Virus record (IMG/VR): IMGVR_UViG_3300031867_000035
Span: 1 to 64,000 of that record
Strand: one strand, 5' to 3'
DNA length: 64,000 nt
Source of the DNA: a virus
Taxonomy: Duplodnaviria > Caudoviricetes
Shown here: one piece after another, positions 1 to 64,000 of the stretch
Layout of the letters: every line of letters begins with the position of its first letter
How positions within the stretch are numbered: the first letter of the stretch is position 1
The notes under the pieces: model-generated
Told to the model about the DNA's origin: nothing
Databases searched by the model: none
Seen by the model: only the letters and a program-made list of their open reading frames with translations
Made by a program: the position numbers and the translations under genes

Positions 1-1
1 G

Positions 2-277
2 TTGGAATGTTTGGAACTTATAGGTGGAGCATATTTATTGTGGGGTCATGAAACTGTCGCAGAGGGCTTCAAAGAAGAGTTTAACGCTATCAAACAAGCC
101 TTACTAAAGGCACAAAAAGAGCATAAGCTTTTAGAGATTATTAAACCATCTTTGAGATTAGTTGGTAATTGTTTACAAGCAAAAGCTCCCTTTGTTGATG
201 ATTACCATCCGTGGGTTTTCATTAAAGAAATAACAGATGAAGAAGAACTAAAGCTATTAAGGAGGATGTTAGAATGA
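2..277 (+). CDS. hypothetical protein (possibly 5'-truncated by the window edge)
   Basis: ORF track; ends in AGGAGG-containing junction overlapping the next start. Confidence 0.5.
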   Translation: MECLELIGGAYLLWGHETVAEGFKEEFNAIKQALLKAQKEHKLLEIIKPSLRLVGNCLQAKAPFVDDYHPWVFIKEITDEEELKLLRRMLE

Positions 278-486
278 GTGCACAAAAATACTATAAACCA
301 ATTAACCCAATAAAGATTAACTATATCTGCACTAAATGTGGAAGAAAAAGGACTATAACATACGATGCTAAAAATGAAGAAGGTGGCTTGCTATCAACTC
401 AATTTGAACTATGTATGCCATTTATGTATTGTCCTAGATGTAATAAATTAACTATGAAAGAGGTAGAAGAGAATGAAGAAATTTAA
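274..486 (+). CDS. small zinc-ribbon protein
   Basis: CTKC and CPRC cysteine pairs; RBS aggagg upstream; ATGA overlap. Confidence 0.6.
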   Translation: MSAQKYYKPINPIKINYICTKCGRKRTITYDAKNEEGGLLSTQFELCMPFMYCPRCNKLTMKEVEENEEI

Positions 487-754
487 GCAAATTTTAACTT
501 TAGCAGCATTACCCTTAGTCTTAGTCAGTTGTACTAATAAAACTAAAAATGCAGAAATTTTAGAAGCATTAAACATTGAGTATAATGTACCTAATGGTAA
601 GGTTAAAGAAATGACAGGGTATGAATTCGAGCCTGATACGGAATGCTACATTGTGGAGTATGAGGGTAAGACTTATTATGTTGCGTTAATGAAGAATGGA
701 ACGGATGCAGATGACAACCTAGATTCTTTCCTAACACTTCACGAAAGGAAATAA
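473..754 (+). CDS. putative lipoprotein
   Basis: basic N-terminus, hydrophobic stretch and lipobox-like LVLVSC. Confidence 0.55.
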   Translation: MKKFKQILTLAALPLVLVSCTNKTKNAEILEALNIEYNVPNGKVKEMTGYEFEPDTECYIVEYEGKTYYVALMKNGTDADDNLDSFLTLHERK

Positions 755-755
755 A

Positions 756-2285
756 ATGGATAAACGGATATATAAATTAAATGGTTTTATTTATCTGCAA
801 GGATTCAAAGACTATCCTTGGCTAACCTATAGCTATAACTCAAGAGGAGAACCTATTGCTTTCTTCTTACTGAATGCTATAACTAAGCAATGCTTTAGGA
901 AAGATATATTGCCTATAATAAGAAGAGGTACTGTTGAAATTTCTCCAGACCTCTATCAAGAAATAAAAACATTTAAACAAAATCCTCCTATAGAGGAACA
1001 ACGCAGGGAAAAATGTAAGCTGGTTGTACCAACAGGTATAACATTAAAGGAGCATCAGGATGTAGCCGTGCATAAGATGATGCAATACTACAAGTATGGT
1101 TTCTTCTTAGGAACAGGAACAGGTAAAACTTTAATAGCAATCACTTGGCTGTTAAGTAAACAACCTGAGAGCTGCTTAATAGTTACACCACAAAAAGTTA
1201 TTGGTCAATACAGAGCTGAACTAGATAAATACATCCCTGGCAATAGCTATGTAATAACCAACTATGAACAATTATCTAAGTTTAAAGACCAAAAATTTGA
1301 AGCTCTAATATTAGATGAATCTCATAGAGTTAAAAACTACTCCAGCAATATGAATGAATATTGTAGAGAGATAGCAAAGAATGCTGAATATGTTTATTTA
1401 TTCACAGGTACACCGCAGGATAAATCTAGGCACGATATTCTAGCACAGCTAGCTATACTAGACGAAAGGGTGATGCCTGGAAAAACCCACACTTTAGAAA
1501 GATACTTCACCTTCAATGATTACTTCCAACCTGACAAAGAGAAAAAAGAATTCTCCGAGGAATTAACTGCAATTATAAATTGCTATACTTGGGGTAAAAA
1601 AACTGAGGATGTAGTAGACTTAACTAAAGAAAATAATATAATAATTAAGTGTCCACATCCTACTGAGTGGTATGATGAACTTAAAAATAAGCGAATTGTC
1701 TTAGACTCAACATCGAACACATATTGTGTAGCAGACAATAAAGGTGTTCTAAGAATCAGACTCCGTGAAATATGTACTGGAATTCTTACAACTCAGGATG
1801 ATAAATATGTTCAAAGTATCTTGGAAGTAGAATCACCTAAGATAAATAAGTTTAGAGAACTTATTCAAACTCTACCTAAAGCTATTATATACTATGAATT
1901 CACTTCATCTTTAAATCAGATAGAGCAAGTGCTTAAAGAAGAAGGCAAAAAGTATGTAATAGTTAATGGGAAATGTAATACAAAAAAATCAACTATCTTA
2001 ATAGAAAGATTTAAATATTATAGAGAAATTTATTTAGTAATCCAATGTCGTAGTGGTAACGCAGGATTAGATTTAACAAACACAAACAATATTATTTTTT
2101 ATTCATTACCTGAATCTTATATAGTATTTCATCAATGCAAATCTCGCATCAGGAGAATAGGCCAATTAAAAGAATGTAATTACTATTATTTAATATGTGA
2201 GAATAGCATAGAAGAACTTATATATTCTACATTAAAAAGAAAGAAGAGCTTTACAGACAAGGTATTTCAAAATTATTTAAAATAA
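756..2285 (+). CDS. SF2 (SNF2-like) helicase
   Basis: Walker A GTGTGKT, DESH box, TGTP motif III, QCKSRIRRIGQ motif VI. Confidence 0.9.
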   Translation: MDKRIYKLNGFIYLQGFKDYPWLTYSYNSRGEPIAFFLLNAITKQCFRKDILPIIRRGTVEISPDLYQEIKTFKQNPPIEEQRREKCKLVVPTGITLKEHQDVAVHKMMQYYKYGFFLGTGTGKTLIAITWLLSKQPESCLIVTPQKVIGQYRAELDKYIPGNSYVITNYEQLSKFKDQKFEALILDESHRVKNYSSNMNEYCREIAKNAEYVYLFTGTPQDKSRHDILAQLAILDERVMPGKTHTLERYFTFNDYFQPDKEKKEFSEELTAIINCYTWGKKTEDVVDLTKENNIIIKCPHPTEWYDELKNKRIVLDSTSNTYCVADNKGVLRIRLREICTGILTTQDDKYVQSILEVESPKINKFRELIQTLPKAIIYYEFTSSLNQIEQVLKEEGKKYVIVNGKCNTKKSTILIERFKYYREIYLVIQCRSGNAGLDLTNTNNIIFYSLPESYIVFHQCKSRIRRIGQLKECNYYYLICENSIEELIYSTLKRKKSFTDKVFQNYLK

Positions 2286-2299
2286 TAAGGAGAAATAAA

Positions 2300-2545
2300 A
2301 TGTCTAATGTAATTGAAGAAACAATTAAAACCAAATTCGGAACAATAAATAGTTTTGTAGATAAGAATTATTCTAAACTACCTATGAGTAGAACACATAT
2401 TTATAAGTTATTAAATTTTGAAATCCAAAATCCTGGAATTCAAACATTAGAAGCTTTAGCAAAACTATTAGAATTACCTACGGAGGAAGTTGTTAATGAT
2501 TATCTCGCTGGATATAGAGACAAATGGAACAAAAATCAATACTGA
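2300..2545 (+). CDS. XRE-like helix-turn-helix protein
   Basis: MSRTHIYKLLNFEIQNPGIQTLEALAKLLEL matches the XRE HTH pattern; RBS aggag. Confidence 0.7.
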   Translation: MSNVIEETIKTKFGTINSFVDKNYSKLPMSRTHIYKLLNFEIQNPGIQTLEALAKLLELPTEEVVNDYLAGYRDKWNKNQY

Positions 2546-4463
2546 GATTAACTTTGTCGGTTTATATACAATAAATAAATCAGGCAAGGAACTATTTAAA
2601 ATCTTCAAGTGTCCTGAAGAAAAGGATGAGATGATAAAATTCGTTAAAAGCCTACAAAGTAAGGGTGCTAAATTCGTAGGGCATAACTTTAAATTTGATA
2701 CAGGTAGATTACTTTATAGCTATGGGCTAGATATAGAGATAGGACACGATACCTTAATACTAGCTTACCTAAACTCTACCGTGGATGAGTTAAAAAAATC
2801 AAAGCAAGGCTCACCTCAATATGACCCTGCTTATAAACACTGGCTTACTTTAAAGAAGACAGCACAAAGAATTTTAGGAGTAGAAGACTGGGATATAGGG
2901 CTAAAAGATAAAACATCAAAAGATAAAAATGTTGTTGCACCTTACCTATATTGTGATGTAAAATATTGTTACCAACTGTTTCAGTACTATAAAAAGACTA
3001 CACCTAAAAGTAAATTAAATACATATAAACTTATAATAAAAGCTTGTAACACATATAAATATATAGAGGTTAATGGATTACCTTTAGATATGGAGAAGCT
3101 TAAGACAACTAAAGCAGAGTATTCCATTAAACAAAGTGAAGTTATGGTAAAGATAAATGAGATACTAGACTCATTAGATTACAATATAGAACCAATGACT
3201 TCAAAGGAATACTATAATCCTGCACAACACTATTTCTCTAGTGATGAAGAGTTTGGTAAATATTTTAATCATAAAGATAGGAGAGGTTATTATCACATAA
3301 ATGTTTACACACCTAGATTATCTGAGGTAATCAACCTTAATTCAGGACAACAACTATCCGAGATACTTTATGACGTTTTATCACTCCCTGTGTTAGGCAT
3401 AACAGATAAAGGAAAGCCTTCCACTTCCACGGATGTGTTAGTCAAATTAAAAGACTCTCATCCGATAGTAGACTTGATTCTACAGTATAGAACCTTAAAG
3501 AAATCTATTGAATTCTTTGAGTCTTGGGAGCAGGAAGCTATAAAACATAGTGACGGTAAATATTATTTACATTCAACTTTCCATTTAGATGGTACAGTAA
3601 CAGGAAGAACTTCTTCTTCCGAAGTAAATCTACAACAAATCCCTAGAAATAAAGACTTAAAAAGTTTATTTAGAACCAATAGCAAGGATTGGGAAATGGT
3701 TTGCTTGGATTACTCCCAGCTAGAATTAAGATTCGCAGGTCTTGTGGCTGATGTAAAAGCTATAAAGGATAGCTACCGTAAGGGTGAGGACTTGCATTAT
3801 AAAATGGCATCCATAGTAACAGGAAAACCTGTAGACCAAATAACTAAGGCCGAAAGAACACAAGCCAAAGCGGCAAACTTTGGATTCTTGTATGGTATGC
3901 AAGCTGAATCCTTTGTAGAATATGCAAAAGTAAGCTATGGCGTAGATGTTTCTTTAGAAGAAGCAATCAACATACGCTACCATTTCTTTGAATTATATCC
4001 TGAACTGCTTACCTACTATGATTGGGTACGAAGCTGCCTTGATAATGACGGCAAGCTTATCTCTATTATGCAAAGAGAGTATGTACTTCACCAGGATGTG
4101 TTAGCTAATCCTTGGAAAAAAGAGAACTGGGTAAGACCAGCAATAAATTTCCCAGTACAATCTGCAGGCTCTGACTATGTAGTATCAGGATTGATACAAG
4201 TAATTAACGACCCTATCTTAAAAGATAATATAAGAATAGGAGCAACAGTCCACGATTCAATCATAGGCTTAGTTAGAAAGGATGAACATTTCTATGACTA
4301 TATACTTAGAATTAAAAGTATAATGGAGAACCCTGAGATAGCTCAGAAACTAATTACAAAGAAACCAGACTTTCCTATAGTAGTTGATGTAGAAATCGGC
4401 CCTCTAGGAAAGGGAGTAGATATTGAAGAATATAAAAAGCAAGAGGAGAATAAGAATGAGTAA
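2496..4463 (+). CDS. polA: family A DNA polymerase with 3'-5' exonuclease
   Basis: ExoI SLDIET, ExoII GHNFKFD, TGRTSS, motif A LDYSQLELR, motif B RTQAKAANFGFLYG, motif C TVHDS; ATG 2496 follows GGAGG. Confidence 0.95.
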   Translation: MIISLDIETNGTKINTEINFVGLYTINKSGKELFKIFKCPEEKDEMIKFVKSLQSKGAKFVGHNFKFDTGRLLYSYGLDIEIGHDTLILAYLNSTVDELKKSKQGSPQYDPAYKHWLTLKKTAQRILGVEDWDIGLKDKTSKDKNVVAPYLYCDVKYCYQLFQYYKKTTPKSKLNTYKLIIKACNTYKYIEVNGLPLDMEKLKTTKAEYSIKQSEVMVKINEILDSLDYNIEPMTSKEYYNPAQHYFSSDEEFGKYFNHKDRRGYYHINVYTPRLSEVINLNSGQQLSEILYDVLSLPVLGITDKGKPSTSTDVLVKLKDSHPIVDLILQYRTLKKSIEFFESWEQEAIKHSDGKYYLHSTFHLDGTVTGRTSSSEVNLQQIPRNKDLKSLFRTNSKDWEMVCLDYSQLELRFAGLVADVKAIKDSYRKGEDLHYKMASIVTGKPVDQITKAERTQAKAANFGFLYGMQAESFVEYAKVSYGVDVSLEEAINIRYHFFELYPELLTYYDWVRSCLDNDGKLISIMQREYVLHQDVLANPWKKENWVRPAINFPVQSAGSDYVVSGLIQVINDPILKDNIRIGATVHDSIIGLVRKDEHFYDYILRIKSIMENPEIAQKLITKKPDFPIVVDVEIGPLGKGVDIEEYKKQEENKNE

Positions 4464-5403
4464 AGATATTCATAGATATAGTCACTCAAGACTACAAACT
4501 TTTAAGCAATGTCCTCGTAAACATTACTACAATTATATAGAGGGTATTGAGACTCCTGAAAATGAGTACACAATCCCTGGAAAAATGTTCCACGAATGTG
4601 TTGAGCGTACAATAAAAGGTTTAGACTTCAAGGATGTTACTGATGAGTTCAGAAAGCTTTGTATGACAGGTAAACTTCCTTATGAACCTGACCTATTAGA
4701 ATACATCGTAGCTAAATACTTCCAGTATTATGCAAAGGAATATAGTATGGAGCAAAATCTCCTATGTGAGCAGGAGTTTAAAGACCAGCTAGACGGAGAG
4801 GATTTTATTATCGGATACATAGATGCTGTTTATGAGACAAACGGCCTCGTAGGTATCAGAGATATGAAAACCACGGTGAATAAGCTTAAGTATAAGTATG
4901 AGGATGTCTTATACAATGAGCAGCTACTTTTATATATACCTTTTGCGGAAGATATTTTAAAAAGAAAAGTCTCTACTAAACAAATAGATGAGGTAAGACT
5001 TGCAAAATTAAAGCCAGTTCCTTTGCTTAACAATGGTAAACCAAGCAAAAGTAAGGAGCTACTAGATTTAGTAACCTATGAAGATTACTATGATGCACTA
5101 GCGGAACGTGGGCTAGAAAAAGAAGCTGAGTATCAGAGCATCCTACAATATCTAGAGGAACGAGGCCACCCATTATTCAATAGAATAACCATTCAAATAG
5201 TAGATGATAAGTTAGTAGAAACAAATGCTGAAGAAGTATTAAAAACTTATACAGCAGCTAAACTTGACACATCTACATACAGAGTGAAAGGGCCTCTATG
5301 TAATTATTGCGCTTATAAAGAGCTATGTGACCTAGATAGGTTTGCTCCAAGTGATGCATCACGTGAAATAATTATAGAAAAAATTCAAAATAATACAAAA
5401 TAG
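4456..5403 (+). CDS. PD-(D/E)XK exonuclease, Cas4/RecB-like with Fe-S cysteines
   Basis: YSHSRLQTFKQCPR, GYIDAV..IRDMKT, C-terminal CNYCAYKELC; RBS gaggag. Confidence 0.85.
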   Translation: MSKDIHRYSHSRLQTFKQCPRKHYYNYIEGIETPENEYTIPGKMFHECVERTIKGLDFKDVTDEFRKLCMTGKLPYEPDLLEYIVAKYFQYYAKEYSMEQNLLCEQEFKDQLDGEDFIIGYIDAVYETNGLVGIRDMKTTVNKLKYKYEDVLYNEQLLLYIPFAEDILKRKVSTKQIDEVRLAKLKPVPLLNNGKPSKSKELLDLVTYEDYYDALAERGLEKEAEYQSILQYLEERGHPLFNRITIQIVDDKLVETNAEEVLKTYTAAKLDTSTYRVKGPLCNYCAYKELCDLDRFAPSDASREIIIEKIQNNTK

Positions 5404-5405
5404 TA

Positions 5406-5433
5406 TTGCAAAATATAAACAATAGTGTATAAT
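5406..5433 (+). promoter_or_regulatory. sigma-70/A promoter
   Basis: TTGCAA-N16-TATAAT with TG extension; followed by hairpin CAAAGGGT/ACCCTTTG in the leader. Confidence 0.7.
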
Positions 5434-5493
5434 ATATAGTGAACAAAGGGTATAACGTTCACCCTTTGAAATAAAGATAAAGGAGATAAAAAT

Positions 5494-6324
5494 ATGAGCG
5501 TATTAACAAACAAAGCAAAAGCAGTAAATCAAATGCCTACCGATGAAGTCTATGTAATCTATGGACTTCAAGGCACAGGCAAGACAGTATTAGCATCTAC
5601 TTTCCCTAAGACACCTGAGAAGCCTATGCTATATCTAGATATTCTAGAAGGAGGTACAGGTTCAATCTCTTACAGCGAAAGAGATAACATTGTAGTAGTT
5701 AAGATTGAGAACTTTGATGAAATCAATGAAGTATTCAAAGATGTAGTTAATGGCTACACAGTGGATGATTCAGGCAAGAAGATTCCTGTTGCTTATTCTA
5801 CAATCGTTATTGACTCAGCTACTCAACTAGAATACCTACTAAAGAAAGGCTTAATGGAAGCCAACAAGAAAGACCAAATGACCCTACAATTATGGGGATT
5901 AGCTAGTCAGGAGCACGATGAGATATGGAATGCGTGCAAATATGTTCATCAAGCAACTGGAACAAAGATGGTTATCATTTGTCACCAAAAAGAAATCTCT
6001 GATGAAGAGAACCCAGGTAACAATAAGATTATCCCAAGCTTAATGAATAAAGCAGCTTATGGATTATGTGCTAAGGCATCTTTCGTATGGTATACAAAGG
6101 TTGAAAATGTACAAAAACCTGATAAGGATGGTACAATTAAGACTGAGACCAAGTTCTACACATACATTGATATTTGCCAAGCTTACTTATCTAAAACACG
6201 TAAGCCTAAGGAAATGACAATCCCTTTGAAAGTAGCAAACTTAACTTACCCTAAGTTTAAGCAAAAGATTTTAGATGTTATTACCAATTCAAATCAACCA
6301 AATACTAATGGAGGTACAAACTAA
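5494..6324 (+). CDS. AAA_24/Sak4-like ATPase (recombination)
   Basis: IYGLQGTGKT, LYLDILEGG, TIVIDSAT, IICHQKE; sits between nuclease and SSB-like gene. Confidence 0.8.
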   Translation: MSVLTNKAKAVNQMPTDEVYVIYGLQGTGKTVLASTFPKTPEKPMLYLDILEGGTGSISYSERDNIVVVKIENFDEINEVFKDVVNGYTVDDSGKKIPVAYSTIVIDSATQLEYLLKKGLMEANKKDQMTLQLWGLASQEHDEIWNACKYVHQATGTKMVIICHQKEISDEENPGNNKIIPSLMNKAAYGLCAKASFVWYTKVENVQKPDKDGTIKTETKFYTYIDICQAYLSKTRKPKEMTIPLKVANLTYPKFKQKILDVITNSNQPNTNGGTN

Positions 6325-6896
6325 TGGCATTACTAATTAACCAAGGAAAACAAGACACATCAAATGATAATACATTTGAACCAATCGAAGAAAAAGATGT
6401 AGTAATTACTATTGAAAAAATTGAATTAAATCGTTACTTACCAGGAAATATTGATGTAACTTTCAGACTAATGACAGGCACTCATAAGAACTGGACTAGA
6501 AAAGATACAGTAGCTTATGATGCAACAAACTCTTTTTCCTGGAAGTATAGAGCTTTAAGAAGCTGTTGCAATGTTCCTTATAACGAAAATGAACCAGCAC
6601 AAATTGATATTGAAGCTTTACTAAAGGATAAGATATTGATTGTAGACTTTGCAATCACAGAAAAAGATGGAAAGAAATATCAAAAGTGTTCTTATAGAAA
6701 GATTGATAAAGAGCATATTAAGTTAGCTTTCCCAAAAGTTGAAGAGGATGAAGAATTTAATTTACCTGTAGAAGAAGCGCCAGCTCAGCCTACAGCAAAA
6801 GCTCCTCAAAAACCTAAAGAAACAGCGGTTAATGCACCAGCGCCAGCAACACCATCAACACCAGTAATGAGTGATGATGACGATGAATGGAACTAA
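6324..6896 (+). CDS. single-stranded DNA-binding protein-like (DUF669-like)
   Basis: OB-fold-like core, Pro/Ala linker, acidic tail SDDDDEWN; synteny after Sak4-like ATPase. Confidence 0.65.
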   Translation: MALLINQGKQDTSNDNTFEPIEEKDVVITIEKIELNRYLPGNIDVTFRLMTGTHKNWTRKDTVAYDATNSFSWKYRALRSCCNVPYNENEPAQIDIEALLKDKILIVDFAITEKDGKKYQKCSYRKIDKEHIKLAFPKVEEDEEFNLPVEEAPAQPTAKAPQKPKETAVNAPAPATPSTPVMSDDDDEWN

Positions 6897-7209
6897 AGGC
6901 AAAGAACTTGAATCAGACTTTCAAAAAGATGCTGAAAAACTGATACGCTCTAAGGGTGGGTACGTGGTTAAAGTCCACGTATCTGCCTACCAAAATCAAG
7001 GTACACCTGATATATTGGTATGCTATAGAGGTATGTTTATTGGCTTTGAATTGAAAGTAGATAGAAATACTTTATCTGATTTGCAAAAGCTTAGAATAAG
7101 GCAAATTAGAAACGCTGGTGGTATAGCCAAAGGTATATATTCTTTAGAAGAAATAGAGGAGACACTATATGAAATTCAAAGACTTCAACCAGGAGGTAAA
7201 TCCTCTTGA
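6883..7209 (+). CDS. VRR-NUC / Holliday junction resolvase-like nuclease
   Basis: ESDFQK..GTPDILVCYRGMFIGFELK..LSDLQK. Confidence 0.85.
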   Translation: MNGTKGKELESDFQKDAEKLIRSKGGYVVKVHVSAYQNQGTPDILVCYRGMFIGFELKVDRNTLSDLQKLRIRQIRNAGGIAKGIYSLEEIEETLYEIQRLQPGGKSS

Positions 7210-9076
7210 TGAACCTTGCTATAGTGTTGAAACAGCAACTGGTATACACAATAAAATAAAGTTCTCCGATGTTAATACTTATATGCGACAAGATGTGAAT
7301 GCCAAAATCTATTGGACCATTCCTCTAGGGTATATCATATTAAAAACGGATAACTTACTGATTGTTGATGCAATAATAAATCTACAAGAAAAAGTATTAG
7401 TAGTCCAACAAGGAAATGAGTACCTGATTTATGGAAAAGATTCCTTAAATCTTTGTACAACTAACAACTTACTTGCGTGTGGTATTAATGCTGATACTAT
7501 AGCATACAGTAAAAAAGGTACTAGCATACTGCTACCTTTTCACCATAAATTAAATACCTCTGCAGACTTCAACAATATAAATATCCTATATGAAAATTCA
7601 ATAAGTCGTCTACCTTGCTGGTTAAAGCCATTAAGAGTTATAAGTAGTACTGTTAAAGATGGATTAAACATACCATTGACAGGAGATGTTCAATCCCAAT
7701 TAACAGCACAGCTTATGAACTTAGCTTCGGTTTCTGATACAGAAAAGAAAGCAATAGTTAATGTAATCAATAGTCAATTAACCTTAACACCTTTAACAGC
7801 GGATGAACTTAACAATATAATGCTTATACATAGGAATAGAATCTTAGAAAAATTCTATGATAAGAACTCATTCCTACACTTTAAGCTGGGAGATTTTGTT
7901 ATACAAGCCTGCAACATAAAACGAGATACCAAAAGTAAAGAACTCTTTTTCTACAATTATAATAAGAATATATATGTTAATGATGAAGACTATATAAAGG
8001 GATACATTACAAGAATGTGTCCGTCCTTAAAGCAATTTCAAAAAGAAGAAACAATGAAATACATTAAGGACTACCTTTATGAAGACTCAGTTGAGTTTAA
8101 TAAAAATGAATATACTGTTGTGTTTAAAAATGGAATTTTAAATCTAGCTACAATGAAGCTAGAACCAATGACTCCTGACCACTTAGAGTCAATACAAATT
8201 GAAGCAAACTATGACCCAACGGCTTATAGTAGTACTGCCGATGAATTCTTTGCAACTGCTACTTGTGGAGATAAAGACGTAGAACGATTACTATATGAAG
8301 TTATAGGTTATACAATGCTAAAAACAAATGCACTTGCAAAAGCATTCGTCCTAGTAGGAGCAGGTAGAAATGGTAAGTCTACTTTCTTGGATATAATAAA
8401 ACAAATGCTTGGAAGAAATAATTATACTGCTATATCTTTTAAAGATTTAGCCAGCAACTTCAGAGCATCTACATTAAAAAACAAACTTGCATCGTTAGCA
8501 GGTGATATATCGGCCCAACCAATCCAAGAGTCAGACCTATTTAAATCTATCACAGCCTATGAAGACATTCAATTAGAAGAAAAATATAAAGCTAGTTATA
8601 CTGATAGAGTATTCTCAACGATGCTATACTCTTGTAACAAGTTACCTAGAACACCTGATACATCCGATGGTTTTTATAGACGTTTTGTAATCATACCATT
8701 CAATGCAGACTTAAGTAAAGTAAAAAATGTAGATGGCCTAGCTTTCCACGACAAGTTAATGAGTCAAGAAAGCATAGATTATATAGCTTTCAAAGCTTGT
8801 AAGGCTATATATGAGGTGCTAAATACAACTAAGGAATTCTCTTTACCTATTTGTGTACAAGAAATGATTAAGCAATATCGTATAGATAACTCAGGACCTC
8901 TATCTTGGTTTAGAGATAAACTTAAGAGTGATACTATGAAGTTAAGAACTTATAAATTAGGAGTAGCCTTTGCAAACTATCAGGCATACTGCGCTGAAGT
9001 TAATAGACCTCCTATGAGTCAAGTAAACTTTAAAGCTGAAATAAAAAAGGAATTAAATATTGAACTAATTGAATAA
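7169..9076 (+). CDS. D5/P4-family SF3 helicase with degenerate N-terminal Prim-Pol-like domain
   Basis: FKNGILNL (D5_N), Walker A GAGRNGKST, GDI, FSCN-like YSCNKLP, DGFYRRF. Confidence 0.85.
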   Translation: MKFKDFNQEVNPLDEPCYSVETATGIHNKIKFSDVNTYMRQDVNAKIYWTIPLGYIILKTDNLLIVDAIINLQEKVLVVQQGNEYLIYGKDSLNLCTTNNLLACGINADTIAYSKKGTSILLPFHHKLNTSADFNNINILYENSISRLPCWLKPLRVISSTVKDGLNIPLTGDVQSQLTAQLMNLASVSDTEKKAIVNVINSQLTLTPLTADELNNIMLIHRNRILEKFYDKNSFLHFKLGDFVIQACNIKRDTKSKELFFYNYNKNIYVNDEDYIKGYITRMCPSLKQFQKEETMKYIKDYLYEDSVEFNKNEYTVVFKNGILNLATMKLEPMTPDHLESIQIEANYDPTAYSSTADEFFATATCGDKDVERLLYEVIGYTMLKTNALAKAFVLVGAGRNGKSTFLDIIKQMLGRNNYTAISFKDLASNFRASTLKNKLASLAGDISAQPIQESDLFKSITAYEDIQLEEKYKASYTDRVFSTMLYSCNKLPRTPDTSDGFYRRFVIIPFNADLSKVKNVDGLAFHDKLMSQESIDYIAFKACKAIYEVLNTTKEFSLPICVQEMIKQYRIDNSGPLSWFRDKLKSDTMKLRTYKLGVAFANYQAYCAEVNRPPMSQVNFKAEIKKELNIELIE

Positions 9077-9089
9077 ATAGTTTATAATA

Positions 9090-9131
9090 AAAGTATGGAA
9101 GAGCAAATAATCCATACTTTTGTTTTGTTTT
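9090..9131 (+). terminator. intrinsic terminator of replication operon
   Basis: stem AAAGTATGGA/TCCATACTTT then T-rich run. Confidence 0.65.
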
Positions 9132-9155
9132 GTTTCCATTAACACCTCCTTTTTT

Positions 9156-9185
9156 AAAAAGACCCTGAGTTTTCTCAGAGTCTTT
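9156..9185 (-). terminator. intrinsic terminator after TerS-like gene
   Basis: minus strand AAAGACTCTGAG-AAAA-CTCAGGGTCTTT-TT. Confidence 0.65.
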
Positions 9186-9189
9186 CTTT

Positions 9190-9888
9190 TTATTTATAGT
9201 TATTAACGCCTTCATAATGAAGGACATAAGGTAAACCTGTCTCGGGATTTACTTCGGCTTTACCTAATTCTTCTTTACGCTTCTTTATATCTTTGTCAAG
9301 GTCAGCTTTAATTTGCTTGGCCTCACCTATAGCAGGATTCAATTCTTCAGGAGTAAGTTCGATGATAACAGGCTCGTTCTGTTTAGGATTAACACCAGGA
9401 GCGTAGACATTCTCTACTTGGATGTTGAAAGCTACTGTACCAACAGGTTCATCCTTATCCTTGTTCTCCTTAAGAGCATCACCAGCCTTATCCAAAATAA
9501 CTTTAGCACAAGATGCAGCTAGGGAATCATCATCCGTGGTTGTCATAATATACTTCAGCTTTTCCAAAGCCATATCACGAGCTGAGGAAACTTCTGCCTT
9601 GAACTTAGCAGTCTTTGCCACGGTTAATTCCTCCATCGTAGTAACGACATCTTTATTCGCTAGCATCCTATTAGCTAGAGCGGCTGCGTTTCGAGCTGTA
9701 GGTAAGATAGAACGCATAGCCTCTTCAGCAGTATAGCCTCCGAAGCATACAAGCTCAACGAAAAGCTTTTGCTGCTCATCTAATAGATTGTAATGAGAGG
9801 TTGTTAATTGTCCTGCTTTTAAAGCAGCGAGTAATTCTTCCTTTGTTTGAAGAATCATTGGTTTAAAAATTCTAGAATCGTTTGCCAT
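9190..9888 (-). CDS. terminase small subunit-like HTH protein
   Basis: LDEQQKLFVELV..YTAEEAMR..ARNAAALANRMLANKDV resembles the Terminase_2 N-terminal pattern. Confidence 0.5.
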   Translation of the reverse strand: MANDSRIFKPMILQTKEELLAALKAGQLTTSHYNLLDEQQKLFVELVCFGGYTAEEAMRSILPTARNAAALANRMLANKDVVTTMEELTVAKTAKFKAEVSSARDMALEKLKYIMTTTDDDSLAASCAKVILDKAGDALKENKDKDEPVGTVAFNIQVENVYAPGVNPKQNEPVIIELTPEELNPAIGEAKQIKADLDKDIKKRKEELGKAEVNPETGLPYVLHYEGVNNYK

Positions 9889-10262
9889 TAAATATTCTCC
9901 TTTGTAATATAGTATCCTGCAAGAGGTTCGTGTTCAGCTATCTTCTTTTCAAAGAAAGATTGCTTACAAGAATTAAAAAAGTCTGGCGATATAGTACCGA
10001 TGCTTCTATCTATAAGGAACTTTTTTAAGGAATCTAAGGTAGCAAACCTATGGATATCTGCTTTGAAAACAAGATGCTGAGCTACATACACTTCACCTTT
10101 GTAGATATACTTATAATAATATTCTTCGATAAGATTGTTGCGAACTTGAATAGGCATTTGTTCAAATAAAGTATCCACAAGCTCTACCTGATAAGGAGCA
10201 TCACCTATAAACTGCTCTAAAAACCCTTTGAATCTTTCCTTATCAATTTCTAATCTTGGCAT
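9888..10262 (-). CDS. hypothetical protein
   Basis: ORF with RBS AGGAGG; stop overlaps next start. Confidence 0.7.
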   Translation of the reverse strand: MPRLEIDKERFKGFLEQFIGDAPYQVELVDTLFEQMPIQVRNNLIEEYYYKYIYKGEVYVAQHLVFKADIHRFATLDSLKKFLIDRSIGTISPDFFNSCKQSFFEKKIAEHEPLAGYYITKENI

Positions 10263-10300
10263 AAAAACCTCCTTGAATTTTATAATGCTTTCTTTCCTTA

Positions 10301-10343
10301 ATTATAGCAAATAATTGCAAAGAAATAAAGTCTATGCTATAAT
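10301..10343. promoter_or_regulatory. divergent promoter pair
   Basis: + strand TTGCAA(10315)-N17-TATAAT(10338) with TG; - strand extended -10 TGCTATAAT at 10301-10309. Confidence 0.7.
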
Positions 10344-10361
10344 AAAACAAAAGGTGAGTAT

Positions 10362-10556
10362 ATGAACTTAGACGATATTTTAAATAATAAATTAAAACAT
10401 CCTAAAAAGAAAAAGAGAGTAAGCTGTCAGAAAATAATCCAGCTTATCCTTGAAGATAAATATGACCCATCAAACCCTACGCACGTAAGAATGAAGAACC
10501 GTGCAGTAGAGGCAGGGGTGATTGATGAGAACCTAAACATAATAGAAAGGAGATAA
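10362..10556 (+). CDS. small basic hypothetical protein
   Basis: ORF directly after promoter; RBS aggtga. Confidence 0.6.
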   Translation: MNLDDILNNKLKHPKKKKRVSCQKIIQLILEDKYDPSNPTHVRMKNRAVEAGVIDENLNIIERR

Positions 10557-10560
10557 AACA

Positions 10561-11382
10561 ATGCCAGGATTAGAAGATTTATTAGGAACAGGTACTGATG
10601 GAGACCAGAAAATTACAGAGAATAGTAAGCAAGTCAACCCATTAGAGGCTAAACCTGACGACTCTGTAACAGGTACTGAAGAGAATCCTTTAGAAAGAAT
10701 GGATGAGATTTCTAAATCAAAAAAGGATTCAAAGAAGAAGGATAAAGAAGATAAGACACTAGACAGTGCAACTATCGAAGATATGTTAATGACAGGTGAA
10801 AACACCAGAGGAATGTTTGAACCTAATGATAAAGAACCTGAAGGTAATGAACCAAAATTAAATGAAGAAGTAGATGAGAAAGCTAAAAGAAATTTAGATA
10901 AGGGTGAAGTAAAGCCTTCTGAAAAGTATGCAAAAAATTTTAAGAATGATTTATTAAAACACCCTGAAGCATACACGGTTCAAACACCTCAAGGAGAAAT
11001 GACAATAGCAGAAGCTATTAAAAGAGGCTATAATCCTATTACAAAAAGATTTGAGAAGGAACATAATCAGCAAAATATAAGAGAATCTTTCTTAAATAAA
11101 CTGAATGATTCAGACAGAAGGAGTCTAGAAAGAATAACTGACCCAAGTGCAGCACAAGTTGCACCTGCAGATGCTGAAATGTATGGGTTAGATGCGTCAT
11201 CTCCTATGGTTAGACAGCAGCCACAGCAACAGATGGCTCCTCAACCAATGCAACCAGCAGGACAACCAACAGGGCAGCCTCAAGGAATGATGCCTACAGG
11301 ACAACAGATGCCTGGTTCTGAAGAATCAATGGCAGCGGGAGCAAATCCCTTAGCAGCTTTATTAGGAGGAGGTAATCAATAA
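10561..11382 (+). CDS. hypothetical protein, charged N-half and Q/P/M-rich C-terminus (possible internal virion protein)
   Basis: ORF with RBS aggag; low-complexity QQPQQQMAPQPMQP tail. Confidence 0.65.
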   Translation: MPGLEDLLGTGTDGDQKITENSKQVNPLEAKPDDSVTGTEENPLERMDEISKSKKDSKKKDKEDKTLDSATIEDMLMTGENTRGMFEPNDKEPEGNEPKLNEEVDEKAKRNLDKGEVKPSEKYAKNFKNDLLKHPEAYTVQTPQGEMTIAEAIKRGYNPITKRFEKEHNQQNIRESFLNKLNDSDRRSLERITDPSAAQVAPADAEMYGLDASSPMVRQQPQQQMAPQPMQPAGQPTGQPQGMMPTGQQMPGSEESMAAGANPLAALLGGGNQ

Positions 11383-13505
11383 TGCCTAGAGTTATACGTA
11401 CAGGAAGAATTGACCCTATTACAGGTGAAGAAGAATCTGAAGTAGTACCACCAAATTATAAAAACCATCAAGAAAATACAGATGAGAGTACAAATATTTA
11501 TAACCCAGAAAATAATCAATCCTATTATAATCTAGGAGAAACTGTTTCAACTAAAGACAACCCAAGTAAAACCACCCTAGAAAGTGGGAAGAATACTGGT
11601 TCAGGAGTTGAGGCTGCACTAGAAAGTGATGGATATAAATGGGATAGAGATGCTAAAAAGATGGCAGAAAATACTTATCAGCAAAAAGTTCTAGAAGAAA
11701 AGCAAGGAATGCTAACCCAGCGTCAAGAATTAGAGAAAAATGCTCAGCAATACCAGACTCAAGCTGATATGCAGAAGTACTCTGATAACCAGACAGCAGA
11801 CAAGGTGGGCTGGACGGGAGGATATGTTCTTGACCAAGAACGTCAGCGTGAATATATGAAGCAGTCCATTCAAGCACAGCTTTACGGAGCTATGGAGCTA
11901 CAAAAATATGGTTATGATACAGCAATGGCTGCGGCAAGATTAAGCTATGATGCTAACTTATTAAATTATTCACAGGAATATTATAATCAAGCAGTCCAAA
12001 ATGCTATAGCTGAAGGCAATCTATTAGGCACATATTTTTCTGCAGAAGTTAAAGAAATGCTACAGCAATACACTATAGCTGGAGAAAAATTACAGGACTC
12101 ATCATTACCTGACAATGAGAAGAAAAGAGCACAAAAAATAGTTAATAGTATTAATGGATGGTTTGGAGAAAATAATATCTCTCCAGCAGGAATTAAGACG
12201 GCGGCTCAATGGAGTGCAGAACTAACTGCAGAAAATCAAAGAAATGACTTACTTTGGACTCAATTTAATTCAGCAATGAACGTAGCTAATAATACTAAAA
12301 AAGAAAACTCTTCAGCATTTATTATGCTTGATGATAAAGGTAATCCTATATATGATGGATATAGTATAAAAATGGGTGACTGGAATACTATAGATGGAAA
12401 AGAAATAGTAGAAAACTATTTAAGCAATGACCCTTCTGGTCAACGTAGACAAGAATTCTTTGGCTATTTAGATACTCAATTAGCAGGTCAGAGTAGGTCA
12501 GACTTCATTGACTGGTTAAAAGCTAAGGGATATATGGAAAAAGATGGTACAATTCAAGGAGATACTAAAGAATTATATGGAAAATTCTTAGGAGAATCTG
12601 ATGTATTTGCTAACTTCATTGAAAAGAAATTTGGAGATTTATCTCCTGAAGATAAAAAAATACTAGCTAAGAAATTAAATGGTTATGATTTAACTGTAAA
12701 CTTACCTGATGGTAAGACAACAACATATACCCTAAAAATTACAAAAGAATCAGGTGGTTCATCTGATGGTTCATCTGGTGGTTCATCTGGTAGTTCATCT
12801 GGAAATGGTACTGATAAAAAGTCTACAGAAACATTTGATTTAATTCTAAAGAAAACATATACAACAGCTAATCAAGATGATATGTTAAATACACTTTTTA
12901 ATACAGATAGTAATGGAGAATTAACAAATGAAAATTTTAAAACTCTTTTTCAAACACTTGAAAGCTGTACTCAATCAAACCCAGATACTTGGGATGAAGA
13001 TAATGGTTGGTGGAACTTTCTAAAAGGTACTTATGGATATGGAAGTTATGCTGAAGCAATAAATTCCTGGGCTACAGCAACAGATAATTGGGAAAAAACA
13101 AAGGCTGTAGGAAAAATTCTAGAAAATATTTCAGACTCTATAGGCCCAGAAAATTTAGAGTTATTAAAAAATATAGCAGATAAATGGACAAATATGTCAA
13201 AAAGAGATAGAGAATTACTATCTGATGAACAAAAAACTTATTATGAAAAAGCTACAAACTTTATGACAAAAGTAACACAAATAAAAGAAGCTTATGATTA
13301 TTATAGTAGAAATGATTCAAACCCATTTACGTGGAGTTATGTAGGAGATACTTGGGCAAAAGTAAGCCATAGCTGGTCCAATATGAATTCATTTGGAGAT
13401 TTCTGGGGAGCGTTAGGAAGTTCATTTAGTGCTGTAGGAACATCCGTTGTATCAGGACTCGGAGGACTCATTAAAAATTTATTTTTTACTTGGACTTGGG
13501 ATTAA
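11382..13505 (+). CDS. probable virion ejection/pilot-like protein
   Basis: Q/A-rich coiled-coil N-half, GGSS linker, Trp/Gly-rich amphipathic C-terminus; function inferred only. Confidence 0.45.
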   Translation: MPRVIRTGRIDPITGEEESEVVPPNYKNHQENTDESTNIYNPENNQSYYNLGETVSTKDNPSKTTLESGKNTGSGVEAALESDGYKWDRDAKKMAENTYQQKVLEEKQGMLTQRQELEKNAQQYQTQADMQKYSDNQTADKVGWTGGYVLDQERQREYMKQSIQAQLYGAMELQKYGYDTAMAAARLSYDANLLNYSQEYYNQAVQNAIAEGNLLGTYFSAEVKEMLQQYTIAGEKLQDSSLPDNEKKRAQKIVNSINGWFGENNISPAGIKTAAQWSAELTAENQRNDLLWTQFNSAMNVANNTKKENSSAFIMLDDKGNPIYDGYSIKMGDWNTIDGKEIVENYLSNDPSGQRRQEFFGYLDTQLAGQSRSDFIDWLKAKGYMEKDGTIQGDTKELYGKFLGESDVFANFIEKKFGDLSPEDKKILAKKLNGYDLTVNLPDGKTTTYTLKITKESGGSSDGSSGGSSGSSSGNGTDKKSTETFDLILKKTYTTANQDDMLNTLFNTDSNGELTNENFKTLFQTLESCTQSNPDTWDEDNGWWNFLKGTYGYGSYAEAINSWATATDNWEKTKAVGKILENISDSIGPENLELLKNIADKWTNMSKRDRELLSDEQKTYYEKATNFMTKVTQIKEAYDYYSRNDSNPFTWSYVGDTWAKVSHSWSNMNSFGDFWGALGSSFSAVGTSVVSGLGGLIKNLFFTWTWD
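12753..12800 (+). repeat. 12-bp tandem repeat x4 (GGSS linker)
   Basis: GGTGGTTCATCT GATGGTTCATCT GGTGGTTCATCT GGTAGTTCATCT. Confidence 0.9.
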
Positions 13506-13515
13506 AGGAGAATAT

Positions 13516-13788
13516 ATGAAAATTAATTGTTTAAATGGTAATATTATTGTAAGAGTAACTGAGGAAAAGGTTACTACAAAAGCAGGACTGATTGTTAATA
13601 CAACAGAACAAAGAGGAAAAAGAACTATTATTACAGGGGAAATAATTTATTCTAACAGGAAAGACAGCTTACAGAAAGGAAGCATTGTATACTTCCCTAT
13701 GTTTGCAGCTCAGCCGATTAGCCTTGATGGGCTAGACTACGCTGCAGTTAATGCGAAGGATGTTATCCTAGTAAAAGAAAATGAATGA
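13516..13788 (+). CDS. groES: co-chaperonin GroES-like
   Basis: KINCLNGNIIVR, mobile loop TTKAGLIVN, GEII, KGSIVYF, KDVILV align with Cpn10; RBS aaggag. Confidence 0.8.
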   Translation: MKINCLNGNIIVRVTEEKVTTKAGLIVNTTEQRGKRTIITGEIIYSNRKDSLQKGSIVYFPMFAAQPISLDGLDYAAVNAKDVILVKENE

Positions 13789-13900
13789 TGCTCTAAAAAT
13801 TATTTTAGTATTCCTACTTGTACTAATTATTGTACCTGTAATAATATGGATAGCATTAAGTAATGCAGATAAAAACAAAGATGAAAATGAAAAGGACTAA
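13781..13900 (+). CDS. 39-aa single-pass membrane peptide
   Basis: MNDALKIILVFLLVLIIVPVIIWIALSNADKNKDENEKD; start overlaps groES stop; below the ORF-track cutoff. Confidence 0.6.
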   Translation: MNDALKIILVFLLVLIIVPVIIWIALSNADKNKDENEKD

Positions 13901-13915
13901 TATTCAAGGAGATTT

Positions 13916-15430
13916 ATGAAAACAAAGCAAACAAAAATTATTAAAACAACATTTCAGAAAATGTCTGATATTGTAACACCAACAATGGGAGCGAAAGGAA
14001 GACTAGCTGTCTTACAGGATGAGCTATCCAGGCCTTTCCTTACAGATGATGGAGTCACTGTTGCAAAAGAATGTATGAATTTTGAGGATGCATTTGAAAA
14101 GATGATAGCGATGTCGATAATTGAAGCAGCCAATAATACGGAGAAGCGTGCTTTTGACGGCACAACATTAACTGTATTATTAACGAATGAGTTCTACAAA
14201 GCAGGCCTTCGTCTAATTAAGAGAGGCAAGCATCCTCAGGAAGCAGCAAAAATTATTGAGAAGGAAATTGATGCAGCACTAGCTTACATAGCTAAGATTA
14301 AAAAGCCTATCACAGATAGAGACACGGTGAGAAACGTAGCGAACATCACTACAAAGATACCTGTGATAGGAGAGCTTGTAGCAAGAGCTTATGATTATGC
14401 TGGAAATAATATGAATGTTGTTATCGAACACGATAGAAAATCGAAAGAGTCTTCTATTGAACACGTAGACGGTATGGTAATTGATTCAGGATACTTCTCT
14501 GATGAGATGAAGCAGCTATGCGACAGCGAAGGAAAATGGGAAGCGAACAATGCAAAGCTAATATTATTAGCTGAAGGAATGCTTACCAGAAATGGATTGA
14601 ATTGTCTATTTAAATCCATAGAAAATCCTAACCAACCATTAGTATTCATCTTATCCAAGGACTTTAATCCTGAAAGCTTAAAGATAATCCTAGACAACCT
14701 AATCCAAAACAAGTTGAGGTTTATGATTGTCTTTATAAATGATAGTAAACCTGAAGAGGTATTCTTAGATATTGCTGCACGCTCTAATGGAAAGATTCAA
14801 TCTGCTACATTAGGAACAACGGACTACAGTTTAGAGTATGCTGGTACAGCAGACAAGATTATTATTGAACAGGACAAGACGACAATACTATGCAAGGGTG
14901 ATGACAAAGCTATTGAAGCGAGAGTTAAATCCTACAGGAAAGAGCTAGAAGACAAAGAGTTTAACACGGGAATGATTCGTGCTGATGTAATAAACCGAAG
15001 ACTTGCAAACTTAACTGCAGGCGTAACAAAGATTAAGATTGCTGCACAAACAATTACTGAGTACACAACGATTCGTTTGAAACTAGATGATGCGATAGGA
15101 GCAGTAAGATGTTCCTGTAGAGATGGAATACTACCAGGAGGAGGCAAAGCCTTATACATTACTTCTCTTATAAAGGAAACTAAGAACATTAAACAGGCAC
15201 TTCAAAGTCCTTGCTTGAAAATCATTGAGAATGCAGGATTGAAAAAGCCTGGAAGAAATGTATTGGAGACTGAGGACCGTGGGCTAGATGTAAATACAAA
15301 CAAAGTGGTTAACCTCTATAATGAAGGCATCATTGATAGCTTTACAAGTGTAGATACAGCAGTAAGAAATGCACAATCTATAGCTTGCAGTTATCTAAAA
15401 GCCTATATCATAATTAACCAAACTGCATAA
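13916..15430 (+). CDS. groEL: chaperonin GroEL-like (Cpn60)
   Basis: TMGAKGR, TDDGVTVAKE, FDGTTTLTVL, VDGMVIDSGY, LANLTAGV, KLDDAIGA, GILPGGG, GIIDS; no GGM tail. Confidence 0.92.
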   Translation: MKTKQTKIIKTTFQKMSDIVTPTMGAKGRLAVLQDELSRPFLTDDGVTVAKECMNFEDAFEKMIAMSIIEAANNTEKRAFDGTTLTVLLTNEFYKAGLRLIKRGKHPQEAAKIIEKEIDAALAYIAKIKKPITDRDTVRNVANITTKIPVIGELVARAYDYAGNNMNVVIEHDRKSKESSIEHVDGMVIDSGYFSDEMKQLCDSEGKWEANNAKLILLAEGMLTRNGLNCLFKSIENPNQPLVFILSKDFNPESLKIILDNLIQNKLRFMIVFINDSKPEEVFLDIAARSNGKIQSATLGTTDYSLEYAGTADKIIIEQDKTTILCKGDDKAIEARVKSYRKELEDKEFNTGMIRADVINRRLANLTAGVTKIKIAAQTITEYTTIRLKLDDAIGAVRCSCRDGILPGGGKALYITSLIKETKNIKQALQSPCLKIIENAGLKKPGRNVLETEDRGLDVNTNKVVNLYNEGIIDSFTSVDTAVRNAQSIACSYLKAYIIINQTA

Positions 15431-15432
15431 TC

Positions 15433-15470
15433 AAAAAGGTCTCTAATAAATAGAGGCCTTCTTTATTTAT
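15433..15470. terminator. bidirectional terminator between convergent blocks
   Basis: stem AAGGTCTCTA/TAGAGGCCTT flanked by A-run and T-run. Confidence 0.75.
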
Positions 15471-15479
15471 ACAGTCAGA

Positions 15480-15929
15480 TTATTTCTTATAAATTACTCC
15501 ACCAAAAGAATGAATCTTTTTATTAGGAGATTCATAAGGCTGAATGTTTACCTGAAGCTTAGTGATTTTAAGTAGAGTGTTAAAGAATAAACTCATCTGA
15601 CTTAAAATATGAGCTCTACAGAATTCAGCAACCTCGCCAACCTTAGTACAAGACGCAAGGTTTAAGGTATGTAACTTAGTTAATTGAATAAAAGATTCAG
15701 CTTTTAAAAATGGGTGAGAATCCACACGTAATGTATAAGTAAAATCAGGAGAATTATGATAAGTATCTTGAGAAGTAACTTTACAAGCTAAAACATTTCC
15801 ATTATCCACAGCAATAACCATAAACAAAGCTCTTTGAACATTACCATTAGCAAAGGTTTTAATGTTACCATTTAAATCAATATAAGGAGAAGTAATTATA
15901 TCGAAAGTCTTTAAAAAAGTGTAAGCCAT
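15480..15929 (-). CDS. PemK/MazF-like endoribonuclease-fold protein
   Basis: QRALFMVIAV..LACKVTSQ..FLKAESFIQLTKLHTL..KVGEV fits the PemK pattern with catalytic-type R and T. Confidence 0.6.
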   Translation of the reverse strand: MAYTFLKTFDIITSPYIDLNGNIKTFANGNVQRALFMVIAVDNGNVLACKVTSQDTYHNSPDFTYTLRVDSHPFLKAESFIQLTKLHTLNLASCTKVGEVAEFCRAHILSQMSLFFNTLLKITKLQVNIQPYESPNKKIHSFGGVIYKK

Positions 15930-15930
15930 A

Positions 15931-17214
15931 TTATTTCACCTCCTTTCTATTCTTGCTAATAAACTTGGAAAATATTTTCCAGAAGAACCAAATCTCAACA
16001 GGAGTATACAAAGTATTAAGAGGATACTGAGCCTGATAAGCAGGATTAGTAGAACCAATAAGACTAGCTAACCTTCGCCATATATCAGACCTAACCTCTA
16101 AATTACTCATATCAGAAACATAAGTAAGATATTTAATCATAAACTCAGGGCCAGTCTTAGGTTTGAATTCGGATAGATATGCTTTAATATCTGCACGAGC
16201 AATAAGCATCTCATTAAAGTCTTTATATTCTTGAGGAGTATAAACAACTCTAAAATAAATATCTTTATGCTGCTCAATAATACTTAAAGTATGCTTTAAA
16301 CCAGCACCATCGTGGTCTAAGGAAAGAATAATATTCTTACCAGACAAAGTTGAGATATGAGAAGATGTGAATGCTGTACCCATAGCTGCAACAACATTAG
16401 GAATACCACAAGTAACTAAAGATAAAGCATCCATATAACCTTCAACGACATAAACAGATGGATAAGACTTAGCTTTATGATAATTAAATAAAGCATAAGA
16501 CTTCTTAAAGAATGAAGTCTCACAAGAATTGATATACTTAGGAAGATTAGGGTCTAAACTTCTTCCACTAAAGGCTATAACATCTCCTTTAGTATTAGTT
16601 ATAGGGAAAATATATCTATCTGAAAAGACACATTCACCATAAGAATTATATAAACCATCAACTAAAGGAAGATTAAGTTGAATCAAAATATCTTTTAAAG
16701 ATATATGTTTACCTTCATCAGTAACAAATACACTAGGACAATAACCTAATTTGTATTCGTCAATAACTTCTTTAGATAAACCTCTATCTTCAAAATATTT
16801 TGGATTAGGATTGACACCAGATTTATAACAAAAAGCAAATAACTTTGCTACATAATTATAAGTCTTAGTGTAATCAAGATACTCCTGATTAGGTTGAGAA
16901 GTAGAGTCTTCATACTCAATATTAAAATGAGTGCAAATTTCTTTAGCAGCATCCACATCGGTTGCAAAGCCATAATAATTTTTAACAAAAGCAATAGAAT
17001 CACCTTGAGAACCACAAGAGAAACACTTATACTTATCAAGGATGTTCTTTGTCTTACCATAAAGACCGAAACAAGGCGTGTTAGTACCAGCACCACAAAT
17101 AGGACAACTCATTAAAGTGTTGCGTCTTCTCTGAGGAACAGCAACACCACACATATCAGTTAATACTGATAATAAATCAACAGATTTAGCAGCTTCAAAT
17201 AATTTCATTTCCAT
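15931..17214 (-). CDS. dnaG: DnaG-type DNA primase
   Basis: Zn finger CPIC..KCFSC, FPI..VIAFSGR, KYINS, toprim VVEGYMDA, LSLDHDGAG. Confidence 0.92.
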   Translation of the reverse strand: MEMKLFEAAKSVDLLSVLTDMCGVAVPQRRRNTLMSCPICGAGTNTPCFGLYGKTKNILDKYKCFSCGSQGDSIAFVKNYYGFATDVDAAKEICTHFNIEYEDSTSQPNQEYLDYTKTYNYVAKLFAFCYKSGVNPNPKYFEDRGLSKEVIDEYKLGYCPSVFVTDEGKHISLKDILIQLNLPLVDGLYNSYGECVFSDRYIFPITNTKGDVIAFSGRSLDPNLPKYINSCETSFFKKSYALFNYHKAKSYPSVYVVEGYMDALSLVTCGIPNVVAAMGTAFTSSHISTLSGKNIILSLDHDGAGLKHTLSIIEQHKDIYFRVVYTPQEYKDFNEMLIARADIKAYLSEFKPKTGPEFMIKYLTYVSDMSNLEVRSDIWRRLASLIGSTNPAYQAQYPLNTLYTPVEIWFFWKIFSKFISKNRKEVK

Positions 17215-17225
17215 TTTTCCTCCAA

Positions 17226-17471
17226 TTAAATTTCGAAATTTTTAGCAGAATAACTGTAGTCAGAATCCTGAAGCCAATCAGGATTACTTTCAAGAATAAC
17301 ATTAAGAAGATTTTCTTTCTCCTCAAAATCCCAAGAATCTTCAACTTGGTCATCAATAACAGCTAAAACAAAAGCAGGAGGGTCTATGAAAGAGTCGTGC
17401 TCCTCATCATAAACCCATACCTGTTTAGTATTAAAACCTGTAACTGCGTAACATTTCTTAAAGTTCACCAT
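17226..17471 (-). CDS. acidic hypothetical protein
   Basis: ORF with RBS aggaggtg. Confidence 0.7.
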   Translation of the reverse strand: MVNFKKCYAVTGFNTKQVWVYDEEHDSFIDPPAFVLAVIDDQVEDSWDFEEKENLLNVILESNPDWLQDSDYSYSAKNFEI

Positions 17472-17484
17472 AAAATCACCTCCT

Positions 17485-19782
17485 TTACATAAAGAATTTC
17501 TTAGCTACTTCTTCATAAATATCTGAAGGTAACTTAGTAACAATCTCATCAATAGAATAAGATTTAATAATAAGACCATTAATATCTCTCCATTGGCGAG
17601 GGGAGAAATCTAAACCTAAAATAAACACCAAAGCGTTATCTGCAATAGCTTGAGCAATTTCAGTATCAAGATAATCAACAGAACCATCAGTGGCAATAAG
17701 AACTATCTTATAATATTTAGCATCCTTAAAATAGTAATCATTTAAAACAAAGTTTAAAGCACCCATAATATCAGTACCACCTTCATCAGTAATAAACTTA
17801 AGTGCAGTTGTTAATTCTGAAGGATTACTAAAAGGAACATCTAAATCAAAAGGCTTAACAAGAGTAGTATCATCAGTGAAGGTCAAAAGACAAGATTGAA
17901 TATGAACAGCATTAAAGGCATACATTAAACCTTCAAATGCTTGCTTAGCAAATTCAAGTTTATCTCCAGCCATACTTCCAGAGACATCTAATAAGAAATA
18001 AGCGAGAATATCTTTACCAACAGGAGCAGGATATTCTTCTTTATAAATATTTAAAGACTTCTCTACAAAGTAATCAACTATAGCTTCCTCATCTAGTTCT
18101 CCTTGTTCTAGACCACGAACAACAACATCAGATTGAGTATATAATCTCTGCAATACTGAGGTAGCTTCATTATAAATATCAATAACCAAATTCTCAGGCT
18201 TAGATTTAATATAAGAAGGAGAGAAATACTGAGAAACACCATAGATTACATTAGAGTTAATGCTATTAACAACATCCTCATCAAGAGAAAGATTATCATC
18301 ATACTCACTTTCAGAATTAAAATCTTGAGAAACATCTTTAAGAGCTTCTTCAAGTAAGTCTTTCATCTCTTCCTCAGTTAAAGAATCATTATCATCGTCA
18401 GGAGAAGGAGCAGCTGCATCTTCACCACCAGAAGACTCGCTAGAATTATCTTCAGAGTCTCCATCAGACTCTTCCTCAATGTCTCCGTCAGACTCTTCCT
18501 CAGCATTAGAATCTCCCTCAGTATCTTCATTGGAATCTTCACCAGAATCTTCATCAGAATCTTCATTGGAATCTTCATCAGAATCTTCTTCAGCTTCAGC
18601 TTCATCTTCAATATCATCTTCAATATCATCTTCAGAATCTTCTTCATCTAATTCCTTAGAATCTTCTGTATCTTCGGAATCTTCCTCATCTGATTCTTCT
18701 TCGTCTGATTCTTCTTCGGAATCTTCAGAATCTTCAGACTCATCATCCTCATCATACTCATCATCCTCATCAGAAGAACTAGAAGAACTTGAACTAGAAG
18801 AACTATCGGAAGTATCTTCACTGTTATTAGGGCTCTCGCTATTAACACACTCGTCATCCTCTTCATCTTCTGATTCATCGCTAGACTGAGTAGATTTATA
18901 TAACTTAGGCTGGTCTAATAGGTCGCCAGCACTAGAAGTCTTACTACCTGCTTTATTAACTAGCACTAATAAATCCTTATAGATTAAAGGACATAAAGTA
19001 CCAACAGTATATCTACATCTAAGCTTAGTATCTGTGATACGAATAGCAGTATCAAAAGCATCCAATGTTTCTTGAGACCAAGCAAAATATTCTGGATGAT
19101 TCCACATAGATTGAACATCCGAATCATATTCATTATATACTTTCATAATAAACCAGAAAAGCTTTTGCTTTATATTTAACTCAAAATTAGAAATATTAGC
19201 AGCTTCAACTTGCTTTACTATAGAAGTAAAAGACTGAACAGGTAAAGCACCTTGAGTAATACGAATACCTTCTTTGAAAACCTTTATAATATAATTTGTA
19301 TTGAAATCCATACAGAATTTCTTTTGAATTACACTGTCTTCAACTACATTATTAACATACGTAATTAAGAATCCAGGTAAATCAGGACATAATTCAAGAG
19401 CATAAGCTTTTAAATTCTTGATAGAATCTGTATATAAATAATGACCTAATTCGTGTAATGCACAGAAGTCTCTATACATCTCAGCAAATTCTTTATAAGT
19501 GGACTTCATATCATAATAATCACTTCCAGAGATTAAGTCACCATCCTTAACAGATAATGGATTAGCTTCAATAACCTTAAGAACAAGAGCTCTAGGATTA
19601 AAAACTATCTTATGATTAATCATATTGATAGCGGCAAGACCATTAAAATTGTTATCAAATTTTATAGAGATTTTAGAAGTATCAATAAACTTAGATAATA
19701 ATCTCTTAACATCACCAGGATAACTAATATAAGAAACAATATCCCTAACAAAGGATTGTAAATTAAAATTAAAATCAGACAT
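17485..19782 (-). CDS. HExxH metallopeptidase-like / acidic linker / vWA protein (CobT-like)
   Basis: LHELGH and NNVVED in N-domain; MIDAS LLDVSGSM, GGTD, IATDG. Confidence 0.85.
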   Translation of the reverse strand: MSDFNFNLQSFVRDIVSYISYPGDVKRLLSKFIDTSKISIKFDNNFNGLAAINMINHKIVFNPRALVLKVIEANPLSVKDGDLISGSDYYDMKSTYKEFAEMYRDFCALHELGHYLYTDSIKNLKAYALELCPDLPGFLITYVNNVVEDSVIQKKFCMDFNTNYIIKVFKEGIRITQGALPVQSFTSIVKQVEAANISNFELNIKQKLFWFIMKVYNEYDSDVQSMWNHPEYFAWSQETLDAFDTAIRITDTKLRCRYTVGTLCPLIYKDLLVLVNKAGSKTSSAGDLLDQPKLYKSTQSSDESEDEEDDECVNSESPNNSEDTSDSSSSSSSSSSSDEDDEYDEDDESEDSEDSEEESDEEESDEEDSEDTEDSKELDEEDSEDDIEDDIEDEAEAEEDSDEDSNEDSDEDSGEDSNEDTEGDSNAEEESDGDIEEESDGDSEDNSSESSGGEDAAAPSPDDDNDSLTEEEMKDLLEEALKDVSQDFNSESEYDDNLSLDEDVVNSINSNVIYGVSQYFSPSYIKSKPENLVIDIYNEATSVLQRLYTQSDVVVRGLEQGELDEEAIVDYFVEKSLNIYKEEYPAPVGKDILAYFLLDVSGSMAGDKLEFAKQAFEGLMYAFNAVHIQSCLLTFTDDTTLVKPFDLDVPFSNPSELTTALKFITDEGGTDIMGALNFVLNDYYFKDAKYYKIVLIATDGSVDYLDTEIAQAIADNALVFILGLDFSPRQWRDINGLIIKSYSIDEIVTKLPSDIYEEVAKKFFM
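18380..18890 (-). repeat. Asp/Glu/Ser low-complexity tract inside the vWA gene
   Basis: degenerate TCTTC(A/T)TC repeats encoding about 170 aa of D/E/S. Confidence 0.85.
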
Positions 19783-19794
19783 AATATTTTCCTC

Positions 19795-20298
19795 CTAAAT
19801 ATAATATTTTAATATAACTGATAATAAATAATTAGCAATTTTAGTAGTTAAATCCTCAATAAGAGGGTCAGTAACTGATTGAGAAGCATTGATATAAGAA
19901 GCTGCATCAATACCATAATCAATATCATAATGACAATAACCTTCATTGACAGCGGCATAAGAATTAGAATCTTTGGCTGCTACAATGAAACCACTAGGAA
20001 CAACAATACAGTTGTCGATAGTTTTGTTTCTTGTCATAAAATAAATCTTTGTAAGAAAACCACATCTAGAATGATAAGAAGGAATTCTTATCAATAAACT
20101 TGTAGCAAAATAATTTCTCCAAGATTTAACGCCAGCACCTACAATAAAATTATCATAGAAACCACGAGAATCCTCACAAGCAAGAAGCGAGGTAGGAGCT
20201 ATTAAAAGCTCCATACCTTTACTCTCGCATAATTCAACAAGTTTAATTTCTACTAAAGCAGAAATAAATGTTTGTGAAAAATTGTAATATGTAACCAT
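19795..20298 (-). CDS. hypothetical protein between AAA+ and vWA genes
   Basis: ORF with RBS aggagg. Confidence 0.7.
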   Translation of the reverse strand: MVTYYNFSQTFISALVEIKLVELCESKGMELLIAPTSLLACEDSRGFYDNFIVGAGVKSWRNYFATSLLIRIPSYHSRCGFLTKIYFMTRNKTIDNCIVVPSGFIVAAKDSNSYAAVNEGYCHYDIDYGIDAASYINASQSVTDPLIEDLTTKIANYLLSVILKYYI

Positions 20299-20309
20299 AG
20301 TAAACCTCC

Positions 20310-22262
20310 TTACTTAATCTTAAAGCCTCTAGCCTTTAAAGCACTTATAGTTGAAGAAGGCTTAAATGCTGTACCTTCCTCATCATCAACGCTAACAGCA
20401 GCAGAAGCAGAAGTACCAGATGATGAAGCAGGTGACTCAGAAATATCTACAGATACAGAGATATCTTCATCATCTTCAACTTCAGATTCTTCATAAACGT
20501 AAGAAACATTTTTACATACATCAAACAAATCATTATTGAATACAGTTGTATCAAAACCACTGAATAGATACTTCTGAAGAGATTCTATTTCAGCGGAAAG
20601 ATTAGTTTGAATAGTCTTCCAAATAGTTTCAGGTGCATTGTCTTCAGAGGAAGTACCTACCTTGACAACATTACCTCTATCAACATTGTTTATGATAGTA
20701 AACCTAGTAGCTTCTTCAACAGAAGAGAAGTTAAAGATAGTACTAACAAATACATCATAACATCTATTAGGTATCTGAATAGCATAACCTCTATTCTTTA
20801 CATTAGTAACTTGACCCTGAGTAATTTGTCTTAACTGTTGATTAACTAAATCAAAATACTTAGTAATCAACTCATCAATCTTAGGGTCAAAGGCTACTGT
20901 TACATCAGTATCGAAATGTGGTACATACTTACCTGTAACTGGTACAGGAGTTTTCTTATTACCATAAGTCTCTGCCAACCAATCTAGATTTTCTCTAGTA
21001 ACAGTATTGACATCTACTCTATCTAAGATAGGAGTTAAAGAAGGATAAGTCTCTTTAACAGACTCGATAAGATTCATTTGATTTTCTATACCAATAAATC
21101 TTGCAATCTTTAAACCTCTTCTGAAGGCAATCATTTCTTCTTGAGGAGTTTTATCTACTTGGACAAGTAAACGTCTATCCAAGAATGATTCAGGGAATTC
21201 TTGTTCACCGATAGAGCCTGGATTATATGCACATACATACTTTACAGCACGCTCTTTATCGTGAACAAAAGTTGTACCAACCATAATCTTACCTTCAGAT
21301 ATTAAGGTAGCAAAAGATTTATTATCCAATGAAGCAGCATTATTAACTTCATCTACAAAAACCAGTAAAGGTATTGAATTCATTAAACACTTACAGAAAA
21401 TAGTAATAACTTTCATAAGTTCTACCTTTACTGTACCATCCTGTTGAGGTATACCTTCAGGAGTAATTTGAATGATATGCTTAGTAAAAGCTTCTCTGAC
21501 ATCAGCAGTCCAATAGATAACAGGAATATTATCTATAGGGCAAATATCCTCTAATATCATAGAAGTTTTACCAGAACCTGGTACGCCTGTCATAATAGTA
21601 TCAACGTACTTTCTACTTTCATAGTCAGTATAAAATTGTTGACGAATGTACTCACGTACATCTCGCTTACTATTATTATAAGCTATTTGTAGATTAAGTT
21701 TTGTCTTACAATAATCTTTTTCTGTATCAGAAAGAAGACTAGAGTTCCAGAAGATATCCCAATCAACAGCTTTATATTTAGGAGCGTACTTTCTTAAAGA
21801 GTTATAGTGTTGAGCTTCAACAGTATTAACATCTTTAAATGTAGCAAAATCTAATAAGACATCTTTTAAAGTTCTATCTGTTAAGAATGTATCTGCCAAC
21901 ATATAAGCAGCTACATCATTAGTTAGAAAGACAGGAGCATTAAACCACTCATAAAGGTTACGTTCAATAACGCAACCCTTAGATTTAATAACAGCTACAC
22001 TAAAATCCATATTAGAAACGGTACTAATATGTGCACCAAGAAGAGTTAGTGGAGTACATAACTCTAAAGTATTTACAGAAGTAGAACTCTGAGCTAATAC
22101 CTTAAACTCTTCAATATCAGAAATAGATTGAGGCTGATTAGTCACCTCAAAATAACCTATTACAAATGAGAAGTCATTGCTTCCAGATGTACTAGAAGGA
22201 GCTGCTACTAATAAGCACTCCTTACCTGCATAATTAACTAAAAATAATCCGTACTTTTTCAT
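20310..22262 (-). CDS. MoxR/CobS-like AAA+ ATPase
   Basis: Walker A TGVPGSGKT, Walker B VFVDEVNN, sensor AYNPG, Arg finger FLDRR; start after AGAGG. Confidence 0.85.
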   Translation of the reverse strand: MKKYGLFLVNYAGKECLLVAAPSSTSGSNDFSFVIGYFEVTNQPQSISDIEEFKVLAQSSTSVNTLELCTPLTLLGAHISTVSNMDFSVAVIKSKGCVIERNLYEWFNAPVFLTNDVAAYMLADTFLTDRTLKDVLLDFATFKDVNTVEAQHYNSLRKYAPKYKAVDWDIFWNSSLLSDTEKDYCKTKLNLQIAYNNSKRDVREYIRQQFYTDYESRKYVDTIMTGVPGSGKTSMILEDICPIDNIPVIYWTADVREAFTKHIIQITPEGIPQQDGTVKVELMKVITIFCKCLMNSIPLLVFVDEVNNAASLDNKSFATLISEGKIMVGTTFVHDKERAVKYVCAYNPGSIGEQEFPESFLDRRLLVQVDKTPQEEMIAFRRGLKIARFIGIENQMNLIESVKETYPSLTPILDRVDVNTVTRENLDWLAETYGNKKTPVPVTGKYVPHFDTDVTVAFDPKIDELITKYFDLVNQQLRQITQGQVTNVKNRGYAIQIPNRCYDVFVSTIFNFSSVEEATRFTIINNVDRGNVVKVGTSSEDNAPETIWKTIQTNLSAEIESLQKYLFSGFDTTVFNNDLFDVCKNVSYVYEESEVEDDEDISVSVDISESPASSSGTSASAAVSVDDEEGTAFKPSSTISALKARGFKIK

Positions 22263-22290
22263 TTTATTTTTCCTCTTTTCTTTCCTTTTT

Positions 22291-23475
22291 TTATTGTTTA
22301 TTTGCCTTGAAGGCAGTTGATACAGAAGCTGGTAATTCAGTGATAGAGATATCACCATTCTTAACAGCTTCATCTAATGCTGCACTATTTAAATCAGCAG
22401 CATTAGAAGCAAACCTATACTGTGTAGTAACACCAATTACTTTATCAGTAAGTAAGTCAGGATACTTACTAACTAATTCTTCATTAGTTAGACCTACACC
22501 ATCAATATCCTTACCAGGCTTAACTATCTTTAGTGTTTGTGTACCAACACCTGTGTTAATAGTTAATCCTCCAGGATATTTAGCAGATAAATCCTCTAGG
22601 GATTTATTTATTAACTCTTCAGTTAATCCATTCTCTTTAAGAAGCAATGCTCCAATGGAATTAACTAAAGCTACTGCAGTTAAAACTTCTTCAGGAGAAG
22701 CTTCCTCTAAATGACTTACAACTGCAGCAAACTTATCTAAGATATCCTCAGAAGAACTAACAGGATACTCACAAGAATACTTCGTTCTCTTCTTCTGAAT
22801 ATCTAAAGATAATAAATTCATATTATCTTCTCCGTTAGAATCCATACCAGCTTCAACAAAATCAAACTGAAGTTGTGAACCTAACTTCTTAGCAGGAGTA
22901 ACACAAGGCATTAACCAATCATAAGGTTTACCTTGGTCCATCTGTCCTTCTTTATATAACTTTAAAAGGTTTCGCTTAGAACGAATTGTAGTATTTCTAC
23001 AAACACCTTTTAAGTTATCATCAAGAACTCCGAATACATCGGAAGCTTCTTGAACATTTATATTAAAATGTTTCTCACATAATTCAATAGCTACATCTAA
23101 GTTGATATCATCTTCAGAAGTAATATCAACATTAGAAATAACTAATGATGTATCCGTACCATCATTAACTGTGTAGCTAGTACCAGAAGGAACATTAAAT
23201 GTACCCTTAGCTAACTGGAAAACCATAGACTGAATAGAAGTTAATTCATCAATTAACTCCTTACAGGAAATTGGAAGCTTCTCAAGAATATCCTTATATT
23301 CAGGAGTTAAGAAAGGACGATACATTTCCTGAGAAATGAAAGCCTCTCTAGCGGAAGAGTCAAGATTCTGTGCATCTGCTGAAGCCTCAGCGGAAGTAAG
23401 AGCGTTTGCTAAATCAGTGTTGATTTTTGCTGCAGCGGAACGAATAGATTTTAAAGTACCAAATGTTTTTGTCAT
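22291..23475 (-). CDS. hypothetical protein (394 aa), first gene of AAA+/vWA cassette
   Basis: long ORF, RBS gaggtg. Confidence 0.75.
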   Translation of the reverse strand: MTKTFGTLKSIRSAAAKINTDLANALTSAEASADAQNLDSSAREAFISQEMYRPFLTPEYKDILEKLPISCKELIDELTSIQSMVFQLAKGTFNVPSGTSYTVNDGTDTSLVISNVDITSEDDINLDVAIELCEKHFNINVQEASDVFGVLDDNLKGVCRNTTIRSKRNLLKLYKEGQMDQGKPYDWLMPCVTPAKKLGSQLQFDFVEAGMDSNGEDNMNLLSLDIQKKRTKYSCEYPVSSSEDILDKFAAVVSHLEEASPEEVLTAVALVNSIGALLLKENGLTEELINKSLEDLSAKYPGGLTINTGVGTQTLKIVKPGKDIDGVGLTNEELVSKYPDLLTDKVIGVTTQYRFASNAADLNSAALDEAVKNGDISITELPASVSTAFKANKQ

Positions 23476-23664
23476 AATAACACCTCGTAAAAAGCTCTAG
23501 TATATTCTTTCATTATATACTAGGCAAAATAAAAAAAGTGATACGTCTAATCATTCAGGAAAACCCAATCGTGTGGGGGGATAGAGTGTATCAAACTCAC
23601 CATATAATAAAAAACACAAGCCTTTCACCTTGCTCGAGTTTTACAACTGTCGAAATAATAAAAA

Positions 23665-24075
23665 CTACTTAGGGTAATATTTGTTTACCAAAGATTTATA
23701 TTTAGCTCTTTGATTAAACATAAAATCTTTTTGAGCTTTAGAGCACTCGGCTTTCTCGAAAGTATAACCGTTCTCAGTTACAGAGAACCAATTAAACTTA
23801 TCAAGCCAAGCTATTAACTTGTTACCTTTATCTCTTAACTCTTTAGCGAGAGAGTCAAGAGATTTTATCTCATCATAACAATGATAAGGAAGGTAACAAT
23901 CAGCAATAGGAAAATCACAAGACTCAACATACGCCTTAGCCTTAGCATAATTTTCCTTTGCTGCAGGTATTAAACTTTTTATTTTTAGTTTAATAGCTGT
24001 AGCTTCTTTTATTAAAGCCCAAGCTATTTTATAATTAGGACCTTTAGAAATATAAAACTTCTCCACATCAATCAC
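23665..24075 (-). CDS. hypothetical protein
   Basis: ORF with RBS aggaggtg. Confidence 0.7.
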   Translation of the reverse strand: MIDVEKFYISKGPNYKIAWALIKEATAIKLKIKSLIPAAKENYAKAKAYVESCDFPIADCYLPYHCYDEIKSLDSLAKELRDKGNKLIAWLDKFNWFSVTENGYTFEKAECSKAQKDFMFNQRAKYKSLVNKYYPK

Positions 24076-24382
24076 CTCCTTTCAAATAATCTCTTGAAAG
24101 AGTAACAACAATAGGATTGTGTCCTTTATCTCCGAAACCAAGAGCTCTTAGAGTATTGTAATCAACCCACTCTTGAGCTTCTTCTTCAGAGCAATTTTCA
24201 TCTTCCATAAACTCTTGAATCATTGATTCATAAGAATATACTGCACGTCCATCTAATGCAGTTAAACCAATAATAGACTTATCATAAGAATGATTAGTGA
24301 AAAGACGAGGCTGGTCCTCTTCAGGAATACCCTCCTCTTTTAACATAGCAGCAACAGTTTTTCTAAATTCTTTATCTAACAT
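24068..24382 (-). CDS. hypothetical phage protein
   Basis: ORF with RBS aaggag. Confidence 0.7.
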   Translation of the reverse strand: MLDKEFRKTVAAMLKEEGIPEEDQPRLFTNHSYDKSIIGLTALDGRAVYSYESMIQEFMEDENCSEEEAQEWVDYNTLRALGFGDKGHNPIVVTLSRDYLKGGD

Positions 24383-24395
24383 TTCAGTGTTCTCC

Positions 24396-24749
24396 TTAAT
24401 ATTTTATTCCTAATAAATTAAATACATATTCTAAGGCGGCATTATAGCCTTCCTCAAAATCAGTTGAAACTTCTTCTCCGACTAAAGCTTCGTGATTCTT
24501 TAATTCATCTATAGTATATTTATTAGATTCATACAAATCTAATAAAAGCTTCTTCTCTTTATCAAAGAGAATAACATTTAAATCCTCAGCTTTTTCCTCA
24601 GGATAATAAGTGATATCAATATCAATTAAATCCTCAGGATTATTTAAGATGATAGTTTCAAGTTCATCCTTTACAGTCTCAAGAGCAGACTCTAAAGTCT
24701 TTCTTTTAATTCCACTAGAAGCATTAGAAGTAATATAAAATTTTTCCAT
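24396..24749 (-). CDS. acidic hypothetical protein
   Basis: ORF with RBS aaggag. Confidence 0.7.
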   Translation of the reverse strand: MEKFYITSNASSGIKRKTLESALETVKDELETIILNNPEDLIDIDITYYPEEKAEDLNVILFDKEKKLLLDLYESNKYTIDELKNHEALVGEEVSTDFEEGYNAALEYVFNLLGIKY

Positions 24750-24751
24750 AA

Positions 24752-25018
24752 TCAGTTTTCTCCTTTTAAAATTTTTTCATTAAAAGCATATCTATTACCT
24801 TGTGGTTCATTCTTATGAACACACACATAAGAAATACAATCACAAGAAACAAAAAGACTTTTAATAATTAATTCAATATCTTTATAATAAACTGTTTGAC
24901 CAATTTTAAATTTAGCATCAGAGGTTGCAAAACAACACTTGTTACCATAATCAATATCAAATTTATAATGGTTACAGTTTTTACAAGAACCTTTAGGCTT
25001 ATAACAAATAATAGCCAT
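24752..25018 (-). CDS. Cys-rich hypothetical protein
   Basis: start moved to MAIICY after aggagg; CKNC..CC. Confidence 0.6.
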   Translation of the reverse strand: MAIICYKPKGSCKNCNHYKFDIDYGNKCCFATSDAKFKIGQTVYYKDIELIIKSLFVSCDCISYVCVHKNEPQGNRYAFNEKILKGEN

Positions 25019-25019
25019 A

Positions 25020-25289
25020 CTAATCAAAGTCCTCCTTAAAAATAATTCTTTCAACAATAAATTTAGATTGACCACTATTACCAGGTAATAGCATACCTTT
25101 TAAAGAAACGAATTGGCCTACCCCAATATGAGATAAAACATCAAACAAAAAAGGTTCGCTAAGAAAACCTGTAAGAAAATAAGTATCAGAGAAACCATCA
25201 ATGTTCTCAAAAGGATTAGTTAATCCAAGAACAACTTGAGATTCATTGAAAGAAATAATTTTTCCTATAAGCATAACGTAGTTATACAT
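25020..25289 (-). CDS. truncated SSB-like OB-fold protein
   Basis: YNYVMLIGKI..GVGQFVSLKGML resembles bacterial SSB core; no acidic tail. Confidence 0.45.
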   Translation of the reverse strand: MYNYVMLIGKIISFNESQVVLGLTNPFENIDGFSDTYFLTGFLSEPFLFDVLSHIGVGQFVSLKGMLLPGNSGQSKFIVERIIFKEDFD

Positions 25290-25290
25290 A

Positions 25291-25587
25291 CTATTCACCT
25301 CCTTTCAAAATAGATGTAGGATTTAAAAGAACAAAGTCTTTAAACTTTGTATCTTTTAGATTGAATAGCTCATCTACAAGGCTGTCTTCAGCCTTGTAAT
25401 AAGCTTCATCTTTTAAATCACTTGAGTCTAATAATTCAGCAGCAAGCTTTCTTATTAAACACAAGTCAATCTCACAAATCTCGCAAGCTTCGTTGCAAGT
25501 CTGTTCATAAAGACATCCTGCACAAGTAATATCGTGAATATTAACATCAGGATATAAACTTAAATCGATTCCAAATCTATTCTTCAT
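25291..25587 (-). CDS. Cys-rich hypothetical protein
   Basis: CAGC..CNEACEIC; RBS gaggag. Confidence 0.65.
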   Translation of the reverse strand: MKNRFGIDLSLYPDVNIHDITCAGCLYEQTCNEACEICEIDLCLIRKLAAELLDSSDLKDEAYYKAEDSLVDELFNLKDTKFKDFVLLNPTSILKGGE

Positions 25588-25588
25588 A

Positions 25589-25954
25589 CTATTCTTTCTC
25601 CTCATTTAACTTAATTTCTAACAAAAATTTTATCTGTTCTTCTTGTTGAAGCAAAACTTGTTCAATAGTATCTAACATACTACTATAAATTACACCTAAA
25701 TTACTTCTTAATTCTTCTAAACTTTTTAATGCCTCATTAAGATTAGGGTTAAAATTACAACTTAATCTAATAATAGAAAAGGCGTAAGAGTTAGTAAGCT
25801 TATGTAAATAACAAGAAGAAGTACGTGCTGCAGTATCACCAATATGATACCACACGAAACAATCTCCATTGTCACACACTCTTTTAACAATACCTAACTC
25901 AAAACAATCTTCGTTCTGATAAAGAACTACTTCACCTTCAACAAACTTTTCCAT
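25589..25954 (-). CDS. hypothetical protein
   Basis: ORF with RBS aaggag. Confidence 0.7.
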   Translation of the reverse strand: MEKFVEGEVVLYQNEDCFELGIVKRVCDNGDCFVWYHIGDTAARTSSCYLHKLTNSYAFSIIRLSCNFNPNLNEALKSLEELRSNLGVIYSSMLDTIEQVLLQQEEQIKFLLEIKLNEEKE

Positions 25955-25967
25955 ATTATCTTTCTCC

Positions 25968-26273
25968 TTACCAATTAATTTCTATAATATCAGGCTCATT
26001 CCAAGAATAACCTTCATCTCTAGTAATACATTGAATAATTTCAATCTTAGAAGTATCTTTATAATCTTCAAAGTACTTATGATATAACTTATTTATAATA
26101 GGGTTATCAAAAGTCTCTTCTTCTGTATAAGAATAATTCCAAATTAGTTCAGCCACTTGTTCAATCTTCTCCATTATTTCAGGCTTAGCTGTTGAACAAA
26201 TTAAAAAACTTAAATCTGAATTATCACCTGTATAAGTATCAATAAAATGATATAAATACTCTTTCTTCTCCAT
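25968..26273 (-). CDS. hypothetical protein
   Basis: start moved to MEKKEY after aaggag. Confidence 0.7.
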   Translation of the reverse strand: MEKKEYLYHFIDTYTGDNSDLSFLICSTAKPEIMEKIEQVAELIWNYSYTEEETFDNPIINKLYHKYFEDYKDTSKIEIIQCITRDEGYSWNEPDIIEINW

Positions 26274-26274
26274 A

Positions 26275-26502
26275 TTATCTTTCTCCTTTAGCTTCTTTAA
26301 TAAGTCTATACAATCTACCAGGGATGACAAACTTTTCATCACAAGCATCACAACATCTAGCATCTATGTTAAAGATAGGTTCACAAACGTTGCCGTTTGC
26401 ATCCTTCCACATAGCGCCAGCTGGATTGTTACCAAAATAATTAGGACAACCTTCCTTAACGATAGGCTGTCCGCAAATACAACATAATAATTTCTTTTCC
26501 AT
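26275..26502 (-). CDS. small Zn-binding protein, paralog A
   Basis: CCICG..GNNP.GAM..RCCDAC..FVIPGR. Confidence 0.75.
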   Translation of the reverse strand: MEKKLLCCICGQPIVKEGCPNYFGNNPAGAMWKDANGNVCEPIFNIDARCCDACDEKFVIPGRLYRLIKEAKGER

Positions 26503-26503
26503 A

Positions 26504-26716
26504 TTATCTTTCTCCTTTTGTATTCTTTATTAGTCTATAAATTCTACCAGGAATAACGAAAGCTTCGTTGCAAGCATCGCAACATCTTTCATCTTCCTTA
26601 AAAGTAGGAGTGCAAAGTCTATTAAATAAATCATAGTACATTGCACCTTCAGGATTATTACCATAACCCTCAATGTACGCACCACAAATACAACAAATTA
26701 ATTTCTTAGTTTCCAT
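26504..26716 (-). CDS. small Zn-binding protein, paralog B
   Basis: same motif set as the adjacent gene; both end IKxxKGER. Confidence 0.75.
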   Translation of the reverse strand: METKKLICCICGAYIEGYGNNPEGAMYYDLFNRLCTPTFKEDERCCDACNEAFVIPGRIYRLIKNTKGER

Positions 26717-26728
26717 TTCTTTTTCTCC

Positions 26729-27052
26729 TTAATAATTTAAATTAAATATTTTTAATACTATAGCTAAAGCTGCTGAGTTACATTCTCTTAAATCTTTAAG
26801 AGTTAATTTATACTCAGGGGTTCTGTAGCCATAGCCACAGTCCTGATATAAATCAACAACAATATTAGCAAGAAGTTGAATGTAACCATTATTAAAGTCA
26901 CTATAAATTATGCTAGTGAATGCACATAATAAATCAAAAACCTTATCTGAAACAGGTTTAGATAAGGCAGAATCAATAGCTAATAAGACTTGACAATCCA
27001 TATTGTCAACATCATTAGCCTTTAATAAGTCTCTTACAAAACTATATCGCAT
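26729..27052 (-). CDS. hypothetical protein
   Basis: ORF with RBS aggaggtg. Confidence 0.7.
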   Translation of the reverse strand: MRYSFVRDLLKANDVDNMDCQVLLAIDSALSKPVSDKVFDLLCAFTSIIYSDFNNGYIQLLANIVVDLYQDCGYGYRTPEYKLTLKDLRECNSAALAIVLKIFNLNY

Positions 27053-27053
27053 A

Positions 27054-27575
27054 CTATTTCACCTCCTTTCCTTGAGGATTTTCAAATGTGTAATGATTTA
27101 AACACTCGATGCTAACATACTTCTTGTATAGCTCGATGTTACAATTACACATTAAGAAGATAGCCTCTGCTTCATACTGGCCATTATCATAGAACAAACT
27201 ATGAAGACTGACCATAGTTCCGCAGAAGCTATTGTTTCTGAATCTGTTGTAATCAGCATCATAACTAAGGCTGACTTTATTGTCAGCTATAGTATGAGCA
27301 GATTGACAACACTTAAATCTCTTACAGATTTCAGGTCTAACAGGATAAATGCTGCAATGCTTGCAACTATCCTTAACAAAAAATGGACAACGATTATCAA
27401 ACTCGCCATCAGAAATATAAATGTTCTCTTGGATATTATGCTTCTTAATGTAAGCCTTAATATTCTTAACCTCACGCTTAGTAAGAGGTATAAAATCAAC
27501 ACAGCATTCTCCACAGTTGGAGCATTTATTACCAATACAACTGTTGATAATGCTTAAAATTGTTTCATCTTTCAT
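27054..27575 (-). CDS. YkgJ-family cysteine-cluster (Fe-S/Zn) protein
   Basis: CSNCGECC..RCPF..CSIYPVRPEICKRFKC. Confidence 0.85.
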   Translation of the reverse strand: MKDETILSIINSCIGNKCSNCGECCVDFIPLTKREVKNIKAYIKKHNIQENIYISDGEFDNRCPFFVKDSCKHCSIYPVRPEICKRFKCCQSAHTIADNKVSLSYDADYNRFRNNSFCGTMVSLHSLFYDNGQYEAEAIFLMCNCNIELYKKYVSIECLNHYTFENPQGKEVK

Positions 27576-27591
27576 TTTAAAAACCTTCTCC

Positions 27592-27969
27592 TTATTGTAC
27601 AATATTTTCTTTATTCTTCTCAAAGAACTCTTCGAATTCATCGAATGAAGAATCATCTTCTTCGTCCAAATTCAAATCATCTTTGATAGAAGCAAGAACT
27701 TCTTCAAACTTTTCAGCTGCCTCAGGATTTTTAAGGTGCAAACAAATGTCAATAACGCAACCTAAAAAATTAAAGCCTATGTTCTTCTCTAAGGTAGAGA
27801 ATAAAATTGCATAAGCTTTACAAACAGTGAAACAAGCCTCGCTTGTATCGTCAAGCAAAGAGTTAATGTTAAAGAATGTCTCAGTGTTAGCCTGAGCTAT
27901 TCCTTTAACAAGGTCATCTAATGTAAGACCAGTAGTCTTTTCAAAATCTTTTAAAGTTTTCTTTTCCAT
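27592..27969 (-). CDS. hypothetical protein
   Basis: ORF with RBS gaggaa. Confidence 0.7.
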   Translation of the reverse strand: MEKKTLKDFEKTTGLTLDDLVKGIAQANTETFFNINSLLDDTSEACFTVCKAYAILFSTLEKNIGFNFLGCVIDICLHLKNPEAAEKFEEVLASIKDDLNLDEEDDSSFDEFEEFFEKNKENIVQ

Positions 27970-27973
27970 ATTA

Positions 27974-29017
27974 TTATTCCTCTCTTTTTGTATAGTTTAA
28001 AACTTCTTCTTCAGTTTTAAAGAAGTGAATACCTGATGCACACTCTACATTATACATCAGGTCAAAATTATCTACCTCAATAGTTTTATCAACTTCATAA
28101 ATAAATGTATCATCAAAAAATGAAGTAGCCTTTTTATAATTTTGTTTACCATCAAGACTAGTAATACTAATTACCTTAGCCTTATTAGTTCGACATTTCG
28201 AATTGTTAATCGAAAAAACAATAGCTCCTTTAGGAATGCGAAGCTTGACAATCAAATTATTCTTGCAAAATTTATATCCTATTAAAGATTTCTTTAGGAT
28301 TACACCTAAACGAATCTTTTCCTTTTCATCAAGAATAGTAGTGTTTAAATTAGCATTATCAAATTCTACTCCATTTAAATATGTGTGACTTAAATTTGCA
28401 TAACTTAAATTTGCATAATTTAAATTTACACTTCTTAAAAATGCATAACTTAAGTCTGCGTTAGTTAAAACAGCACTAGATAAATCAGTATGAACTAACT
28501 TAGCGAAATTTAAATCTACTTTATATAAACAAATATCAGGCGCAGTAACAAATCTAAAATCTACACCATATAAATTTGCTTCTGTTAAATCAGCACCAGA
28601 TAAATTACAGCTTCTTAACTGTGCGTTTATTAAACAAGCAAAAGATAAATCTGCGTCAACGAGAACTACATTGTATAAACGTGCACCTTCTAAATTAATA
28701 CCACATAACTTTGCATTGTTAAACCTTATATCAGGTAACTCATCAGGTAATTCTGATTGACGCAAATCAGCATTAGTAAAATTAACAGCAGTTAAAGTTG
28801 CAAGTAAATTAGAATGATATAAAATAGCATCTCTAAATTTAGCGCTAGTTAAATTAGCATTACTAAAATTAGCATAACTTAAATCTAAATTACTAAAATC
28901 AGCATTAGATAAATCTAAACCACTGAAGTCAGCACACTTACCTTTTGAATGGTCAGCTAACCACTTCTTATGGTCAGCTAAAATCTTTTTAATTTCTTTC
29001 TTTGTAATTTTTTTCAT
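27974..29017 (-). CDS. pentapeptide-repeat protein with DUF5758-like C-terminal domain (paralog 1)
   Basis: A(D/N)LxxA repeats; C-terminus GYK..LRIPKGA..KCRTNKAKV..VECASGIHFF. Confidence 0.9.
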   Translation of the reverse strand: MKKITKKEIKKILADHKKWLADHSKGKCADFSGLDLSNADFSNLDLSYANFSNANLTSAKFRDAILYHSNLLATLTAVNFTNADLRQSELPDELPDIRFNNAKLCGINLEGARLYNVVLVDADLSFACLINAQLRSCNLSGADLTEANLYGVDFRFVTAPDICLYKVDLNFAKLVHTDLSSAVLTNADLSYAFLRSVNLNYANLSYANLSHTYLNGVEFDNANLNTTILDEKEKIRLGVILKKSLIGYKFCKNNLIVKLRIPKGAIVFSINNSKCRTNKAKVISITSLDGKQNYKKATSFFDDTFIYEVDKTIEVDNFDLMYNVECASGIHFFKTEEEVLNYTKREE

Positions 29018-29040
29018 AATAATTTTCCTCTCTTTTTATT

Positions 29041-30174
29041 CTAATAATTTTCTGCTTCTTCTCTAGTACGGAAGAAATGAATACCTGCGGTACACTCTAC
29101 ATTGTACCTTAAATCGAATTCATCAGGACATACTATATCACCTACCTTATATGTAAATTTTCCATCATACCAAGCAAGAGCCTGGTCATAAGTATTACCA
29201 TTATTATCAGTAATACTTATAACTTCAGCCTTATTGGTTCTGCACTTACCATTGTTAATCGAAAAAACAACAGCTCCTTTAGGAATACGAAGTTCAACAA
29301 TTAAATCATTAAGACATTTCTTATAACCTGTCATAGGATTATCTACTATAAGTCCGAGACGAATACTCTCCTTATCATCTAGGGAGGTACTGTTTAAAGT
29401 TGCATAATTAAAATCTGCCTCATCTAAATCTGCACCTTTTAAAGTAGCATAACTTAAATCAGCATACCTTAGATTAGCTTTAACAAAGTAAGACCTAAAG
29501 AAATTAGCACATTCACAATAAGTGTTCGCCAAGTCCGTACACTTAAAGTTCGTGTACTTAGCAGTAACGGATGCTAAATTAGCCTTAAATAAACCAGCCT
29601 CAGTTAAATTAGCGTGCATCAAGTCAGAGTGACTTAAATCTGCACCTACTAATTTAGCCTTTGTTAAATCAGCGGATTCTAATTCTGCATAACTTAACTT
29701 AGCATCATTTAAATAAGCCTCACTTAAATTAGCCTGAATTAAATGAGCATAAGTTAAGTCAGCACCAGTTAAATTGGCTTTAAACAATTTAACTTGATTT
29801 AAGTTAGCGTGCCTTAAACTAGCCTCACTTAAGGAAACATAACTTAAATCTACATTAGAAAAATAAGCAAAATTTAATTTTGCTCTTACTAAATTAGCAT
29901 CATTTAAATTGGCGTTGCTTAAATTGACATCTGTTAAATCAGCTTCTACTAATCTAGCGTGCCAGAAATTAGAGTTAATTAAAGTTGCACAACTTAAATT
30001 AGCCTGAGTTAAATCAGCGCCAATAAAAATAGCTCCTTTTAAATTAGCGTGACTTAAGTCGATACCTCTTAAATCTGCATTAGTAAAGTCAGCACAAACA
30101 CCTCCTTTACCTGCTAACCACTTATGATGATTAGCTAAAATTCTTTTTAATTCTGTCTTTGTTATTTTTCTCAT
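29041..30174 (-). CDS. pentapeptide-repeat protein with DUF5758-like C-terminal domain (paralog 2)
   Basis: same architecture; start MRKITK after gaggag. Confidence 0.9.
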   Translation of the reverse strand: MRKITKTELKRILANHHKWLAGKGGVCADFTNADLRGIDLSHANLKGAIFIGADLTQANLSCATLINSNFWHARLVEADLTDVNLSNANLNDANLVRAKLNFAYFSNVDLSYVSLSEASLRHANLNQVKLFKANLTGADLTYAHLIQANLSEAYLNDAKLSYAELESADLTKAKLVGADLSHSDLMHANLTEAGLFKANLASVTAKYTNFKCTDLANTYCECANFFRSYFVKANLRYADLSYATLKGADLDEADFNYATLNSTSLDDKESIRLGLIVDNPMTGYKKCLNDLIVELRIPKGAVVFSINNGKCRTNKAEVISITDNNGNTYDQALAWYDGKFTYKVGDIVCPDEFDLRYNVECTAGIHFFRTREEAENY

Positions 30175-30249
30175 AACAATTTCTCCTCGCCTGCTATATT
30201 TTTTTGTTAAGTATAATGACCGTTGGTTTAGCAGTCTTGCCATTATACT

Positions 30250-30332
30250 TTGAGTAATTAAATACTCAATTAGTAGTATGGATTATTTCTAACCCATACT
30301 ACTCGGTTGAATATTTAATTATTGCATTCAAC
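30250..30332 (-). ncRNA. three-hairpin intergenic RNA motif, copy A
   Basis: hairpins TTGAGTA/TACTCAA, AGTAGTATGG/CCATACTACT, GTTGAAT/ATTCAAC; homologous to 32032-32109. Confidence 0.5.
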
Positions 30333-30343
30333 ACAAACTTAAA

Positions 30344-30559
30344 TTAAAATTCTCTTATTATTTCATTTCTCTTCATAGCATCATATAATCTGTCTAAGAC
30401 AGACTTATCTTCTAAAGCAGCTATCTCTCTAACGGTTAAGAAATACTTTTCTCCACCAAAATTATCTCTGGTGTAATAATACCAAAGTCCATCTCTTCTG
30501 TCTTTAAAAGCGTGCCATACTTCTTTTCCTACATTTAATGTTATCTTTAATTCTTTCAT
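30344..30559 (-). CDS. hypothetical protein
   Basis: ORF with RBS gaggag. Confidence 0.7.
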   Translation of the reverse strand: MKELKITLNVGKEVWHAFKDRRDGLWYYYTRDNFGGEKYFLTVREIAALEDKSVLDRLYDAMKRNEIIREF

Positions 30560-30580
30560 TATTTTCTTCTCCTCTTCTTT

Positions 30581-31450
30581 TTAAAAATAATATTTTTCTG
30601 CTTCTTCTTTTGTTTTAAAGAAATGTATACCCGAAGTACAATCAACATTATACATTAAACTAAAACTATCTGGTTTTATAACATCACCTACCTTATAAAT
30701 AAATTTAGAATCATAAACCGATATAGCTTCTTCATAAGAATTACCTTCACTATCGGTGATACTAATTACTTTAACTTTATTAGTTCTACAATCAGTGTTG
30801 TTAATTGAGAACACAATCGCACCTTTAGGAATACGTAATTTTACTATGCGATTTCCAGAGCACTTCTTATATCCTATCATAGACTTTTCCAAAGTTATGC
30901 CACGGCGTATCTCCTCCTTCTTATCTAATGAAGCATCGTGTAAATCTGCACCTTGTAAATCTGCACCTTGTAAATCTGCACCATTTAAAAAGGCTCTTAA
31001 ATTTGAACTTATTAAAGAAGCGTAACTTAAGTTTGCCTTTCTTAAATCTGTTCTAAATAAACAAGCATCATTTAAATCTGCACCTTGTAAATCTGCATTT
31101 TGAAAATCAGCCAAACTTAAATTTGCACGATATAAATTAGCTTCTTTTAAAATAGCATAATTTAAATCAGCCTTTGTTAAATCAGCTCCTTTTAAATTTG
31201 CGTTACTAAAGTCTGCAAATTTAGCAGAATAAATATTTAAATAAGCATAACTTAAATCTGCACCTTTTAAATTTGTATTATTTAAAACCGCATTAAGTAA
31301 TACTGCCTTATATAAAGAAGCATTAGATAAATCAAGACCACTAAGGTCTACATTCTTTAAATTAAAACGCTGTCCATCTGGCATATTATTAAGCCACTCT
31401 ACGTGCTTCTCTAAAAGCACATTCAATTCTTTTTGTGTTAATGTTTTCAT
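30581..31450 (-). CDS. pentapeptide-repeat protein with DUF5758-like C-terminal domain (paralog 3)
   Basis: same architecture; includes 15-bp tandem repeat TAAATCTGCACCTTG at 30941-30982 (ADLQG). Confidence 0.9.
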   Translation of the reverse strand: MKTLTQKELNVLLEKHVEWLNNMPDGQRFNLKNVDLSGLDLSNASLYKAVLLNAVLNNTNLKGADLSYAYLNIYSAKFADFSNANLKGADLTKADLNYAILKEANLYRANLSLADFQNADLQGADLNDACLFRTDLRKANLSYASLISSNLRAFLNGADLQGADLQGADLHDASLDKKEEIRRGITLEKSMIGYKKCSGNRIVKLRIPKGAIVFSINNTDCRTNKVKVISITDSEGNSYEEAISVYDSKFIYKVGDVIKPDSFSLMYNVDCTSGIHFFKTKEEAEKYYF

Positions 31451-31540
31451 TTTCTTTTCCTCTCATATTTTTATAATATATTTTTTTGCCTGCAGCCCAG
31501 GCTCTGCTTCCAAGGCTGGCCGTTTACGCCAGCTAAATAA

Positions 31541-32025
31541 GGGACCCTAGTGTTTGAATAATGAAGCAGTCGGGTCCGAATCCAAAAAACTTTTCCTGTA
31601 GAAATAATGATACCCTATTGTTTTAATAATCTAAGTAACAATAGTATGTACAGAAAAAGTTTTTTTAAAACGGACCCTAGTGCTACAAAATCAATCAAGC
31701 TAGGTTGCATTAAGCGTTTTCATAGGGAAAAATGAGGTTTCAATATTTTTTCAGTGTATTTTCATAATTGTTTTCATAGATTTTTACCGAAATGCTAACA
31801 CACTCGACACAAAATCCACACTAAACAATTAGTAAAACAACACAAAAAATAAATTTAGCACTCGTCTAGTTAGAGTGCAACCTCGTTTTTGCCAGAAAAA
31901 GTGCAAAAGCAACCTAGCTTGTTCGAAATTAAAACAGTCGGGTCCGTGCACATCTCGGAGACATTTGTCATTCTCAGAGACATACATAGCTAGACCCTGC
32001 TGTAATAACTTTGAAACACTAGGGT
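31541..32025. other. non-coding element of nested inverted repeats (structured RNA or origin/packaging region)
   Basis: perfect IRs 31544-31555/32014-32025 and 31696-31708/31909-31921; long hairpin 31572-31677. Confidence 0.55.
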
Positions 32026-32031
32026 TTCAGA

Positions 32032-32109
32032 TTGAGTACTTAAATACTCAATTAGAGATACGGACTTTTATCAAGCCCGTGAATCTCTCGGCTGAGTATT
32101 CAAATACTC
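32032..32109 (-). ncRNA. three-hairpin intergenic RNA motif, copy B
   Basis: 23/24 identity to copy A over the first hairpin; covarying middle helix. Confidence 0.5.
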
Positions 32110-32133
32110 TTTAGGCCTTATAAGGCTAAAAGC

Positions 32134-32463
32134 TTAGGCTCTAAATGTGTTCCAGAAATAATATAGGAACATATCTACACAGTTACGATAATCCTTATCA
32201 CTTACTGTGAAGTCGAAATCATCTGTTCCATAGAAAGTAATTCTGTACTTGTCATTAAAGTAACTAACTGCAATCCAATCTTCAGATGGAGTGTAATCTA
32301 GAGAACTAGGGATACACTCATCATTGAAGTAATCCTTCATACATACAGGTCGAACGTAAGCAGGCTTACCACCCTTAGGTGCCTTAGCCTGAGCAGCTAC
32401 ATAGCGAGCGAATGATTCGCCGATTAACATTGTTAAATCTAATAAAAAGTTTTGTTTTGTCAT
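32134..32463 (-). CDS. hypothetical protein
   Basis: ORF with RBS gaggagg. Confidence 0.75.
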   Translation of the reverse strand: MTKQNFLLDLTMLIGESFARYVAAQAKAPKGGKPAYVRPVCMKDYFNDECIPSSLDYTPSEDWIAVSYFNDKYRITFYGTDDFDFTVSDKDYRNCVDMFLYYFWNTFRA

Positions 32464-32469
32464 ATTTGT

Positions 32470-33143
32470 TCCTCCTCACCTTGTTATGTTCAAGGCTGGT
32501 CTAATCTGCCGACCATCTCGCAAAATAAATGTAAATATTATATCTATAAGATAAAACTGATATCTTTAGTGTCCGTCAGTGGCGGACAGATAAAGCAATC
32601 ATAGAATAATCTGATAACCTTATAAGAGAGAGCTATAGTATCTCTACTATAGCATTCTCTTTCTTAGCCCATCTCAAAATGTCTTTGTAAGATGCAAAGC
32701 CTTCAGAGACTTTACTAGTAATCCTTTTATTACCTATAAAGTAATGAATTCCTCCATCTCTGGCATTTTGAAACATTGGTATAACTTCTGTTTCATATTC
32801 CTCATAGAAACAGGTTACGCCAAAAGCATCTAATACAATCTTATAAGATTTCATATTTTTGTTCTCCTTCTAGAGAGAATTAATCTCTCTTATAAGATTA
32901 CCAGATTCTATCACCAGCAGTAGGGTAACGAGTTTTTTCACGGCCTTTATCTTGACCATCGTCTCTCTAGCGAACAACCAGGGGACATCTCGATATGGTT
33001 CGACACACGCAATGTCATTCCTGTGTTCAGAGAAACTTTCTTATTCTGCTCTATTGCTCGAGCACTTTCATTATCTTACGCTCATTCATCAGACGTTCAG
33101 ACGGCACTAGGCCTTCTCGCAAATCTAATGCGTAAGCTGGTGA
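32470..33143 (-). ncRNA. candidate large structured RNA with embedded ORF
   Basis: closing stem 32911-32918/33136-33143, 24-bp stem 32608-32631/32884-32907, further hairpins; TATAAT on minus strand at 33165-33170. Confidence 0.45.
32633..32854 (-). CDS. 73-aa hypothetical protein enclosed by a 24-bp inverted repeat
   Basis: RBS aaggag, ATG, TAG. Confidence 0.7.
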   Translation of the reverse strand: MKSYKIVLDAFGVTCFYEEYETEVIPMFQNARDGGIHYFIGNKRITSKVSEGFASYKDILRWAKKENAIVEIL

Positions 33144-33428
33144 AAAGATTTATATATTAATAGGATTATATCCTAGGGTTTTTTATTTGTTATGTTGTTG
33201 AATATTATTATCCTTACTCGTATTAAATATATTTTTTTTGTTAGGTTGTGGTTTGTTTTGTATATATTTAATGGGTCGCTCAGATAAGAGGTACACCCCC
33301 TAAATAATAAACACAACTCAACATAATATATATATTAAATGGGATACAACATCAACATAATATATTTTTAGGACGGGTCACAGAATTTTCAGGATTTTTC
33401 AATTCACCCCTAGGTAACTTTCTCAAAA

Positions 33429-33473
33429 ACATTTGTCATTCCCCTTGACATTTGTCATTATTCGTGCTATACT
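33429..33473 (+). promoter_or_regulatory. sigma-70/A promoter with direct-repeat operator
   Basis: TTGACA(33445)-N17-TATACT(33468) with TG; ACATTTGTCATT at 33429 and 33448 flanking/overlapping the -35. Confidence 0.75.
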
Positions 33474-33535
33474 CTTAGTGTATAGAGGATAACTCCCTGG
33501 GGTAAACGCCCAGGAACTGCAAAGGGGGTAACACA

Positions 33536-34048
33536 ATGTATAAACTAAATAATAGATTATTTATTGTAACAGACATTTCTACCTTAGAGGAGAAGACATA
33601 TGAAGGTATGAGAGGATGCAGTGAGGCCACGGGTATCACAATGTATAAGCTACACCTGATAGCTGATGCTGGAGACAATAAGGATTGGTACGTCACTACT
33701 ACAAAAGGCAACGCCTACAAGGTGAGATGCACTGTGGATGTGAACCAGCCTGTTATTGTAGCCTATCCTGTAGTGCCTGATATGTTTGCACCTATAAAGT
33801 TTAAGAGTGTTACGAAGCTGATTCAGCAGTTTGGTATAGGTAAGAACACAATCTATAGAAGATGGGCCGAGGCTTACCCTGTGTATGAGGATAACCCTAC
33901 AGAGTTGATAGTCAAGTACTGGCAGCATAATACTCCAGTGACCTGCAAGAGTGGTAACGCCTATGGGGAGCAGTTCGTGCTAAGGTTCTACAAGGAGTAT
34001 AATAAGGGAGATAAAGAAGCTTTTGAAAAACATAAAGGTTATAAATAG
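33536..34048 (+). CDS. putative DNA-binding protein with two NUMOD1-like HTH modules
   Basis: KTYEGMRGCSEATGITMYKL and IKFKSVTKLIQQFGIGKNTIYRR. Confidence 0.45.
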   Translation: MYKLNNRLFIVTDISTLEEKTYEGMRGCSEATGITMYKLHLIADAGDNKDWYVTTTKGNAYKVRCTVDVNQPVIVAYPVVPDMFAPIKFKSVTKLIQQFGIGKNTIYRRWAEAYPVYEDNPTELIVKYWQHNTPVTCKSGNAYGEQFVLRFYKEYNKGDKEAFEKHKGYK

Positions 34049-34058
34049 GAGGAAGAGT

Positions 34059-34616
34059 ATGAATAATTTTATTACAGAGATTAGTGAAGAGGATTTCAAA
34101 AGATTACACCTGATTGGTTATGATAATGAGAGGGTAGATAATGGTGATGGTAGCTTCAGTTTCAAGTTCATCAAGAAGAGTTTGAATGATAAGCTCGAGG
34201 AATATAAGAAGTACCTTGCAGAGACTATCCTAAAGGATAAGGTAGACTTACCTTGGGTTATGGCAGTATGTGTACATATAGAGCCTACGGAAGAAGGGGT
34301 AGCTAAAGAGAGGGAAGTGCTGCAGAATTTTACAGCTAACATTAATCATCCAAGACACGGTGAGGTTATTGATTATAGTAAAGAGGCTTATCTTCAAGCT
34401 CTATATAATTTCAGCTACTATGATAAGTGGATGGATAGAATGGGTCACACTACCTATGAGTTTGGCATTGGGCTAGACCATTTATATTCTACAAGGGATA
34501 AGTGGATGGCAAAAGGTTGGATAGATTATTTTGAGGTTAGGAAGAAGGATACGAAAGCAGTATATATTATTCATCTTGAAGGAAAGCCAGAGGATTATTT
34601 AAATGGTAAAAATTAA
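34059..34616 (+). CDS. hypothetical protein
   Basis: start MNNFIT after aggagg. Confidence 0.7.
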   Translation: MNNFITEISEEDFKRLHLIGYDNERVDNGDGSFSFKFIKKSLNDKLEEYKKYLAETILKDKVDLPWVMAVCVHIEPTEEGVAKEREVLQNFTANINHPRHGEVIDYSKEAYLQALYNFSYYDKWMDRMGHTTYEFGIGLDHLYSTRDKWMAKGWIDYFEVRKKDTKAVYIIHLEGKPEDYLNGKN

Positions 34617-34899
34617 AGTTACAGATATATTATTAAACCCACTTGTCAAAACAGATTACACAGTGGTCATTGATGATGAAGAAGAAAGCTTAAACAATGC
34701 TATCATCGAGATTCTAAGAGCTGAACAGACAGAGAAGGAAGACTTAAACACTTTAATCAGGAAGTATAATTCAAGTGCTAGAAGATTCAACAGAGGTCTA
34801 TCGAATACTATTTTCATTTACACACATCCTGCAGAGGGTGTAGTGCTAAGAACCGTCATAGAGATTTATAAACAGATAGCAAAGGAGGTGAGCCTATAA
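34603..34899 (+). CDS. hypothetical protein
   Basis: ORF, RBS gagga. Confidence 0.65.
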   Translation: MVKIKVTDILLNPLVKTDYTVVIDDEEESLNNAIIEILRAEQTEKEDLNTLIRKYNSSARRFNRGLSNTIFIYTHPAEGVVLRTVIEIYKQIAKEVSL

Positions 34900-35135
34900 T
34901 GGATTTCGGTGAGGCATTAAGACTTCTAAAGCAAGGCGGAAAAGTTGCAAGACACGGCTGGAACGGCAAAGGTATGTGGCTAGAGCTACAGAGACCTGAT
35001 GTACATTCTAAGATGACTCTACCTTATGTGTACCTTAATTACCCTGTAGGTGATAAGTACCACAATGGTTGCAGAGTTCCGTGGTTAGCATCACAGACAG
35101 ATATGCTAGAGGAAGACTGGGAGGAAGTAAAGTAA
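34899..35135 (+). CDS. tad2: DUF2829 / Tad2-family nucleotide-signal sponge (anti-defence)
   Basis: MDFGEALRLLKQG..VARHGWNGKGMWL..PWLASQTDMLEEDW parallels SPO1 Tad2. Confidence 0.88.
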   Translation: MDFGEALRLLKQGGKVARHGWNGKGMWLELQRPDVHSKMTLPYVYLNYPVGDKYHNGCRVPWLASQTDMLEEDWEEVK

Positions 35136-35137
35136 AG

Positions 35138-35464
35138 ATGAACGCACAAAAGCCAGAGGATGTTATAAAGAGCACCCAAGACTTGAACATCAGAATGATG
35201 GAGTTCCTTCTATCACAGAAGGATAAGAAGCTTAGCTACGCTGATGTAGCAAGTATGATAGCAAGGTCGTTTTCAGAGTTTGAGAAGGATTCTAAAAAAG
35301 AGACAAGTCATTTCAATAAGGAGAAGCTAGCTGGTAAATCACCTGAGCTTGTCTACAGTATGACGATGTACGCTTGCTTCACTCAGTTAATAGGGGATTT
35401 CTTATTCTGTTGTTCACCAGAAGAGGCAGAAAAAATTACTGCACTATTGCAAAAGAAAGATTAA
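35138..35464 (+). CDS. hypothetical protein
   Basis: start MNAQKP after ggagg. Confidence 0.65.
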   Translation: MNAQKPEDVIKSTQDLNIRMMEFLLSQKDKKLSYADVASMIARSFSEFEKDSKKETSHFNKEKLAGKSPELVYSMTMYACFTQLIGDFLFCCSPEEAEKITALLQKKD

Positions 35465-35475
35465 AGCTATATAAT
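35447..35475 (+). promoter_or_regulatory. promoter for the tRNA
   Basis: TTGCAA-N17-TATAAT; hairpin GTACAGC/GCTGTAC at 35482-35499 in the leader. Confidence 0.75.
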
Positions 35476-35505
35476 ACTAGAGTACAGCTAAGGCTGTACC
35501 TACAT

Positions 35506-35581
35506 CGGAGAGTAGAGCAGTGGTTAGCTCGCTTGGCTCATACCCAGGAGGACGGGGGTTCAAATCCCTCCTCTCCAACCA
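35506..35581 (+). tRNA. initiator tRNA-fMet (CAT), CCA encoded
   Basis: 76-nt cloverleaf; C1xA72 mismatch, A11:U24, anticodon loop CTCATAC, TTCAAAT T-loop, 3' ACCA. Confidence 0.95.
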
Positions 35582-35617
35582 TATTATTCTTTAATAGCTT
35601 TTTTGCTCACTATTAAA

Positions 35618-35653
35618 AAGATAAGGCAACAGATAACGTTGTCTTATTTTTTT
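35618..35653 (+). terminator. terminator after tRNA, directly followed by extended -10 TGATATAAT (35659-35667) for the giant gene
   Basis: stem AAGATAAGGCAAC/GTTGTCTTATTTT then T-run. Confidence 0.7.
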
Positions 35654-35718
35654 GTCTATGATATAATTAATATAGATAATCGTTTATCCAAAATAAATAG
35701 AGAGGGGTCTACACAAAA

Positions 35719-38700
35719 ATGGAAAGAGATTATAAAAACAACAACATTTTTTATGAGAATACCGAAGATTTAAATATCGGTAAGACAAATCAGAAGCCTG
35801 CAGAAGTAGAGCAGTCTACTCCAAAGTTTTCTATCAAGCTTGACAAAGACGAGGAAGCTGCTAGACAACAAGGCTTTTTAAATTTTAATTCAGGTGTATC
35901 AATGATTGATACTTCTGAGTATTCACAATCAGATATTCGTTCAATGTTAGGTTCAAGAACTAAAGTTGATTTATCTGATACAAAAGAAGATACGGGTACA
36001 TATAATACTACTAAAGCTTTAGCAGAAGATTATGTTAGTCAAGACGAGGAATATATTACTTCTGGTAGACTGTGGAAAGATATATATGGTTCAACCGCCT
36101 ATGCAGAATTAAAACATAAATGTGGTTTAAGTAAAACTGATTCATATACAGATTATTATAATAAAACAAAATATATACCTAAGGGTTATGAGATAGAAGC
36201 TAAGCTGTTATTAGCTGAAGAAAAAAGAATGAATTATTATATGGAATATAAGAAAGGTAATATATCAAAATCAGATTTCTTATATCAAGCTTATGGTAAA
36301 GATTTAATGAAAGAGGATGGCGTTGATTTATCTTCTCCATTATATTGGTACAATAAAGCAAAGAAGAATGATTTTACTAACCCACTTGATAGTGATACAT
36401 TCTTATCACAATTAATTACAGATTCAGAAAAATTATGGCACGCAGAAACTTGGTATCAATCTGCTGCTACAAGAAATATAGGTTCAACTTTAGCAGGATT
36501 ATCTACTGGTTCAGAATTATCAGAAGAAAGTTTCCAAAATGTTTTTAAACAGCAAGTTGAGGCATTAAAACCATATTTCGATAATGATGTTAAAAAGATT
36601 ATGACATACTATCAAGCTGGTTTCTTAGGCTCAGCATTCTCACCAATGATAGACATTGACGGAGATGGTAAGTATGACTATTACTATCATAGTGATGGTA
36701 AACTATATGCAGTAGATGGTTCATCAGGAACTGGTTCATCTACCTGCTCTATTGTTTATAATGATGATGGTTCAGTACATTCAGTACAAGTACACGAAGC
36801 TGTTGATGGTTGGTTAGATTCTTTATGGGATGGATTCACAGGATTCTTTATCGGCTTTGCAGATTTATTTGCATTAATCCCAGGACTAATTAATACAGAT
36901 GCTATGGCTAATTATGAAGCTTGGAAGAAAAGAACAATAGCAGATGAAGATAGAGTAGTCTTTGATTCTATGGATAAATGGAACGGAGATGACTGGGGTA
37001 ACGCTGTAGCTGAAGGTGTAGGTACAATCGCAGGTATGGTTCTATTATTAGTACTTACTTATGGTATAGGTAACGCAATATCAGCAAGTGGTGAAGCTGC
37101 AAAAGCTGGTATGGACGCAGGTCTACAAGGAGCAGTTAAAATAACTTCCCAAGAAACAGCTACTACCTTTGCAGAAAATATTGCTAAAGAAGCTGCTGAT
37201 AAATTCACAAGTAAAGCTTTACAAAGAGCTTTTATGGATAACGCTTTAAAAGCTGCAACAAAAGAAATCAGTAAGAATGTTGCCCTAGATGCTGCTATTA
37301 AAACAGCTTTAAAAGAAGGTGCTAAAAAATTTGGTGCTAGTGCTGCGAGAGCTACTGCATTAAATATAGGACGTAATGTCGCTGCTGCAGTTGTAGGCAA
37401 AGGTGGCTTCACTACCACAATCTCTCAAGCTAAGGGTGGTACATTATTAAATACTACATTAGCTAAAGTAGCTCAAAGAAGTTCAAGTACAGGTTTAAAA
37501 AAGATTGCAGCTAACGCTTGGGTACGTAGTAGTTTAACTGCAACTGAATTAGCAGTAAGAGATTATATTACTGTAACAACACAATTAAAAGCCAAGAACA
37601 AAGCTCTACAATATTTAGAGTATGCTACTAAAGGGGAAGTAAAAGCTTTAAGTGATGGTGAGATAGCTGGCAGAGCTTGGCTTGTTGCAGGAACAGATTT
37701 AGTTATTTCAACTATGTTCCGTGCTGTAGGTTCGCAAGGTGCTACATCTAGATTCGTTAAAGACTCTGATACTTTATTAAAAAACATAAATGCTAACACT
37801 GCAGATGTCATCAATAGGTATGCTCAGCATTTAAAAACATATTGTAGAATAGATGCTGCTTTTGATATTTTTGAAAACATCACTACTTCCGCTGTTCAAG
37901 CTGCAGCAAGTAATCCTTATGCTAAATTAGGCTCAGAAGAATCTTGGGCTACAGCTATGCAATCAATAGTTAACCCTGCTTTCATAGCAAGTAACTTATA
38001 TGCTACATATAACAACTTAGTATCTTGGGGTGGAAGAAATGGTGCTCCAGTAAGTACTTCTATTTATGATGATAGAGTGGAAGCTATTGCAAGACAGATT
38101 AATATTAGTGCCAATTCTTTGGGAGACCAATTAGATACATTAAGTGAAGCTTTAGTAGCTAAGAATTCAAATGTTTCTAATGTTATTGAAATACAAGAAT
38201 CCTTAGATAGAGTTAAGCAAAAAACAATGGAAACATTAAACAATTCTTCTAACTCTAGAATTGATAACTTACTTCAAGCTGCACAAGACTTGGATACTTT
38301 ATTTACAGAAGATGTAGTTGCTGCTAACAAGAAAGAAATTCTTGATAGTTTTAATATAACCCTTTCAGAATATAATCAAATAAAGGCCTTAATTAAAACT
38401 TATAATGATAACAATCCAGATAAGCCTATTGGTTTAATTACTGGTAAAGTCTTCTACTCTGCTCAAAAAGAAAATGATGCTAATGTAGCTAAAGCATATA
38501 AGGCTGCTTTAGACTTAATGACCAAGAGAAGCACTGAGCTTAAAGCTAAAGAAGAGCAGGTAGCTAAAATCTTCCTTAAAGGTGCTAGATTTGTTATGAC
38601 TAAAGCAAATGAAGTATCTTTAAAATATGTAAACCAATTAATTGCCGAAACAACTTTCAAAACTTCTGGTGTTCATCTAGAAGAAAGATATCAAAAAATA

Positions 38701-41700
38701 GTAAATACTTTTATAGCTAAAAGATTTGAAATGCTAACTGATATAACTACAGAAGGTAATGAAGAATTAAGAAACAAAGAGTTAGCAGAATTAGAGACAT
38801 ATTTAAATTCTGAATACTTTAAGTTCCATTCTTTATCTACTTCATCAGCTACAGCAGATGTTTCTTATACAATGGTTCCAGTTTATGATGATAAAGACAA
38901 TACTAAAATTAAAACATATAAATTGGATAGCACAGCTACAGGAGATAATATTCTTATTAAGTTATTAAGTAACTACGATAAGAACAAGGCTGTTATTGAA
39001 GCTCTATGCAATAGATATCATCTTATTGATGTAGTTAAAAATAACGATGGTACTTTAACTATTAATACAGCTAATATGGCTCCTTGGTATGCTCTTGAAT
39101 TAGATAATTCAAAGAACAATCAATTATTAGCAGATATTTCTAATAATAAATATTTAAAAACATTTATGGACGTTATAGACTCAGTTGCATATATGTTTGA
39201 AAATTCAGACTTAAATGAATTAAATGTTGTTGATTATGATGAACCTTTAATTCTAAAGTTAAGAGTAGCTACAGGTAACACTAATGGTTCTAATGAACAA
39301 GAATATATCAATATTTATTTGATACCAAGTAAGATAAGTGGCAACATCGATACAGGTACAAGTTATGGTGATGTTGCTAATAGACTTATGGCACTTCAAG
39401 GTATCTTATACTCAACATACGGTTTATTCAAACAAGCAGCTGATGGTGTAGTAAATAATGAATCAGCTGTAAAATATCTAGCACAATTAGGTGCATTACT
39501 TACAGAAGAAAAAGCAATGGACCCATTCTATGATTTCTTAAAACTATTTAACTCAGATAACGAAGAGGAGAGAAGATTAGCTATAGAAGAGAATCTACCT
39601 AAAGCTGTTATGGCTATATTAAGTAGATGTAAATTTAATATGGTTGATGGTAAAGAGCCTTCTGATTCTGTATTAACTAGAAAGCAATTATTAACATTTG
39701 TTAAAGCTGGTGTCTTTGGAGAAAAAGGTGAGTATGCCTTATTAAATAAAATTATTACAGAGAATTCTTCTGGTAAAAATGGTAATGCTTCAGCTAATAA
39801 TATTGCTAAGATTGCTCAAGAAATTTTAGACTATGTTAATACTATAGACAAGATTGAGGGTACTCTAAAAATCTTAAACGACTATGCAGAAAATACTAAA
39901 ACTGATTTATCAGCTAATGAAATATCTAAGCTTAAAGATTGTGTTAACACATTAAAAAATAATCAAGACTTAACCGATTCTTTAGATGCAGATGGTATGT
40001 TACCTGACACAATCAAAAGATTATTAAAAGAGAGTACACTTGAAAATTTTTGGCAAGGGTCCCAAAAAAGAGACAGTCATTTGGAAGCCCTATCAAAAAA
40101 CTTATTAAGACTGTCAGACAAAAACATCCAAAATCAGGAAGAGCTAAAGACGCTTCTTAAAAAATTCTTAGATGAAGATTTGATGAGTATTCAAATTGTT
40201 AAAGATAATCCTTTTGAGTTATCAAAACAATTCTTAATTAGATATTTCAACTCTTTTGATAGCTATAAAAACTCTTTTGATAGCTTTAAAAAAGTATCAT
40301 ACTTCTTAGAAGCATTAAATACTTCTGATTTTAAAGACTTCTTAAAAAATCCTACAGATTTTATTAATGATTATAATGCCAAAAATTCCGCACCTGGATA
40401 TAATATTAAAAATTTCGCTCCTGACTTAAAGTTAGAAGACTTTGGTCATTTATTTATTACTAACGCAAAAGGTGTTAGAAAGACAGATTATAATTTCTTG
40501 TTAGGCTTAACATTAATAAATAAATTCAGAAATGATTTAAGTAAGAATGATTTCGTGGAAGCTTCTTTCTATGATACTGAAACTTACTTAGATTCTTTAT
40601 ACAATAACGTGATTAAAGACCCTAACTCTGTTGAGTTCCAATATATCAGTAGACTATACAAAATAGCTACCGACAAAGATTTAAATATTCATATGCTTAG
40701 CATATCAGACCCAACAGCTAAAAATTACAAGAGACCTTTCAGTACTTTAATGGTACATAATGCTGATGGCACAACAGAGAGTATTGGGGATTTAATTTAT
40801 AAAAGTAATAAAGCTGCATCTGTTCTTGTAGAATCTATAGTAGATGATGCTATAGAAAGTAAGATGGAACTATTACAAGATGGTATAGACTATTACTGGA
40901 GGGATACTACAGTTACCCCAAAACAAAATGTTATTGAGATAGATATGCTAAACTTCTTACCAGCTAATTTAAGAATAGCTTTAAAGTCTTTCTTAAATAG
41001 TAGTGACCTAGCTACAAAGATGGGTGCAGAAGCAAAAATTAAATCTGAAGAACTTGCTAAAGAATTTAAAAATTTATTAGCAGGACATTCTTCAAATGCT
41101 ACTTATTCACAATATAAAGCTTATAAAGTTTTACTTTCTGATTGTTTAGCTTCTGGTAATTTCATATTAAGATATAACGTAGATAACGCTGCATCTATGA
41201 ATAGTTTAAAAGTTTTCTTAACTTCTTGTGGTTATGATAACTTTGATGTTGATGCTGCAAGAAACGGCATATCTGAAATAGAAGGATTAAATTTCAAAAC
41301 AGTAGATACTCATAACATTAATTCAACTTTAGCAGCAGAAAAATTCTATCGTGCTGCAAGATTATATAAAACAAAGTATGGTATTGCAAAGCCAATATTA
41401 GGTGAGAAGATTAAAAAGAACTACACCAATGTTCTATTCAATTTATTCTCGGGAATAACAAAATTTAATGATGATACTAATATACAGCTTCTTGATGAAG
41501 ATGGTAAAGCAATTCCTTATTACAGTATTATTTATAAAAAAACTGACCCTAACAAAGCATACACTTTCGTAAATGCTTTTGGTAATACTGAACAAGCACG
41601 TTCTGAAAAAGGTACATTAAGTGGTGGTGCACAGACATTACAATATATAAATAAGTATAGAGGATTAGGTATAGATGTTAAAGATGATAACTTATCTTTA

Positions 41701-44700
41701 GATTCAAAATCTTTTAAATCATTTACAATAGTTAGATTAGCAGAAAAGACTGCTGAATACTTAAACAACTTAACAGGTAAACAAGCTCAAACTATTCAAG
41801 TAACAATACCTAAAGCTGAGCAAGACACATTCAAAGAGATGTATGAGGATGGTAAAGGTTTCTTTAAAATAATGGGTGAACCTGAAGGAGATACATTTAG
41901 ACTAGAGCCTACTTATAAATCTGCAGAAGAGTTCTTGGCTTATGTTAATGAAGAAGGCTTTGATATAAGACAAGTCTTACCTGTTGTTTGGAATAATGAT
42001 AAATCAATTAAGAATACAGAGTTTAGAGCTTATGAATATATAAGTAATGAAACTTTGTTTTCCGAGTTAGCTAATTTAAAGATTGAAGGATTAAAAACTA
42101 TTGATGATTTTATTAACTTCCAACCTATCCCTAAAGATGAAATATATAGTTTTGATTCTAAAGAATATTCAGATTTCTGTTTAGCACACTCTAATAAGAA
42201 TGTAGGAAATATTCTACAAGATTTGGGTGATATAAAAAATAATTATTATTTAGCTTGTCTAAAATATGAATTAGGACTTTCAAAAGCTTATTCAGATTAT
42301 GCTATTAGTTATCTAGGCCAAGATGCAGACTTAATTGATTTAGCTAATCCTAGAATTTATAAGATACTAGGTTCATTATTAAATGATGGTTCAAGTTTAG
42401 ATGAATACAAATTCAGCTACTTATTAAATAAGAACTATACTATAACAGAAGATGATGTTAATAAATTACTTAAAGCTTTAAACGAAGGTATAACTAATTC
42501 AGAAAATATCTTTCCAGAGCAAGCTACTGATACAGATAATGTAGATACAAAAAATAATTTCACTTCACTTGACGTTGAAAAACTTAACTCATCTAACAAC
42601 GTATCATTAGATATTAAAAAGGAAACTATAGCTAAATTATTAGATGTACTAAGAAACTCTGAAGATTATTTAATTACTAGATTATCAGAACCCATTGATT
42701 TAGTTCAACCAGATAATTTAATTTCTTGCTTAGCATTATTCTGCGAAAATTCTGGAGGTTCATTGTCTATTCCTATGGAATACTTAATGCGTTCATCAAA
42801 GAAGCAACGAGAAGCATTCTTTACATTCTTAAATGCTATTATCGCAAATCCAACAGAATATAATTTTAGTGATGATGATATTAAAAAGTTAAACGATTTA
42901 ATAACATTATTAAATACTAAAATAGATTTAATGACTAAAATAAATCCTACTAAAGATGTAGATGTTAAACCTGCAAGAGTTATATTTGAAAAAAATGCTG
43001 TAAGTGCTCCAAGAGTAGGTGTAGAACCAAAAGCTGGTTTCTTAAGTAATGGTACTGGTAAACTATCGAATGCACAATTACAAAGAATAACAGATTATAT
43101 AGTGGCAGCAGAAAATAATAAAGTTGACGTTGCACCATTCATTAAGTTATCTAGTATTAATCCAAATGATAGTGTTGTAGAAACTCCTTTCAAACACAGC
43201 TTAATCAAATTATTAAATGCAACAGTATGTAAAAATTCCGATAAACCAGGTTCAACTATGGTTTATAATATGGATAGTGATGAAGCTATAGTTAATGCAT
43301 TAGTAAGTGTTCTTGCTTTTACAGAAAACACTAAACTATTATTGCAAGATTTAGGTGTGCCTGAGATTCAAAAAATTCCTTTAGATATATTAATGGAGTT
43401 AGGTTTAAAAGCAAATCTATTAACTACTGGTGCTGACTACCAAGCAGAGTTCGCATCATCCCTTATTCTAAAATGGAATAAAGAAACTAACGAATACTCA
43501 ATAGTTCCTTTAAGAACTTCATCATCAGATACAGAACAAAGTTTATATAGATATTTCTTAGGCTTAAAGACTGGTGATTCTGATGTTAATGATATAACTT
43601 TAAAAACAATAAACGAAGATATAGCTAATAATCCTACCCATTATTTCTTATTATCTTCTTCAAAAAATGCTTTCTTAGAAAGTCCTGATGGTTATAACGA
43701 AACAACAAGACTTCTATATTTAAATGATATCAATGTTCAAAAGAGCTTAAGAGAAAATATGGTTAAAAAAGCAATTATAGCTAGAGATGGATTTGTACTT
43801 AATGTTCCTGGTGAAAATGATTTAATGAATTTATTAGATTCATATTATAATGTTCACGCAGTAACAACTTATGATGTATGGAGAAATGTTGTTGATTCTC
43901 TACGTACATTAGGCGTATCAGATTCTGTTGCAGACTTATTGTATCCTACAGTAGAGAGTTTATATGTAGGCAACCCATCTTCTTTAAACGACCAATGGAT
44001 ACAAGATACTCTAGCAGAATTCATTGACAGCTATAAAGGTAAAGTTCCTTCAGTACAATTCAAAATTTTCTCAGATGCAATAGCTTGGGGAATAACTAAT
44101 AGGGTATTAAAAGCTCAAGATATAGCAGCTTTAAAGAATAATGAAATTGAAATAGAGGCTGCTTATAGAGAAACTCAATTAAAAAAAGGCATAACTCAAA
44201 AAGAAATATCTAATAATACAGAACGTGTAGAAGCTATAATAGATTCTATCAAATCTAATGATACAGATATAATAGATTATGCAAAGCAAAATATTAAATC
44301 ATTAGATAAGGATACTCAAGTATATCTAATTCAAAAATTATTATTAGATAGAAAAGATGGTTTTGATTTATATGCTATTCTTAATATGAGCTCAAAAAAT
44401 AAAACGTTATTTGATATTTCAGAAAGTATAAGACCTACTATTAATAACGAATTATCAAATGACTGGGTTCATTCTCCTAAGAATAAAAGTAAAAACATTA
44501 CTGCCACAAATGTAGTATCAGATACAAATCACGTTGTTTATGATGCTGAATGGTTTATACCAGAAAAAGATAAGAAAAATAGTTTTACAGATGTATATCA
44601 AATAGGCTTATGCTTACGTAAAGCTGTTAATGATAAAGATAAAGCTAGAATTATTGATAGCGATACATTAAATAATTTAGAGAAGCATAATATTTTAATT

Positions 44701-47700
44701 AAAAAGAATATTATGAACAACAAAAATAAATTATATGTTGAAGCTAAAGATTCTTATGATGCAAAGATAAAAGCTTGTACAAGTGGTAAAGATACTTATG
44801 TAGACTCAAAAACAAATGTTATTTACCATATAATCGATGGTGGTCCTAATTCTACATTAGAGGATGATGTTAGATTAGCTTATACTACATTTGCTAAAAT
44901 TATAAATGATAATGATGTATCTGTAATTATGTCTTACGGTGGTAAGAATGATAATAGAGAAGAAATAAGTGATAACAACTTAATAAGACACTGGTTAGGT
45001 GATGCTTTCTTTAATGATGTAGATGAGCTAGATATATTAAATGATGTAGCTTACAAAGTGTGGTCACGTACTACAGAAGATATGACTTCTTATTCAATGG
45101 ATTCAATGCGTAGAGAAGGTAAGATTAATTTAAATAACTCTCTTTTAGAACACGATGCAGTATCTGATAGTTTAGATGAATATGAGTTATTTGTTAAAAT
45201 AATTAATAACAAAATTAATATAGATAACTTATACTTAAAGCCTTTATCTGACATTGCAGAATTATTTGGTGAAGATGTAGATTACAGAAATTGGTCTGAT
45301 GATTTCAAGAATACTTTGAAAGCTGTTAAATTTAATGAGTTAAAAGATATAACAGATAACTTAAAAGATATTGTATCTAAAATAGATATAGATACTTCAG
45401 TTTTTACAAGAAGTAATGAAGCTATAAAATCTGTTATGGATGCTTATAAATTAACATTCGAACACGTATGGAGAAGAATGGAATTTAAAGATTTAGAGAA
45501 AGTTAGAAATAACTTCCTAGATATTTATGATTCAAGTTATAATTCAACTTACTTTGCTTCTATTAAGAATAAAAAACATAGAACAGAAGTTAGAAACATT
45601 CTTCTAGGCATTGTAAACGAAAGATATGATTTAAATGAAGGTTTCTCTGCTGTATTGGAAAGAGACCCTGTAACTAACAAATTTAGAACATCTGATATTA
45701 AAGGTGTAGAAAATTTAAAAACCGCTTTAAAGTATATGACTTCTATATTAGCCGAAGCCGCAAGACTATATAAAGAGGATACAAAAAATCCTTATAATCC
45801 AAAATATATTTCAAACAGAAATAAAACAAAGTCCTTCTATTCAGAAGATGCACAGACTATAGCAAGATATATTGCTGAAGCTAAAACAACTTTTGAAATT
45901 ACAGACTTAGATGCAAGACGTAGTAAAAGAAATGACTTTAAGCAAAATGAGAAAACTTTAACACAGGCTGTAATAGATTCAAAGTTTAATTTAGATAATA
46001 ATACATCTGAAGCCTTAAGAGATATATATTCAATGTTAAGAGATGAATCAACTGATTTGCTTTCATTGAAAGATTATAAGCATACAGTAACTAACCAAGA
46101 TTTTTATATCCAAATTGCTAGACCTTTGGCTAATGTATTAGGTATTAATGTTCAAGATTCTGACGCTACAGCATCAGATGAAGTTGTTTCAAAAACATTC
46201 TCCGATAAATTAAGAGCTGCCTTATTCAATGATTTACTAAGTGTATATGGTAGAACAAATGCAGGTAAGAGAACTCACGAGCAAATAATAAAAGATAATA
46301 CTTACAATGGAATAAGACATACCTTAATAGATAAAGCAGATACTTATAAAAAAGGAATGATTGAGGCATTTACTTCTAGTAAGGGTTTATTTACAGGTAA
46401 CTTAAGAACTAAAACTGCTTTATGGTCAATGGGTCACGAAAGATATAAGAAGACAATGACTGGTGAATATGGTACTTTATATATAGGCGAAAAGCTTCTT
46501 ACTTCTAAGAAAGCATTTAAAGATTTATTTGGTATGTATAAAGCCACATATAAAACAGATAGTAATGGTAAGCAAGTTGTTGACTATGATGATAACAATC
46601 AAAACACTTTCTATACTTTAGTATGGAGACAACCATTACAGCAAGAAACTCCTATTCAACTTATGAAAGTTAAAGTTGTTGATGGTGATACATTCTCTAT
46701 GACAACCACAACTGCCGATAACTTCTTTAATGGAGACTTCGATGGAGACCAATATTTCTTCTCTCATCCTTCTCAAATAACTAATACTAAAGAAGCTAAG
46801 AGATTATTTGAGCTTCAAAACAAACAGACAGAATTATTCTATAATCTATTTAAGAAGGATAATAAATTAACGCTTACTAATCAAATCTTATTAGAAGAAA
46901 AATATAGAAATTTAGCTAGAGATGTATTCTTAAGCAGTAACGTCCAAAGTGCTTTTAAGGCTATATTTGCTAACATTGAATTATCTAGAGATAGTACAGG
47001 TAAAGCAACTAAAGTTAAAGACCTTCCTATATTCTTAGGTGATGCCACATTAATAGATAAATTTAAACAGGAATATTATAAAGCCTTTGATACAATAGTT
47101 ACTTCAAAAGAATATAATCAACTTTCTATTGAAGATAGAGAAACATTAAGAGATTCATTCCTCGAAAACTTTGGTGTAAGAATAATTAAAACTTCAAAAG
47201 GTACAACAGTTCTTTCTGACAATCCATTCTATCGTGAGGATAGAGATACTACTATGAGATTAAAAGCAACTAGAAAATTCTATATGCTAGATAACCTTTC
47301 TAATAGTGGTATGGATGCTCCAGAAAATGGCCAGTTGGCAAAGAACTATAAATGGCAAAAAGGTTCTGTTGATATGAATGAGGCTTATAGATTATTCTAC
47401 AATTCAACATTCTCTTTAAAAGAAGATGACTTACATTTATTTAGTAACTTACTTGCTAAAGAAGGTAACTCATTAAGCTCTGTAAAGATAAACAAATATC
47501 TAGATTCTTTATCATCTTTAATAGGTAAAGATATGGTTGACTGGGCTAAAGAATATGTTGACAAAGAAATAATAACATACGTTGAAGAACAGCATAAGTT
47601 AGGGGTTAAAGATGCTCAAACTTATAACATAGTTGTAAGAAGATTATCTAATTTAAGTAATGCTATTCAGCAAAATATAATAACTTCAAAAGAATATAAT

Positions 47701-50700
47701 GATGTATTAAATGCTTTATTACCAAAAGTTTTAGCAGTAGGTAATGAAGAAGATTACCAAAAGTATAAAGCACTTCATTCCTTTATGTATAATGAAGGAT
47801 ACATATCTGATAAAGACCCTAGAGGATTCTCTTCAGAAGTTCTTCAAAAACCAGAAGGTGATAAGCTTAACAATGGTATAGATATTCTTGTTGAAGATAC
47901 TTATCTATTTAATAAACTATTTGATGATGAACAAAGAAAAGGATATATAAATACTATAAGTAATGACTCAGGAACTTTACAAGATTTATATCTTAACTTT
48001 ATATTCAGAGGTGATAATAAAAATGCAAACTTTGAGTATAGAGATGGTGCAGAAATTCTTACAAGAGATACTATCACTTCTTTAAAAGGTAAGAGCAATA
48101 AGCTTCTAGGTTTAGGTTCAGCTTATGTTGCTATTGATATATCTGAAGATGGTTCATTAACAGATACTATTGCTTTATTCAATAATGGTCAGAACTCTTT
48201 ATCATTTACTAAACCTGTAGAAATAAATTTCTCTGGATTAACTAAAAAGCAAAAAGATAATCTATTAAATCTAATTAAGAATACACGTGGAAATTCTATT
48301 ATCAAGAGTGAGGATATAAGTAGAGCACTTAATACAAACTTTGATAATAAGCCTTATCAAATAGCAGGCTTTGTAGATTCAGTGGGTAATTCTCTATTAA
48401 ATAATTTAAACAATTTATCTCCTTCAACTTTAAACCACGCTAAATTAATTCTTTTAAACAGAACGCCACTATACGCTATGCTAGAAACAAATGAAATTAA
48501 ACTAGGTATGGTAGGTTCAAAAGCTTTAAAAGGTACAGTAATGAATGGTTTAAATCTAGAAGGCAGAGGAGAGAATACTATATCAGTAAAAGAATCTAAA
48601 AAGAATAAAGATGTAGTTGCTACTGCTAAAGACAGAACTAAAGCTATTAGACCAGACTTAGCTATCAGTGCCAGCTTATTCAAAGATATTAATAGTGATT
48701 ATAATCTAGATTACGAAGAAGTACTTACAACTACTGATGGTAGATATAGAATAATAAAAGTAAACGACTTAGCAATTCTTAATGCTTTAAATTTAGATGC
48801 GCAAGATAGAGCAAGCGAACGTTACATAGATACAATCGGTATAGTTCAAGGTGCCCACGGTACAGGTTCTCTATTCAGTTATGGTAATATGTTCTTAAGA
48901 TTCGATGCTGATAATAACAAATGGGAATTCGACCCTCAAGGCTATAATGAATTAAAAGATAGATTACATTATCATAATTTAGAATCCTCTTATATGGATG
49001 GTAATGGTGCAAGAAATGTAAGACTACTAAGAATAGCTTACTTACTAGATGCTTTATCAGAAGATAAGAGACAAAGAGTATGTATGGAGATTCTTGGTAA
49101 TACATCAGTTCCTACAATAGAGGCCGCCTTAGAATGTATTTATTCTGCAGGTGATTTAGGTGGAGATTTTGGTGAAGACCTTGAAGCTCATATCTGTGAC
49201 CAATTATCAAAAGAAGAGTTTGAAAAACTAGCTCTTAGACTTAATTCAACTTCTAAGAAAAATTTATTAGGTAGAGTTGCATTTAGTGAAGAAATGAATG
49301 ACCAATTAGTCAATAGGTATGCTACATTCTTTAATGAGGATGTTAATAATCCTATAATTAAAAAGCATCAAAAACCTTCAGACAATGTGAGAGTATCTAA
49401 TGTTAGAAACTATTCTGATAATGCTGATTACTTAGCTAGACACGAAGGTAGTACTCACGATACTAATACTTCTTATGTTTCAAAAATTTCTTTATTAAGA
49501 ACTATTCTTGAAGAAAACGGAGGCTTCTTAAATCTTGCAACATTAAAATCTGCAGCTGATGAAGATATAATAAATATAGCAGATGGCTCACTAGGTACTT
49601 TATATAATGGCTATAAGTTTACTGATGCTAGAGAGAGCTTAGCCTTAGACCCTTATGATGAAGAAAAACAATCATCTAAAAAGGCAGGTAACAAAGAGCC
49701 TTCTTCTCAATATAATGAGGTAAGAGATAATCAAAGATTAATACCTTTATTATCTAAAAGTGTTTTAAGTGATAGTTATAAAGATTCATTAACTAATGCT
49801 AACGCAGATATATTATTAAATAACAATTTATATCAAGATGCAGCTGCTTATAATCAAGCTAGATTTATGCTACCTTTCTTCTCAGAAGGAACTGATTCAC
49901 AGATATATGATGCTACAAACCTATTCTCTAATAGATTCGTTGACTCATTACATCAAAAATATCCTACAATGAATGAAGAAGGTCAGCTAAGAATAGGTAC
50001 TAAAACATTCAAACCAGAAGTAAATAAGGAAACTAATATGCTTAGCCATTTAACAATGGAAGAAGAGGAACAGAGAATCATTCAAAACTCTAAATCTCCT
50101 AAGCAAGTTAAGTTACTATTAGAAAAGCATAAAGAGATTACTGACCAGCTAACTAAAGAAGATTATGAAACTTTAGGTTTAACAGACCAATTAGCAGTGG
50201 CAGACTTAATTTCTAAAACAGGTAATTCTAAAATAATGTCTTTCTTAAATGAGCTTTGTAAAGAGTATGACATTAAGACAGAGTATGAAAACTATAATAC
50301 TACTCCTGTCCAAGGCGACCCATTCTCCTTACTAAGAGCTATAAGAAGAGATAATAATGATGTACTACACGTTGCTGAATTCTATTCAGATGATAATGGT
50401 GTTAAGCTAGTAAACTCTTGGCTTAGAAGCTGGGGTTTCAAATCTTCAGATAATAGAGATATATCTTTAGGTAATCAAACAATCAATGCCAGAAATAAAT
50501 TCGCTGATGTAAAAGACCAATTACTTGGTGATGATTATGCCTTATTAATGTATAATGCTAAGCACAACAAAGCTTCCTATATGTTATTAAATCAGTATAT
50601 GAATGCTGAAGAATTAATTGAAGCTTATGATGAATTAACTTATAGACAAGATGTCTGGGTAAAGACTTTAGGTAGAGACAAATATACCGAGTATTTAAAT

Positions 50701-53700
50701 GAAGTTAATAGACTTATTGATGGAGATATAAATTCTCTAAGAAATAAGCAACAAGAAATACTAAAGAGTCATCCAACATTATCTATCTTAGTAAAAGCAG
50801 CAAGCAGAATAAATAAGAGACTTATGCTAGAAACAAGAGCACAAGACCCTTATGCATTCTTAGGTTGGTTTACAGATTTAGATTATGGCACTAGACCACA
50901 CTTACTAGGTTATAAAAATGTACAAATAAAAACATTTGTAAAAAATGATTTCATTAAGGGGTTAAACTTTGATTTAGAAAAAATGCCTGAATCTAAGTTA
51001 GCTTCTATCTTCCATTCAAAAGATTACGGTTATGTTCCTATGGTTGAGAAGATAGCTTCACAATTAGCAGCTGCTAAAACAACAGACAGTCTTGCTAAGT
51101 ATATGAAGTCAGCTGGTTATATGCAAAATGTTGATACATTTAATATAGCTATGGACACTTTACAACAAACACTTGATAAGTATTTCGAGACTTATATATC
51201 AGAACCTGGTAATGATAGAGAAAATAACAATAGAGCTACATACGACACATTAGTTCAACAATGCTCTTTAGCTGGAATCGATATGTATGATGTAGGAGAC
51301 TATGCAGATGAATCTTCTATATATGATTTATTTAAATACTTATACAGAATTAACGTTGAGAATAAAGAAAAATTAGGTATGGCTGGATTAGGTTCGGCAG
51401 ATTATACTCAAGAACTATATCAAAGATTAATTAATGCTAATGATTCTCAAAAGAATATTTATAAGACTGCTTCTAAAACTAATGAAATACTATTAAGTAT
51501 GACTTCTGTATTAGTTAATATGATGGAAGAACTTGATTCAAATAAAACATTATTAAAAGATATTAACAATTCTTTATTAAAGTTAGAATCAAATGGTAAA
51601 GTATTAGTTGATAGATATGGTCAAAAAGTTAATAGAGGTAAGTTAATTAATGATTATTCAAGTTGGCACATTTTTGAAGACTTCTTACATTTAGCTTCAA
51701 GAGATTTAGATAACAGAGATTATCTATCAACTTACATTGCTAAACAAGCATTAGAAGGTAATGTATACTTAATGGATTCATCAGTAGCAGACCAACTAGA
51801 AAAGAAAGTATTTACTAAACGTATTCATTCTCAAGTGAGTGAGGCTATTAAAAAAGCAAAAGCAATAGCTACAACATTAGTAATGTCTTCACCTGTCCAG
51901 TTATTAGACAGAATGATTAACTTCCCTATGTTTGATATAGGAGTAACTGGTTCAGCAGATGTAGAAACATTTAAATATATGCCTACTGCTATTTCAACAG
52001 TAACTAAATTCATACAAGGTGGTGATTACTTAACAGAGGATGATATTGCAAAAGATGATAATATGAAACTTCTTTTAAGATTCTTATCTGCTCAAGGTAA
52101 TTTAGATATTAAGAATGCAACAGTTCGTGGCGAAAGAATATCCGTAACAAATATTCCAGGTATTAAACAATACTTAAAATTAGTTAATACAATGTATCAA
52201 GCAGGAAATTTAATTCCTAGATTCGCTTACTTTATGAACCTAGTTAATAGTGCTGATATTAATTATAAGATTGCTAAAAACAAAACTGGTGTTGCTTATC
52301 ATCTATATGATTCAATAGTAGGTGTTGAAGGAGATAAAGCTACTGGTATCAAGTCTTATATTGATAATCCTGAAAAAACTCCTTATTATAAAGAGTTCGG
52401 TGAAAACGCTAAGAATGTGGCAGACCTAGATGCACAAGCTGTACAAATCATAGCAGAGCATAATGGTATCGAAGGTAATATGCCTTATGCAGCTAGATGG
52501 TTAAACGAGAATTATAATACAATGTTCTTAACATTCCCTATGGCTTTAATGCGTTGGGGTAAGAATAGACTTCAATCTCTAGGCTATGCATTTATGGAAT
52601 CTGATTCTACAGACGTAAACTACTTATTAAATCAAGCAAAGAGTGTATTAATAACTCAAACTATTTTACTTGCAATTCAAATCTTATTATCTCAAAATAC
52701 TCAAGAATATCTTAAAAAGAAATTAACAGGTAAGGACGATGAGATAACTGAAGAAGAAGAGGAGAATGCACAGAATATATTATTCCGTGGTGGCTGTGTA
52801 AAGTTATTTGAATCAGCATTAAAAGGTGAAGAAGTAACTACAACGGCTCAGAATAGAGGACCAGCATCTGGTTTATTCAACAGCTATGTAGCAGACTTTA
52901 TTCCAGCATTTAATGATGGTCAAAAATTTATGACTACATTAAAGAATCAATTAGTATCTCACACTTGGGGTCACGTACCTTTTGTAATTAAAGATACAGT
53001 TGAATCTATCCCAGGTAACACTGCATTACAATCTGCTTCTTGGTACGTACCAGGTAATAACTTCTTCGAAAACTATGGTAGAAAGATACTTGGTTACAAT
53101 TTAGGTTCTACTCAAGCTAATGCATTTATAGATTACTTACAAGCTCATAATGCTAATAATGATTTAAATGAGTCAAGTGTAGCTAGATTACGTAATGCTA
53201 TGTCGTATGCATTTAGCAAAAAATATTCTAATTTAAAAACAAACAAATCAGAAGTAAGAAACTATAAGAAAGCTTTTGAATTAGTTTATAATTATTTAGA
53301 TACAGTATATGGTAATTCATCAATTACTTCTGCTACTACATCAACTAATAAAGATTTAAAATCTGAATTAAGAAAAGCAGTAGAAACTTCTAACTCATCT
53401 GCAGATGTATATTATACAATTCAGAGAGCTATATCTAAAGGAAGTTCTTATTCAGATATTCAAAAAGCTTTAAACTCTATATCTTTAAGAGAAAGATTAT
53501 TAACTCTTAGAAATTATAATGCATTTATAGATTCACTTGATAGTAGTGAAAAAGCTACAATCAAAACTGCATTACTATACGAAGAAGAAAATTATCCTTA
53601 CTTGGAAGATATATTAACCGATGTTAATAATAAAGCTCACAAAGAATATCTAAATTCTAACGCTTCTTATAGTTCTAGAAATGTAGCTTCTATATTAAAA

Positions 53701-53967
53701 AGTATGGCTTACAATACTCCAACTTATTATAATTACAACTCAAATCGAAATAATTATATTAGTCAAGCTAGATTCTTAAATAATTACAATAAATCTTATA
53801 GTAATTATCAAAAGCAGCAACAAGATGCTTATGAAAGAATGCGTAACATTGTTGACTATGGTACTTCAAAAGATATTTGGGGTACTGAAACTCAACATTA
53901 CAAAGATGGTACATCCTATACAAAGAAAGATAGAGGGTACAATCCATTTAAAGGAGGCAATAAATAA
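35719..53967 (+). CDS. giant polyvalent virion protein containing a two-barrel RNA polymerase (beta'-like then beta-like) and a DEDDh exonuclease
   Basis: 6082 aa; WRQPLQQ...NGDFDGDQ; LGLGSAYVAI..TDTIAL, IKLGMVGSKALKGTV, PDLAIS; VVYDAEW...HDAVSD; N-terminal hydrophobic segments. Confidence 0.82.
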   Translation: MERDYKNNNIFYENTEDLNIGKTNQKPAEVEQSTPKFSIKLDKDEEAARQQGFLNFNSGVSMIDTSEYSQSDIRSMLGSRTKVDLSDTKEDTGTYNTTKALAEDYVSQDEEYITSGRLWKDIYGSTAYAELKHKCGLSKTDSYTDYYNKTKYIPKGYEIEAKLLLAEEKRMNYYMEYKKGNISKSDFLYQAYGKDLMKEDGVDLSSPLYWYNKAKKNDFTNPLDSDTFLSQLITDSEKLWHAETWYQSAATRNIGSTLAGLSTGSELSEESFQNVFKQQVEALKPYFDNDVKKIMTYYQAGFLGSAFSPMIDIDGDGKYDYYYHSDGKLYAVDGSSGTGSSTCSIVYNDDGSVHSVQVHEAVDGWLDSLWDGFTGFFIGFADLFALIPGLINTDAMANYEAWKKRTIADEDRVVFDSMDKWNGDDWGNAVAEGVGTIAGMVLLLVLTYGIGNAISASGEAAKAGMDAGLQGAVKITSQETATTFAENIAKEAADKFTSKALQRAFMDNALKAATKEISKNVALDAAIKTALKEGAKKFGASAARATALNIGRNVAAAVVGKGGFTTTISQAKGGTLLNTTLAKVAQRSSSTGLKKIAANAWVRSSLTATELAVRDYITVTTQLKAKNKALQYLEYATKGEVKALSDGEIAGRAWLVAGTDLVISTMFRAVGSQGATSRFVKDSDTLLKNINANTADVINRYAQHLKTYCRIDAAFDIFENITTSAVQAAASNPYAKLGSEESWATAMQSIVNPAFIASNLYATYNNLVSWGGRNGAPVSTSIYDDRVEAIARQINISANSLGDQLDTLSEALVAKNSNVSNVIEIQESLDRVKQKTMETLNNSSNSRIDNLLQAAQDLDTLFTEDVVAANKKEILDSFNITLSEYNQIKALIKTYNDNNPDKPIGLITGKVFYSAQKENDANVAKAYKAALDLMTKRSTELKAKEEQVAKIFLKGARFVMTKANEVSLKYVNQLIAETTFKTSGVHLEERYQKIVNTFIAKRFEMLTDITTEGNEELRNKELAELETYLNSEYFKFHSLSTSSATADVSYTMVPVYDDKDNTKIKTYKLDSTATGDNILIKLLSNYDKNKAVIEALCNRYHLIDVVKNNDGTLTINTANMAPWYALELDNSKNNQLLADISNNKYLKTFMDVIDSVAYMFENSDLNELNVVDYDEPLILKLRVATGNTNGSNEQEYINIYLIPSKISGNIDTGTSYGDVANRLMALQGILYSTYGLFKQAADGVVNNESAVKYLAQLGALLTEEKAMDPFYDFLKLFNSDNEEERRLAIEENLPKAVMAILSRCKFNMVDGKEPSDSVLTRKQLLTFVKAGVFGEKGEYALLNKIITENSSGKNGNASANNIAKIAQEILDYVNTIDKIEGTLKILNDYAENTKTDLSANEISKLKDCVNTLKNNQDLTDSLDADGMLPDTIKRLLKESTLENFWQGSQKRDSHLEALSKNLLRLSDKNIQNQEELKTLLKKFLDEDLMSIQIVKDNPFELSKQFLIRYFNSFDSYKNSFDSFKKVSYFLEALNTSDFKDFLKNPTDFINDYNAKNSAPGYNIKNFAPDLKLEDFGHLFITNAKGVRKTDYNFLLGLTLINKFRNDLSKNDFVEASFYDTETYLDSLYNNVIKDPNSVEFQYISRLYKIATDKDLNIHMLSISDPTAKNYKRPFSTLMVHNADGTTESIGDLIYKSNKAASVLVESIVDDAIESKMELLQDGIDYYWRDTTVTPKQNVIEIDMLNFLPANLRIALKSFLNSSDLATKMGAEAKIKSEELAKEFKNLLAGHSSNATYSQYKAYKVLLSDCLASGNFILRYNVDNAASMNSLKVFLTSCGYDNFDVDAARNGISEIEGLNFKTVDTHNINSTLAAEKFYRAARLYKTKYGIAKPILGEKIKKNYTNVLFNLFSGITKFNDDTNIQLLDEDGKAIPYYSIIYKKTDPNKAYTFVNAFGNTEQARSEKGTLSGGAQTLQYINKYRGLGIDVKDDNLSLDSKSFKSFTIVRLAEKTAEYLNNLTGKQAQTIQVTIPKAEQDTFKEMYEDGKGFFKIMGEPEGDTFRLEPTYKSAEEFLAYVNEEGFDIRQVLPVVWNNDKSIKNTEFRAYEYISNETLFSELANLKIEGLKTIDDFINFQPIPKDEIYSFDSKEYSDFCLAHSNKNVGNILQDLGDIKNNYYLACLKYELGLSKAYSDYAISYLGQDADLIDLANPRIYKILGSLLNDGSSLDEYKFSYLLNKNYTITEDDVNKLLKALNEGITNSENIFPEQATDTDNVDTKNNFTSLDVEKLNSSNNVSLDIKKETIAKLLDVLRNSEDYLITRLSEPIDLVQPDNLISCLALFCENSGGSLSIPMEYLMRSSKKQREAFFTFLNAIIANPTEYNFSDDDIKKLNDLITLLNTKIDLMTKINPTKDVDVKPARVIFEKNAVSAPRVGVEPKAGFLSNGTGKLSNAQLQRITDYIVAAENNKVDVAPFIKLSSINPNDSVVETPFKHSLIKLLNATVCKNSDKPGSTMVYNMDSDEAIVNALVSVLAFTENTKLLLQDLGVPEIQKIPLDILMELGLKANLLTTGADYQAEFASSLILKWNKETNEYSIVPLRTSSSDTEQSLYRYFLGLKTGDSDVNDITLKTINEDIANNPTHYFLLSSSKNAFLESPDGYNETTRLLYLNDINVQKSLRENMVKKAIIARDGFVLNVPGENDLMNLLDSYYNVHAVTTYDVWRNVVDSLRTLGVSDSVADLLYPTVESLYVGNPSSLNDQWIQDTLAEFIDSYKGKVPSVQFKIFSDAIAWGITNRVLKAQDIAALKNNEIEIEAAYRETQLKKGITQKEISNNTERVEAIIDSIKSNDTDIIDYAKQNIKSLDKDTQVYLIQKLLLDRKDGFDLYAILNMSSKNKTLFDISESIRPTINNELSNDWVHSPKNKSKNITATNVVSDTNHVVYDAEWFIPEKDKKNSFTDVYQIGLCLRKAVNDKDKARIIDSDTLNNLEKHNILIKKNIMNNKNKLYVEAKDSYDAKIKACTSGKDTYVDSKTNVIYHIIDGGPNSTLEDDVRLAYTTFAKIINDNDVSVIMSYGGKNDNREEISDNNLIRHWLGDAFFNDVDELDILNDVAYKVWSRTTEDMTSYSMDSMRREGKINLNNSLLEHDAVSDSLDEYELFVKIINNKINIDNLYLKPLSDIAELFGEDVDYRNWSDDFKNTLKAVKFNELKDITDNLKDIVSKIDIDTSVFTRSNEAIKSVMDAYKLTFEHVWRRMEFKDLEKVRNNFLDIYDSSYNSTYFASIKNKKHRTEVRNILLGIVNERYDLNEGFSAVLERDPVTNKFRTSDIKGVENLKTALKYMTSILAEAARLYKEDTKNPYNPKYISNRNKTKSFYSEDAQTIARYIAEAKTTFEITDLDARRSKRNDFKQNEKTLTQAVIDSKFNLDNNTSEALRDIYSMLRDESTDLLSLKDYKHTVTNQDFYIQIARPLANVLGINVQDSDATASDEVVSKTFSDKLRAALFNDLLSVYGRTNAGKRTHEQIIKDNTYNGIRHTLIDKADTYKKGMIEAFTSSKGLFTGNLRTKTALWSMGHERYKKTMTGEYGTLYIGEKLLTSKKAFKDLFGMYKATYKTDSNGKQVVDYDDNNQNTFYTLVWRQPLQQETPIQLMKVKVVDGDTFSMTTTTADNFFNGDFDGDQYFFSHPSQITNTKEAKRLFELQNKQTELFYNLFKKDNKLTLTNQILLEEKYRNLARDVFLSSNVQSAFKAIFANIELSRDSTGKATKVKDLPIFLGDATLIDKFKQEYYKAFDTIVTSKEYNQLSIEDRETLRDSFLENFGVRIIKTSKGTTVLSDNPFYREDRDTTMRLKATRKFYMLDNLSNSGMDAPENGQLAKNYKWQKGSVDMNEAYRLFYNSTFSLKEDDLHLFSNLLAKEGNSLSSVKINKYLDSLSSLIGKDMVDWAKEYVDKEIITYVEEQHKLGVKDAQTYNIVVRRLSNLSNAIQQNIITSKEYNDVLNALLPKVLAVGNEEDYQKYKALHSFMYNEGYISDKDPRGFSSEVLQKPEGDKLNNGIDILVEDTYLFNKLFDDEQRKGYINTISNDSGTLQDLYLNFIFRGDNKNANFEYRDGAEILTRDTITSLKGKSNKLLGLGSAYVAIDISEDGSLTDTIALFNNGQNSLSFTKPVEINFSGLTKKQKDNLLNLIKNTRGNSIIKSEDISRALNTNFDNKPYQIAGFVDSVGNSLLNNLNNLSPSTLNHAKLILLNRTPLYAMLETNEIKLGMVGSKALKGTVMNGLNLEGRGENTISVKESKKNKDVVATAKDRTKAIRPDLAISASLFKDINSDYNLDYEEVLTTTDGRYRIIKVNDLAILNALNLDAQDRASERYIDTIGIVQGAHGTGSLFSYGNMFLRFDADNNKWEFDPQGYNELKDRLHYHNLESSYMDGNGARNVRLLRIAYLLDALSEDKRQRVCMEILGNTSVPTIEAALECIYSAGDLGGDFGEDLEAHICDQLSKEEFEKLALRLNSTSKKNLLGRVAFSEEMNDQLVNRYATFFNEDVNNPIIKKHQKPSDNVRVSNVRNYSDNADYLARHEGSTHDTNTSYVSKISLLRTILEENGGFLNLATLKSAADEDIINIADGSLGTLYNGYKFTDARESLALDPYDEEKQSSKKAGNKEPSSQYNEVRDNQRLIPLLSKSVLSDSYKDSLTNANADILLNNNLYQDAAAYNQARFMLPFFSEGTDSQIYDATNLFSNRFVDSLHQKYPTMNEEGQLRIGTKTFKPEVNKETNMLSHLTMEEEEQRIIQNSKSPKQVKLLLEKHKEITDQLTKEDYETLGLTDQLAVADLISKTGNSKIMSFLNELCKEYDIKTEYENYNTTPVQGDPFSLLRAIRRDNNDVLHVAEFYSDDNGVKLVNSWLRSWGFKSSDNRDISLGNQTINARNKFADVKDQLLGDDYALLMYNAKHNKASYMLLNQYMNAEELIEAYDELTYRQDVWVKTLGRDKYTEYLNEVNRLIDGDINSLRNKQQEILKSHPTLSILVKAASRINKRLMLETRAQDPYAFLGWFTDLDYGTRPHLLGYKNVQIKTFVKNDFIKGLNFDLEKMPESKLASIFHSKDYGYVPMVEKIASQLAAAKTTDSLAKYMKSAGYMQNVDTFNIAMDTLQQTLDKYFETYISEPGNDRENNNRATYDTLVQQCSLAGIDMYDVGDYADESSIYDLFKYLYRINVENKEKLGMAGLGSADYTQELYQRLINANDSQKNIYKTASKTNEILLSMTSVLVNMMEELDSNKTLLKDINNSLLKLESNGKVLVDRYGQKVNRGKLINDYSSWHIFEDFLHLASRDLDNRDYLSTYIAKQALEGNVYLMDSSVADQLEKKVFTKRIHSQVSEAIKKAKAIATTLVMSSPVQLLDRMINFPMFDIGVTGSADVETFKYMPTAISTVTKFIQGGDYLTEDDIAKDDNMKLLLRFLSAQGNLDIKNATVRGERISVTNIPGIKQYLKLVNTMYQAGNLIPRFAYFMNLVNSADINYKIAKNKTGVAYHLYDSIVGVEGDKATGIKSYIDNPEKTPYYKEFGENAKNVADLDAQAVQIIAEHNGIEGNMPYAARWLNENYNTMFLTFPMALMRWGKNRLQSLGYAFMESDSTDVNYLLNQAKSVLITQTILLAIQILLSQNTQEYLKKKLTGKDDEITEEEEENAQNILFRGGCVKLFESALKGEEVTTTAQNRGPASGLFNSYVADFIPAFNDGQKFMTTLKNQLVSHTWGHVPFVIKDTVESIPGNTALQSASWYVPGNNFFENYGRKILGYNLGSTQANAFIDYLQAHNANNDLNESSVARLRNAMSYAFSKKYSNLKTNKSEVRNYKKAFELVYNYLDTVYGNSSITSATTSTNKDLKSELRKAVETSNSSADVYYTIQRAISKGSSYSDIQKALNSISLRERLLTLRNYNAFIDSLDSSEKATIKTALLYEEENYPYLEDILTDVNNKAHKEYLNSNASYSSRNVASILKSMAYNTPTYYNYNSNRNNYISQARFLNNYNKSYSNYQKQQQDAYERMRNIVDYGTSKDIWGTETQHYKDGTSYTKKDRGYNPFKGGNK

Positions 53968-55550
53968 TGGCACAAACAATAGTTATAACTCCTAACTATA
54001 AGCCTACTCCAAAACAAATATTATTACATAACGCTCCTGTATCTTACGATGATATTTGGATTATATGTTATGGCGGTGCAAGAGGTGCTGGCAAATCTGC
54101 TGGCATCCTTGCCGATGCTTTTATGTTTTGTCAAACTTATCCTGGTGCAAAATGTTGTATCCTACGTGAAACCCTAGATGCTGTTAAGCAGTCTTTCTTG
54201 GATAAACTACCAACATTATTTCCACCAGAAGTTAATGGTATAAAGATATATGAGTACAAAGAGAAATCTAGTTCTTGGTATCCTTCACGTTCTATAGTTT
54301 TCCCTAATGGTAGCTACATTACCTTGCAGCGTGTTGCAAACTATCAAGAAGCTAAAGCAAAGCAAGGATGGGAATTCCATTACTTAGCTATCGATGAAGT
54401 AACTAAACAAGAAAAACGTACAGTTGATTATCTATTAACCTGCGTACGTTCCGCCACGGTATTAAATAAATATACAGGTAAACCTATTCAGATTCCAACT
54501 AAGGTTGTGTTTGGATGTAACCCTGGTGGTATAGGACATAAGTGGGTAAAAGAAAGATTTATCGATACAACAGTAGTAAAATATGATGAGCATAAAACAC
54601 CTATCCAAACTAAAGACCATATTGAATTTGTTCAAGACCCTAGAGACGGTCATTGGATAAAGAGATTTGTTAGATTCATACCAGCATCCTATATGGATAA
54701 CCCTTATCTAAATGCTTCTTATGTAGCTAACCTTGAGTCTTTATCTGAACATCAAAAGCAGATGGATATGTATGGTAACTGGGATGTAGTAGCTGGAAGA
54801 TATTTCGATTTAAAGCCAGAGCAATTACTTCCACCACAATCTATAGCACAAGACTTAGAGAGACTTGCAGGCCACGTAGAAATTTTTGCTTCAATAGACT
54901 GGGGTTACAAACCTTCCTATTATTGTTGTTTATGGCACGCAGTATTCCCTGACCATAGAGTTATCACTTTTAAAATACTATATGGACAAGAACTTGTCTT
55001 TGAGGATTTTGTAAAAGAGATAGCAAAAGAATCTGAGAAGTTTGAAATTTCAGCTACGTGTTTACCTCACGATATGTTCCGTGGTGGTGATAGGTATAGA
55101 AATGATACTGGAAAAATAATAGGTGAAACTAAATCAGATGTATTTGAATTCTATGGATTAAATCCTATAGGCGTAGAATCTGGTAAAGGTAAAGTAATGA
55201 TGAGATATGATAAAATACATTCAGCAACTACCCTAAAGAATCCTGATGGTGTTTATAAGTTCAGGATATCCACGGCTTGCACAGATTTAATTGAAGAATT
55301 AAACAATGCAGTTCACGATGATGATAATCCTGAATTGATTGCACCTAAGTGTAAAGACCACGCAATAGATGCTTACGGTCATTTCCTAGTATTTTATTCT
55401 GATGACATTGAACCTCTAGGCTTTGAATCTTTAACAAAAGACAATAGAACATATCTTCAGATTTTATTAGATGAAGATGAAAAGAAACTAGAAGAAGAGG
55501 AGGAAGATGAATACACAATTAGTGTTGATAGTATTTTCGATTTATGTTAA
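53967..55550 (+). CDS. terL: terminase large subunit
   Basis: YGGARGAGKS, LAIDEV, CNPGGIGHKWVKERF, nuclease SIDWGY and DHAIDA. Confidence 0.95.
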   Translation: MAQTIVITPNYKPTPKQILLHNAPVSYDDIWIICYGGARGAGKSAGILADAFMFCQTYPGAKCCILRETLDAVKQSFLDKLPTLFPPEVNGIKIYEYKEKSSSWYPSRSIVFPNGSYITLQRVANYQEAKAKQGWEFHYLAIDEVTKQEKRTVDYLLTCVRSATVLNKYTGKPIQIPTKVVFGCNPGGIGHKWVKERFIDTTVVKYDEHKTPIQTKDHIEFVQDPRDGHWIKRFVRFIPASYMDNPYLNASYVANLESLSEHQKQMDMYGNWDVVAGRYFDLKPEQLLPPQSIAQDLERLAGHVEIFASIDWGYKPSYYCCLWHAVFPDHRVITFKILYGQELVFEDFVKEIAKESEKFEISATCLPHDMFRGGDRYRNDTGKIIGETKSDVFEFYGLNPIGVESGKGKVMMRYDKIHSATTLKNPDGVYKFRISTACTDLIEELNNAVHDDDNPELIAPKCKDHAIDAYGHFLVFYSDDIEPLGFESLTKDNRTYLQILLDEDEKKLEEEEEDEYTISVDSIFDLC

Positions 55551-55574
55551 AATATAAACAAAAAGGAGACATAT

Positions 55575-55841
55575 ATGCAAAGTAGATATTTTTTAGAACA
55601 CAGTTCAAAAGTTTCAAATGCTGGTATAAATCCTGTACGATTAGGTTTACCAGTGTCTCTCCACACAATCAATGATATTTGTTTGTGCTGCAGAGGCTCT
55701 TCAGAATTTATTCCTCTTAACGCTGTAATTTTAAGAGACGCTTTATTAGCTGACCCAGAAAAAACAAAACAATTTTTAGGGCTAGAAGTGAAAGATGTTT
55801 TAAAACCTAAGCCAGTTAAGAAGGAGGAAAAGAAGAAGTGA
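55575..55841 (+). CDS. hypothetical protein
   Basis: ORF, RBS aaggag. Confidence 0.7.
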   Translation: MQSRYFLEHSSKVSNAGINPVRLGLPVSLHTINDICLCCRGSSEFIPLNAVILRDALLADPEKTKQFLGLEVKDVLKPKPVKKEEKKK

Positions 55842-56131
55842 ACAATGTAATTTTTATTTCATTAATCGTGGCTCTTGTTATTATAGTTATTGTAATCGCT
55901 GTTCTTTTATACAATCAAATGCTTTTACTAAATGAAGTAAATAAAAGATTATTATTGATGGTAAAAGAAAGCGTAGATAAAGAGAGAGCTACACAAGAAG
56001 AATTAACAGAGGCTTTACAAGAGCTCGAAGCTTTAGCTAATGAGCAACCAACAAAGCCTGATTCAAGCATTATTCCAGGAGAAAGTGAGGAACCATTCAA
56101 CCCACATACATATAATCCTGATGATTTATAG
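55838..56131 (+). CDS. membrane protein (N-terminal TM + coiled coil)
   Basis: VIFISLIVALVIIVIVIAVLLY; RBS aggagg. Confidence 0.7.
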   Translation: MNNVIFISLIVALVIIVIVIAVLLYNQMLLLNEVNKRLLLMVKESVDKERATQEELTEALQELEALANEQPTKPDSSIIPGESEEPFNPHTYNPDDL

Positions 56132-56141
56132 GAGGTAGCTA

Positions 56142-58064
56142 ATGAGACAGATGGCGAAAGATATTGCAACATATATCGAAATGTTTGTAGATGACTCTAT
56201 GTCAAGTTTAAACCCATATATTCTGCAAGGCAAATTAAATAATGAGTATATAGCAGGCAATCAAAATAAAAAAATAAATGTAAGAAAATTAAGTATAGAG
56301 CCTAAGCAGACAGACCCTAATGTATATGTAGAGAAGAAAACTTTCAATAGACTTTTGCCTATATATCTTACACGCTATGGTATACTCACTCAAAATATGC
56401 CTATCCCTGGTATCATCCCTCATAGCAATAGTAGCAAAGCAGTTCAAGATTCTTTAGAAGTAAATAAATTTATAAATGAATTTATGTTACAAACTAATTT
56501 TAAAAGCATATATGAAAAAGCTATTAAACGAAATGATGTCTATGGAATAGAATGGTTTAAAACTGGTATAGATTGGACAGCTGGTGATAAGATAGCTGAC
56601 CTAGAAGATGTTACAATAGGAGATACAAAAGGTAAACTTTCTATTTACGAAGGTAGACCTTTCGTTATGCCAGTACCTATTCACGAAGTCTTTGTTGATT
56701 CCTACTATATTGAATCAATGGATGATGTAAATGAGTTAGTACATAGACGTGTATTCCCTTGTGAGTATATTAAAGCCAGATGGGGGTTTGCAGCTGAAAA
56801 AGAATCCGTTGAAGATTCTAAACTATCTACTTATCCTAGATATACTAACTTCGGTATGTCAAATGGTGGAGCAATAGAGTATGCTTACGTTTATGAGTAT
56901 TACAAAAAGCCTGATGCTTTATATCCAAAGGGTAGATACGTTGTAGTTTGTAATAAAAAAGTTTTATATGATGGTATCTTACCTTATGAGAATGCCGCTA
57001 ACGGCAAAAGAGTTATACCGTTTGATATACTAAGGCCTCAAACAATTCCTAATAAATTAATAGGTGTAACTGTTTATTCTCAGTTAATCCCTATTCAAGA
57101 TACATATAATGCTGTAAAGAATAGATACCTAGAGTATGTAAACCATATTGCTATAGGTCAGTTATATTATTGGGAAGGTTCCTTAATAAATAAAAATAAT
57201 TTTACTAACAAACCAGGTAAGCTTATAGGTTTAAAGAGAAATGCAAAAGCTCCAGTACCTGTGCAGAAAGATAAACTTGCTCAAGAGTTTATTCAATATT
57301 TAAAAACACTTGAGGATGATATGCTAGTTACAGCAGGACTATCACAGATGTCTGCATTTGGTTCTACAAAATCAAATGTAAGAACAGATGGAGTAGTAGA
57401 TAAGCTTGCCGAATCCGATGAAAATAAATTAGTAAATGCCTTAGACAATGTATCAGATTGTATGATAGAGGTATTTAAAAAGGTTATTTATTTAGAAAAA
57501 CAAAGAGGTAAGACTCTAACTGAACAATTAAAACTTGCAAAGTTAGATACTTATATGTTAAAATATAAATTAGAAGAGGTGGATGCCGAACAGGTTACGA
57601 TTATTAATCGAGACTTCTTGATGAAATCAGACCAAGTGTTCGACAAAAAACTTCAACAAGCAGGTAATTTCGGTTTGTATAATCCTGAGTCTGGCTTAAG
57701 TTATCAGGCAAAAGTGGAGCTTCTTAATTCAATGCACGCTAATTATCTTAGAGATACATTAGACCCTGCAGAAAGAAGCAACCACGATTTAATTTGCTGG
57801 GAAAATGACTTAATGCTAAACAAAAAGGAGATACCACAAGCTTACGATTACCACAAACACGAACAACATATTGCTGAACACAATGTTTTCCGAATCTCGC
57901 CTGAGGTACTGTGTCTTAAAGAACGAGATGAAAAAGCGTGGGAAATGCTACAGGAGGCTATATCAGCACACATTGAGCAGCATAAGAAGTTCGTACAGCA
58001 AAGTCAACAAGGTAATGTATTACAAAATGCCAAGGACGCACTAAAACGTACAGCTAAAAAATAG
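56142..58064 (+). CDS. portal protein (podovirus-type)
   Basis: 640 aa between TerL and scaffold/capsid; helical pattern, LIPIQDTYN..RYLEY; synteny. Confidence 0.75.
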   Translation: MRQMAKDIATYIEMFVDDSMSSLNPYILQGKLNNEYIAGNQNKKINVRKLSIEPKQTDPNVYVEKKTFNRLLPIYLTRYGILTQNMPIPGIIPHSNSSKAVQDSLEVNKFINEFMLQTNFKSIYEKAIKRNDVYGIEWFKTGIDWTAGDKIADLEDVTIGDTKGKLSIYEGRPFVMPVPIHEVFVDSYYIESMDDVNELVHRRVFPCEYIKARWGFAAEKESVEDSKLSTYPRYTNFGMSNGGAIEYAYVYEYYKKPDALYPKGRYVVVCNKKVLYDGILPYENAANGKRVIPFDILRPQTIPNKLIGVTVYSQLIPIQDTYNAVKNRYLEYVNHIAIGQLYYWEGSLINKNNFTNKPGKLIGLKRNAKAPVPVQKDKLAQEFIQYLKTLEDDMLVTAGLSQMSAFGSTKSNVRTDGVVDKLAESDENKLVNALDNVSDCMIEVFKKVIYLEKQRGKTLTEQLKLAKLDTYMLKYKLEEVDAEQVTIINRDFLMKSDQVFDKKLQQAGNFGLYNPESGLSYQAKVELLNSMHANYLRDTLDPAERSNHDLICWENDLMLNKKEIPQAYDYHKHEQHIAEHNVFRISPEVLCLKERDEKAWEMLQEAISAHIEQHKKFVQQSQQGNVLQNAKDALKRTAKK

Positions 58065-58110
58065 CCAAGGCAAAAGCATTACAGCATAAGAGAGGAGAAA
58101 AAAATAATAT

Positions 58111-58746
58111 ATGACTATTGACGAAGCATTAGCAAAAGTAGCAGACCAAGACGCTAGAGCCTTTCTGCAGAAGGTTATCAGTGACCAGAATGGTTATGTT
58201 ACAAAATTAGAAGCACAAGTTGCCGAATTAAAAAAGGCACCTGCTCAAACTCAAGCTCAAGGAACAGATGATATCACAAGAAAATATCTAGAAGATAATA
58301 TGAGACGTGACATCATTAACCAGGCAACAGCAAACATTAAAGCCGCATACGGTGATGCAATCGCAGAAGCTTGTATGCCTGACTATTTAGATTTCCTAAA
58401 AGCTAATATGACTTTAAAAAACACTACTGTTGAATATGCTACAGATGCTTTCAATCTGGTATATGGTAGATGTTTTGCAAAGAAGGACCATCCAGTGCAC
58501 AACGTTGGCAAGGCCACAGCTCCTAATGGTACACCTACACCTCAAGTACAAGCTGGAAATAATGCAGCAGGAGTACAGCAAGTTGCTTCAATCATAAATG
58601 GACAGCCACCAGTTATGAATCCAAACGACCACTCAGCTGGTCAAGGATTGCCAGGTACTCAAGGCACTCCTGTAAAAAATACTAGGGATGCTTTCAAAGC
58701 ATTCAAGGATAGAATGACGCAAGGTGGTAGTTCAAAATTCCAATAA
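58111..58746 (+). CDS. capsid scaffolding protein
   Basis: coiled-coil N-half, P/Q-rich linker, basic C-terminal helix; immediately before capsid gene. Confidence 0.6.
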   Translation: MTIDEALAKVADQDARAFLQKVISDQNGYVTKLEAQVAELKKAPAQTQAQGTDDITRKYLEDNMRRDIINQATANIKAAYGDAIAEACMPDYLDFLKANMTLKNTTVEYATDAFNLVYGRCFAKKDHPVHNVGKATAPNGTPTPQVQAGNNAAGVQQVASIINGQPPVMNPNDHSAGQGLPGTQGTPVKNTRDAFKAFKDRMTQGGSSKFQ

Positions 58747-58767
58747 AAATAAGAGGGGAAAAGAACT

Positions 58768-60408
58768 ATGAATGATAAGAGTGTAAATTCAGGAATTTAT
58801 ATGGGTGATACCTTAGGTGGAGGTAATTACTCAACTAAAAATGTTATCGAAGACTTTATGAGAACTGAGTATCAGGAGGGCTTCAGAAACGAATTCAATA
58901 CAATGGAAGCTTTAATTAATAAGCTACCAAAGGATACTATTACTGGTAAGGTAAAGTATAAGTCCTTTAAGTTAGGTATCTCTGATAATGTAAGAGCTGT
59001 AGGTTCAGGAACATTTGACCGTTATGAATTAGGTATGAATGATTTCTGGGGTCAGGGCTCTGAAACAGTAGAAGCTCAGTTCGATACTACTAAGTTAATG
59101 GCTACCTTCTCTATTACAGATGAAGCAATCTTAAAGGGCACAGGTGACGGCTCATTAATTGATGTATTAAAGGACCAGCTATCTAATATGGAATTAGGTA
59201 TGAAGCATACTTATAACCGTTATATCTATGGTTCATATACTGGTAAGATTGGTGTTATCAAAGATAAGGCTTCTGCAGATGATACATATCATATTACTGC
59301 AGTAGATTTAAGTACTTCAACTGCTGGTGCAGCTATTGATAGATTACGTGATAATCGTGGTGAATATCATAACCAGTTTGATTATCAGAAGGCTCCTTGT
59401 GTAGTTTCCTTTAAGATGGTTAACTCTCATTCTTTAATGGAAGGTATGGGTGCTATGATTCAGGTAGAAACTAAGACAGGTGCAAATGCTTGGTCTACAA
59501 CAGCTAATGCTCAGAAGAGACTAATTGGTAGAATCTGGCAGAAGGATAATACCCTTATCCACAGTGAGAAGATTTTATTCATTGTAGAAAAAGTTGTAAC
59601 AGGTACAGCAACTTCCGCAGGTGTAATTACTTGGGGTACTCCAACTGCTCCTGCAGCTGCAATTAACATTACATTAGGTGCAAACGATGTAGCTACAGTT
59701 TACTCTCGTCAGTTAGATGACGCAGGAAAAATCGCTAAGGAGTATACTGGTCTTGAAGATATCGTTGTTACTCAGAACAATAAAATCTTCGGTGTAGATA
59801 GAAATATCTATCGTTCATTAAACTGTACTGCAGTTGATATGAATGATACTCAGTATGTCAATGAGGAAATTCTTCGTGACTTATCTGACCACTTAGCATT
59901 AACATCTCCTGATGGAACTTCCGTTACATTATGTTGCGCTAACCATAGAATTATCTCCCAAGTTGAGAAGGCATTATATCAGTTCAAGAATTATAACTTA
60001 ACTAATGTAGGCCAGGGTATGCAGCTTGGTGGTAGCTATGAATTAAAGTTCGATAACTATGTATTATACAAGGATAAGTATGCTAGAGATAACAACTTAT
60101 ATATGTTAGACCAGACTAAGATTGGTGAATTAGTAAGACGTGATTTCACTTGGATTACTTCTGGTGAAGTAAACGGTGTATTACAGCGTAGACCTGGTAC
60201 AGAAATGTATGAAGGTATTATGAACAAGTATGCTGATATGTATATCGATGCTTGGAGATGCCACGCAGTTCTAAAGCACTGCAAGGTTACTGAGCCAGGT
60301 ACATTCTTCAGCTATCAGTCTAATGGTTTACCTAAGGGTATTGCTGATGGTGCTACTTCAGTTCAAATCACTGGTGTAGCAGATGGAGTTAAATTCCCTC
60401 AAGAATAA
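58768..60408 (+). CDS. major capsid protein (HK97 fold, with insertion)
   Basis: FSITDEAILKG..DVLKDQL..KHTYNRYIYG..GLEDIV..IFGVDR..C-terminal HAVLKHC; biased codon use; strong terminator downstream. Confidence 0.8.
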   Translation: MNDKSVNSGIYMGDTLGGGNYSTKNVIEDFMRTEYQEGFRNEFNTMEALINKLPKDTITGKVKYKSFKLGISDNVRAVGSGTFDRYELGMNDFWGQGSETVEAQFDTTKLMATFSITDEAILKGTGDGSLIDVLKDQLSNMELGMKHTYNRYIYGSYTGKIGVIKDKASADDTYHITAVDLSTSTAGAAIDRLRDNRGEYHNQFDYQKAPCVVSFKMVNSHSLMEGMGAMIQVETKTGANAWSTTANAQKRLIGRIWQKDNTLIHSEKILFIVEKVVTGTATSAGVITWGTPTAPAAAINITLGANDVATVYSRQLDDAGKIAKEYTGLEDIVVTQNNKIFGVDRNIYRSLNCTAVDMNDTQYVNEEILRDLSDHLALTSPDGTSVTLCCANHRIISQVEKALYQFKNYNLTNVGQGMQLGGSYELKFDNYVLYKDKYARDNNLYMLDQTKIGELVRRDFTWITSGEVNGVLQRRPGTEMYEGIMNKYADMYIDAWRCHAVLKHCKVTEPGTFFSYQSNGLPKGIADGATSVQITGVADGVKFPQE

Positions 60409-60420
60409 TAATCAACAGAG

Positions 60421-60459
60421 AAGGACTTGCTTGAAAGAGCAGTCCTTTTTTGTTATAAT
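60421..60459 (+). terminator. terminator after capsid gene overlapping extended -10 TGTTATAAT
   Basis: AAGGACT..AGTCCTT stem plus T-run. Confidence 0.7.
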
Positions 60460-60479
60460 AAAAACAAACGAGGTGCATT

Positions 60480-60860
60480 ATGAATTATATAGATATTCTT
60501 AGAACAAATCCACACTTAAGAAAGTGTAATGTTAATAACATTTGTGATAGATTTTTAAAAAGAACAAACGGTAATGCTTTTGTTGTTTTTAATAATGTAC
60601 AGCAAGCTTACGAGATACATACAATGGAAGCTTACTTTCTCTCTGGTGATTCATATAACACCACAATTCTATTAGAGAATTTAAATGAGTCTACAATTAT
60701 AGAATGCTTAACGCAGGATTTCTCTAAAGACTTAGATGATATTTTAAGTGAGAGGTTATCTAATGAAACTTGGAGAGAGAACTGGCAAAAGAATAAAAGA
60801 ACAAACGAATTGAATCAGCAGTTCAAAATTATAGAAAGGGTAATGGGTACAAAGCAATGA
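60480..60860 (+). CDS. hypothetical (possible head completion) protein
   Basis: ORF, RBS gaggtg. Confidence 0.65.
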   Translation: MNYIDILRTNPHLRKCNVNNICDRFLKRTNGNAFVVFNNVQQAYEIHTMEAYFLSGDSYNTTILLENLNESTIIECLTQDFSKDLDDILSERLSNETWRENWQKNKRTNELNQQFKIIERVMGTKQ

Positions 60861-61555
60861 CACTATATGATTTATACTTAAGAGTTATAGGTACTACAGG
60901 ATTAGATACCATAGATTTAGTTTCTTTAAGAGCTTGTATCTCCAACTGTATGGCAGACTTAACTAGCCGTGGATACAAATTATTTAAAGAATTACATCTA
61001 AGTGATTTTGAAAATGTTGAACGAGATTTAAACTGGGTATGTCTAGACCTACCAAAAGATATCCGCAAGATAAATTATCTTAGATTATATTTATCTGAGA
61101 ATGCCACAGTAGCAAAACGTGTACCTTTGACAGACCCTCGTATTCAATGCAGTTTTAAAAACAATAGATTCAGAAGTAAAGTAGATGACTGGGAAGCAAT
61201 CTATTATATTCTTAATGATAAAATTTATATTGAGTGGAATGGGCGATTCGGCACAGACCTGCTAGAATTATCCTTTGGTTATTATCAAAAGCTTTATGCT
61301 CCAGAGATGCCTTTAGACCCTAATGATTCTGATAAATTAAAAGATATAAAATTAGATATAAGACCAGAATTCGAGGATGCTTTGGTACTTTACGCTGCTT
61401 ATTTCTATACAGCTAGAGTTCTTAAGGATACAGATAAAATCAATCTGGCTCTTTCCAATTATAAATATTATATCGAGGATATCATTCACGAACTATCTTA
61501 TGAGGATGAATTTAATGAGGAAGATGCAGTGATAAAGTTAGAGGAGGAGGAATAA
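60857..61555 (+). CDS. head-tail adaptor / tail tubular protein A-like
   Basis: helical N-terminus, beta core, FEDALVLYAAY helix; synteny before nozzle. Confidence 0.6.
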   Translation: MTLYDLYLRVIGTTGLDTIDLVSLRACISNCMADLTSRGYKLFKELHLSDFENVERDLNWVCLDLPKDIRKINYLRLYLSENATVAKRVPLTDPRIQCSFKNNRFRSKVDDWEAIYYILNDKIYIEWNGRFGTDLLELSFGYYQKLYAPEMPLDPNDSDKLKDIKLDIRPEFEDALVLYAAYFYTARVLKDTDKINLALSNYKYYIEDIIHELSYEDEFNEEDAVIKLEEEE

Positions 61556-61557
61556 GT

Positions 61558-64000
61558 ATGCCTACAAAGTACAAAGACTATCCTATATACTCCTATAATG
61601 AACCTGCAACCTATAGTGATTTTACTGGAGGAATAAATACAGACCCAAGTAATGAGCATCTTTCTGATAATGAAATGCGTGACTGTGTTAATATGACATA
61701 TTTATCAGGAGCTTTAGTAAAAAGAAAAGGTGCTAAAGAAATCTGTAGAATTACTTGTGATGAAGATATAAGAAATATCCAGGGTGTGTTTTTATTCACT
61801 TATAAAATCACTTATATCATTGTAGCTGCTGATGGTAAATTATATCAGAGTCCTTTCAATGAGAACACCACATTAAAATTAACTAGATTAAATATCTATA
61901 AAACCAAAAATTATACAAACAAAGTTTATGATGAAACTTCTGTGTTTGATGGACTAGAGGTTTATCAGAAGTCAGATATAATCCCTGATAAGCACAATGG
62001 TTTTATTATGGATTACATCCGTGAAGAATTAACAGGTAATGAGATTCAATTAAATAAAAGAAGTGACTGGGAAAGTATTACTTCTGGTATGATTGAGAAA
62101 GGTGATTTTTTCGAGGTTAGAGAGGGTTTATATCAAACCAAGTATGTTTGTATCACCTCTTTTGAAAAAACTTTAATAACACCAGAAAACATTAACTACT
62201 GGGAAGTATATTCTCCTACTGAAAATGACACACCTATTAATTGGTCAGTTAACATTTATACTCAATGGGTAGAAGGTACTGTAATTAAATACAATGGTAT
62301 TTATTATAGATGTACACAATCTCATTATAATAGAAAAAATTCATTATATGATAAAAATTTATTTATAAAAGCTTCTTCTTTCAATACAAACTATTCTTTC
62401 TTTAGTTTAATGTTTTTTCAGAATTATAGAAAGATAGAGGCTGCTACTTTCAATAACAAGCTTTATGTTATGACAGGTACAAGAATCGTTACAGTAGAAG
62501 TTTTAGAAAACAAATTAACAGCCACGGTATTAAAACCCTATCTTTGTAACAGCAGTGAAATAACTAACATCGGCTACAACTATATTAGTCCTTATCCAGA
62601 GTTAGCTGTTGCTTCACAAACAGACACTGTAACAACAGGACTTACACAGTTATTAGTTAAAAAACTTTTATACAATAGATATTTGTTAGAGCCTATATTT
62701 AATGTACAGCTTGGAGATAGTATAAAAAATTACTGGTTCCGTTGGGAAAAATTTGTAAACGATAAATGGTACACAATCATTCCTTTCAGGATTCAAGACC
62801 CTAATTATCAAGCCAGTCTTAATATATCTTCCTCTGATGATTATAGCAAGATAGAAGTAGACGATGCTGATACTACATTATATAGAGTAACTTTTGCAAT
62901 CTCTTTTGAAACACCTAACAGCATAATTAAAGACTGGAAACTAACAGATGGTTATAGCTTTAAAGATGGAGACCTTGTGAAATACAAGGATGTAATTTAT
63001 AAATGCATTACCTCTCATAACTCATCTCAAGCTCTTTATCCTGATAATGCTTTTGTAACTATTGCAACAATAGAAGATACACAGCAAGTATTATGGGAAC
63101 CCTACCTCGAGTGCGAAACCTTAGATTATTTATCTTACGATGCAGATAATAAGCCTATTTATTCTACAGTACAAGATTACAAGATAGATAAAATTGATGG
63201 AGAGTATTTCGGTCAAGCTACAAGTGTTATCTGGAAGAATCCTTCTATAAGTGATACTTTCAAAGTTATACATTCTTGTACTAAAATTCTAGTCGATGGT
63301 AATAAATTACTTTATTATAGTGATAATTATAATACGGGTAAATGGTACAAAACCATTTTAAACAACCCTAACTATGTTACTGACAGAGGTGCACTATCTT
63401 TTAAAACAACAAAGAATGAAGCTTTAATTAAAGTCTTAGCTTTTCAAGGTAACATTATTTGTTTTGCCAATGCAGACAATGTAGGAGGAAGTATTCACAT
63501 AGTTACAGGAAACGGTGATGACTATGATGATAAAACAGGTTACTACTCCCCATATCAAAGGAGAACCATAAACTCTACAGTTTCATCTGATAACCCTGAT
63601 ACAATTCAAGTATGTGATAACATTTTAATTTTTAAATACTTTAAGAAGTTGTACTACATAAATGCCTCCGACTTGTCTAATGATGTTATTAAAGTTAATC
63701 AATGTAATAAAAGGTTACTTTCTGTTAATCAAGAAGTTGATATCCCTTGGGATGATAATAGCTGTGTATCTGAAGTGACTAATGATTATTATGCATTACT
63801 TTGGAGAGAAAAATTTTCTATTGATAACAATAATAACCTAGTTCAAGAAAGACCAGCTATCCGAGTAAAGATGTACTTTAATATGGCAAATCAACTAGAA
63901 GATAAGTCATATAATATGCCTTGGCTAAGAGATGAATCTAAATACTTTAACGTAAGTCATATTATTTATTTTAAAGGTAAGAGTCTTCTGCTATATAATA
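61558..64000 (+). CDS. tail nozzle / stabilisation protein (3'-partial, absent from ORF track)
   Basis: ATG after gaggagg; SDFTGGINT..NEMRDCVN..GALVKRKG start motif of podovirus nozzles; frame open at the points checked up to window end. Confidence 0.7.
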   Translation, partial: MPTKYKDYPIYSYNEPATYSDFTGGINTDPSNEHLSDNEMRDCVNMTYLSGALVKRKGAKEICRITCDEDIRNIQGVFLFTYKITYIIVAADGKLYQSPFNENTTLKLTRLNIYKTKNYTNKVYDETSVFDGLEVYQKSDIIPDKHNGFIMDYIREELTGNEIQLNKRSDWESITSGMIEKGDFFEVREGLYQTKYVCITSFEKTLITPENINYWEVYSPTENDTPINWSVNIYTQWVEGTVIKYNGIYYRCTQSHYNRKNSLYDKNLFIKASSFNTNYSFFSLMFFQNYRKIEAATFNNKLYVMTGTRIVTVEVLENKLTATVLKPYLCNSSEITNIGYNYISPYPELAVASQTDTVTTGLTQLLVKKLLYNRYLLEPIFNVQLGDSIKNYWFRWEKFVNDKWYTIIPFRIQDPNYQASLNISSSDDYSKIEVDDADTTLYRVTFAISFETPNSIIKDWKLTDGYSFKDGDLVKYKDVIYKCITSHNSSQALYPDNAFVTIATIEDTQQVLWEPYLECETLDYLSYDADNKPIYSTVQDYKIDKIDGEYFGQATSVIWKNPSISDTFKVIHSCTKILVDGNKLLYYSDNYNTGKWYKTILNNPNYVTDRGALSFKTTKNEALIKVLAFQGNIICFANADNVGGSIHIVTGNGDDYDDKTGYYSPYQRRTINSTVSSDNPDTIQVCDNILIFKYFKKLYYINASDLSNDVIKVNQCNKRLLSVNQEVDIPWDDNSCVSEVTNDYYALLWREKFSIDNNNNLVQERPAIRVKMYFNMANQLEDKSYNMPWLRDESKYFNVSHIIYFKGKSLLLYN

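Follow-up and report, generated by a model that had tools for sequence, protein, structure and literature searches.

The genome studied here belongs to a crAss-like phage, and the window, by which the whole analysed stretch of 64 kb is meant, lies inside a 76-kb record that is 76% complete. Two copies of an element, A and B, each of approximately 70-80 bases, were found in the early-gene region. Both were located on the minus strand, the one that serves as sense strand for the early genes, and both sit between co-oriented genes (Table 1), each after the stop of a variable early gene and at a module-swap junction of close relatives; in the relative L010 the stop codon falls within the 5' arm of the element. 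The phage uses Shine-Dalgarno sites together with sigma-70-type promoter matches, and a Tad2-like anti-defence gene is located nearby. The early block was also found to contain a second long double-stranded stem, composed of 24-nt inverted repeats flanking a 73-aa ORF, which occupies different locations in the phage under study and in the relative L006.

Table 1. Positions of the two element copies, their parts and the surrounding features.
Feature	Position	Strand	Remarks
Pentapeptide-repeat/DUF5758 gene 2	29041..30174	-	ATG 80 nt to the 3' side of element A
Second hairpin of the A spacer (12-bp stem, 18-nt loop)	30209..30250	-	between element A and the Shine-Dalgarno site of pentapeptide gene 2; sequence and fold
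Sigma-70-like promoter match, TTGAGT-16-TATAAT	30242..30269	-	10/12 matches; same in L008 and L010
Copy A, invariant 22-nt 3' arm "P" (AATTGAGTATTTAATTACTCAA)	30250..30271	-	same in L008 and L010
Element A, interrupted long hairpin, 29 bp	30255..30321	-	folds, covariance-model match (100.1 bits) and pair table
Element A, outer stem	5' arm 30307-30321, 3' arm 30255-30269	-	
Element A, internal loop	CCG 30304-30306 opposite AA 30270-30271	-	
Element A, inner stem	30290-30303 with 30272-30285	-	GAAA loop 30286-30289
71-aa early gene (P0002)	30344..30559	-	stop 22 nt ahead of element A
Conserved ORF-free element, ~580 nt	31451..32031	-	begins directly after element B; context, outside the repeat
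Copy B, invariant 3' arm "P"	32032..32053	-	21/22 identical to copy A
Element B, interrupted long hairpin, 32 bp	32034..32109	-	folds and covariance-model match (84.2 bits)
Element B, outer stem	5' arm 32092-32109, 3' arm 32034-32051	-	
Element B, internal loop	CCG 32089-32091 opposite AA 32052-32053	-	
Element B, inner stem	32083-32088 and 32073-32080 with 32054-32067	-	UC bulge 32081-32082; loop 32068-32072
Small hairpin directly following the 109-aa gene stop	32111..32131	-	ahead of element B; positional counterpart of the relatives' GACGAG...CTCGTC hairpin
109-aa early gene (P0001)	32134..32463	-	stop 24 nt ahead of element B

Both copies were found at the positions where the earlier note had placed them. 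The segment it had called hairpin 1 (TTGAGTAnTTAAATACTCAATTAG) was identical at 23 of 24 bases (30250-30273 versus 32032-32055), and the motif CTCGGyTGArTATTyAA was likewise common to the two copies. The 20-mer of hairpin 1 had two exact matches in the window, where only 0.16 were expected even when up to three mismatches were allowed, and a pattern search tolerating up to two mismatches gave no other good match anywhere in the 76-kb record. The covariance-model search of the window also returned two copies only. When the window was compared with Rfam, tRNA alone passed the gathering score, and the element was unmatched there as well as at an E-value threshold. The sub-threshold matches at the element were to miRNA-precursor models (18-25 bits against cut-offs of 85-102 bits) and reflected a generic long hairpin. 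A small ORF inside the element was also considered and rejected: the inner-stem ATG of L010 opens a 55-aa frame, which in copy A is closed after two codons.

The minimum-free-energy fold was a single interrupted hairpin of 29-32 bp, consisting of an outer stem of 15-18 bp, a CCG/AA internal loop (3x2, or 2x1), an inner stem of 14 bp and a loop of 4-5 nt. This number of pairs is above the minimum of approximately 20 bp of double-stranded RNA required for an RNase III site, a hairpin that often has an internal loop. Copy A folded with -33.1 kcal/mol (z = -6.3) and copy B with -46.2 kcal/mol (z = -7.5), and none of 200 shuffled sequences was as good in either case. No other 90-nt window of the genome, on either strand, was as stable as copy B, and in the early block the combination of 29-32 pairs with 9-12 unpaired bases was seen only in hairpins A and B. 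The earlier note had described three hairpins in each copy. The quasi-palindromes do exist, but hairpins 1 and 3 also pair with each other, so that the lowest-energy fold is one long interrupted hairpin; the variable base "n" of hairpin 1 covaried with the opposite arm (A-U to U.G) and with nothing inside hairpin 1. The three-hairpin conformer was close in stability to the long hairpin for A (-31.2 versus -32.9 kcal/mol) and L010 (-33.7 versus -36.4 kcal/mol), but not for B (-31.1 versus -40.9 kcal/mol).

Two further variants of the element were detected in metagenome relatives, L008 and L010. Among the 28 core pairs of the four sequences, which represent one narrow lineage and include two sequences only one base apart, 12 varied, nine of them on both sides, and no pair was broken. 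In the model-fitted alignment 97.4% of the cells were paired and seven pairs were altered on both sides; this pairing was reached by none of 500 shuffles, while slid controls gave 30-40%. RNAalifold independently predicted the same consensus. The middle helix indeed kept its minus-strand pairing despite the change in sequence, with a G.U in the same place, and the compensation was broader than had been noted, as six of the 14 inner pairs were altered on both sides between A and B. One pair followed the classical path from U-A through U.G to C-G.

The wobbles were all G.U on the sense strand, at all six positions, and the antisense fold was consequently weaker by 3-15 kcal/mol. The sense and antisense energies were -32.1 and -28.7 kcal/mol for A, -31.7 and -24.3 kcal/mol for L008, -34.2 and -18.9 kcal/mol for L010, and -40.9 and -25.4 kcal/mol for B, and the covariance-model scores were 84-100 bits for the sense strand and 30-49 bits for the antisense strand. 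The element is a conserved cis-element, as had been proposed, and its secondary structure is constrained on the minus (sense) strand. The asymmetry at the six G.U sites could also come from a hairpin in single-stranded sense-strand DNA, or from a strand bias in C-to-T mutation. The 22-nt 3' arm is nearly invariant and the 5' arm drifts, for which structure alone gives no explanation.

One reading places the constraint in duplex DNA: the 20-bp palindrome TTGAGTA-N6-TACTCAA would be an operator for a dimeric regulator, and the long hairpin would be a by-product of two similar palindromes approximately 60 bp apart. The palindrome has perfect 7-bp half-sites, is nearly invariant in the four copies and, in A, extends over the -35 and spacer of the promoter-like site; in B a second good palindrome lies 60 bp off. 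However, this second palindrome was not kept as an operator: its half-sites are separated by 2-4 nt in B, by 13 nt in A and by 15 nt in L010, whereas it still pairs with the 3' arm. The strongest covariation was located in the inner stem, which is superfluous for an operator, the wobble asymmetry is meaningless in duplex DNA, and no further good copy accompanies any other promoter of the 76-kb record. We therefore consider an operator unlikely.

The comparison with the relatives placed the element at the borders of exchanged genes. L008 is near-identical to the phage and has a 231-aa gene in place of the 73-aa gene, the 109-aa gene and copy B, yet it keeps everything downstream of B. L010 has a 121-aa gene in place of pentapeptide gene 3 and the 71-aa gene. 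L010 shares approximately 95% identity with A from the 3' arm onward. Within its inner stem, 13 of 28 positions are changed, and another gene stands upstream; the similarity to A resumes at the 3' arm, with a jump in divergence at the edge of the invariant arm. L010 is a mosaic: B-like in the lower inner stem (AGAGAU/AUCUCU) and at the "CAG" end of the 5' arm, A-like in the 3' arm and the downstream flank. The L008-type and the L010-type arrangements originated from one metagenome source. The element was accordingly seen at the 3' end of three different genes, of 109, 71 and 121 aa. It was absent from L004, L006 and L007, and more distant relatives with a homologous polymerase of approximately 6000 aa, 50-58% identical, lack it. 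As only two of the many early junctions carry the element and these relatives lack it, the element is accessory.

The exact 22-mer of the 3' arm was detected neither in IMG/VR nor in 185,579 prokaryote species genomes. It was present in five JGI metagenome contigs, among which only L010 has the element; L011-L014 carry the palindrome alone, in unrelated contexts. A protein-based search of IMG/VR gave no relatives for P0001, P0002 or the N-terminus of the giant protein. A word-based search among 5.8 billion proteins found no homologue of P0001, and visual inspection showed distant positional homologues (113-114 aa) in L004 and L007. In the GenBank phage collection, tblastn found no relative of the polymerase and the blastn matches were to pentapeptide-repeat sequences only, and exact look-ups of the phage's pentapeptide proteins 1 and 2 gave no encoding contig.

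The location at the 3' ends of the 109-aa, 71-aa and 121-aa genes is also what a selfish or site-specific recombination element would show, either a miniature inverted-repeat or an attC-like site in folded single-stranded DNA marking the 3' ends of mobile cassettes. Such an element would agree with the imperfect palindrome, which has conserved ends and a variable centre with the structure kept, with the strand-specific wobbles, which are compatible with folded sense-strand DNA, and with the shifted position of the neighbouring 73-aa ORF in L006. A folded imperfect palindrome at cassette 3' ends is indeed the form of attC, although the resemblance is of form only: no attC-type core sites were seen, and the 76-kb record, 76% complete, gave no tyrosine recombinase (PF00589). 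No target-site duplication was found at the element borders, the copies are too diverged for recent transposition, and none occur in the prokaryote species genomes or IMG/VR. A miniature inverted-repeat element finds no support, there being two diverged copies, no border duplication and no matches in these two collections, and we regard a mobile element of either kind as very unlikely. Equally slim is the chance of a structure-specific recombination or switching module, that is, a folded single-strand site ending mobile early-gene (anti-defence) cassettes as a phage analogue of attC, or a bistable RNA. The bistable RNA would toggle between the three-hairpin form and the 30-bp duplex and would thereby link processing with downstream gene expression.

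The surroundings of the two copies differ. The -35 of the promoter-like site lies within the 3' arm of element A and its -10 just beyond, and copy B has no promoter counterpart, with TGAAAC at the place of the -10. A terminator scan gave no site at either copy. The tails CAAAGUAUAAU and CAAUCUGAAAC lack a U run, so neither copy is a standard terminator; an intrinsic terminator, defined by a G+C-rich hairpin followed by a U run, was rejected for both. The earlier note had also linked copy B to pentapeptide paralog 3 further downstream. This association is probably coincidental: B is part of the 3' end of the 109-aa cassette and abuts the conserved non-coding element of 580 nt, which occurs in relatives without any pentapeptide genes. 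A tandem duplication of the element plus a pentapeptide gene was rejected for copy B, because the 580-nt element separating B from paralog 3 belongs to the ancestral state of the clade, and B moves together with the 109-aa gene.

The layout around copy A resembles the PeSL (promoter-early stem-loop) cassettes of T4-type phages (PMC2839356, PMC4122927), in which a stop codon is followed by an AT-rich stretch, a stem-loop overlapping the -35, the promoter, a Shine-Dalgarno site and an ATG (PMC2839356). All of these parts, including a perfect TATAAT, are present at copy A. A composite cassette of this kind would act mainly at the DNA level, with the stem-loop attenuating read-through, the overlapping host-type promoter restarting transcription, and the repeat serving as a hotspot of homologous exchange that shuffles early modules. 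The region is hyperplastic, with the 231-aa replacement in L008 and the 121-aa replacement in L010, the element lies at indel/replacement junctions of close relatives, and the co-occurrence of both arrangements in one metagenome, the coincidence of the divergence jump with the invariant-arm edge and the mosaic element of L010 also point to exchange. In copy A, L008 and L010 the promoter is a candidate, and promoter activity and attenuation are putative. Against such a cassette, the genome has two copies versus approximately 50 PeSLs (two in the 64-kb window and none further in the 76-kb record), copy B lacks a -10 element, and there is neither a terminator-type U-tract nor a G/C-rich stem. Recombination alone also fails to explain the eight two-sided compensatory changes of the inner stem and the strand-specific wobbles. 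A mainly DNA-level cassette is therefore possible but doubtful.

The position in the early block also raised the question of the virion RNA polymerase. The hairpin promoters of N4 have stems of 5-7 bp and loops of 3 nt, form on the template strand and are located upstream of early genes. To our knowledge, no promoter motif has been described for crAss-like virion polymerases. One phage protein, 6082 aa long, matches RNA polymerase Rpb1 domain 2, and the elements could be a terminator read by this giant enzyme or, as the earlier note had suggested by analogy with N4, a hairpin promoter; the lack of a known motif leaves room for such a signal, as does the assay of the phi14:2 enzyme, which was carried out on denatured DNA. 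However, folding of the template (plus) strand is 3-15 kcal/mol less favourable than that of the sense strand, as follows from the sense-strand wobbles, and the size of approximately 30 bp and the place after stop codons are unlike those of N4 promoters. Neither a short template-strand hairpin nor conservation upstream of early units among polymerase-sharing phages was found: the relatives with 50-58% identical polymerases lack the element, and B is absent from the near-identical L008. The U-run needed for a terminator is lacking, and better candidates for a polymerase signal are present in the small hairpins with CGTTTAC-type loops, which have covarying stems and clade-wide conservation. A signal for the virion polymerase is accordingly highly improbable.

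Among the four functions listed in the earlier note, a putative processing site was the best fit; a regulator binding site and a decoy RNA are further candidates. We propose that the element is an RNA hairpin between cistrons, probably a processing or stabilising site of the RNase III type, and that the conserved arm probably serves in addition as a crossover point, as in the T4 PeSL cassettes; we give this reading a probability of about 0.45, somewhat short of even odds. The stem-loop would act in early messenger RNA, inside a probably polycistronic transcript that reads through the element 22-24 nt past the stop of an exchangeable early gene. There it would present approximately 30 bp of nearly continuous double-stranded RNA, interrupted only by the small asymmetric internal loop, and the most likely step would be recognition by the double-strand-specific RNase III of the host. 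A host enzyme must be assumed, as a family search of the 76-kb record found no RNase III and no dsRNA-binding domain. Cleavage would separate the upstream cistron from the 580-nt non-coding element in the case of B, or from pentapeptide gene 2 in the case of A, and how stable the new RNA ends are would depend on the leftover stem. The intercistronic sites in the early RNAs of T7 (R-sites) and SP82 operate in this manner; those of SP82 are cut by Bacillus subtilis RNase III, according to Panganiban & Whiteley 1983 as cited in PMC4838370. At the DNA level, the short identity provided by the 22-nt 3' arm at module borders may permit homologous exchange, and in copy A the same arm also carries the putative -35 of a host-type promoter.

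The organisation of early gene expression in crAss-like phages is very poorly known. In phi14:2, the long early intergenic regions are highly transcribed, and no common motif was found upstream of the early transcripts (bioRxiv 10.1101/2020.03.07.982082). The element described here is a concrete, structure-conserved cis-signal in the early block of a divergent crAss-like member. If it proves to be an RNase III site, processing of the early RNA would follow the T7 and SP82 pattern. The location of the element at swap junctions offers a testable handle on the exchange of variable early genes, including those for pentapeptide-repeat proteins, among co-occurring genomes.

Compared with known systems, the element resembles the N4 promoters as an early-region hairpin in a phage that packages a giant RNA polymerase, whereas the hairpin here has approximately 30 bp, favours the sense strand and comes after stop codons, and relatives can dispense with it. 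With integron attC sites it shares the imperfect palindrome at a cassette 3' end, the conserved ends with a variable centre, the conservation of structure over sequence and the strand-specific folding; in contrast to attC, it occurs in a lytic phage genome with no integrase found and no core-site motifs, and the exchange is equally explained by ordinary homologous recombination. Copy A is similar to the T4-type PeSLs in combining a stem-loop and a sigma-70-like promoter match between a stop codon and a Shine-Dalgarno site, and further likenesses are the hyperplastic early region, the swap junctions of close relatives and the G.T pairs in the stems, whereas two copies instead of approximately 50, a far longer and AU-rich stem, and a copy B without -10 set it apart. 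The early-RNA sites of T7 and SP82 are repeated, related hairpins between cistrons, with two helices split by a small asymmetric internal loop and a structure conserved among the copies. The element differs from them in showing no sequence similarity and no Rfam match, in its longer and more regular helices (15-18 bp plus 14 bp), in having only two sites per genome, in its cleavage being a prediction, and in belonging to a crAss-like phage, where a virion polymerase may transcribe the early genes. Nevertheless, it shares with these sites the repetition of related hairpins between early cistrons, the asymmetric internal loop and the conserved structure.

All of the sequence features described for copies A and B in the earlier note were present. 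The 20-mer of 'hairpin 1' had two exact matches, against 0.16 matches expected even at up to three mismatches, and the whole 76.3-kb record contained no third good copy. The three-hairpin anatomy proposed there stood as an alternative conformer and not as the preferred fold, since it was close in energy to the long form only for A (-31.2 vs -32.9) and not for B (-31.1 vs -40.9). 'Hairpin 1' and 'hairpin 3', being quasi-palindromes of similar sequence, are complementary to each other, and the lowest-energy fold of both copies was one interrupted hairpin on the minus strand. Its outer stem has 15 bp in A and 18 bp in B and is separated by an internal loop (5' CCG, 3' AA) from a 14-bp inner stem, which in B alone contains a UC bulge; the terminal loop reads GAAA or GAUAA. 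The fold energies were -33.1 kcal/mol (z -6.3) for A and -46.2 kcal/mol (z -7.5) for B, the latter being the most stable 90-nt window of the genome on either strand.

Relatives' contigs L004, L006 and L007 were reached through the neighbouring 394-aa protein and a CxxCxxCC protein, and the near-identical L008 by exact matching of the pentapeptide proteins and the 71-aa protein. When JGI metagenome contigs were scanned with the 22-nt 3' arm, L010, from the same source metagenome as L008, was recovered along with four chance matches of the palindrome alone. The covariance model suggested earlier, when built from the four copies, recovered exactly those four (84-100 bits on the sense strand; 30-49 bits for antisense images of the same copies), and found no match in L004, L006 or L007. 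In the structural alignment of these four sequences, which represent a single narrow lineage and include two that differ by one base, the outer stem varied at four of its 14 core pairs, three of them through G.U wobbles. The fourth, which changed from A-U to U.G on both sides, includes the one base that varies in 'hairpin 1' and so supports the long-range pairing. In the inner stem eight of 14 pairs varied, all eight on both sides, and no pair was broken in any of the four sequences, the additional homologs included. Compensation was stepwise at one pair, being U-A in A, U.G in L008 and L010, and C-G in B. The model-fitted alignment, although it misplaces the bulge of B, had standard pairs in 97.4% of cells and two-sided change at seven pairs, values reached by 0 of 500 shuffles; slid partners gave 30-40% pairing. 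RNAalifold yielded the same consensus structure. As judged from this sequence comparison, the element is a real, structure-conserved stem-loop of the RNA type.

The wobbles were G.U on the sense strand at all six positions, equivalent to A.C on the opposite strand, and the sense and antisense energies were -32.1 and -28.7 for A, -31.7 and -24.3 for L008, -34.2 and -18.9 for L010, and -40.9 and -25.4 for B. The modelled folds point to an element acting in RNA or in single-stranded sense-strand DNA. Wobbles and energies together argue against a template-strand hairpin, as an N4-type promoter requires. The N4-like hairpin promoter offered earlier was not borne out, and a signal read by the virion polymerase is disfavoured in general, because the strand, size, position and dispensability of the element all count against it.

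The IMG/VR record (32% G+C, completeness estimate 76%; the window is its first 64 kb) encodes a 6082-aa protein matching RNA polymerase Rpb1 domain 2, as well as a family A DNA polymerase, a DnaG-type primase, an SNF2 helicase and a GroEL-like protein, a predicted gene make-up that matches a crAss-like phage carrying a giant virion RNA polymerase. Eight relatives of the giant protein (P0005-P0012; 5829-6193 aa, 28-97% identity in the polymerase region) sit on contigs of about 75-79 kb and mark a distinct clade; the protein had no match in the GenBank phage collection. Directly upstream of its gene, a 78-aa protein (34899-35135, plus strand) matched the Tad2-like Thoeris anti-defence family (PF11195, E 9.7e-24). 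A conserved 7-nt loop, CGTTTAC (variants TGTTTAC and TGTTCAC), caps a set of small hairpins whose G+C-rich stems of 5-6 bp covary (CCTGGG/CCCAGG, CCTGAG/CTCAGG, GACGAG/CTCGTC, GCTGGC/GCCAGC, CGTGGC/GCCACG). These hairpins occur where the leftward early block begins and at either end of the 580-nt element, and they are better candidates for virion-polymerase signals than the long hairpin.

Genes at about 15.5-33.3 kb are on the minus strand; a divergence point near 33.4 kb separates them from a block of plus-strand genes running into the polymerase gene. Along the sense (minus) strand, the 109-aa gene is followed by copy B, a 580-nt ORF-free stretch, pentapeptide/DUF5758 gene 3, the 71-aa gene, copy A, and pentapeptide genes 2 and 1. 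Strong Shine-Dalgarno sequences precede the genes surrounding the element, and sigma-70-type promoter matches are also present (e.g. TTGACA-17-TATACT at 33445-33473).

Coordinates of the features in the window and in relatives
Feature	Window	Strand	Relatives	Remark
Copy A	30255-30321	-
Copy B	32034-32109	-
Giant polymerase gene	35719-53967	+		Rpb1 domain 2 match
580-nt ORF-free element	31451-32031	-	L004 4325-4912; L006 3900-4494; L007 758-1366; L008 1087-1666
Second ORF-free structured stretch	32855-33330	-	L004 ~3620-3900; L006 ~3280-3560; L007 ~60-360; L008 ~50-350
Small 7-nt-loop hairpins	33493-33511; 31512-31530	minus; plus-strand sense	L004 3233-3251, 4326-4344; L006 2906-2924, 3906-3924; L007 ~765-783
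73-aa ORF cassette	32608-32907		L006 ~3590-3880	flanked by 24-nt inverted repeats, 92% complementary
11-mer ATGACAAATGT	33448-33458, 33429-33439, 31961-31971	minus		3 occurrences in 76.3-kb record
AAAAAAATATA	30195-30205, 31477-31487, 33228-33238	minus		only 3 occurrences in record

The element follows a stop codon by 22 nt in A and 24 nt in B; in L010 the stop codon falls within the 5' arm. No U-run comes after A or B, and a scan for terminators reported no site at either. L008 keeps A with one change (a U-A pair to U.G) and is without B: a 231-aa gene takes the place of B together with the 73-aa and 109-aa genes, and its stop codon abuts TGAAACCCTAGTG, the sequence found directly after B in the window. 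L010 carries a 121-aa gene in place of the 71-aa gene and pentapeptide gene 3. Its copy is about 95% identical to the copy A region from the 3' arm onward, and its inner stem differs from A at 13 of 28 positions, with the lower part identical to B. L004, L006 and L007 have neither the pentapeptide genes nor the element, and at B's place, after a 113-114-aa gene, carry the short hairpin GACGAG-(CGTTTAC or TGTTCAC)-CTCGTC. On this comparison the element is accessory and lineage-specific; it is joined to early genes that can be exchanged, at their 3' end, and lies exactly where modules have been swapped. Its form and its location at the 3' end of cassettes agree with a mobile or attC-like element, a reading that is nevertheless very improbable: a family search found no tyrosine recombinase in the record (estimated to be 76% complete), the borders show no target duplications, and a search of IMG/VR and 185,579 species genomes with the 3' arm found no copies there. 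In Logan SRR9036511, the assembly is interrupted at element A, where one contig stops about 100 nt past the 71-aa gene and another begins 99 nt upstream of pentapeptide gene 2, overlapping by about 30 nt within the 170-nt spacer. Such a break would be expected from a repeat at the element, or from branching there at the population level.

The neighbouring 580-nt element showed 81% mean column identity over five genomes, with long invariant blocks, compared with only about 67-70% for the neighbouring protein in the same relatives. Its ends pair (AACCCUAGUGUUU with AAACACUAGGGU in the window, AUACCCU with AGGGUAU in relatives), and it contains long-range inverted repeats, nested in one another, together with a conserved promoter-like site, TTGCAC-17-TAAATT. 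It had no Rfam match; a large structured RNA is one candidate identity, and a site acting at the level of DNA, for instance an origin, is another. The second ORF-free stretch, upstream in the early block, is G+C-richer and conserved in all relatives; it starts with GATTTGCGAGAAG, extends to GGTGAT and likewise had no Rfam match. The 73-aa ORF, inserted at a different place in L006 and absent from L004, L007 and L008, behaves like a small mobile cassette, and its inverted-repeat arms form another long double-stranded RNA stem. Every copy of ATGACAAATGT falls in non-coding DNA of the early block: one lies within the 580-nt element, and the other two are close to the divergence point. The same 11-mer is found in L004, L006 and L007 and may be a protein-binding site. 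The AAAAAAATATA copies are likewise all in early non-coding DNA; pentapeptide genes 2 and 3 each have one just ahead of the ribosome-binding site, and the remaining copy is in the non-coding region further upstream.

In their classical form, bacterial RNase III substrates, among them the early sites of T7 and those of SP82 that the B. subtilis enzyme cuts (Panganiban & Whiteley 1983, cited in PMC4838370), are near-continuous duplexes of about 30 bp with a small asymmetric internal loop, located on the sense strand between cistrons. The element resembles these in its duplex of about 30 bp, its small asymmetric internal loop, its position between co-oriented genes and its sense strand. By this analogy, its most likely function would be that of an RNase III-type processing or stabilising site, to which we assign a probability of 0.45. 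At B, a cut would part the upstream cistron from the 580-nt element, and at A from pentapeptide gene 2; the stem left behind would then govern how stable the RNA ends are. The host is assumed to supply the cutting enzyme, since family searches found no RNase III or dsRNA-binding domain encoded in the 76.3-kb record.

The 3' arm is invariant while the 5' arm drifts, a contrast that structure alone cannot account for. A DNA operator, an unlikely alternative, would fit the 3' arm alone; it fails for the 5' arm, where half-site spacing ranges from 2-4 to 15 nt, and would not need the covarying inner stem. A decoy RNA for a defence system is a further, hypothetical reading. The invariance is best explained by a putative second, sequence-level role of the 3' arm, as a promoter -35 in A and as a short identical stretch for homologous exchange. 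The -35 of a TTGAGT-16-TATAAT promoter match lies inside the 3' arm in A, L008 and L010; B has no -10 at the corresponding place. The PeSL cassettes of T4-type phages perform such a second role (PMC2839356, PMC4122927). The element matched none of the described families, and membership of PeSL is not claimed: here there are two copies per genome, B is without a -10, and the roles are predicted from sequence. The element belongs to a known functional kind, the intercistronic or regulatory stem-loop cassettes of phages.

Follow-up and report, generated by a model that had tools for sequence, protein, structure and literature searches.

A conserved structured RNA domain and an adjacent stem-bounded gene cassette on the minus strand of a cattle-gut phage

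What kind of transcript leaves the strand-switch region of this phage, and why does a small gene lie there between two long complementary arms? The source phage is uncultured, comes from the cattle gut and belongs to an undescribed ruminant-gut lineage, and the same lineage encodes a 6,082-residue virion protein with an RNA polymerase inside. The window, the stretch of 64,000 nucleotides analysed here, is part of a 76-kb phage record (G000). The first-pass annotation had read the region as a structured minus-strand RNA holding an ORF, and had proposed a large non-coding RNA with an inserted ORF, a mini-mRNA excised by RNase III or circularised, or a translation switch. The RNA domain was compared across three sequences, namely the window, the homologous sequence L002 and the related phage G001, and the records of the two phages, G000 and G001, are 71-76% complete. 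Blastn and tblastn found no homologs of the region in INPHARED, and IMG/VR queried with ORF73, ORF109 and the N-terminus of the giant protein returned no further homologs. DNA-pattern queries of IMG/VR gave two chance matches only (L003 and L004), an 18-mer query from the hub against IMG/VR and GTDB gave G001 again together with chance matches, nhmmer gave no additional copies, and two domain patterns had no match in the GTDB genomes.

The upstream part of the locus consists of the following elements.

32911-33143, minus strand: structured non-coding RNA domain of about 233 nt, defined by fold, conservation and lack of coding
33143-33136 paired with 32918-32911, minus strand: closing helix P1, TCACCAGC/GCTGGTGA, which joins both ends of the domain
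33149-33154, minus strand: -10-like TATAAA, common to the window and L002; G001 has TAGATA at equal spacing

The GC content of the domain is 0.43, against 0.27-0.34 in its flanks, so that the GC-richer block with a closing stem described in the first-pass annotation is confirmed, and the inner stems TTACGC/GCGTAA, GCAAT/ATTGC and AACCA/TGGTT are all found in the window. The single-sequence fold of the minus strand has an energy of -77.5 kcal/mol (z -4.5), compared with -61 kcal/mol (z -2.0) for the plus strand. The consensus fold of the three sequences reaches -49.9 against -34.0 +/- 4.0 for shuffles (z -4.0, beaten by none of 300 column shuffles), and the antisense consensus of the same three sequences, at -37.0, is 13 kcal/mol weaker than the minus-strand sense. 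Folded singly, L002 and G001 stand out less, with z values of -1.7 and -2.7, respectively. Coding by the domain is ruled out, since the homologs differ by 1-nt indels and each reading frame meets a stop or a frame change. A candidate ORF on the antisense strand of the domain, of 52 aa in the window and 75 aa in G001, was rejected, since the two frames differ through 1-nt indels and that of the window has a stop.

The stems tested on the relatives had been proposed from the window sequence alone. Three of these four stems survive in both relatives, with three compensatory pairs among the three sequences (23 of 500 shuffles; 0-1 in slid controls). P1 is kept at 8 of 8 positions, with a change from G-C to C-G in G001; two compensatory pairs fall in TTACGC/GCGTAA; AACCA/TGGTT persists with a change from A-U to G.U; and GCAAT/ATTGC is not kept in the relatives. 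The RNAalifold consensus has five compensatory pairs, which is not above its column-shuffle null (3.1; 50 of 300). Compensatory pairs are found in P1, P2 and a GGC/GCC hairpin. In addition, about ten one-sided changes in the domain are of the G.U type and would be mismatches if read on the other strand. Since only three sequences are available, the covariation across relatives is suggestive only.

The domain retains 77% nucleotide identity with G001, where the flanking genes retain 61.5% and 73%, and it differs by 21% between the window and L002. It lies at the strand-switch point, where the cumulative GC skew has its minimum. This placement would also suit a block conserved as DNA, such as an origin, an operator array or a promoter-proximal element at the divergent hub, or an ordinary 5' UTR, with a fold that has no function. 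The neighbouring intergenic DNA is as conserved against L002 as the domain itself (79.5% and 79.4%), the palindrome TGCTCGAGCA within the domain is invariant in all three sequences, and the lack of significant covariation against the alifold null points the same way. Against a DNA element or a passive leader speak the strand asymmetry of the fold, the G.U-type changes and the compensatory changes in stems that had been chosen from the window before any relative was seen. Moreover, in the bovine-gut metatranscriptome run X24 the sole contig on 32100-33600 is confined to the domain: it spans 210 nt, from 32932 to 33141, with 8 differences over its whole length, at a depth of 2.7, and, like other such contigs, it carries no strand, true ends or level and could stem from DNA carry-over. 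We therefore consider conservation as DNA or as an ordinary 5' UTR quite improbable. A structured minus-strand RNA domain is supported by the fold energy and its strand asymmetry, by the compensatory and G.U changes, by a conservation above that of the neighbouring genes and by the metatranscriptome contig.

The domain matches no Rfam family, in line with the first-pass annotation, which had recognised none. The covariance models of Rfam 15, which include 6S RNA, phi29 pRNA, Y RNA-like RNAs and riboswitches as well as ribozymes, found only tRNA-Met in the whole window at the gathering score, and at E<=10 over 32000-33700 they gave chance-level matches only, none of them on the domain core; no known aptamer matched. 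This bears on whether the domain is a group I-like or hammerhead-like ribozyme from which the ORF segment is spliced out or circularised. The window does contain CUGAUGA followed by GAAAG, but CUGAUGA is lost in G001 (GUCAAUGA), stem II cannot form, and the models of group I introns, hammerheads and other ribozymes have no match even at E<=10. A group I-like domain was rejected for want of both a model match and an exon context. The G001 domain, furthermore, has nothing to splice, and no joints were found in RNA or DNA contigs, all of which makes a ribozyme extremely improbable.

The first-pass annotation had placed the domain just below a TATAAT. This hexamer exists at 33165-33170, with ATAACA 17 nt upstream of it, but it is not conserved in the relatives. 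The -10-like TATAAA at 33149-33154 would put the transcript start near A33141, in the first bases of P1; the end of the metatranscriptome contig at 33141 coincides with this position and weakly supports it. Two tandem conserved motifs upstream of the domain could also be real promoters, in which case the domain would not be 5'-terminal.

Downstream of the domain, the minus strand carries a second set of elements.

32590-32908, minus strand: 319-bp cassette comprising both arms, the Shine-Dalgarno sequence (SD), ORF73 and an 18-nt 3' flank; G001 has 5 nt (ACTTT) in its place
32884-32907, minus strand: 5' arm AAUCUGGUAAUCUUAUAAGAGAGA, which begins 3 nt past P1
32872-32890, minus strand: local hairpin AGAGAGA-UUAAU-UCUCUCU, which lies immediately ahead of the SD and shares bases with the inner end of the 5' arm
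32633-32854, minus strand: ORF73, a protein-coding gene of 73 aa and an ORFan of the phage lineage
32632-32653, minus strand: 9-bp hairpin, which covers the last ORF73 codons and the stop and stacks on the long stem
32608-32631, minus strand: 3' arm UCUCUCUUAUAAGGUUAUCAGAUU, directly after the hairpin at the ORF73 3' end; identical in L002
32570-32588, minus strand: hairpin UGUCCG-loop-CGGACA, after the cassette in the window and L002 and after the domain in G001

The two arms are 24 nt long, 22 of 24 positions (92%) complementary and 252 nt apart, and they bracket the ribosome-binding site and the stop of ORF73 just as the first-pass annotation had described. They form the best inverted repeat in the 9.7 kb from 26000 to 35700. 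Other inverted repeats in this interval reach 71-83% and lie mostly in pentapeptide repeats, indicating that the bracketing of genes is no general theme of the region; a 31-nt repeat of 71% around ORF109 owes its match to a shared palindrome and is unconvincing. The arms give a 24-bp stem, possibly extended to 27-28 bp with a 3-nt bulge, whose predicted pair probability is about 1 (0.8-1.0 in full transcripts of the window and L002), and the ends of the insert thus form a near-perfect duplex of at least about 20 bp, as looked for in intervening sequences (IVS) and RNase III substrates. Both non-Watson-Crick positions in the window are G.U on the minus strand, as had been noted, and the comparison adds a third departure, an A to G change in the 5' arm of L002, which is again G.U on this strand. 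Since all three departures are G.U in the RNA sense and A.C on the other strand, the argument for pairing in RNA holds.

The cassette behaves as an insert. It is colinear in L002 and in the DNA contigs of X4 and X6 and partial in X2, and there is one copy in G000 and none in G001. The contig comparison covers four runs, X2, X4, X6 and X24, in the parts that their contigs span; among the relatives seen in X2, X4 and X6, a more distant one matches at 32949-33015 only. In G001, which blastn and nhmmer match across the domain only, a manual alignment with the window gives the junction GGTGGTGATA-ACTTT-CTGTCCGC, so that the domain directly abuts the TGTCCG/CGGACA hairpin and ORF73 and both arms are absent. 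This is the kind of relative that the first-pass annotation had proposed to look for, one without an ORF in the loop. The idea of a non-coding RNA with an inserted ORF is accordingly upheld in part: the ORF lies between the domain and the hairpin, not inside the domain. The UGUCCG/CGGACA stem is identical in all three sequences; the G001 loop differs, and in G001 the hairpin that follows the domain, in the place occupied by the cassette in the window, is without a U-run. From this hairpin to about 32540, 51 nt are identical in the window and L002. The other two downstream hairpins that had been listed, TGGTC/GACCA and CCTTG/CAAGG, do occur in the window, but in a stretch that is non-homologous in the relatives.

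ORF73 is preceded by the SD AGAAGGAGAA (GGAG at 32864-32867). Its five relatives have 78-89% identity, its dN/dS is 0.21 and its differences fall at codon positions in the ratio 7/5/15, and by these sequence measures it is a real gene under purifying selection. Pfam, PHROGs and the ESM Atlas gave no lead to its identity, and its AF2 model has a pLDDT of 51. A profile search of 1.84 billion representatives returned only its own cluster and repetitive chance matches (P0018 and P0019). A match in a Blautia MAG (L005) was rejected as chance, as it falls in a 433-aa ORF with membrane-protease sequence features. The 9-bp hairpin at the ORF73 3' end is kept in L002, where one pair changes from U-A to G.U with both sides altered and another from G-C to G.U.

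The arms are also candidates for elements that act on DNA, either as the ends of a recombination or transposition cassette or as sites for a dimeric protein that reads YCTTATAAGR, with the RNA duplex as a by-product. Each arm contains one YCTTATAAGR palindrome, and the palindromes are distributed as follows.

32116-32125, 32618-32627, 32839-32848 and 32888-32897: YCTTATAAGR palindromes

These four are the only copies in the 76-kb record, confined to a 780-bp stretch (32116-32897), and none occurs in G001; a degenerate fifth, ATCTTATAGAT, lies at about 32543-32553, at the point where the homology between the window and L002 stops. Between the window and L002 the arms agree at 47 of 48 positions, compared with differences of 12% in ORF73 and 21% in the domain. 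This constraint exceeds the needs of pairing and leaves room for a DNA-level or sequence-specific role. The unit that is present or absent ends within a few bases of the arms. The symmetry of the palindrome also allows a second view of the arms, as a hairpin that has been split, in which a duplicated 8-bp CTTATAAG core flanks AGAGA...TCTCT ends. Shuffling of ORFans between repeated promoter-bearing hairpin cassettes (PeSLs), and the formation of mini-circles, are known from T4-type phages (PMC2839356).

Several observations speak against such a role. The cassette has terminal inverted repeats, as a MITE-like element would, but G000 has one copy only and G001 none, where several copies would be typical; no target duplication is clear outside the repeat, and within it a duplication is ambiguous because the CTTATAAG core is palindromic. 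Neither record, at 71-76% completeness, has a match to a transposase or to a serine or tyrosine recombinase family. The contigs of three DNA runs and L002 show a single orientation, with no flipped or joined contigs, although contigs drop rare variants; this favours RNA pairing over a DNA flip. Thus, in the contigs and records examined, neither of the marks of an inverton, both orientations and a site-specific recombinase, was found. The direct promoter and terminator-hairpin repeats of PeSLs are likewise missing, as the flanks here are inverted and the minus-strand arms contain no sigma-70-like site. In addition, DNA sites do not predict the G.U bias of all three departures. We consider it rather unlikely that the arms act primarily on DNA.

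Another possibility concerns the growing transcript: the first partner of the 5' arm would be a local one, UCUCUCU or, over 12 bp, AAUCUUAUAAGAUU at codons 2-6, and the ORF73 start region would stay hidden until pairing with the 3' arm frees it, so that ORF73 would be translated only from complete transcripts. The segments 32888-32899 and 32837-32848 are complementary at 12 of 12 positions, and both the local 7-bp hairpin and the CTTATAAG core at the ORF73 codons are also present in L002. The local AGAGAGA/TCTCTCT hairpin that the first-pass annotation had seen as a competitor of the long stem does exist, but it is thermodynamically negligible, with a modelled equilibrium pair probability of 0.01-0.06 compared with about 1.0 for the long stem, and on this model its formation would be limited to a brief interval that precedes transcription of the 3' arm. 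The SD and the AUG lie outside both arms, and the Y-K codons that form the palindrome are also under protein constraint. Such a translation switch is therefore very unlikely.

The explanation that we prefer, and hold at about even confidence, places a stable, structured leader RNA ahead of an accessory gene that a duplex suited to RNase III loops out. The domain would be a conserved multi-helix RNA that forms the 5' end of the leftward early transcript or adjoins it. Its 5' end would be buried in P1 and thereby protected from 5'-end-dependent decay, and the domain may outlast the rest of the message as a stable leader-derived RNA. Its candidate roles are control or stabilisation of the early operon in cis, or that of a trans-acting early RNA like those of phi14:2. 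This lineage would have acquired the 319-bp cassette, unless G001 has lost it, at the junction of the domain with the TGTCCG/CGGACA hairpin, and pairing of the arms would loop ORF73 out and restore the adjacency of domain and hairpin that G001 has. Duplexes of such length are standard substrates of host RNase III. No RNase III gene is found in either phage record. Cleavage by the host enzyme would release three RNAs: the domain, a mini-mRNA for ORF73 whose ends are paired, and the message downstream of it.

Several known systems can be compared. The R sites of T7 and the sites that Bacillus RNase III cuts in SP82 and SPO1 RNAs are intergenic local hairpins containing internal loops. As there, a double-stranded element lies between coding units of an early phage transcript and could separate messages and leave protective paired ends, but the duplex here is long-range (252 nt), nearly perfect and encloses a whole gene. 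In this respect it is closer to the processing stems of 16S and 23S rRNA, as these are outlined in PMC6582327. In the crAss-like phage phi14:2, two early non-coding RNAs of unknown function are highly abundant and persistent (bioRxiv 10.1101/2020.03.07.982082). Like the transcript proposed here, they are intergenic, and they arise in the early region of a phage whose virion holds an RNA polymerase; they are seen from the earliest time point onward. The host and lineage differ, however, expression in the present phage rests on one metatranscriptome contig, and the two are likened by genomic setting rather than by sequence or structure. In T4-type phages, a small ORFan between repeated structured motifs varies among close relatives, and the motifs mark module junctions (PMC2839356, PMC4122927), as the cassette may do here; those PeSLs are direct repeats of a sigma-70 promoter and a terminator hairpin, whereas the present flanks are inverted, promoter-less and mutually pairing in RNA.

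The closest parallel for the insert is the IVS in the 23S rRNA of Coxiella burnetii, an ORF-bearing, stem-bounded insert that is cut out by RNase III while the flanking RNA pieces stay functional (PMC4990558). Both are inserts of a few hundred bases in a structured-RNA unit, with ends that pair, a small ORF and presence or absence by lineage. They differ in that the carrier here is a phage early leader RNA, not an rRNA, and the insert stands beside the domain, not within a helix. ORF73 also has a strong SD and evolves under purifying selection, unlike S23p of Coxiella, which is decaying and apparently not made, and RNase III cleavage of the phage transcript is putative. A bolder version, which we regard as unlikely, is that the domain and the TGTCCG/CGGACA hairpin together represent a hitherto undescribed class of early phage RNA that has its own function, as a scaffold, decoy or catalyst, into which a translated gene has been inserted that RNase III frees. 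If true, this would be the first IVS-like protein-coding insert in a phage non-coding RNA, and one transcript would yield a functional RNA and a self-insulating mini-mRNA.

A folded RNA that heads the early transcript would give a concrete handle on early gene expression in this phage lineage. The pair of G000, with the cassette, and G001, lacking it, is a natural experiment that makes the preferred reading directly testable. The cassette illustrates a possible way for a phage to add a gene inside a structured transcript while leaving the RNA undisturbed: with its flanking arms paired, the gene would be looped out and probably be marked as an RNase III target.

The 233-nt non-coding domain on the minus strand (33143-32911) is probably a conserved, structured and stable leader RNA of a kind absent from Rfam, where no match was obtained at the gathering score or at E<=10. 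As the first-pass annotation had described, the domain is GC-richer (43% G+C in 233 nt against 27-34% in the surroundings), and all the stems listed for it are present in the window. The minus strand folds with -77.5 kcal/mol (z -4.5; 0 of 200 shuffles as good) and the plus strand with -61 kcal/mol (z -2.0). Two relatives allow comparison: L002, a JGI contig of 1,828 bp that matches the window colinearly between the hub and about 32540 (83% identity overall), and G001, the 77-kb record of a second phage (IMGVR_UViG_3300037400_001903) reached via the family of the 170-aa protein. Scans of IMG/VR, GTDB genomes and INPHARED for further homologs gave chance matches only. The domain is 77% identical in G001 (blastn E 2.5e-39; nhmmer 5.6e-80), and is more conserved between this phage and the window's 76-kb record, G000, than the leftward gene ORF109 (61.5% nt, 57% aa) or the 170-aa gene (73% nt, 70% aa). 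The three-sequence consensus fold reaches -49.9 kcal/mol, a value that none of 300 column shuffles attains (-34.0 +/- 4.0); the antisense consensus gives -37.0. Single-base indels separate the homologs and no frame is open in all three, and so the domain was rejected as coding. A group I-like reading of the domain found no support either.

The fairest test of the stems uses the four that the first-pass annotation named from the window alone, checked in G001 and L002. The domain closing helix P1 keeps 8/8 pairs, with a G-C to C-G exchange in G001; TTACGC/GCGTAA becomes UCCGU/ACGGA through two compensatory pairs; and AACCA/UGGUU becomes AACCG/UGGUU, with G.U. The fourth stem, GCAAT/ATTGC, is broken in both relatives and was dropped. 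When the partners were slid by 1-3 columns, 0-1 compensatory pairs were seen, and the observed score was reached by 23 of 500 shuffles. RNAalifold further shows GGC/GCC swapped for GCC/GGC, together with some ten one-sided changes paired only via minus-strand G.U. Its own compensatory count of 5 does not exceed the shuffle null of 3.1 (50 of 300 shuffles). Covariation in these three aligned sequences is no more than suggestive. A 10-nt perfect palindrome with CTCGAG, UGCUCGAGCA (33047-33056 region, minus-sense), is invariant in the three domains and might be a candidate dimerisation or protein-binding site; G001 does not keep the hairpin that the window is predicted to form around it.

Public sequencing data contain parts of this stretch in 24 runs (16 studies, chiefly of bovine gut), and the contigs of four (X2, X4 and X6, DNA; X24, RNA) were compared with it. 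The bovine-gut metatranscriptome X24, the sole RNA library of the four, yielded one 210-nt contig within 32100-33600, lying entirely on 32932-33141 with 8 differences; such contigs give neither strand, ends nor level, and DNA carry-over is possible. The chance of a 210-nt piece falling within the 233-nt target, given a query of 801 nt, is estimated at roughly 4%. ORF73, both arms and the region upstream have no X24 contig.

The structured stretch is situated at a divergent hub, with rightward genes from 33536 and leftward early genes on the minus strand, whose ORFs are preceded by strong SD sequences (AGAAGGAGAA, GGUGAGGAGGAA). The sole tRNA of the window is a tRNA-Met at 35506. The hub carries the following signals.

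33149-33154, minus strand: -10-like TATAAA, common to the window and L002; TAGATA is the G001 counterpart
33315-33330 and 33349-33364, minus strand: motif TATATTATGTTG in two tandem copies at a spacing of 34 nt, fully conserved in all three phages
33395-33450, minus-sense text: 45-nt block AATGACAAATGTCAAGGGGAATGACAAATGTTTTTGAGAAAGTT, within which AATGACAAATGT is repeated twice, identical in the window and G001
33445-33473, plus strand: sigma-70-like rightward promoter (11/12), TTGACA-17-TATACT with TG, the TTGACA lying in the complement of AATGACAAATGTCAAGGGGAATGACAAATGTTTTTGAGAAAGTT

The predicted transcript start is 7 nt below TATAAA, coinciding with the X24 contig end at 33141. The TATAAT at 33165-33170, pointed out earlier, is not conserved in the relatives. 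Mismatch-free copies of TATATTATGTTG are confined in the window to the tandem pair, which may represent leftward promoters or binding sites; since they could be promoters instead, the domain is only presumed to be 5'-terminal. The 45-nt block, inside which the L002 contig starts (41 nt held, all identical), is probably the promoter and operator of the hub. The first rightward gene (33536-34048, plus strand, 170 aa) matches NUMOD1 and HTH_7 weakly, under the Pfam cut-offs, and has ten metagenomic relatives (53-99% identity), four with a precomputed NUMOD1 match; its product may regulate by binding DNA, or it may be a homing-endonuclease binding-module remnant. In G001, six small plus-strand ORFs of 66-207 aa (L006:983-2922) separate the hub from the 174-aa NUMOD1-like gene, and their absence from window 33470-33536, where this gene directly follows the hub, is a further module-level difference.

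Past the closing helix, G001 reads GGTGGTGATA-ACTTT-CTGTCCGCGATGGACGGACAC followed by the ORF109 homolog, and the window reads GCTGGTGATA, 319 nt (32590-32908) comprising both arms, the SD, ORF73 and 18 nt, and CTGTCCGCCACTGACGGACAC. Therefore, ORF73 and its two arms form a single presence/absence unit, a cassette positioned outside the domain, between it and the conserved hairpin TGTCCG/CGGACA. L002 has the cassette at the same site and in the same orientation, and so do DNA contigs of X4 and X6, two further bovine or gut studies; the X2 contig covers 32654-33125 only, reaching across the 5' arm and the greater part of ORF73. ORF73 (32633-32854, minus strand, 73 aa), bracketed by the arms together with its SD and stop as first described, is a real gene by its dN/dS of 0.21 and its 7/5/15 differences over the three codon positions, and has five relatives at 78-89% identity in a large protein collection and neither a recognisable family nor a confident fold. 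In the L002 homolog of ORF109 (L002:961-1302), codon 59 is followed by an in-frame TAA, beyond which the same frame goes on to a conserved C-terminus; readthrough, a nonsense mutation or an error of assembly could account for this. The L002 terminus reads ...GGCGTAAACG, and a hairpin GCUGGC-GUAAACG-GCCAGC lies at 31515-31533 (minus strand) upstream of a pentapeptide-repeat gene.

The arms (32608-32631 and 32884-32907; 24 nt, 22/24 complementary, 252 nt apart) are the best inverted repeat within 26000-35700; G000 has no other copy of their sequence, and G001 has none. The two positions that depart from Watson-Crick pairing are G.U when read on the minus strand, as reported earlier, and a third difference (A to G in L002) is again G.U. 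Since the opposite strand would have A.C mismatches at all three, the pattern favours selection on minus-strand RNA. In models of the full-length transcript, for the window as for L002, each of the 24 pairs forms with a probability of 0.8-1.0; AGAGAGA/UCUCUCU, the competing hairpin, is present but has a pair probability of just 0.01-0.06. Across a 3-nt bulge, G32908/A32909/U32910 can pair with C32604/U32603/A32602 and lengthen the stem by 3-4 pairs, so that it begins very close to the foot of P1. The final ORF73 codons lie in a 9-bp hairpin that adjoins the 3' arm and is kept in L002 via a U-A to G.U double change.

The main rival to RNA pairing with RNase III cleavage is a role of the arms at the DNA level, which we regard as rather unlikely. 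Conservation of the arms and a recurring palindrome nevertheless speak for something beyond RNA pairing. Between the window and L002, identity is 79.5% in the upstream intergenic DNA, 79.4% in the domain and 87.8% in ORF73, 23/24 and 24/24 in the 5' and 3' arms, and 91.8% in the following 73 nt, beyond which it drops to 42%; the arms are thus 47/48 identical while ORF73 differs by 12% and the domain by 21%. Each arm contains the palindrome YCTTATAAGR, absent from G001 and present in four copies in G000, all within 780 bp.

Copy 1: 5' arm
Copy 2: 3' arm
Copy 3: ORF73 codons 3-5
Copy 4: hairpin tip just after ORF109

A degenerate fifth copy (ATCTTATAGAT) lies exactly at the end of the window/L002 homology, and the pattern resembles a signal for a junction or for binding. 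It is reminiscent of T4-type phages, in which ORFans are shuffled by repeated promoter/stem-loop cassettes; the repeats there are direct and carry promoters, unlike the inverted arms here (PMC2839356). Because the palindrome core is symmetric, an equally good reading is that an insert with a duplicated 8-bp core has split a single hairpin at its tip, giving the two arms. No contig carries a flipped or excised segment, and the G000 and G001 records (71-76% complete) encode neither a serine/tyrosine recombinase nor RNase III.

The observation as a whole was confirmed, and its interpretation is supported in part: a conserved, structured and probably stable leader RNA is followed by a stem-bounded accessory gene missing from one relative. 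Two phage parallels come closest, the RNase III sites of early transcripts and, in phi14:2, a set of abundant but unexplained non-coding RNAs made early (bioRxiv 10.1101/2020.03.07.982082). The nearest parallel overall is an ORF-bearing intervening sequence cut by RNase III from 23S rRNA (PMC4990558); cleavage here is predicted. In the likeliest mechanism, which has about an even chance of being correct, pairing of the arms in the transcript would loop ORF73 out, and host RNase III would cut at the stem, releasing the leader RNA and an ORF73 message with paired ends from each other and from the message downstream.

Follow-up and report, generated by a model that had tools for sequence, protein, structure and literature searches.

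A giant phage protein probably contains a single-chain two-barrel RNA polymerase with reversed barrel order

Introduction

Can the two double-psi barrels of a single-chain RNA polymerase be joined in either order? In the described single-chain two-barrel polymerases that we found, the lysine barrel comes first and the clamp is formed by the connector that joins the two barrels. This shared order contributes to ideas on the kinship of these enzymes and on their ancestor. The question is raised by a protein of 6082 residues encoded by an uncultured 76-kb phage, for which a preliminary description had proposed an aspartate barrel followed by a lysine barrel on one chain. We analyzed a window of 64,000 nucleotides (positions 1 to 64,000 of IMG/VR record IMGVR_UViG_3300031867_000035), the whole stretch to which all coordinates below refer.

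Results

The giant gene (35719..53967, + strand), delimited from the ORF list and from collinear homologs of 5,730-6,193 residues, lies immediately 5' of the gene for the terminase large subunit (53967..55550, +; PHROGs E 2e-34), and its stop codon overlaps the first base of that gene. Genes for a portal protein (56142..58064, +; assigned from PHROGs and from relatives, in which it is P22/SU10-like) and the major head protein (58768..60408, +; PHROGs E 5e-5) are located downstream, and in all relatives retrieved the giant gene is part of the head-gene block. One homolog, P0011, was considered as a split form and rejected, as its start had been called late within a frame of 5,612 codons, in which the barrel order is unchanged. 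Based on the terminase, the family comprises about 110 clusters above 54% identity; the closest GenBank terminases are about 28% identical, and tblastn against 50,697 GenBank phage records identified no relative. PHROGs gave no family for the polymerase region, no structural family matched any part of the giant protein, and solved structures, searched by sequence with residues 3401-4600 as the query, gave no relevant match. The genome also encodes a family A DNA polymerase and two primases, and contains no large unexplained gene outside the giant ORF. As a pointer to the host, GroEL was uninformative (31% identity to many taxa).

Two regions distant from the polymerase core are conserved. The N-terminal region (about residues 100-450; 36016..37068, +) belongs to no known family and contains an EF-hand-like acidic loop (312-321) and hydrophobic stretches (372-390 and 427-445). 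Conservation across the protein is highest at residues 5290-6082 (51586..53967, +).

The similarity of one part of the giant protein to beta-prime is above chance. The aspartate motif was located where it had been claimed, at 46729-46749 (residues 3671-3677), within a beta-prime-like aspartate barrel (DPBB-A, residues 3555-3700; 46381..46818, +) whose key residues are R3637-x-P3639, N3671, D3673, D3675 and D3677. Pfam RNA_pol_Rpb1_2 (PF00623) matched residues 3629-3696 with 26.6-29 bits (E 8e-6 to 1.5e-6), above its cut-off of 25.3 bits. In an alignment of 17 proteins, which includes relatives under 25% identical, the first aspartate of the motif was invariant (17/17). R3637 and N3671 are the counterparts of the ribose-selecting residues R425 and N458 of beta-prime. 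A structure model of residues 3500-4500 was of middling confidence (mean pLDDT 62.6, pTM 0.45) and matched Rpb1-type chains: the best 50 Foldseek matches were all largest-subunit chains (best E 2.5e-4), with alignments spanning about 180 residues (Z about 7). Pfam, fold matches and conservation thus agree on the aspartate-triad double-psi barrel that defines the two-barrel superfamily.

A bridge helix had been suggested at about 47263-47346. Its support comes from the motif, G3871 being kept in 17/17 aligned rows, but the model there has a pLDDT under 50, and we regard residues 3850-3880 (47266..47358, +) as a probable bridge helix. Structural alignments of the 3500-4500 model end at about residue 640 of yeast Rpb1. 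A helix in the model at residues 3975-3990 (47641..47688, +), in which Q3984 and S3990 are conserved across the close family, may tentatively be the first trigger helix.

The beta-like motif blocks were placed as claimed, at residue 4128 (nt 48100), in a lysine block at 4260-4274 (nt 48496), and then at 4311 and 4386. They delimit a predicted beta-like lysine barrel (DPBB-B, residues 4128-4400; 48100..48918, +) with key residues D4149, K4261 (nt 48499) and K4271 (nt 48529). Primary sequence was silent on this assignment. The Pfam search of the giant protein gave no match to beta families, Rpb2_6 matched neither the genome nor eight distant relatives, and a beta profile search of the close family found nothing. 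The ordered chain of beta-like motifs, which settled unguided on 4130-4396, scored 19.0, with a mean of 18.9 for shuffled sequences; the best profile-profile E against beta was 0.045, and a beta profile run over all giant proteins matched best at the lysine motif of the relative L036 (iE 0.024).

Support came from predicted fold. Residues 4031-4430 folded alone gave a model of middling confidence (mean pLDDT 57.1, pTM 0.46). Among 48,161 solved chains, the top seven matches were beta/Rpb2-type (Pol I, Pol IV, plastid, ASFV, vaccinia, AR9 and phiKZ; 118-206 residues aligned) at Z 5.6-6.2, where a Z under 8 may reflect a common arrangement only and beta chains superpose at an rmsd of about 6-7 A; most matches below these were other double-psi barrels. 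With Foldseek the top 11 were all Rpb2/beta (E from 3.6e-3), and direct comparison with E. coli beta gave Z 7.0 and rmsd 6.8 over 185 aligned residues. The beta-like motifs are thus upheld by predicted fold and by conservation in distant relatives, but are not above chance in the sequence or the close family alone.

The lysine barrel would also contain an insert of about 90 residues (4162-4250; 48202..48468, +) at the position of the beta flap/wall, in a confident part of the model. Most beta/Rpb2 chains align with the 4031-4430 model over about 180-205 residues, versus about 100 for gp66 or QDE-1. The clade of RdRP, YonO and NCgl1702 has a lysine barrel without the SBHM insert (PMC7824862); the giant protein has the 90-residue insert, possibly of this fold, and its longer alignments are to beta/Rpb2.

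K4271 was invariant in 17/17 aligned proteins and K4261 was present in 16/17. A third lysine, K4268, is absent from distant relatives, which supports the choice of K4261 and K4271 as the two lysines of the barrel. The first lysine follows the aspartate by 432-611 residues in 16 rows, and in L026 and L036 the two lysines have the canonical 8-residue spacing of beta. A relative held out of the alignment, L037, showed the same order, with its aspartate block at 904-966 and its lysine block at 1476-1621 (iE 9e-18). Fold and conservation together support the core claim of one chain with an aspartate barrel and then a lysine barrel. This order is opposite to that of the described single-chain enzymes, both in the protein of the 76-kb phage (residues 3500-4500 and 4031-4430 folded) and in 17 aligned relatives.

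Upstream of residue 3500, the close-family alignment contained no invariant lysine pairs less than 25 residues apart, while a conserved K-G motif was present at K1964, upstream of the polymerase core. Sliding profile-profile scans against beta, run over the whole protein, missed even the downstream barrel and are therefore too weak to rule out a lysine barrel further upstream.

A probable DEDDh (DnaQ-like) 3'-5' exonuclease, proposed from motifs and conservation, occupies residues 2938-3155 (44530..45183, +). Its motifs occur in the order D-x-E, D, H-x4-D in the close family only: D2942, E2944, D3085, H3145 and D3150 were each conserved in 10 or more of the 11 rows of the close family, and were not clearly kept in distant relatives. 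Pairwise comparison with E. coli DnaQ aligned the last of these motifs (E 0.004), and the region had no Pfam match.

About 50 nt 5' of the giant gene, a sigma-70/sigma-A-type promoter-like site with an extended -10 (35639..35667, +) matches the consensus at 10/12, and the best host-type promoter match within the region scanned was at the head of the structural block. Promoter-like sites were in modest excess (75 observed vs 58.8 +/- 7.9 in shuffled sequence). The early block yielded no phage-specific promoter motif. Repeated words of the minus-strand block were rejected as promoters, since they represent pentapeptide-repeat coding and ribosome-binding sites.

Discussion

We consider it likely that the central part of the giant protein forms a single-chain two-barrel DNA-dependent RNA polymerase of reversed order, made late, packaged, ejected, and transcribing the first genes of the phage. 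The closest precedents are giant or large virion enzymes. P23-45 gp96 is a virion RNA polymerase fused to a tape measure in a 5,002-aa protein (PMC10770324); like gp64 of the same phage it has a single-chain two-barrel core, and this core also lies within a giant protein. However, gp96 has its lysine barrel first (484, then 680) and gp64 has its aspartate barrel at 246, C-terminal of the lysine barrel (PMC10770324). No sequence match was found to either, and unlike gp96 the 6082-residue protein has no tape-measure family, its core is mid-protein and its gene adjoins that of the terminase. The crAss-like phi14:2 gp66 (PDB 6VR4) is a large virion polymerase, on one chain, that transcribes the early genes of a medium-sized phage (10.1101/2020.03.07.982082). 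It again has the opposite order (lysine barrel about 902-1105, aspartate motif 1361), and matched the 4031-4430 model weakly (Z 4.0, 102 aligned).

QDE-1/RDR2, PolD DP2, yeast plasmid Orf6 and NCgl1702 also carry both barrels on one chain. In QDE-1 the lysine barrel comes first, in PolD K386/K392 are N-terminal of D956/D958 (PMC4996933), and Orf6 and NCgl1702 have been described as 'Rpb2::Rpb1' and 'beta::beta-prime' (PMC2919709). The giant protein thus departs from the order of lysine barrel, clamp-forming connector and aspartate barrel seen in gp66, gp96, gp64, QDE-1, PolD, Orf6 and NCgl1702, and we found no report of its order in the openly accessible literature. The best structural matches for both barrels were the multisubunit beta/Rpb2 and beta-prime/Rpb1, including AR9 (7S00) and phiKZ (7OGP). 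Multisubunit beta/Rpb2 likewise has an insert at the flap position of the lysine barrel, but these enzymes have their barrels on separate chains, and their lobe, protrusion and jaw mostly lack a detectable counterpart between the barrels of the giant protein.

Rather than a permuted enzyme of the YonO/gp66 type, we favor an independent fusion, in which beta-prime and beta genes, initially separate, would have been joined in that order, with later shrinkage and divergence. The Yersinia phages YerA41 and vB_Yru_GN1 have beta-prime gene(s) directly 5' of the beta gene; their polymerases are separate proteins, far nearer to cellular subunits and encoded among replication genes, and this gene order may serve as a model for the route of fusion, with no ancestry to the giant protein implied. 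In the resulting enzyme, the first barrel would bind the catalytic Mg via D3673, D3675 and D3677, with the bridge helix and trigger helix next; a linker of only about 130 residues would then lead to the second barrel, which would be folded back onto the first and donate K4261 and K4271 to the nucleotide site. The giant protein would be expressed late from a host-type promoter, packaged into the head and ejected with the DNA, and its targets would be the earliest phage genes, with the minus-strand block at 15.5-33 kb as the probable one. Support for packaging, injection and this target, as for the podophage and the Gram-positive-type host also suggested in the preliminary description, is indirect.

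The same reversed-order polymerase might instead stay out of the virion and be made during infection to transcribe genes of the middle or late phase, in the manner of YonO or a non-virion enzyme. At 670 kDa the chain is big for a head that contains about 76 kb, and the lack of any structural-family match would fit such a protein. We consider this unlikely, given the location of the gene in the head-gene block of all relatives, the N-terminal hydrophobic stretches that fit an ejected protein, the host-type promoter matches at the structural block, and the precedent of the giant virion polymerases gp66 and gp96. Very unlikely, in our estimation, is that the order is not reversed, residues 4128-4400 being another double-psi barrel or a model artefact and the true lysine barrel lying before residue 3500 or in another protein. 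Beta is undetected in sequence, the Z scores are middling and the K-G motif at K1964 is conserved, all of which would suit this explanation; against it, beta/Rpb2 chains rank above generic barrels, two lysines persist in very distant relatives, two of which show the canonical spacing, and neither an invariant upstream lysine pair nor a large unexplained gene elsewhere in the genome was found.

Least probable, and highly improbable in our judgment, is a two-barrel core that makes DNA or primers rather than mRNA, in the manner of PolD with a fused proofreading DEDDh domain. An apparently intact DEDDh domain does lie 400 residues upstream, and PolD, of the same fold, can make DNA (PMC4996933). 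However, this genome already encodes a DNA polymerase and primases of its own, the fold matches are to RNA polymerase subunits, and the DEDDh motifs are hard to trace in distant relatives. The three aspartates, together with R3637 and N3671 as matches of the ribose-selecting residues, also argue against DNA synthesis.

The reversed-order polymerase core in the giant protein therefore suggests that this phage probably carries its own transcription enzyme, unusually built. Beyond this genome, we lean towards the view that a widespread family of 70-80 kb phages injects a protein of 4,500-6,200 residues with an active polymerase derived from an independent beta-prime-to-beta fusion, in which the clamp could therefore not be built from the connector of the described single-chain enzymes, and that one branch adds a DEDDh exonuclease, which may edit or trim transcripts. 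The catalytic part would be about 900-1,100 residues, and is therefore directly expressible and testable. The polymerases of this large phage family are nearly invisible to standard annotation. If an enzyme of reversed order works, barrel order is no requirement of folding or mechanism, such fusions had more than one origin, and the clamp can be built otherwise or is dispensable.

Polymerase domains of the giant protein

The giant gene is an open frame of 6082 codons on the plus strand (35719-53967), with terminase, portal and major head genes directly downstream. The record is 76,295 bases long, of which the window is the initial 64 kb, and has a G+C content of ~32%. Every motif named in the preliminary description was found where it had been placed. 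D-x-D-G-D occurs at one further site in the window, an EF-hand-like loop at giant-protein residue 312.

The aspartate-barrel half of the polymerase assignment is solid. Pfam RNA_pol_Rpb1_2 matched residues 3629-3696, exceeding its curated cut-off, and the close family shows no variation at R3637, P3639, N3671, D3673, D3675 or D3677. With a model of residues 3500-4500 (pLDDT 62.6), the best 50 Foldseek matches were exclusively largest-subunit chains, and ~180 residues, between model residues 61 and 491, aligned to Rpb1-type chains.

The lysine barrel was not significant by sequence alone: neither Pfam nor a profile search gave a match, and a search for the beta motifs as an ordered chain picked residues 4130-4396 unguided but with a score inside the shuffled range. 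We modelled residues 4031-4430 alone (pLDDT 57.1) and aligned the model to 48,161 representative chains. Beta/Rpb2-type subunits took the top seven places (Z 6.2 to 5.6), followed mostly by double-psi barrels; gp66 and QDE-1 scored Z 4.0 and 4.1. The initial 11 Foldseek matches were likewise beta/Rpb2 chains, and a second comparison with E. coli beta gave Z 7.0 over 185 residues. Since the Z scores are middling and the rmsd high, it is the ranking rather than the score that argues for a beta-like fold, and to this extent the double-psi barrel proposed near residues 4115-4450 is predicted.

To examine conservation, distant relatives were gathered with the terminase as bait. A giant gene with the aspartate motif precedes the terminase in every relative reaching far enough upstream, with products of 4,460-5,706 aa where a length is given. 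In a 17-protein alignment K4271 and the first aspartate are invariant and K4261 is present in 16 rows, while K4268 is absent from the distant relatives; two of these (L026 and L036) have the canonical eight-residue lysine spacing followed by G-V-V. A relative left out of the alignment, L037, carries both blocks in the same order, and another, L038, has the aspartate block and a weak lysine-block match (iE 0.056) at the expected distance. The lysine-barrel assignment is thus carried by predicted fold and conservation, not by sequence match to beta.

Barrel order and its origin

Sequence and modelling together place the giant protein in the two-barrel polymerase superfamily. It does not conform to the order of the described single-chain groups: the lysine barrel leads in each of gp96, gp64, gp66, QDE-1, PolD, Orf6 and NCgl1702, whereas here the aspartate barrel comes before the predicted lysine barrel, as the preliminary description had proposed. 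No case of this order was found in the literature searched, which covered a minority of subscription papers.

A second lysine barrel before residue 3500 would restore the usual order. Twelve lysines there are invariant (132, 194, 293, 318, 403, 1353, 1860, 1964, 2401, 2649, 3016 and 3237), but no close pair was found among those of residues 1-3500, and the best match of a beta profile over all giant proteins is C-terminal to the aspartates, which makes an upstream barrel unlikely. The reversed order could have arisen by circular permutation of a gp66-like gene or by fusion of adjacent beta-prime and beta genes. An insert of 90 residues in the lysine barrel occupies the beta flap position and may be the one that, according to PMC7824862, distinguishes the barrels of cellular, killer-plasmid and jumbo-phage enzymes and is missing in the RdRP/YonO/NCgl1702 group. 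The lysine barrel also aligns over ~180-205 residues to most multisubunit chains, versus ~100 to gp66 or QDE-1, and YerA41 and GN1 encode beta-prime then beta as separate genes. Together these suggest that neighbour-gene fusion is the simpler route and permutation the less likely one. A fusion in the usual order, beta to beta-prime-N, appears to be present in Salmonella phage Arash gp206 (L007:4215-8792), a 1525-aa single frame with beta-like sequence and then the aspartate motif at 1434.

Between the barrels, G3871 is conserved in 17/17 rows, in a stretch where the model is unreliable; the residues flanking it in distant members are similar to those that end the bridge helix of beta-prime. 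The first trigger helix may correspond to a predicted helix at 3975-3990. Only ~130 residues separate this helix from the lysine barrel, too few for the jaw and C-terminus of beta-prime or the lobe and protrusion of beta to be placed between the two barrels. Single-chain enzymes described so far form part of their clamp from the lysine-to-aspartate-barrel connector (PMC10770324), which cannot exist where the aspartate barrel comes first. The clamp would then have to come from two separate arms, made by helical regions that precede 3555 and follow 4400, or be lacking as in gp96.

Other regions and genes

Upstream of the polymerase core, the giant protein carries a probable intact DEDDh exonuclease as a fused domain (residues 2938-3155; 44530-45183, plus strand). 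All five catalytic positions show conservation within the close family, and E. coli DnaQ can be aligned to the last motif; Pfam gave no match to the region, and the motifs are not clearly retained in distant members. The C-terminal 800 residues (51586-53967) are the best conserved part in all relatives, above the polymerase, and matched no family. A conserved K-G-x-L-x-G-G motif (residues 1961-1970; 41600-41640) lies within the poorly conserved middle. The comparison genome L023 has a terminase (10001-11578) 94% identical to that of the window and a very distant giant protein encoded upstream of it (aspartate barrel E 4e-8; glycine of the aspartate motif replaced by Ser), so the giant gene seems fast-evolving or exchanged.

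Elsewhere, a GroEL-like gene (13447-15430; PHROGs E 3e-76, ~31% identity to bacterial GroEL) might assist the folding of head proteins or of the giant protein itself. Two primase-like genes, one on each strand and unrelated to each other (7169-9076, plus; 15931-17214, minus), are present besides a family A DNA polymerase (2490-4463). Three tandem paralogues on the minus strand (27974-31450) match the same PHROG families; the one checked in Pfam has pentapeptide repeats and a C-terminal DUF5758.

Expression and proposed role

Strong GGAGG sites suit a Bacillota-type host. Bins are weak host evidence because they disagree, one relative falling in a Bacilli genome and another in a PVC-group genome. 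The best host-type promoter match of 22-36 kb (33445-33473; 11/12 with an extended -10, judged by consensus) precedes the head block, and a further match lies just upstream of the giant gene. An identical 12-mer occurs three times on the minus strand (33459, 33440 and 31972), two copies overlapping the match at 33445-33473, and may be an operator at the point where one gene block switches to the other.

The giant gene lies within the head block in every relative. This position, its strong ribosome-binding site, the hydrophobic N-terminal stretches of its product and the promoter matches fit late synthesis by the host RNA polymerase followed by packaging, as for gp66 and gp96. The giant protein most probably works like a virion RNA polymerase, whose likely first transcription target would be the minus-strand block of small genes.
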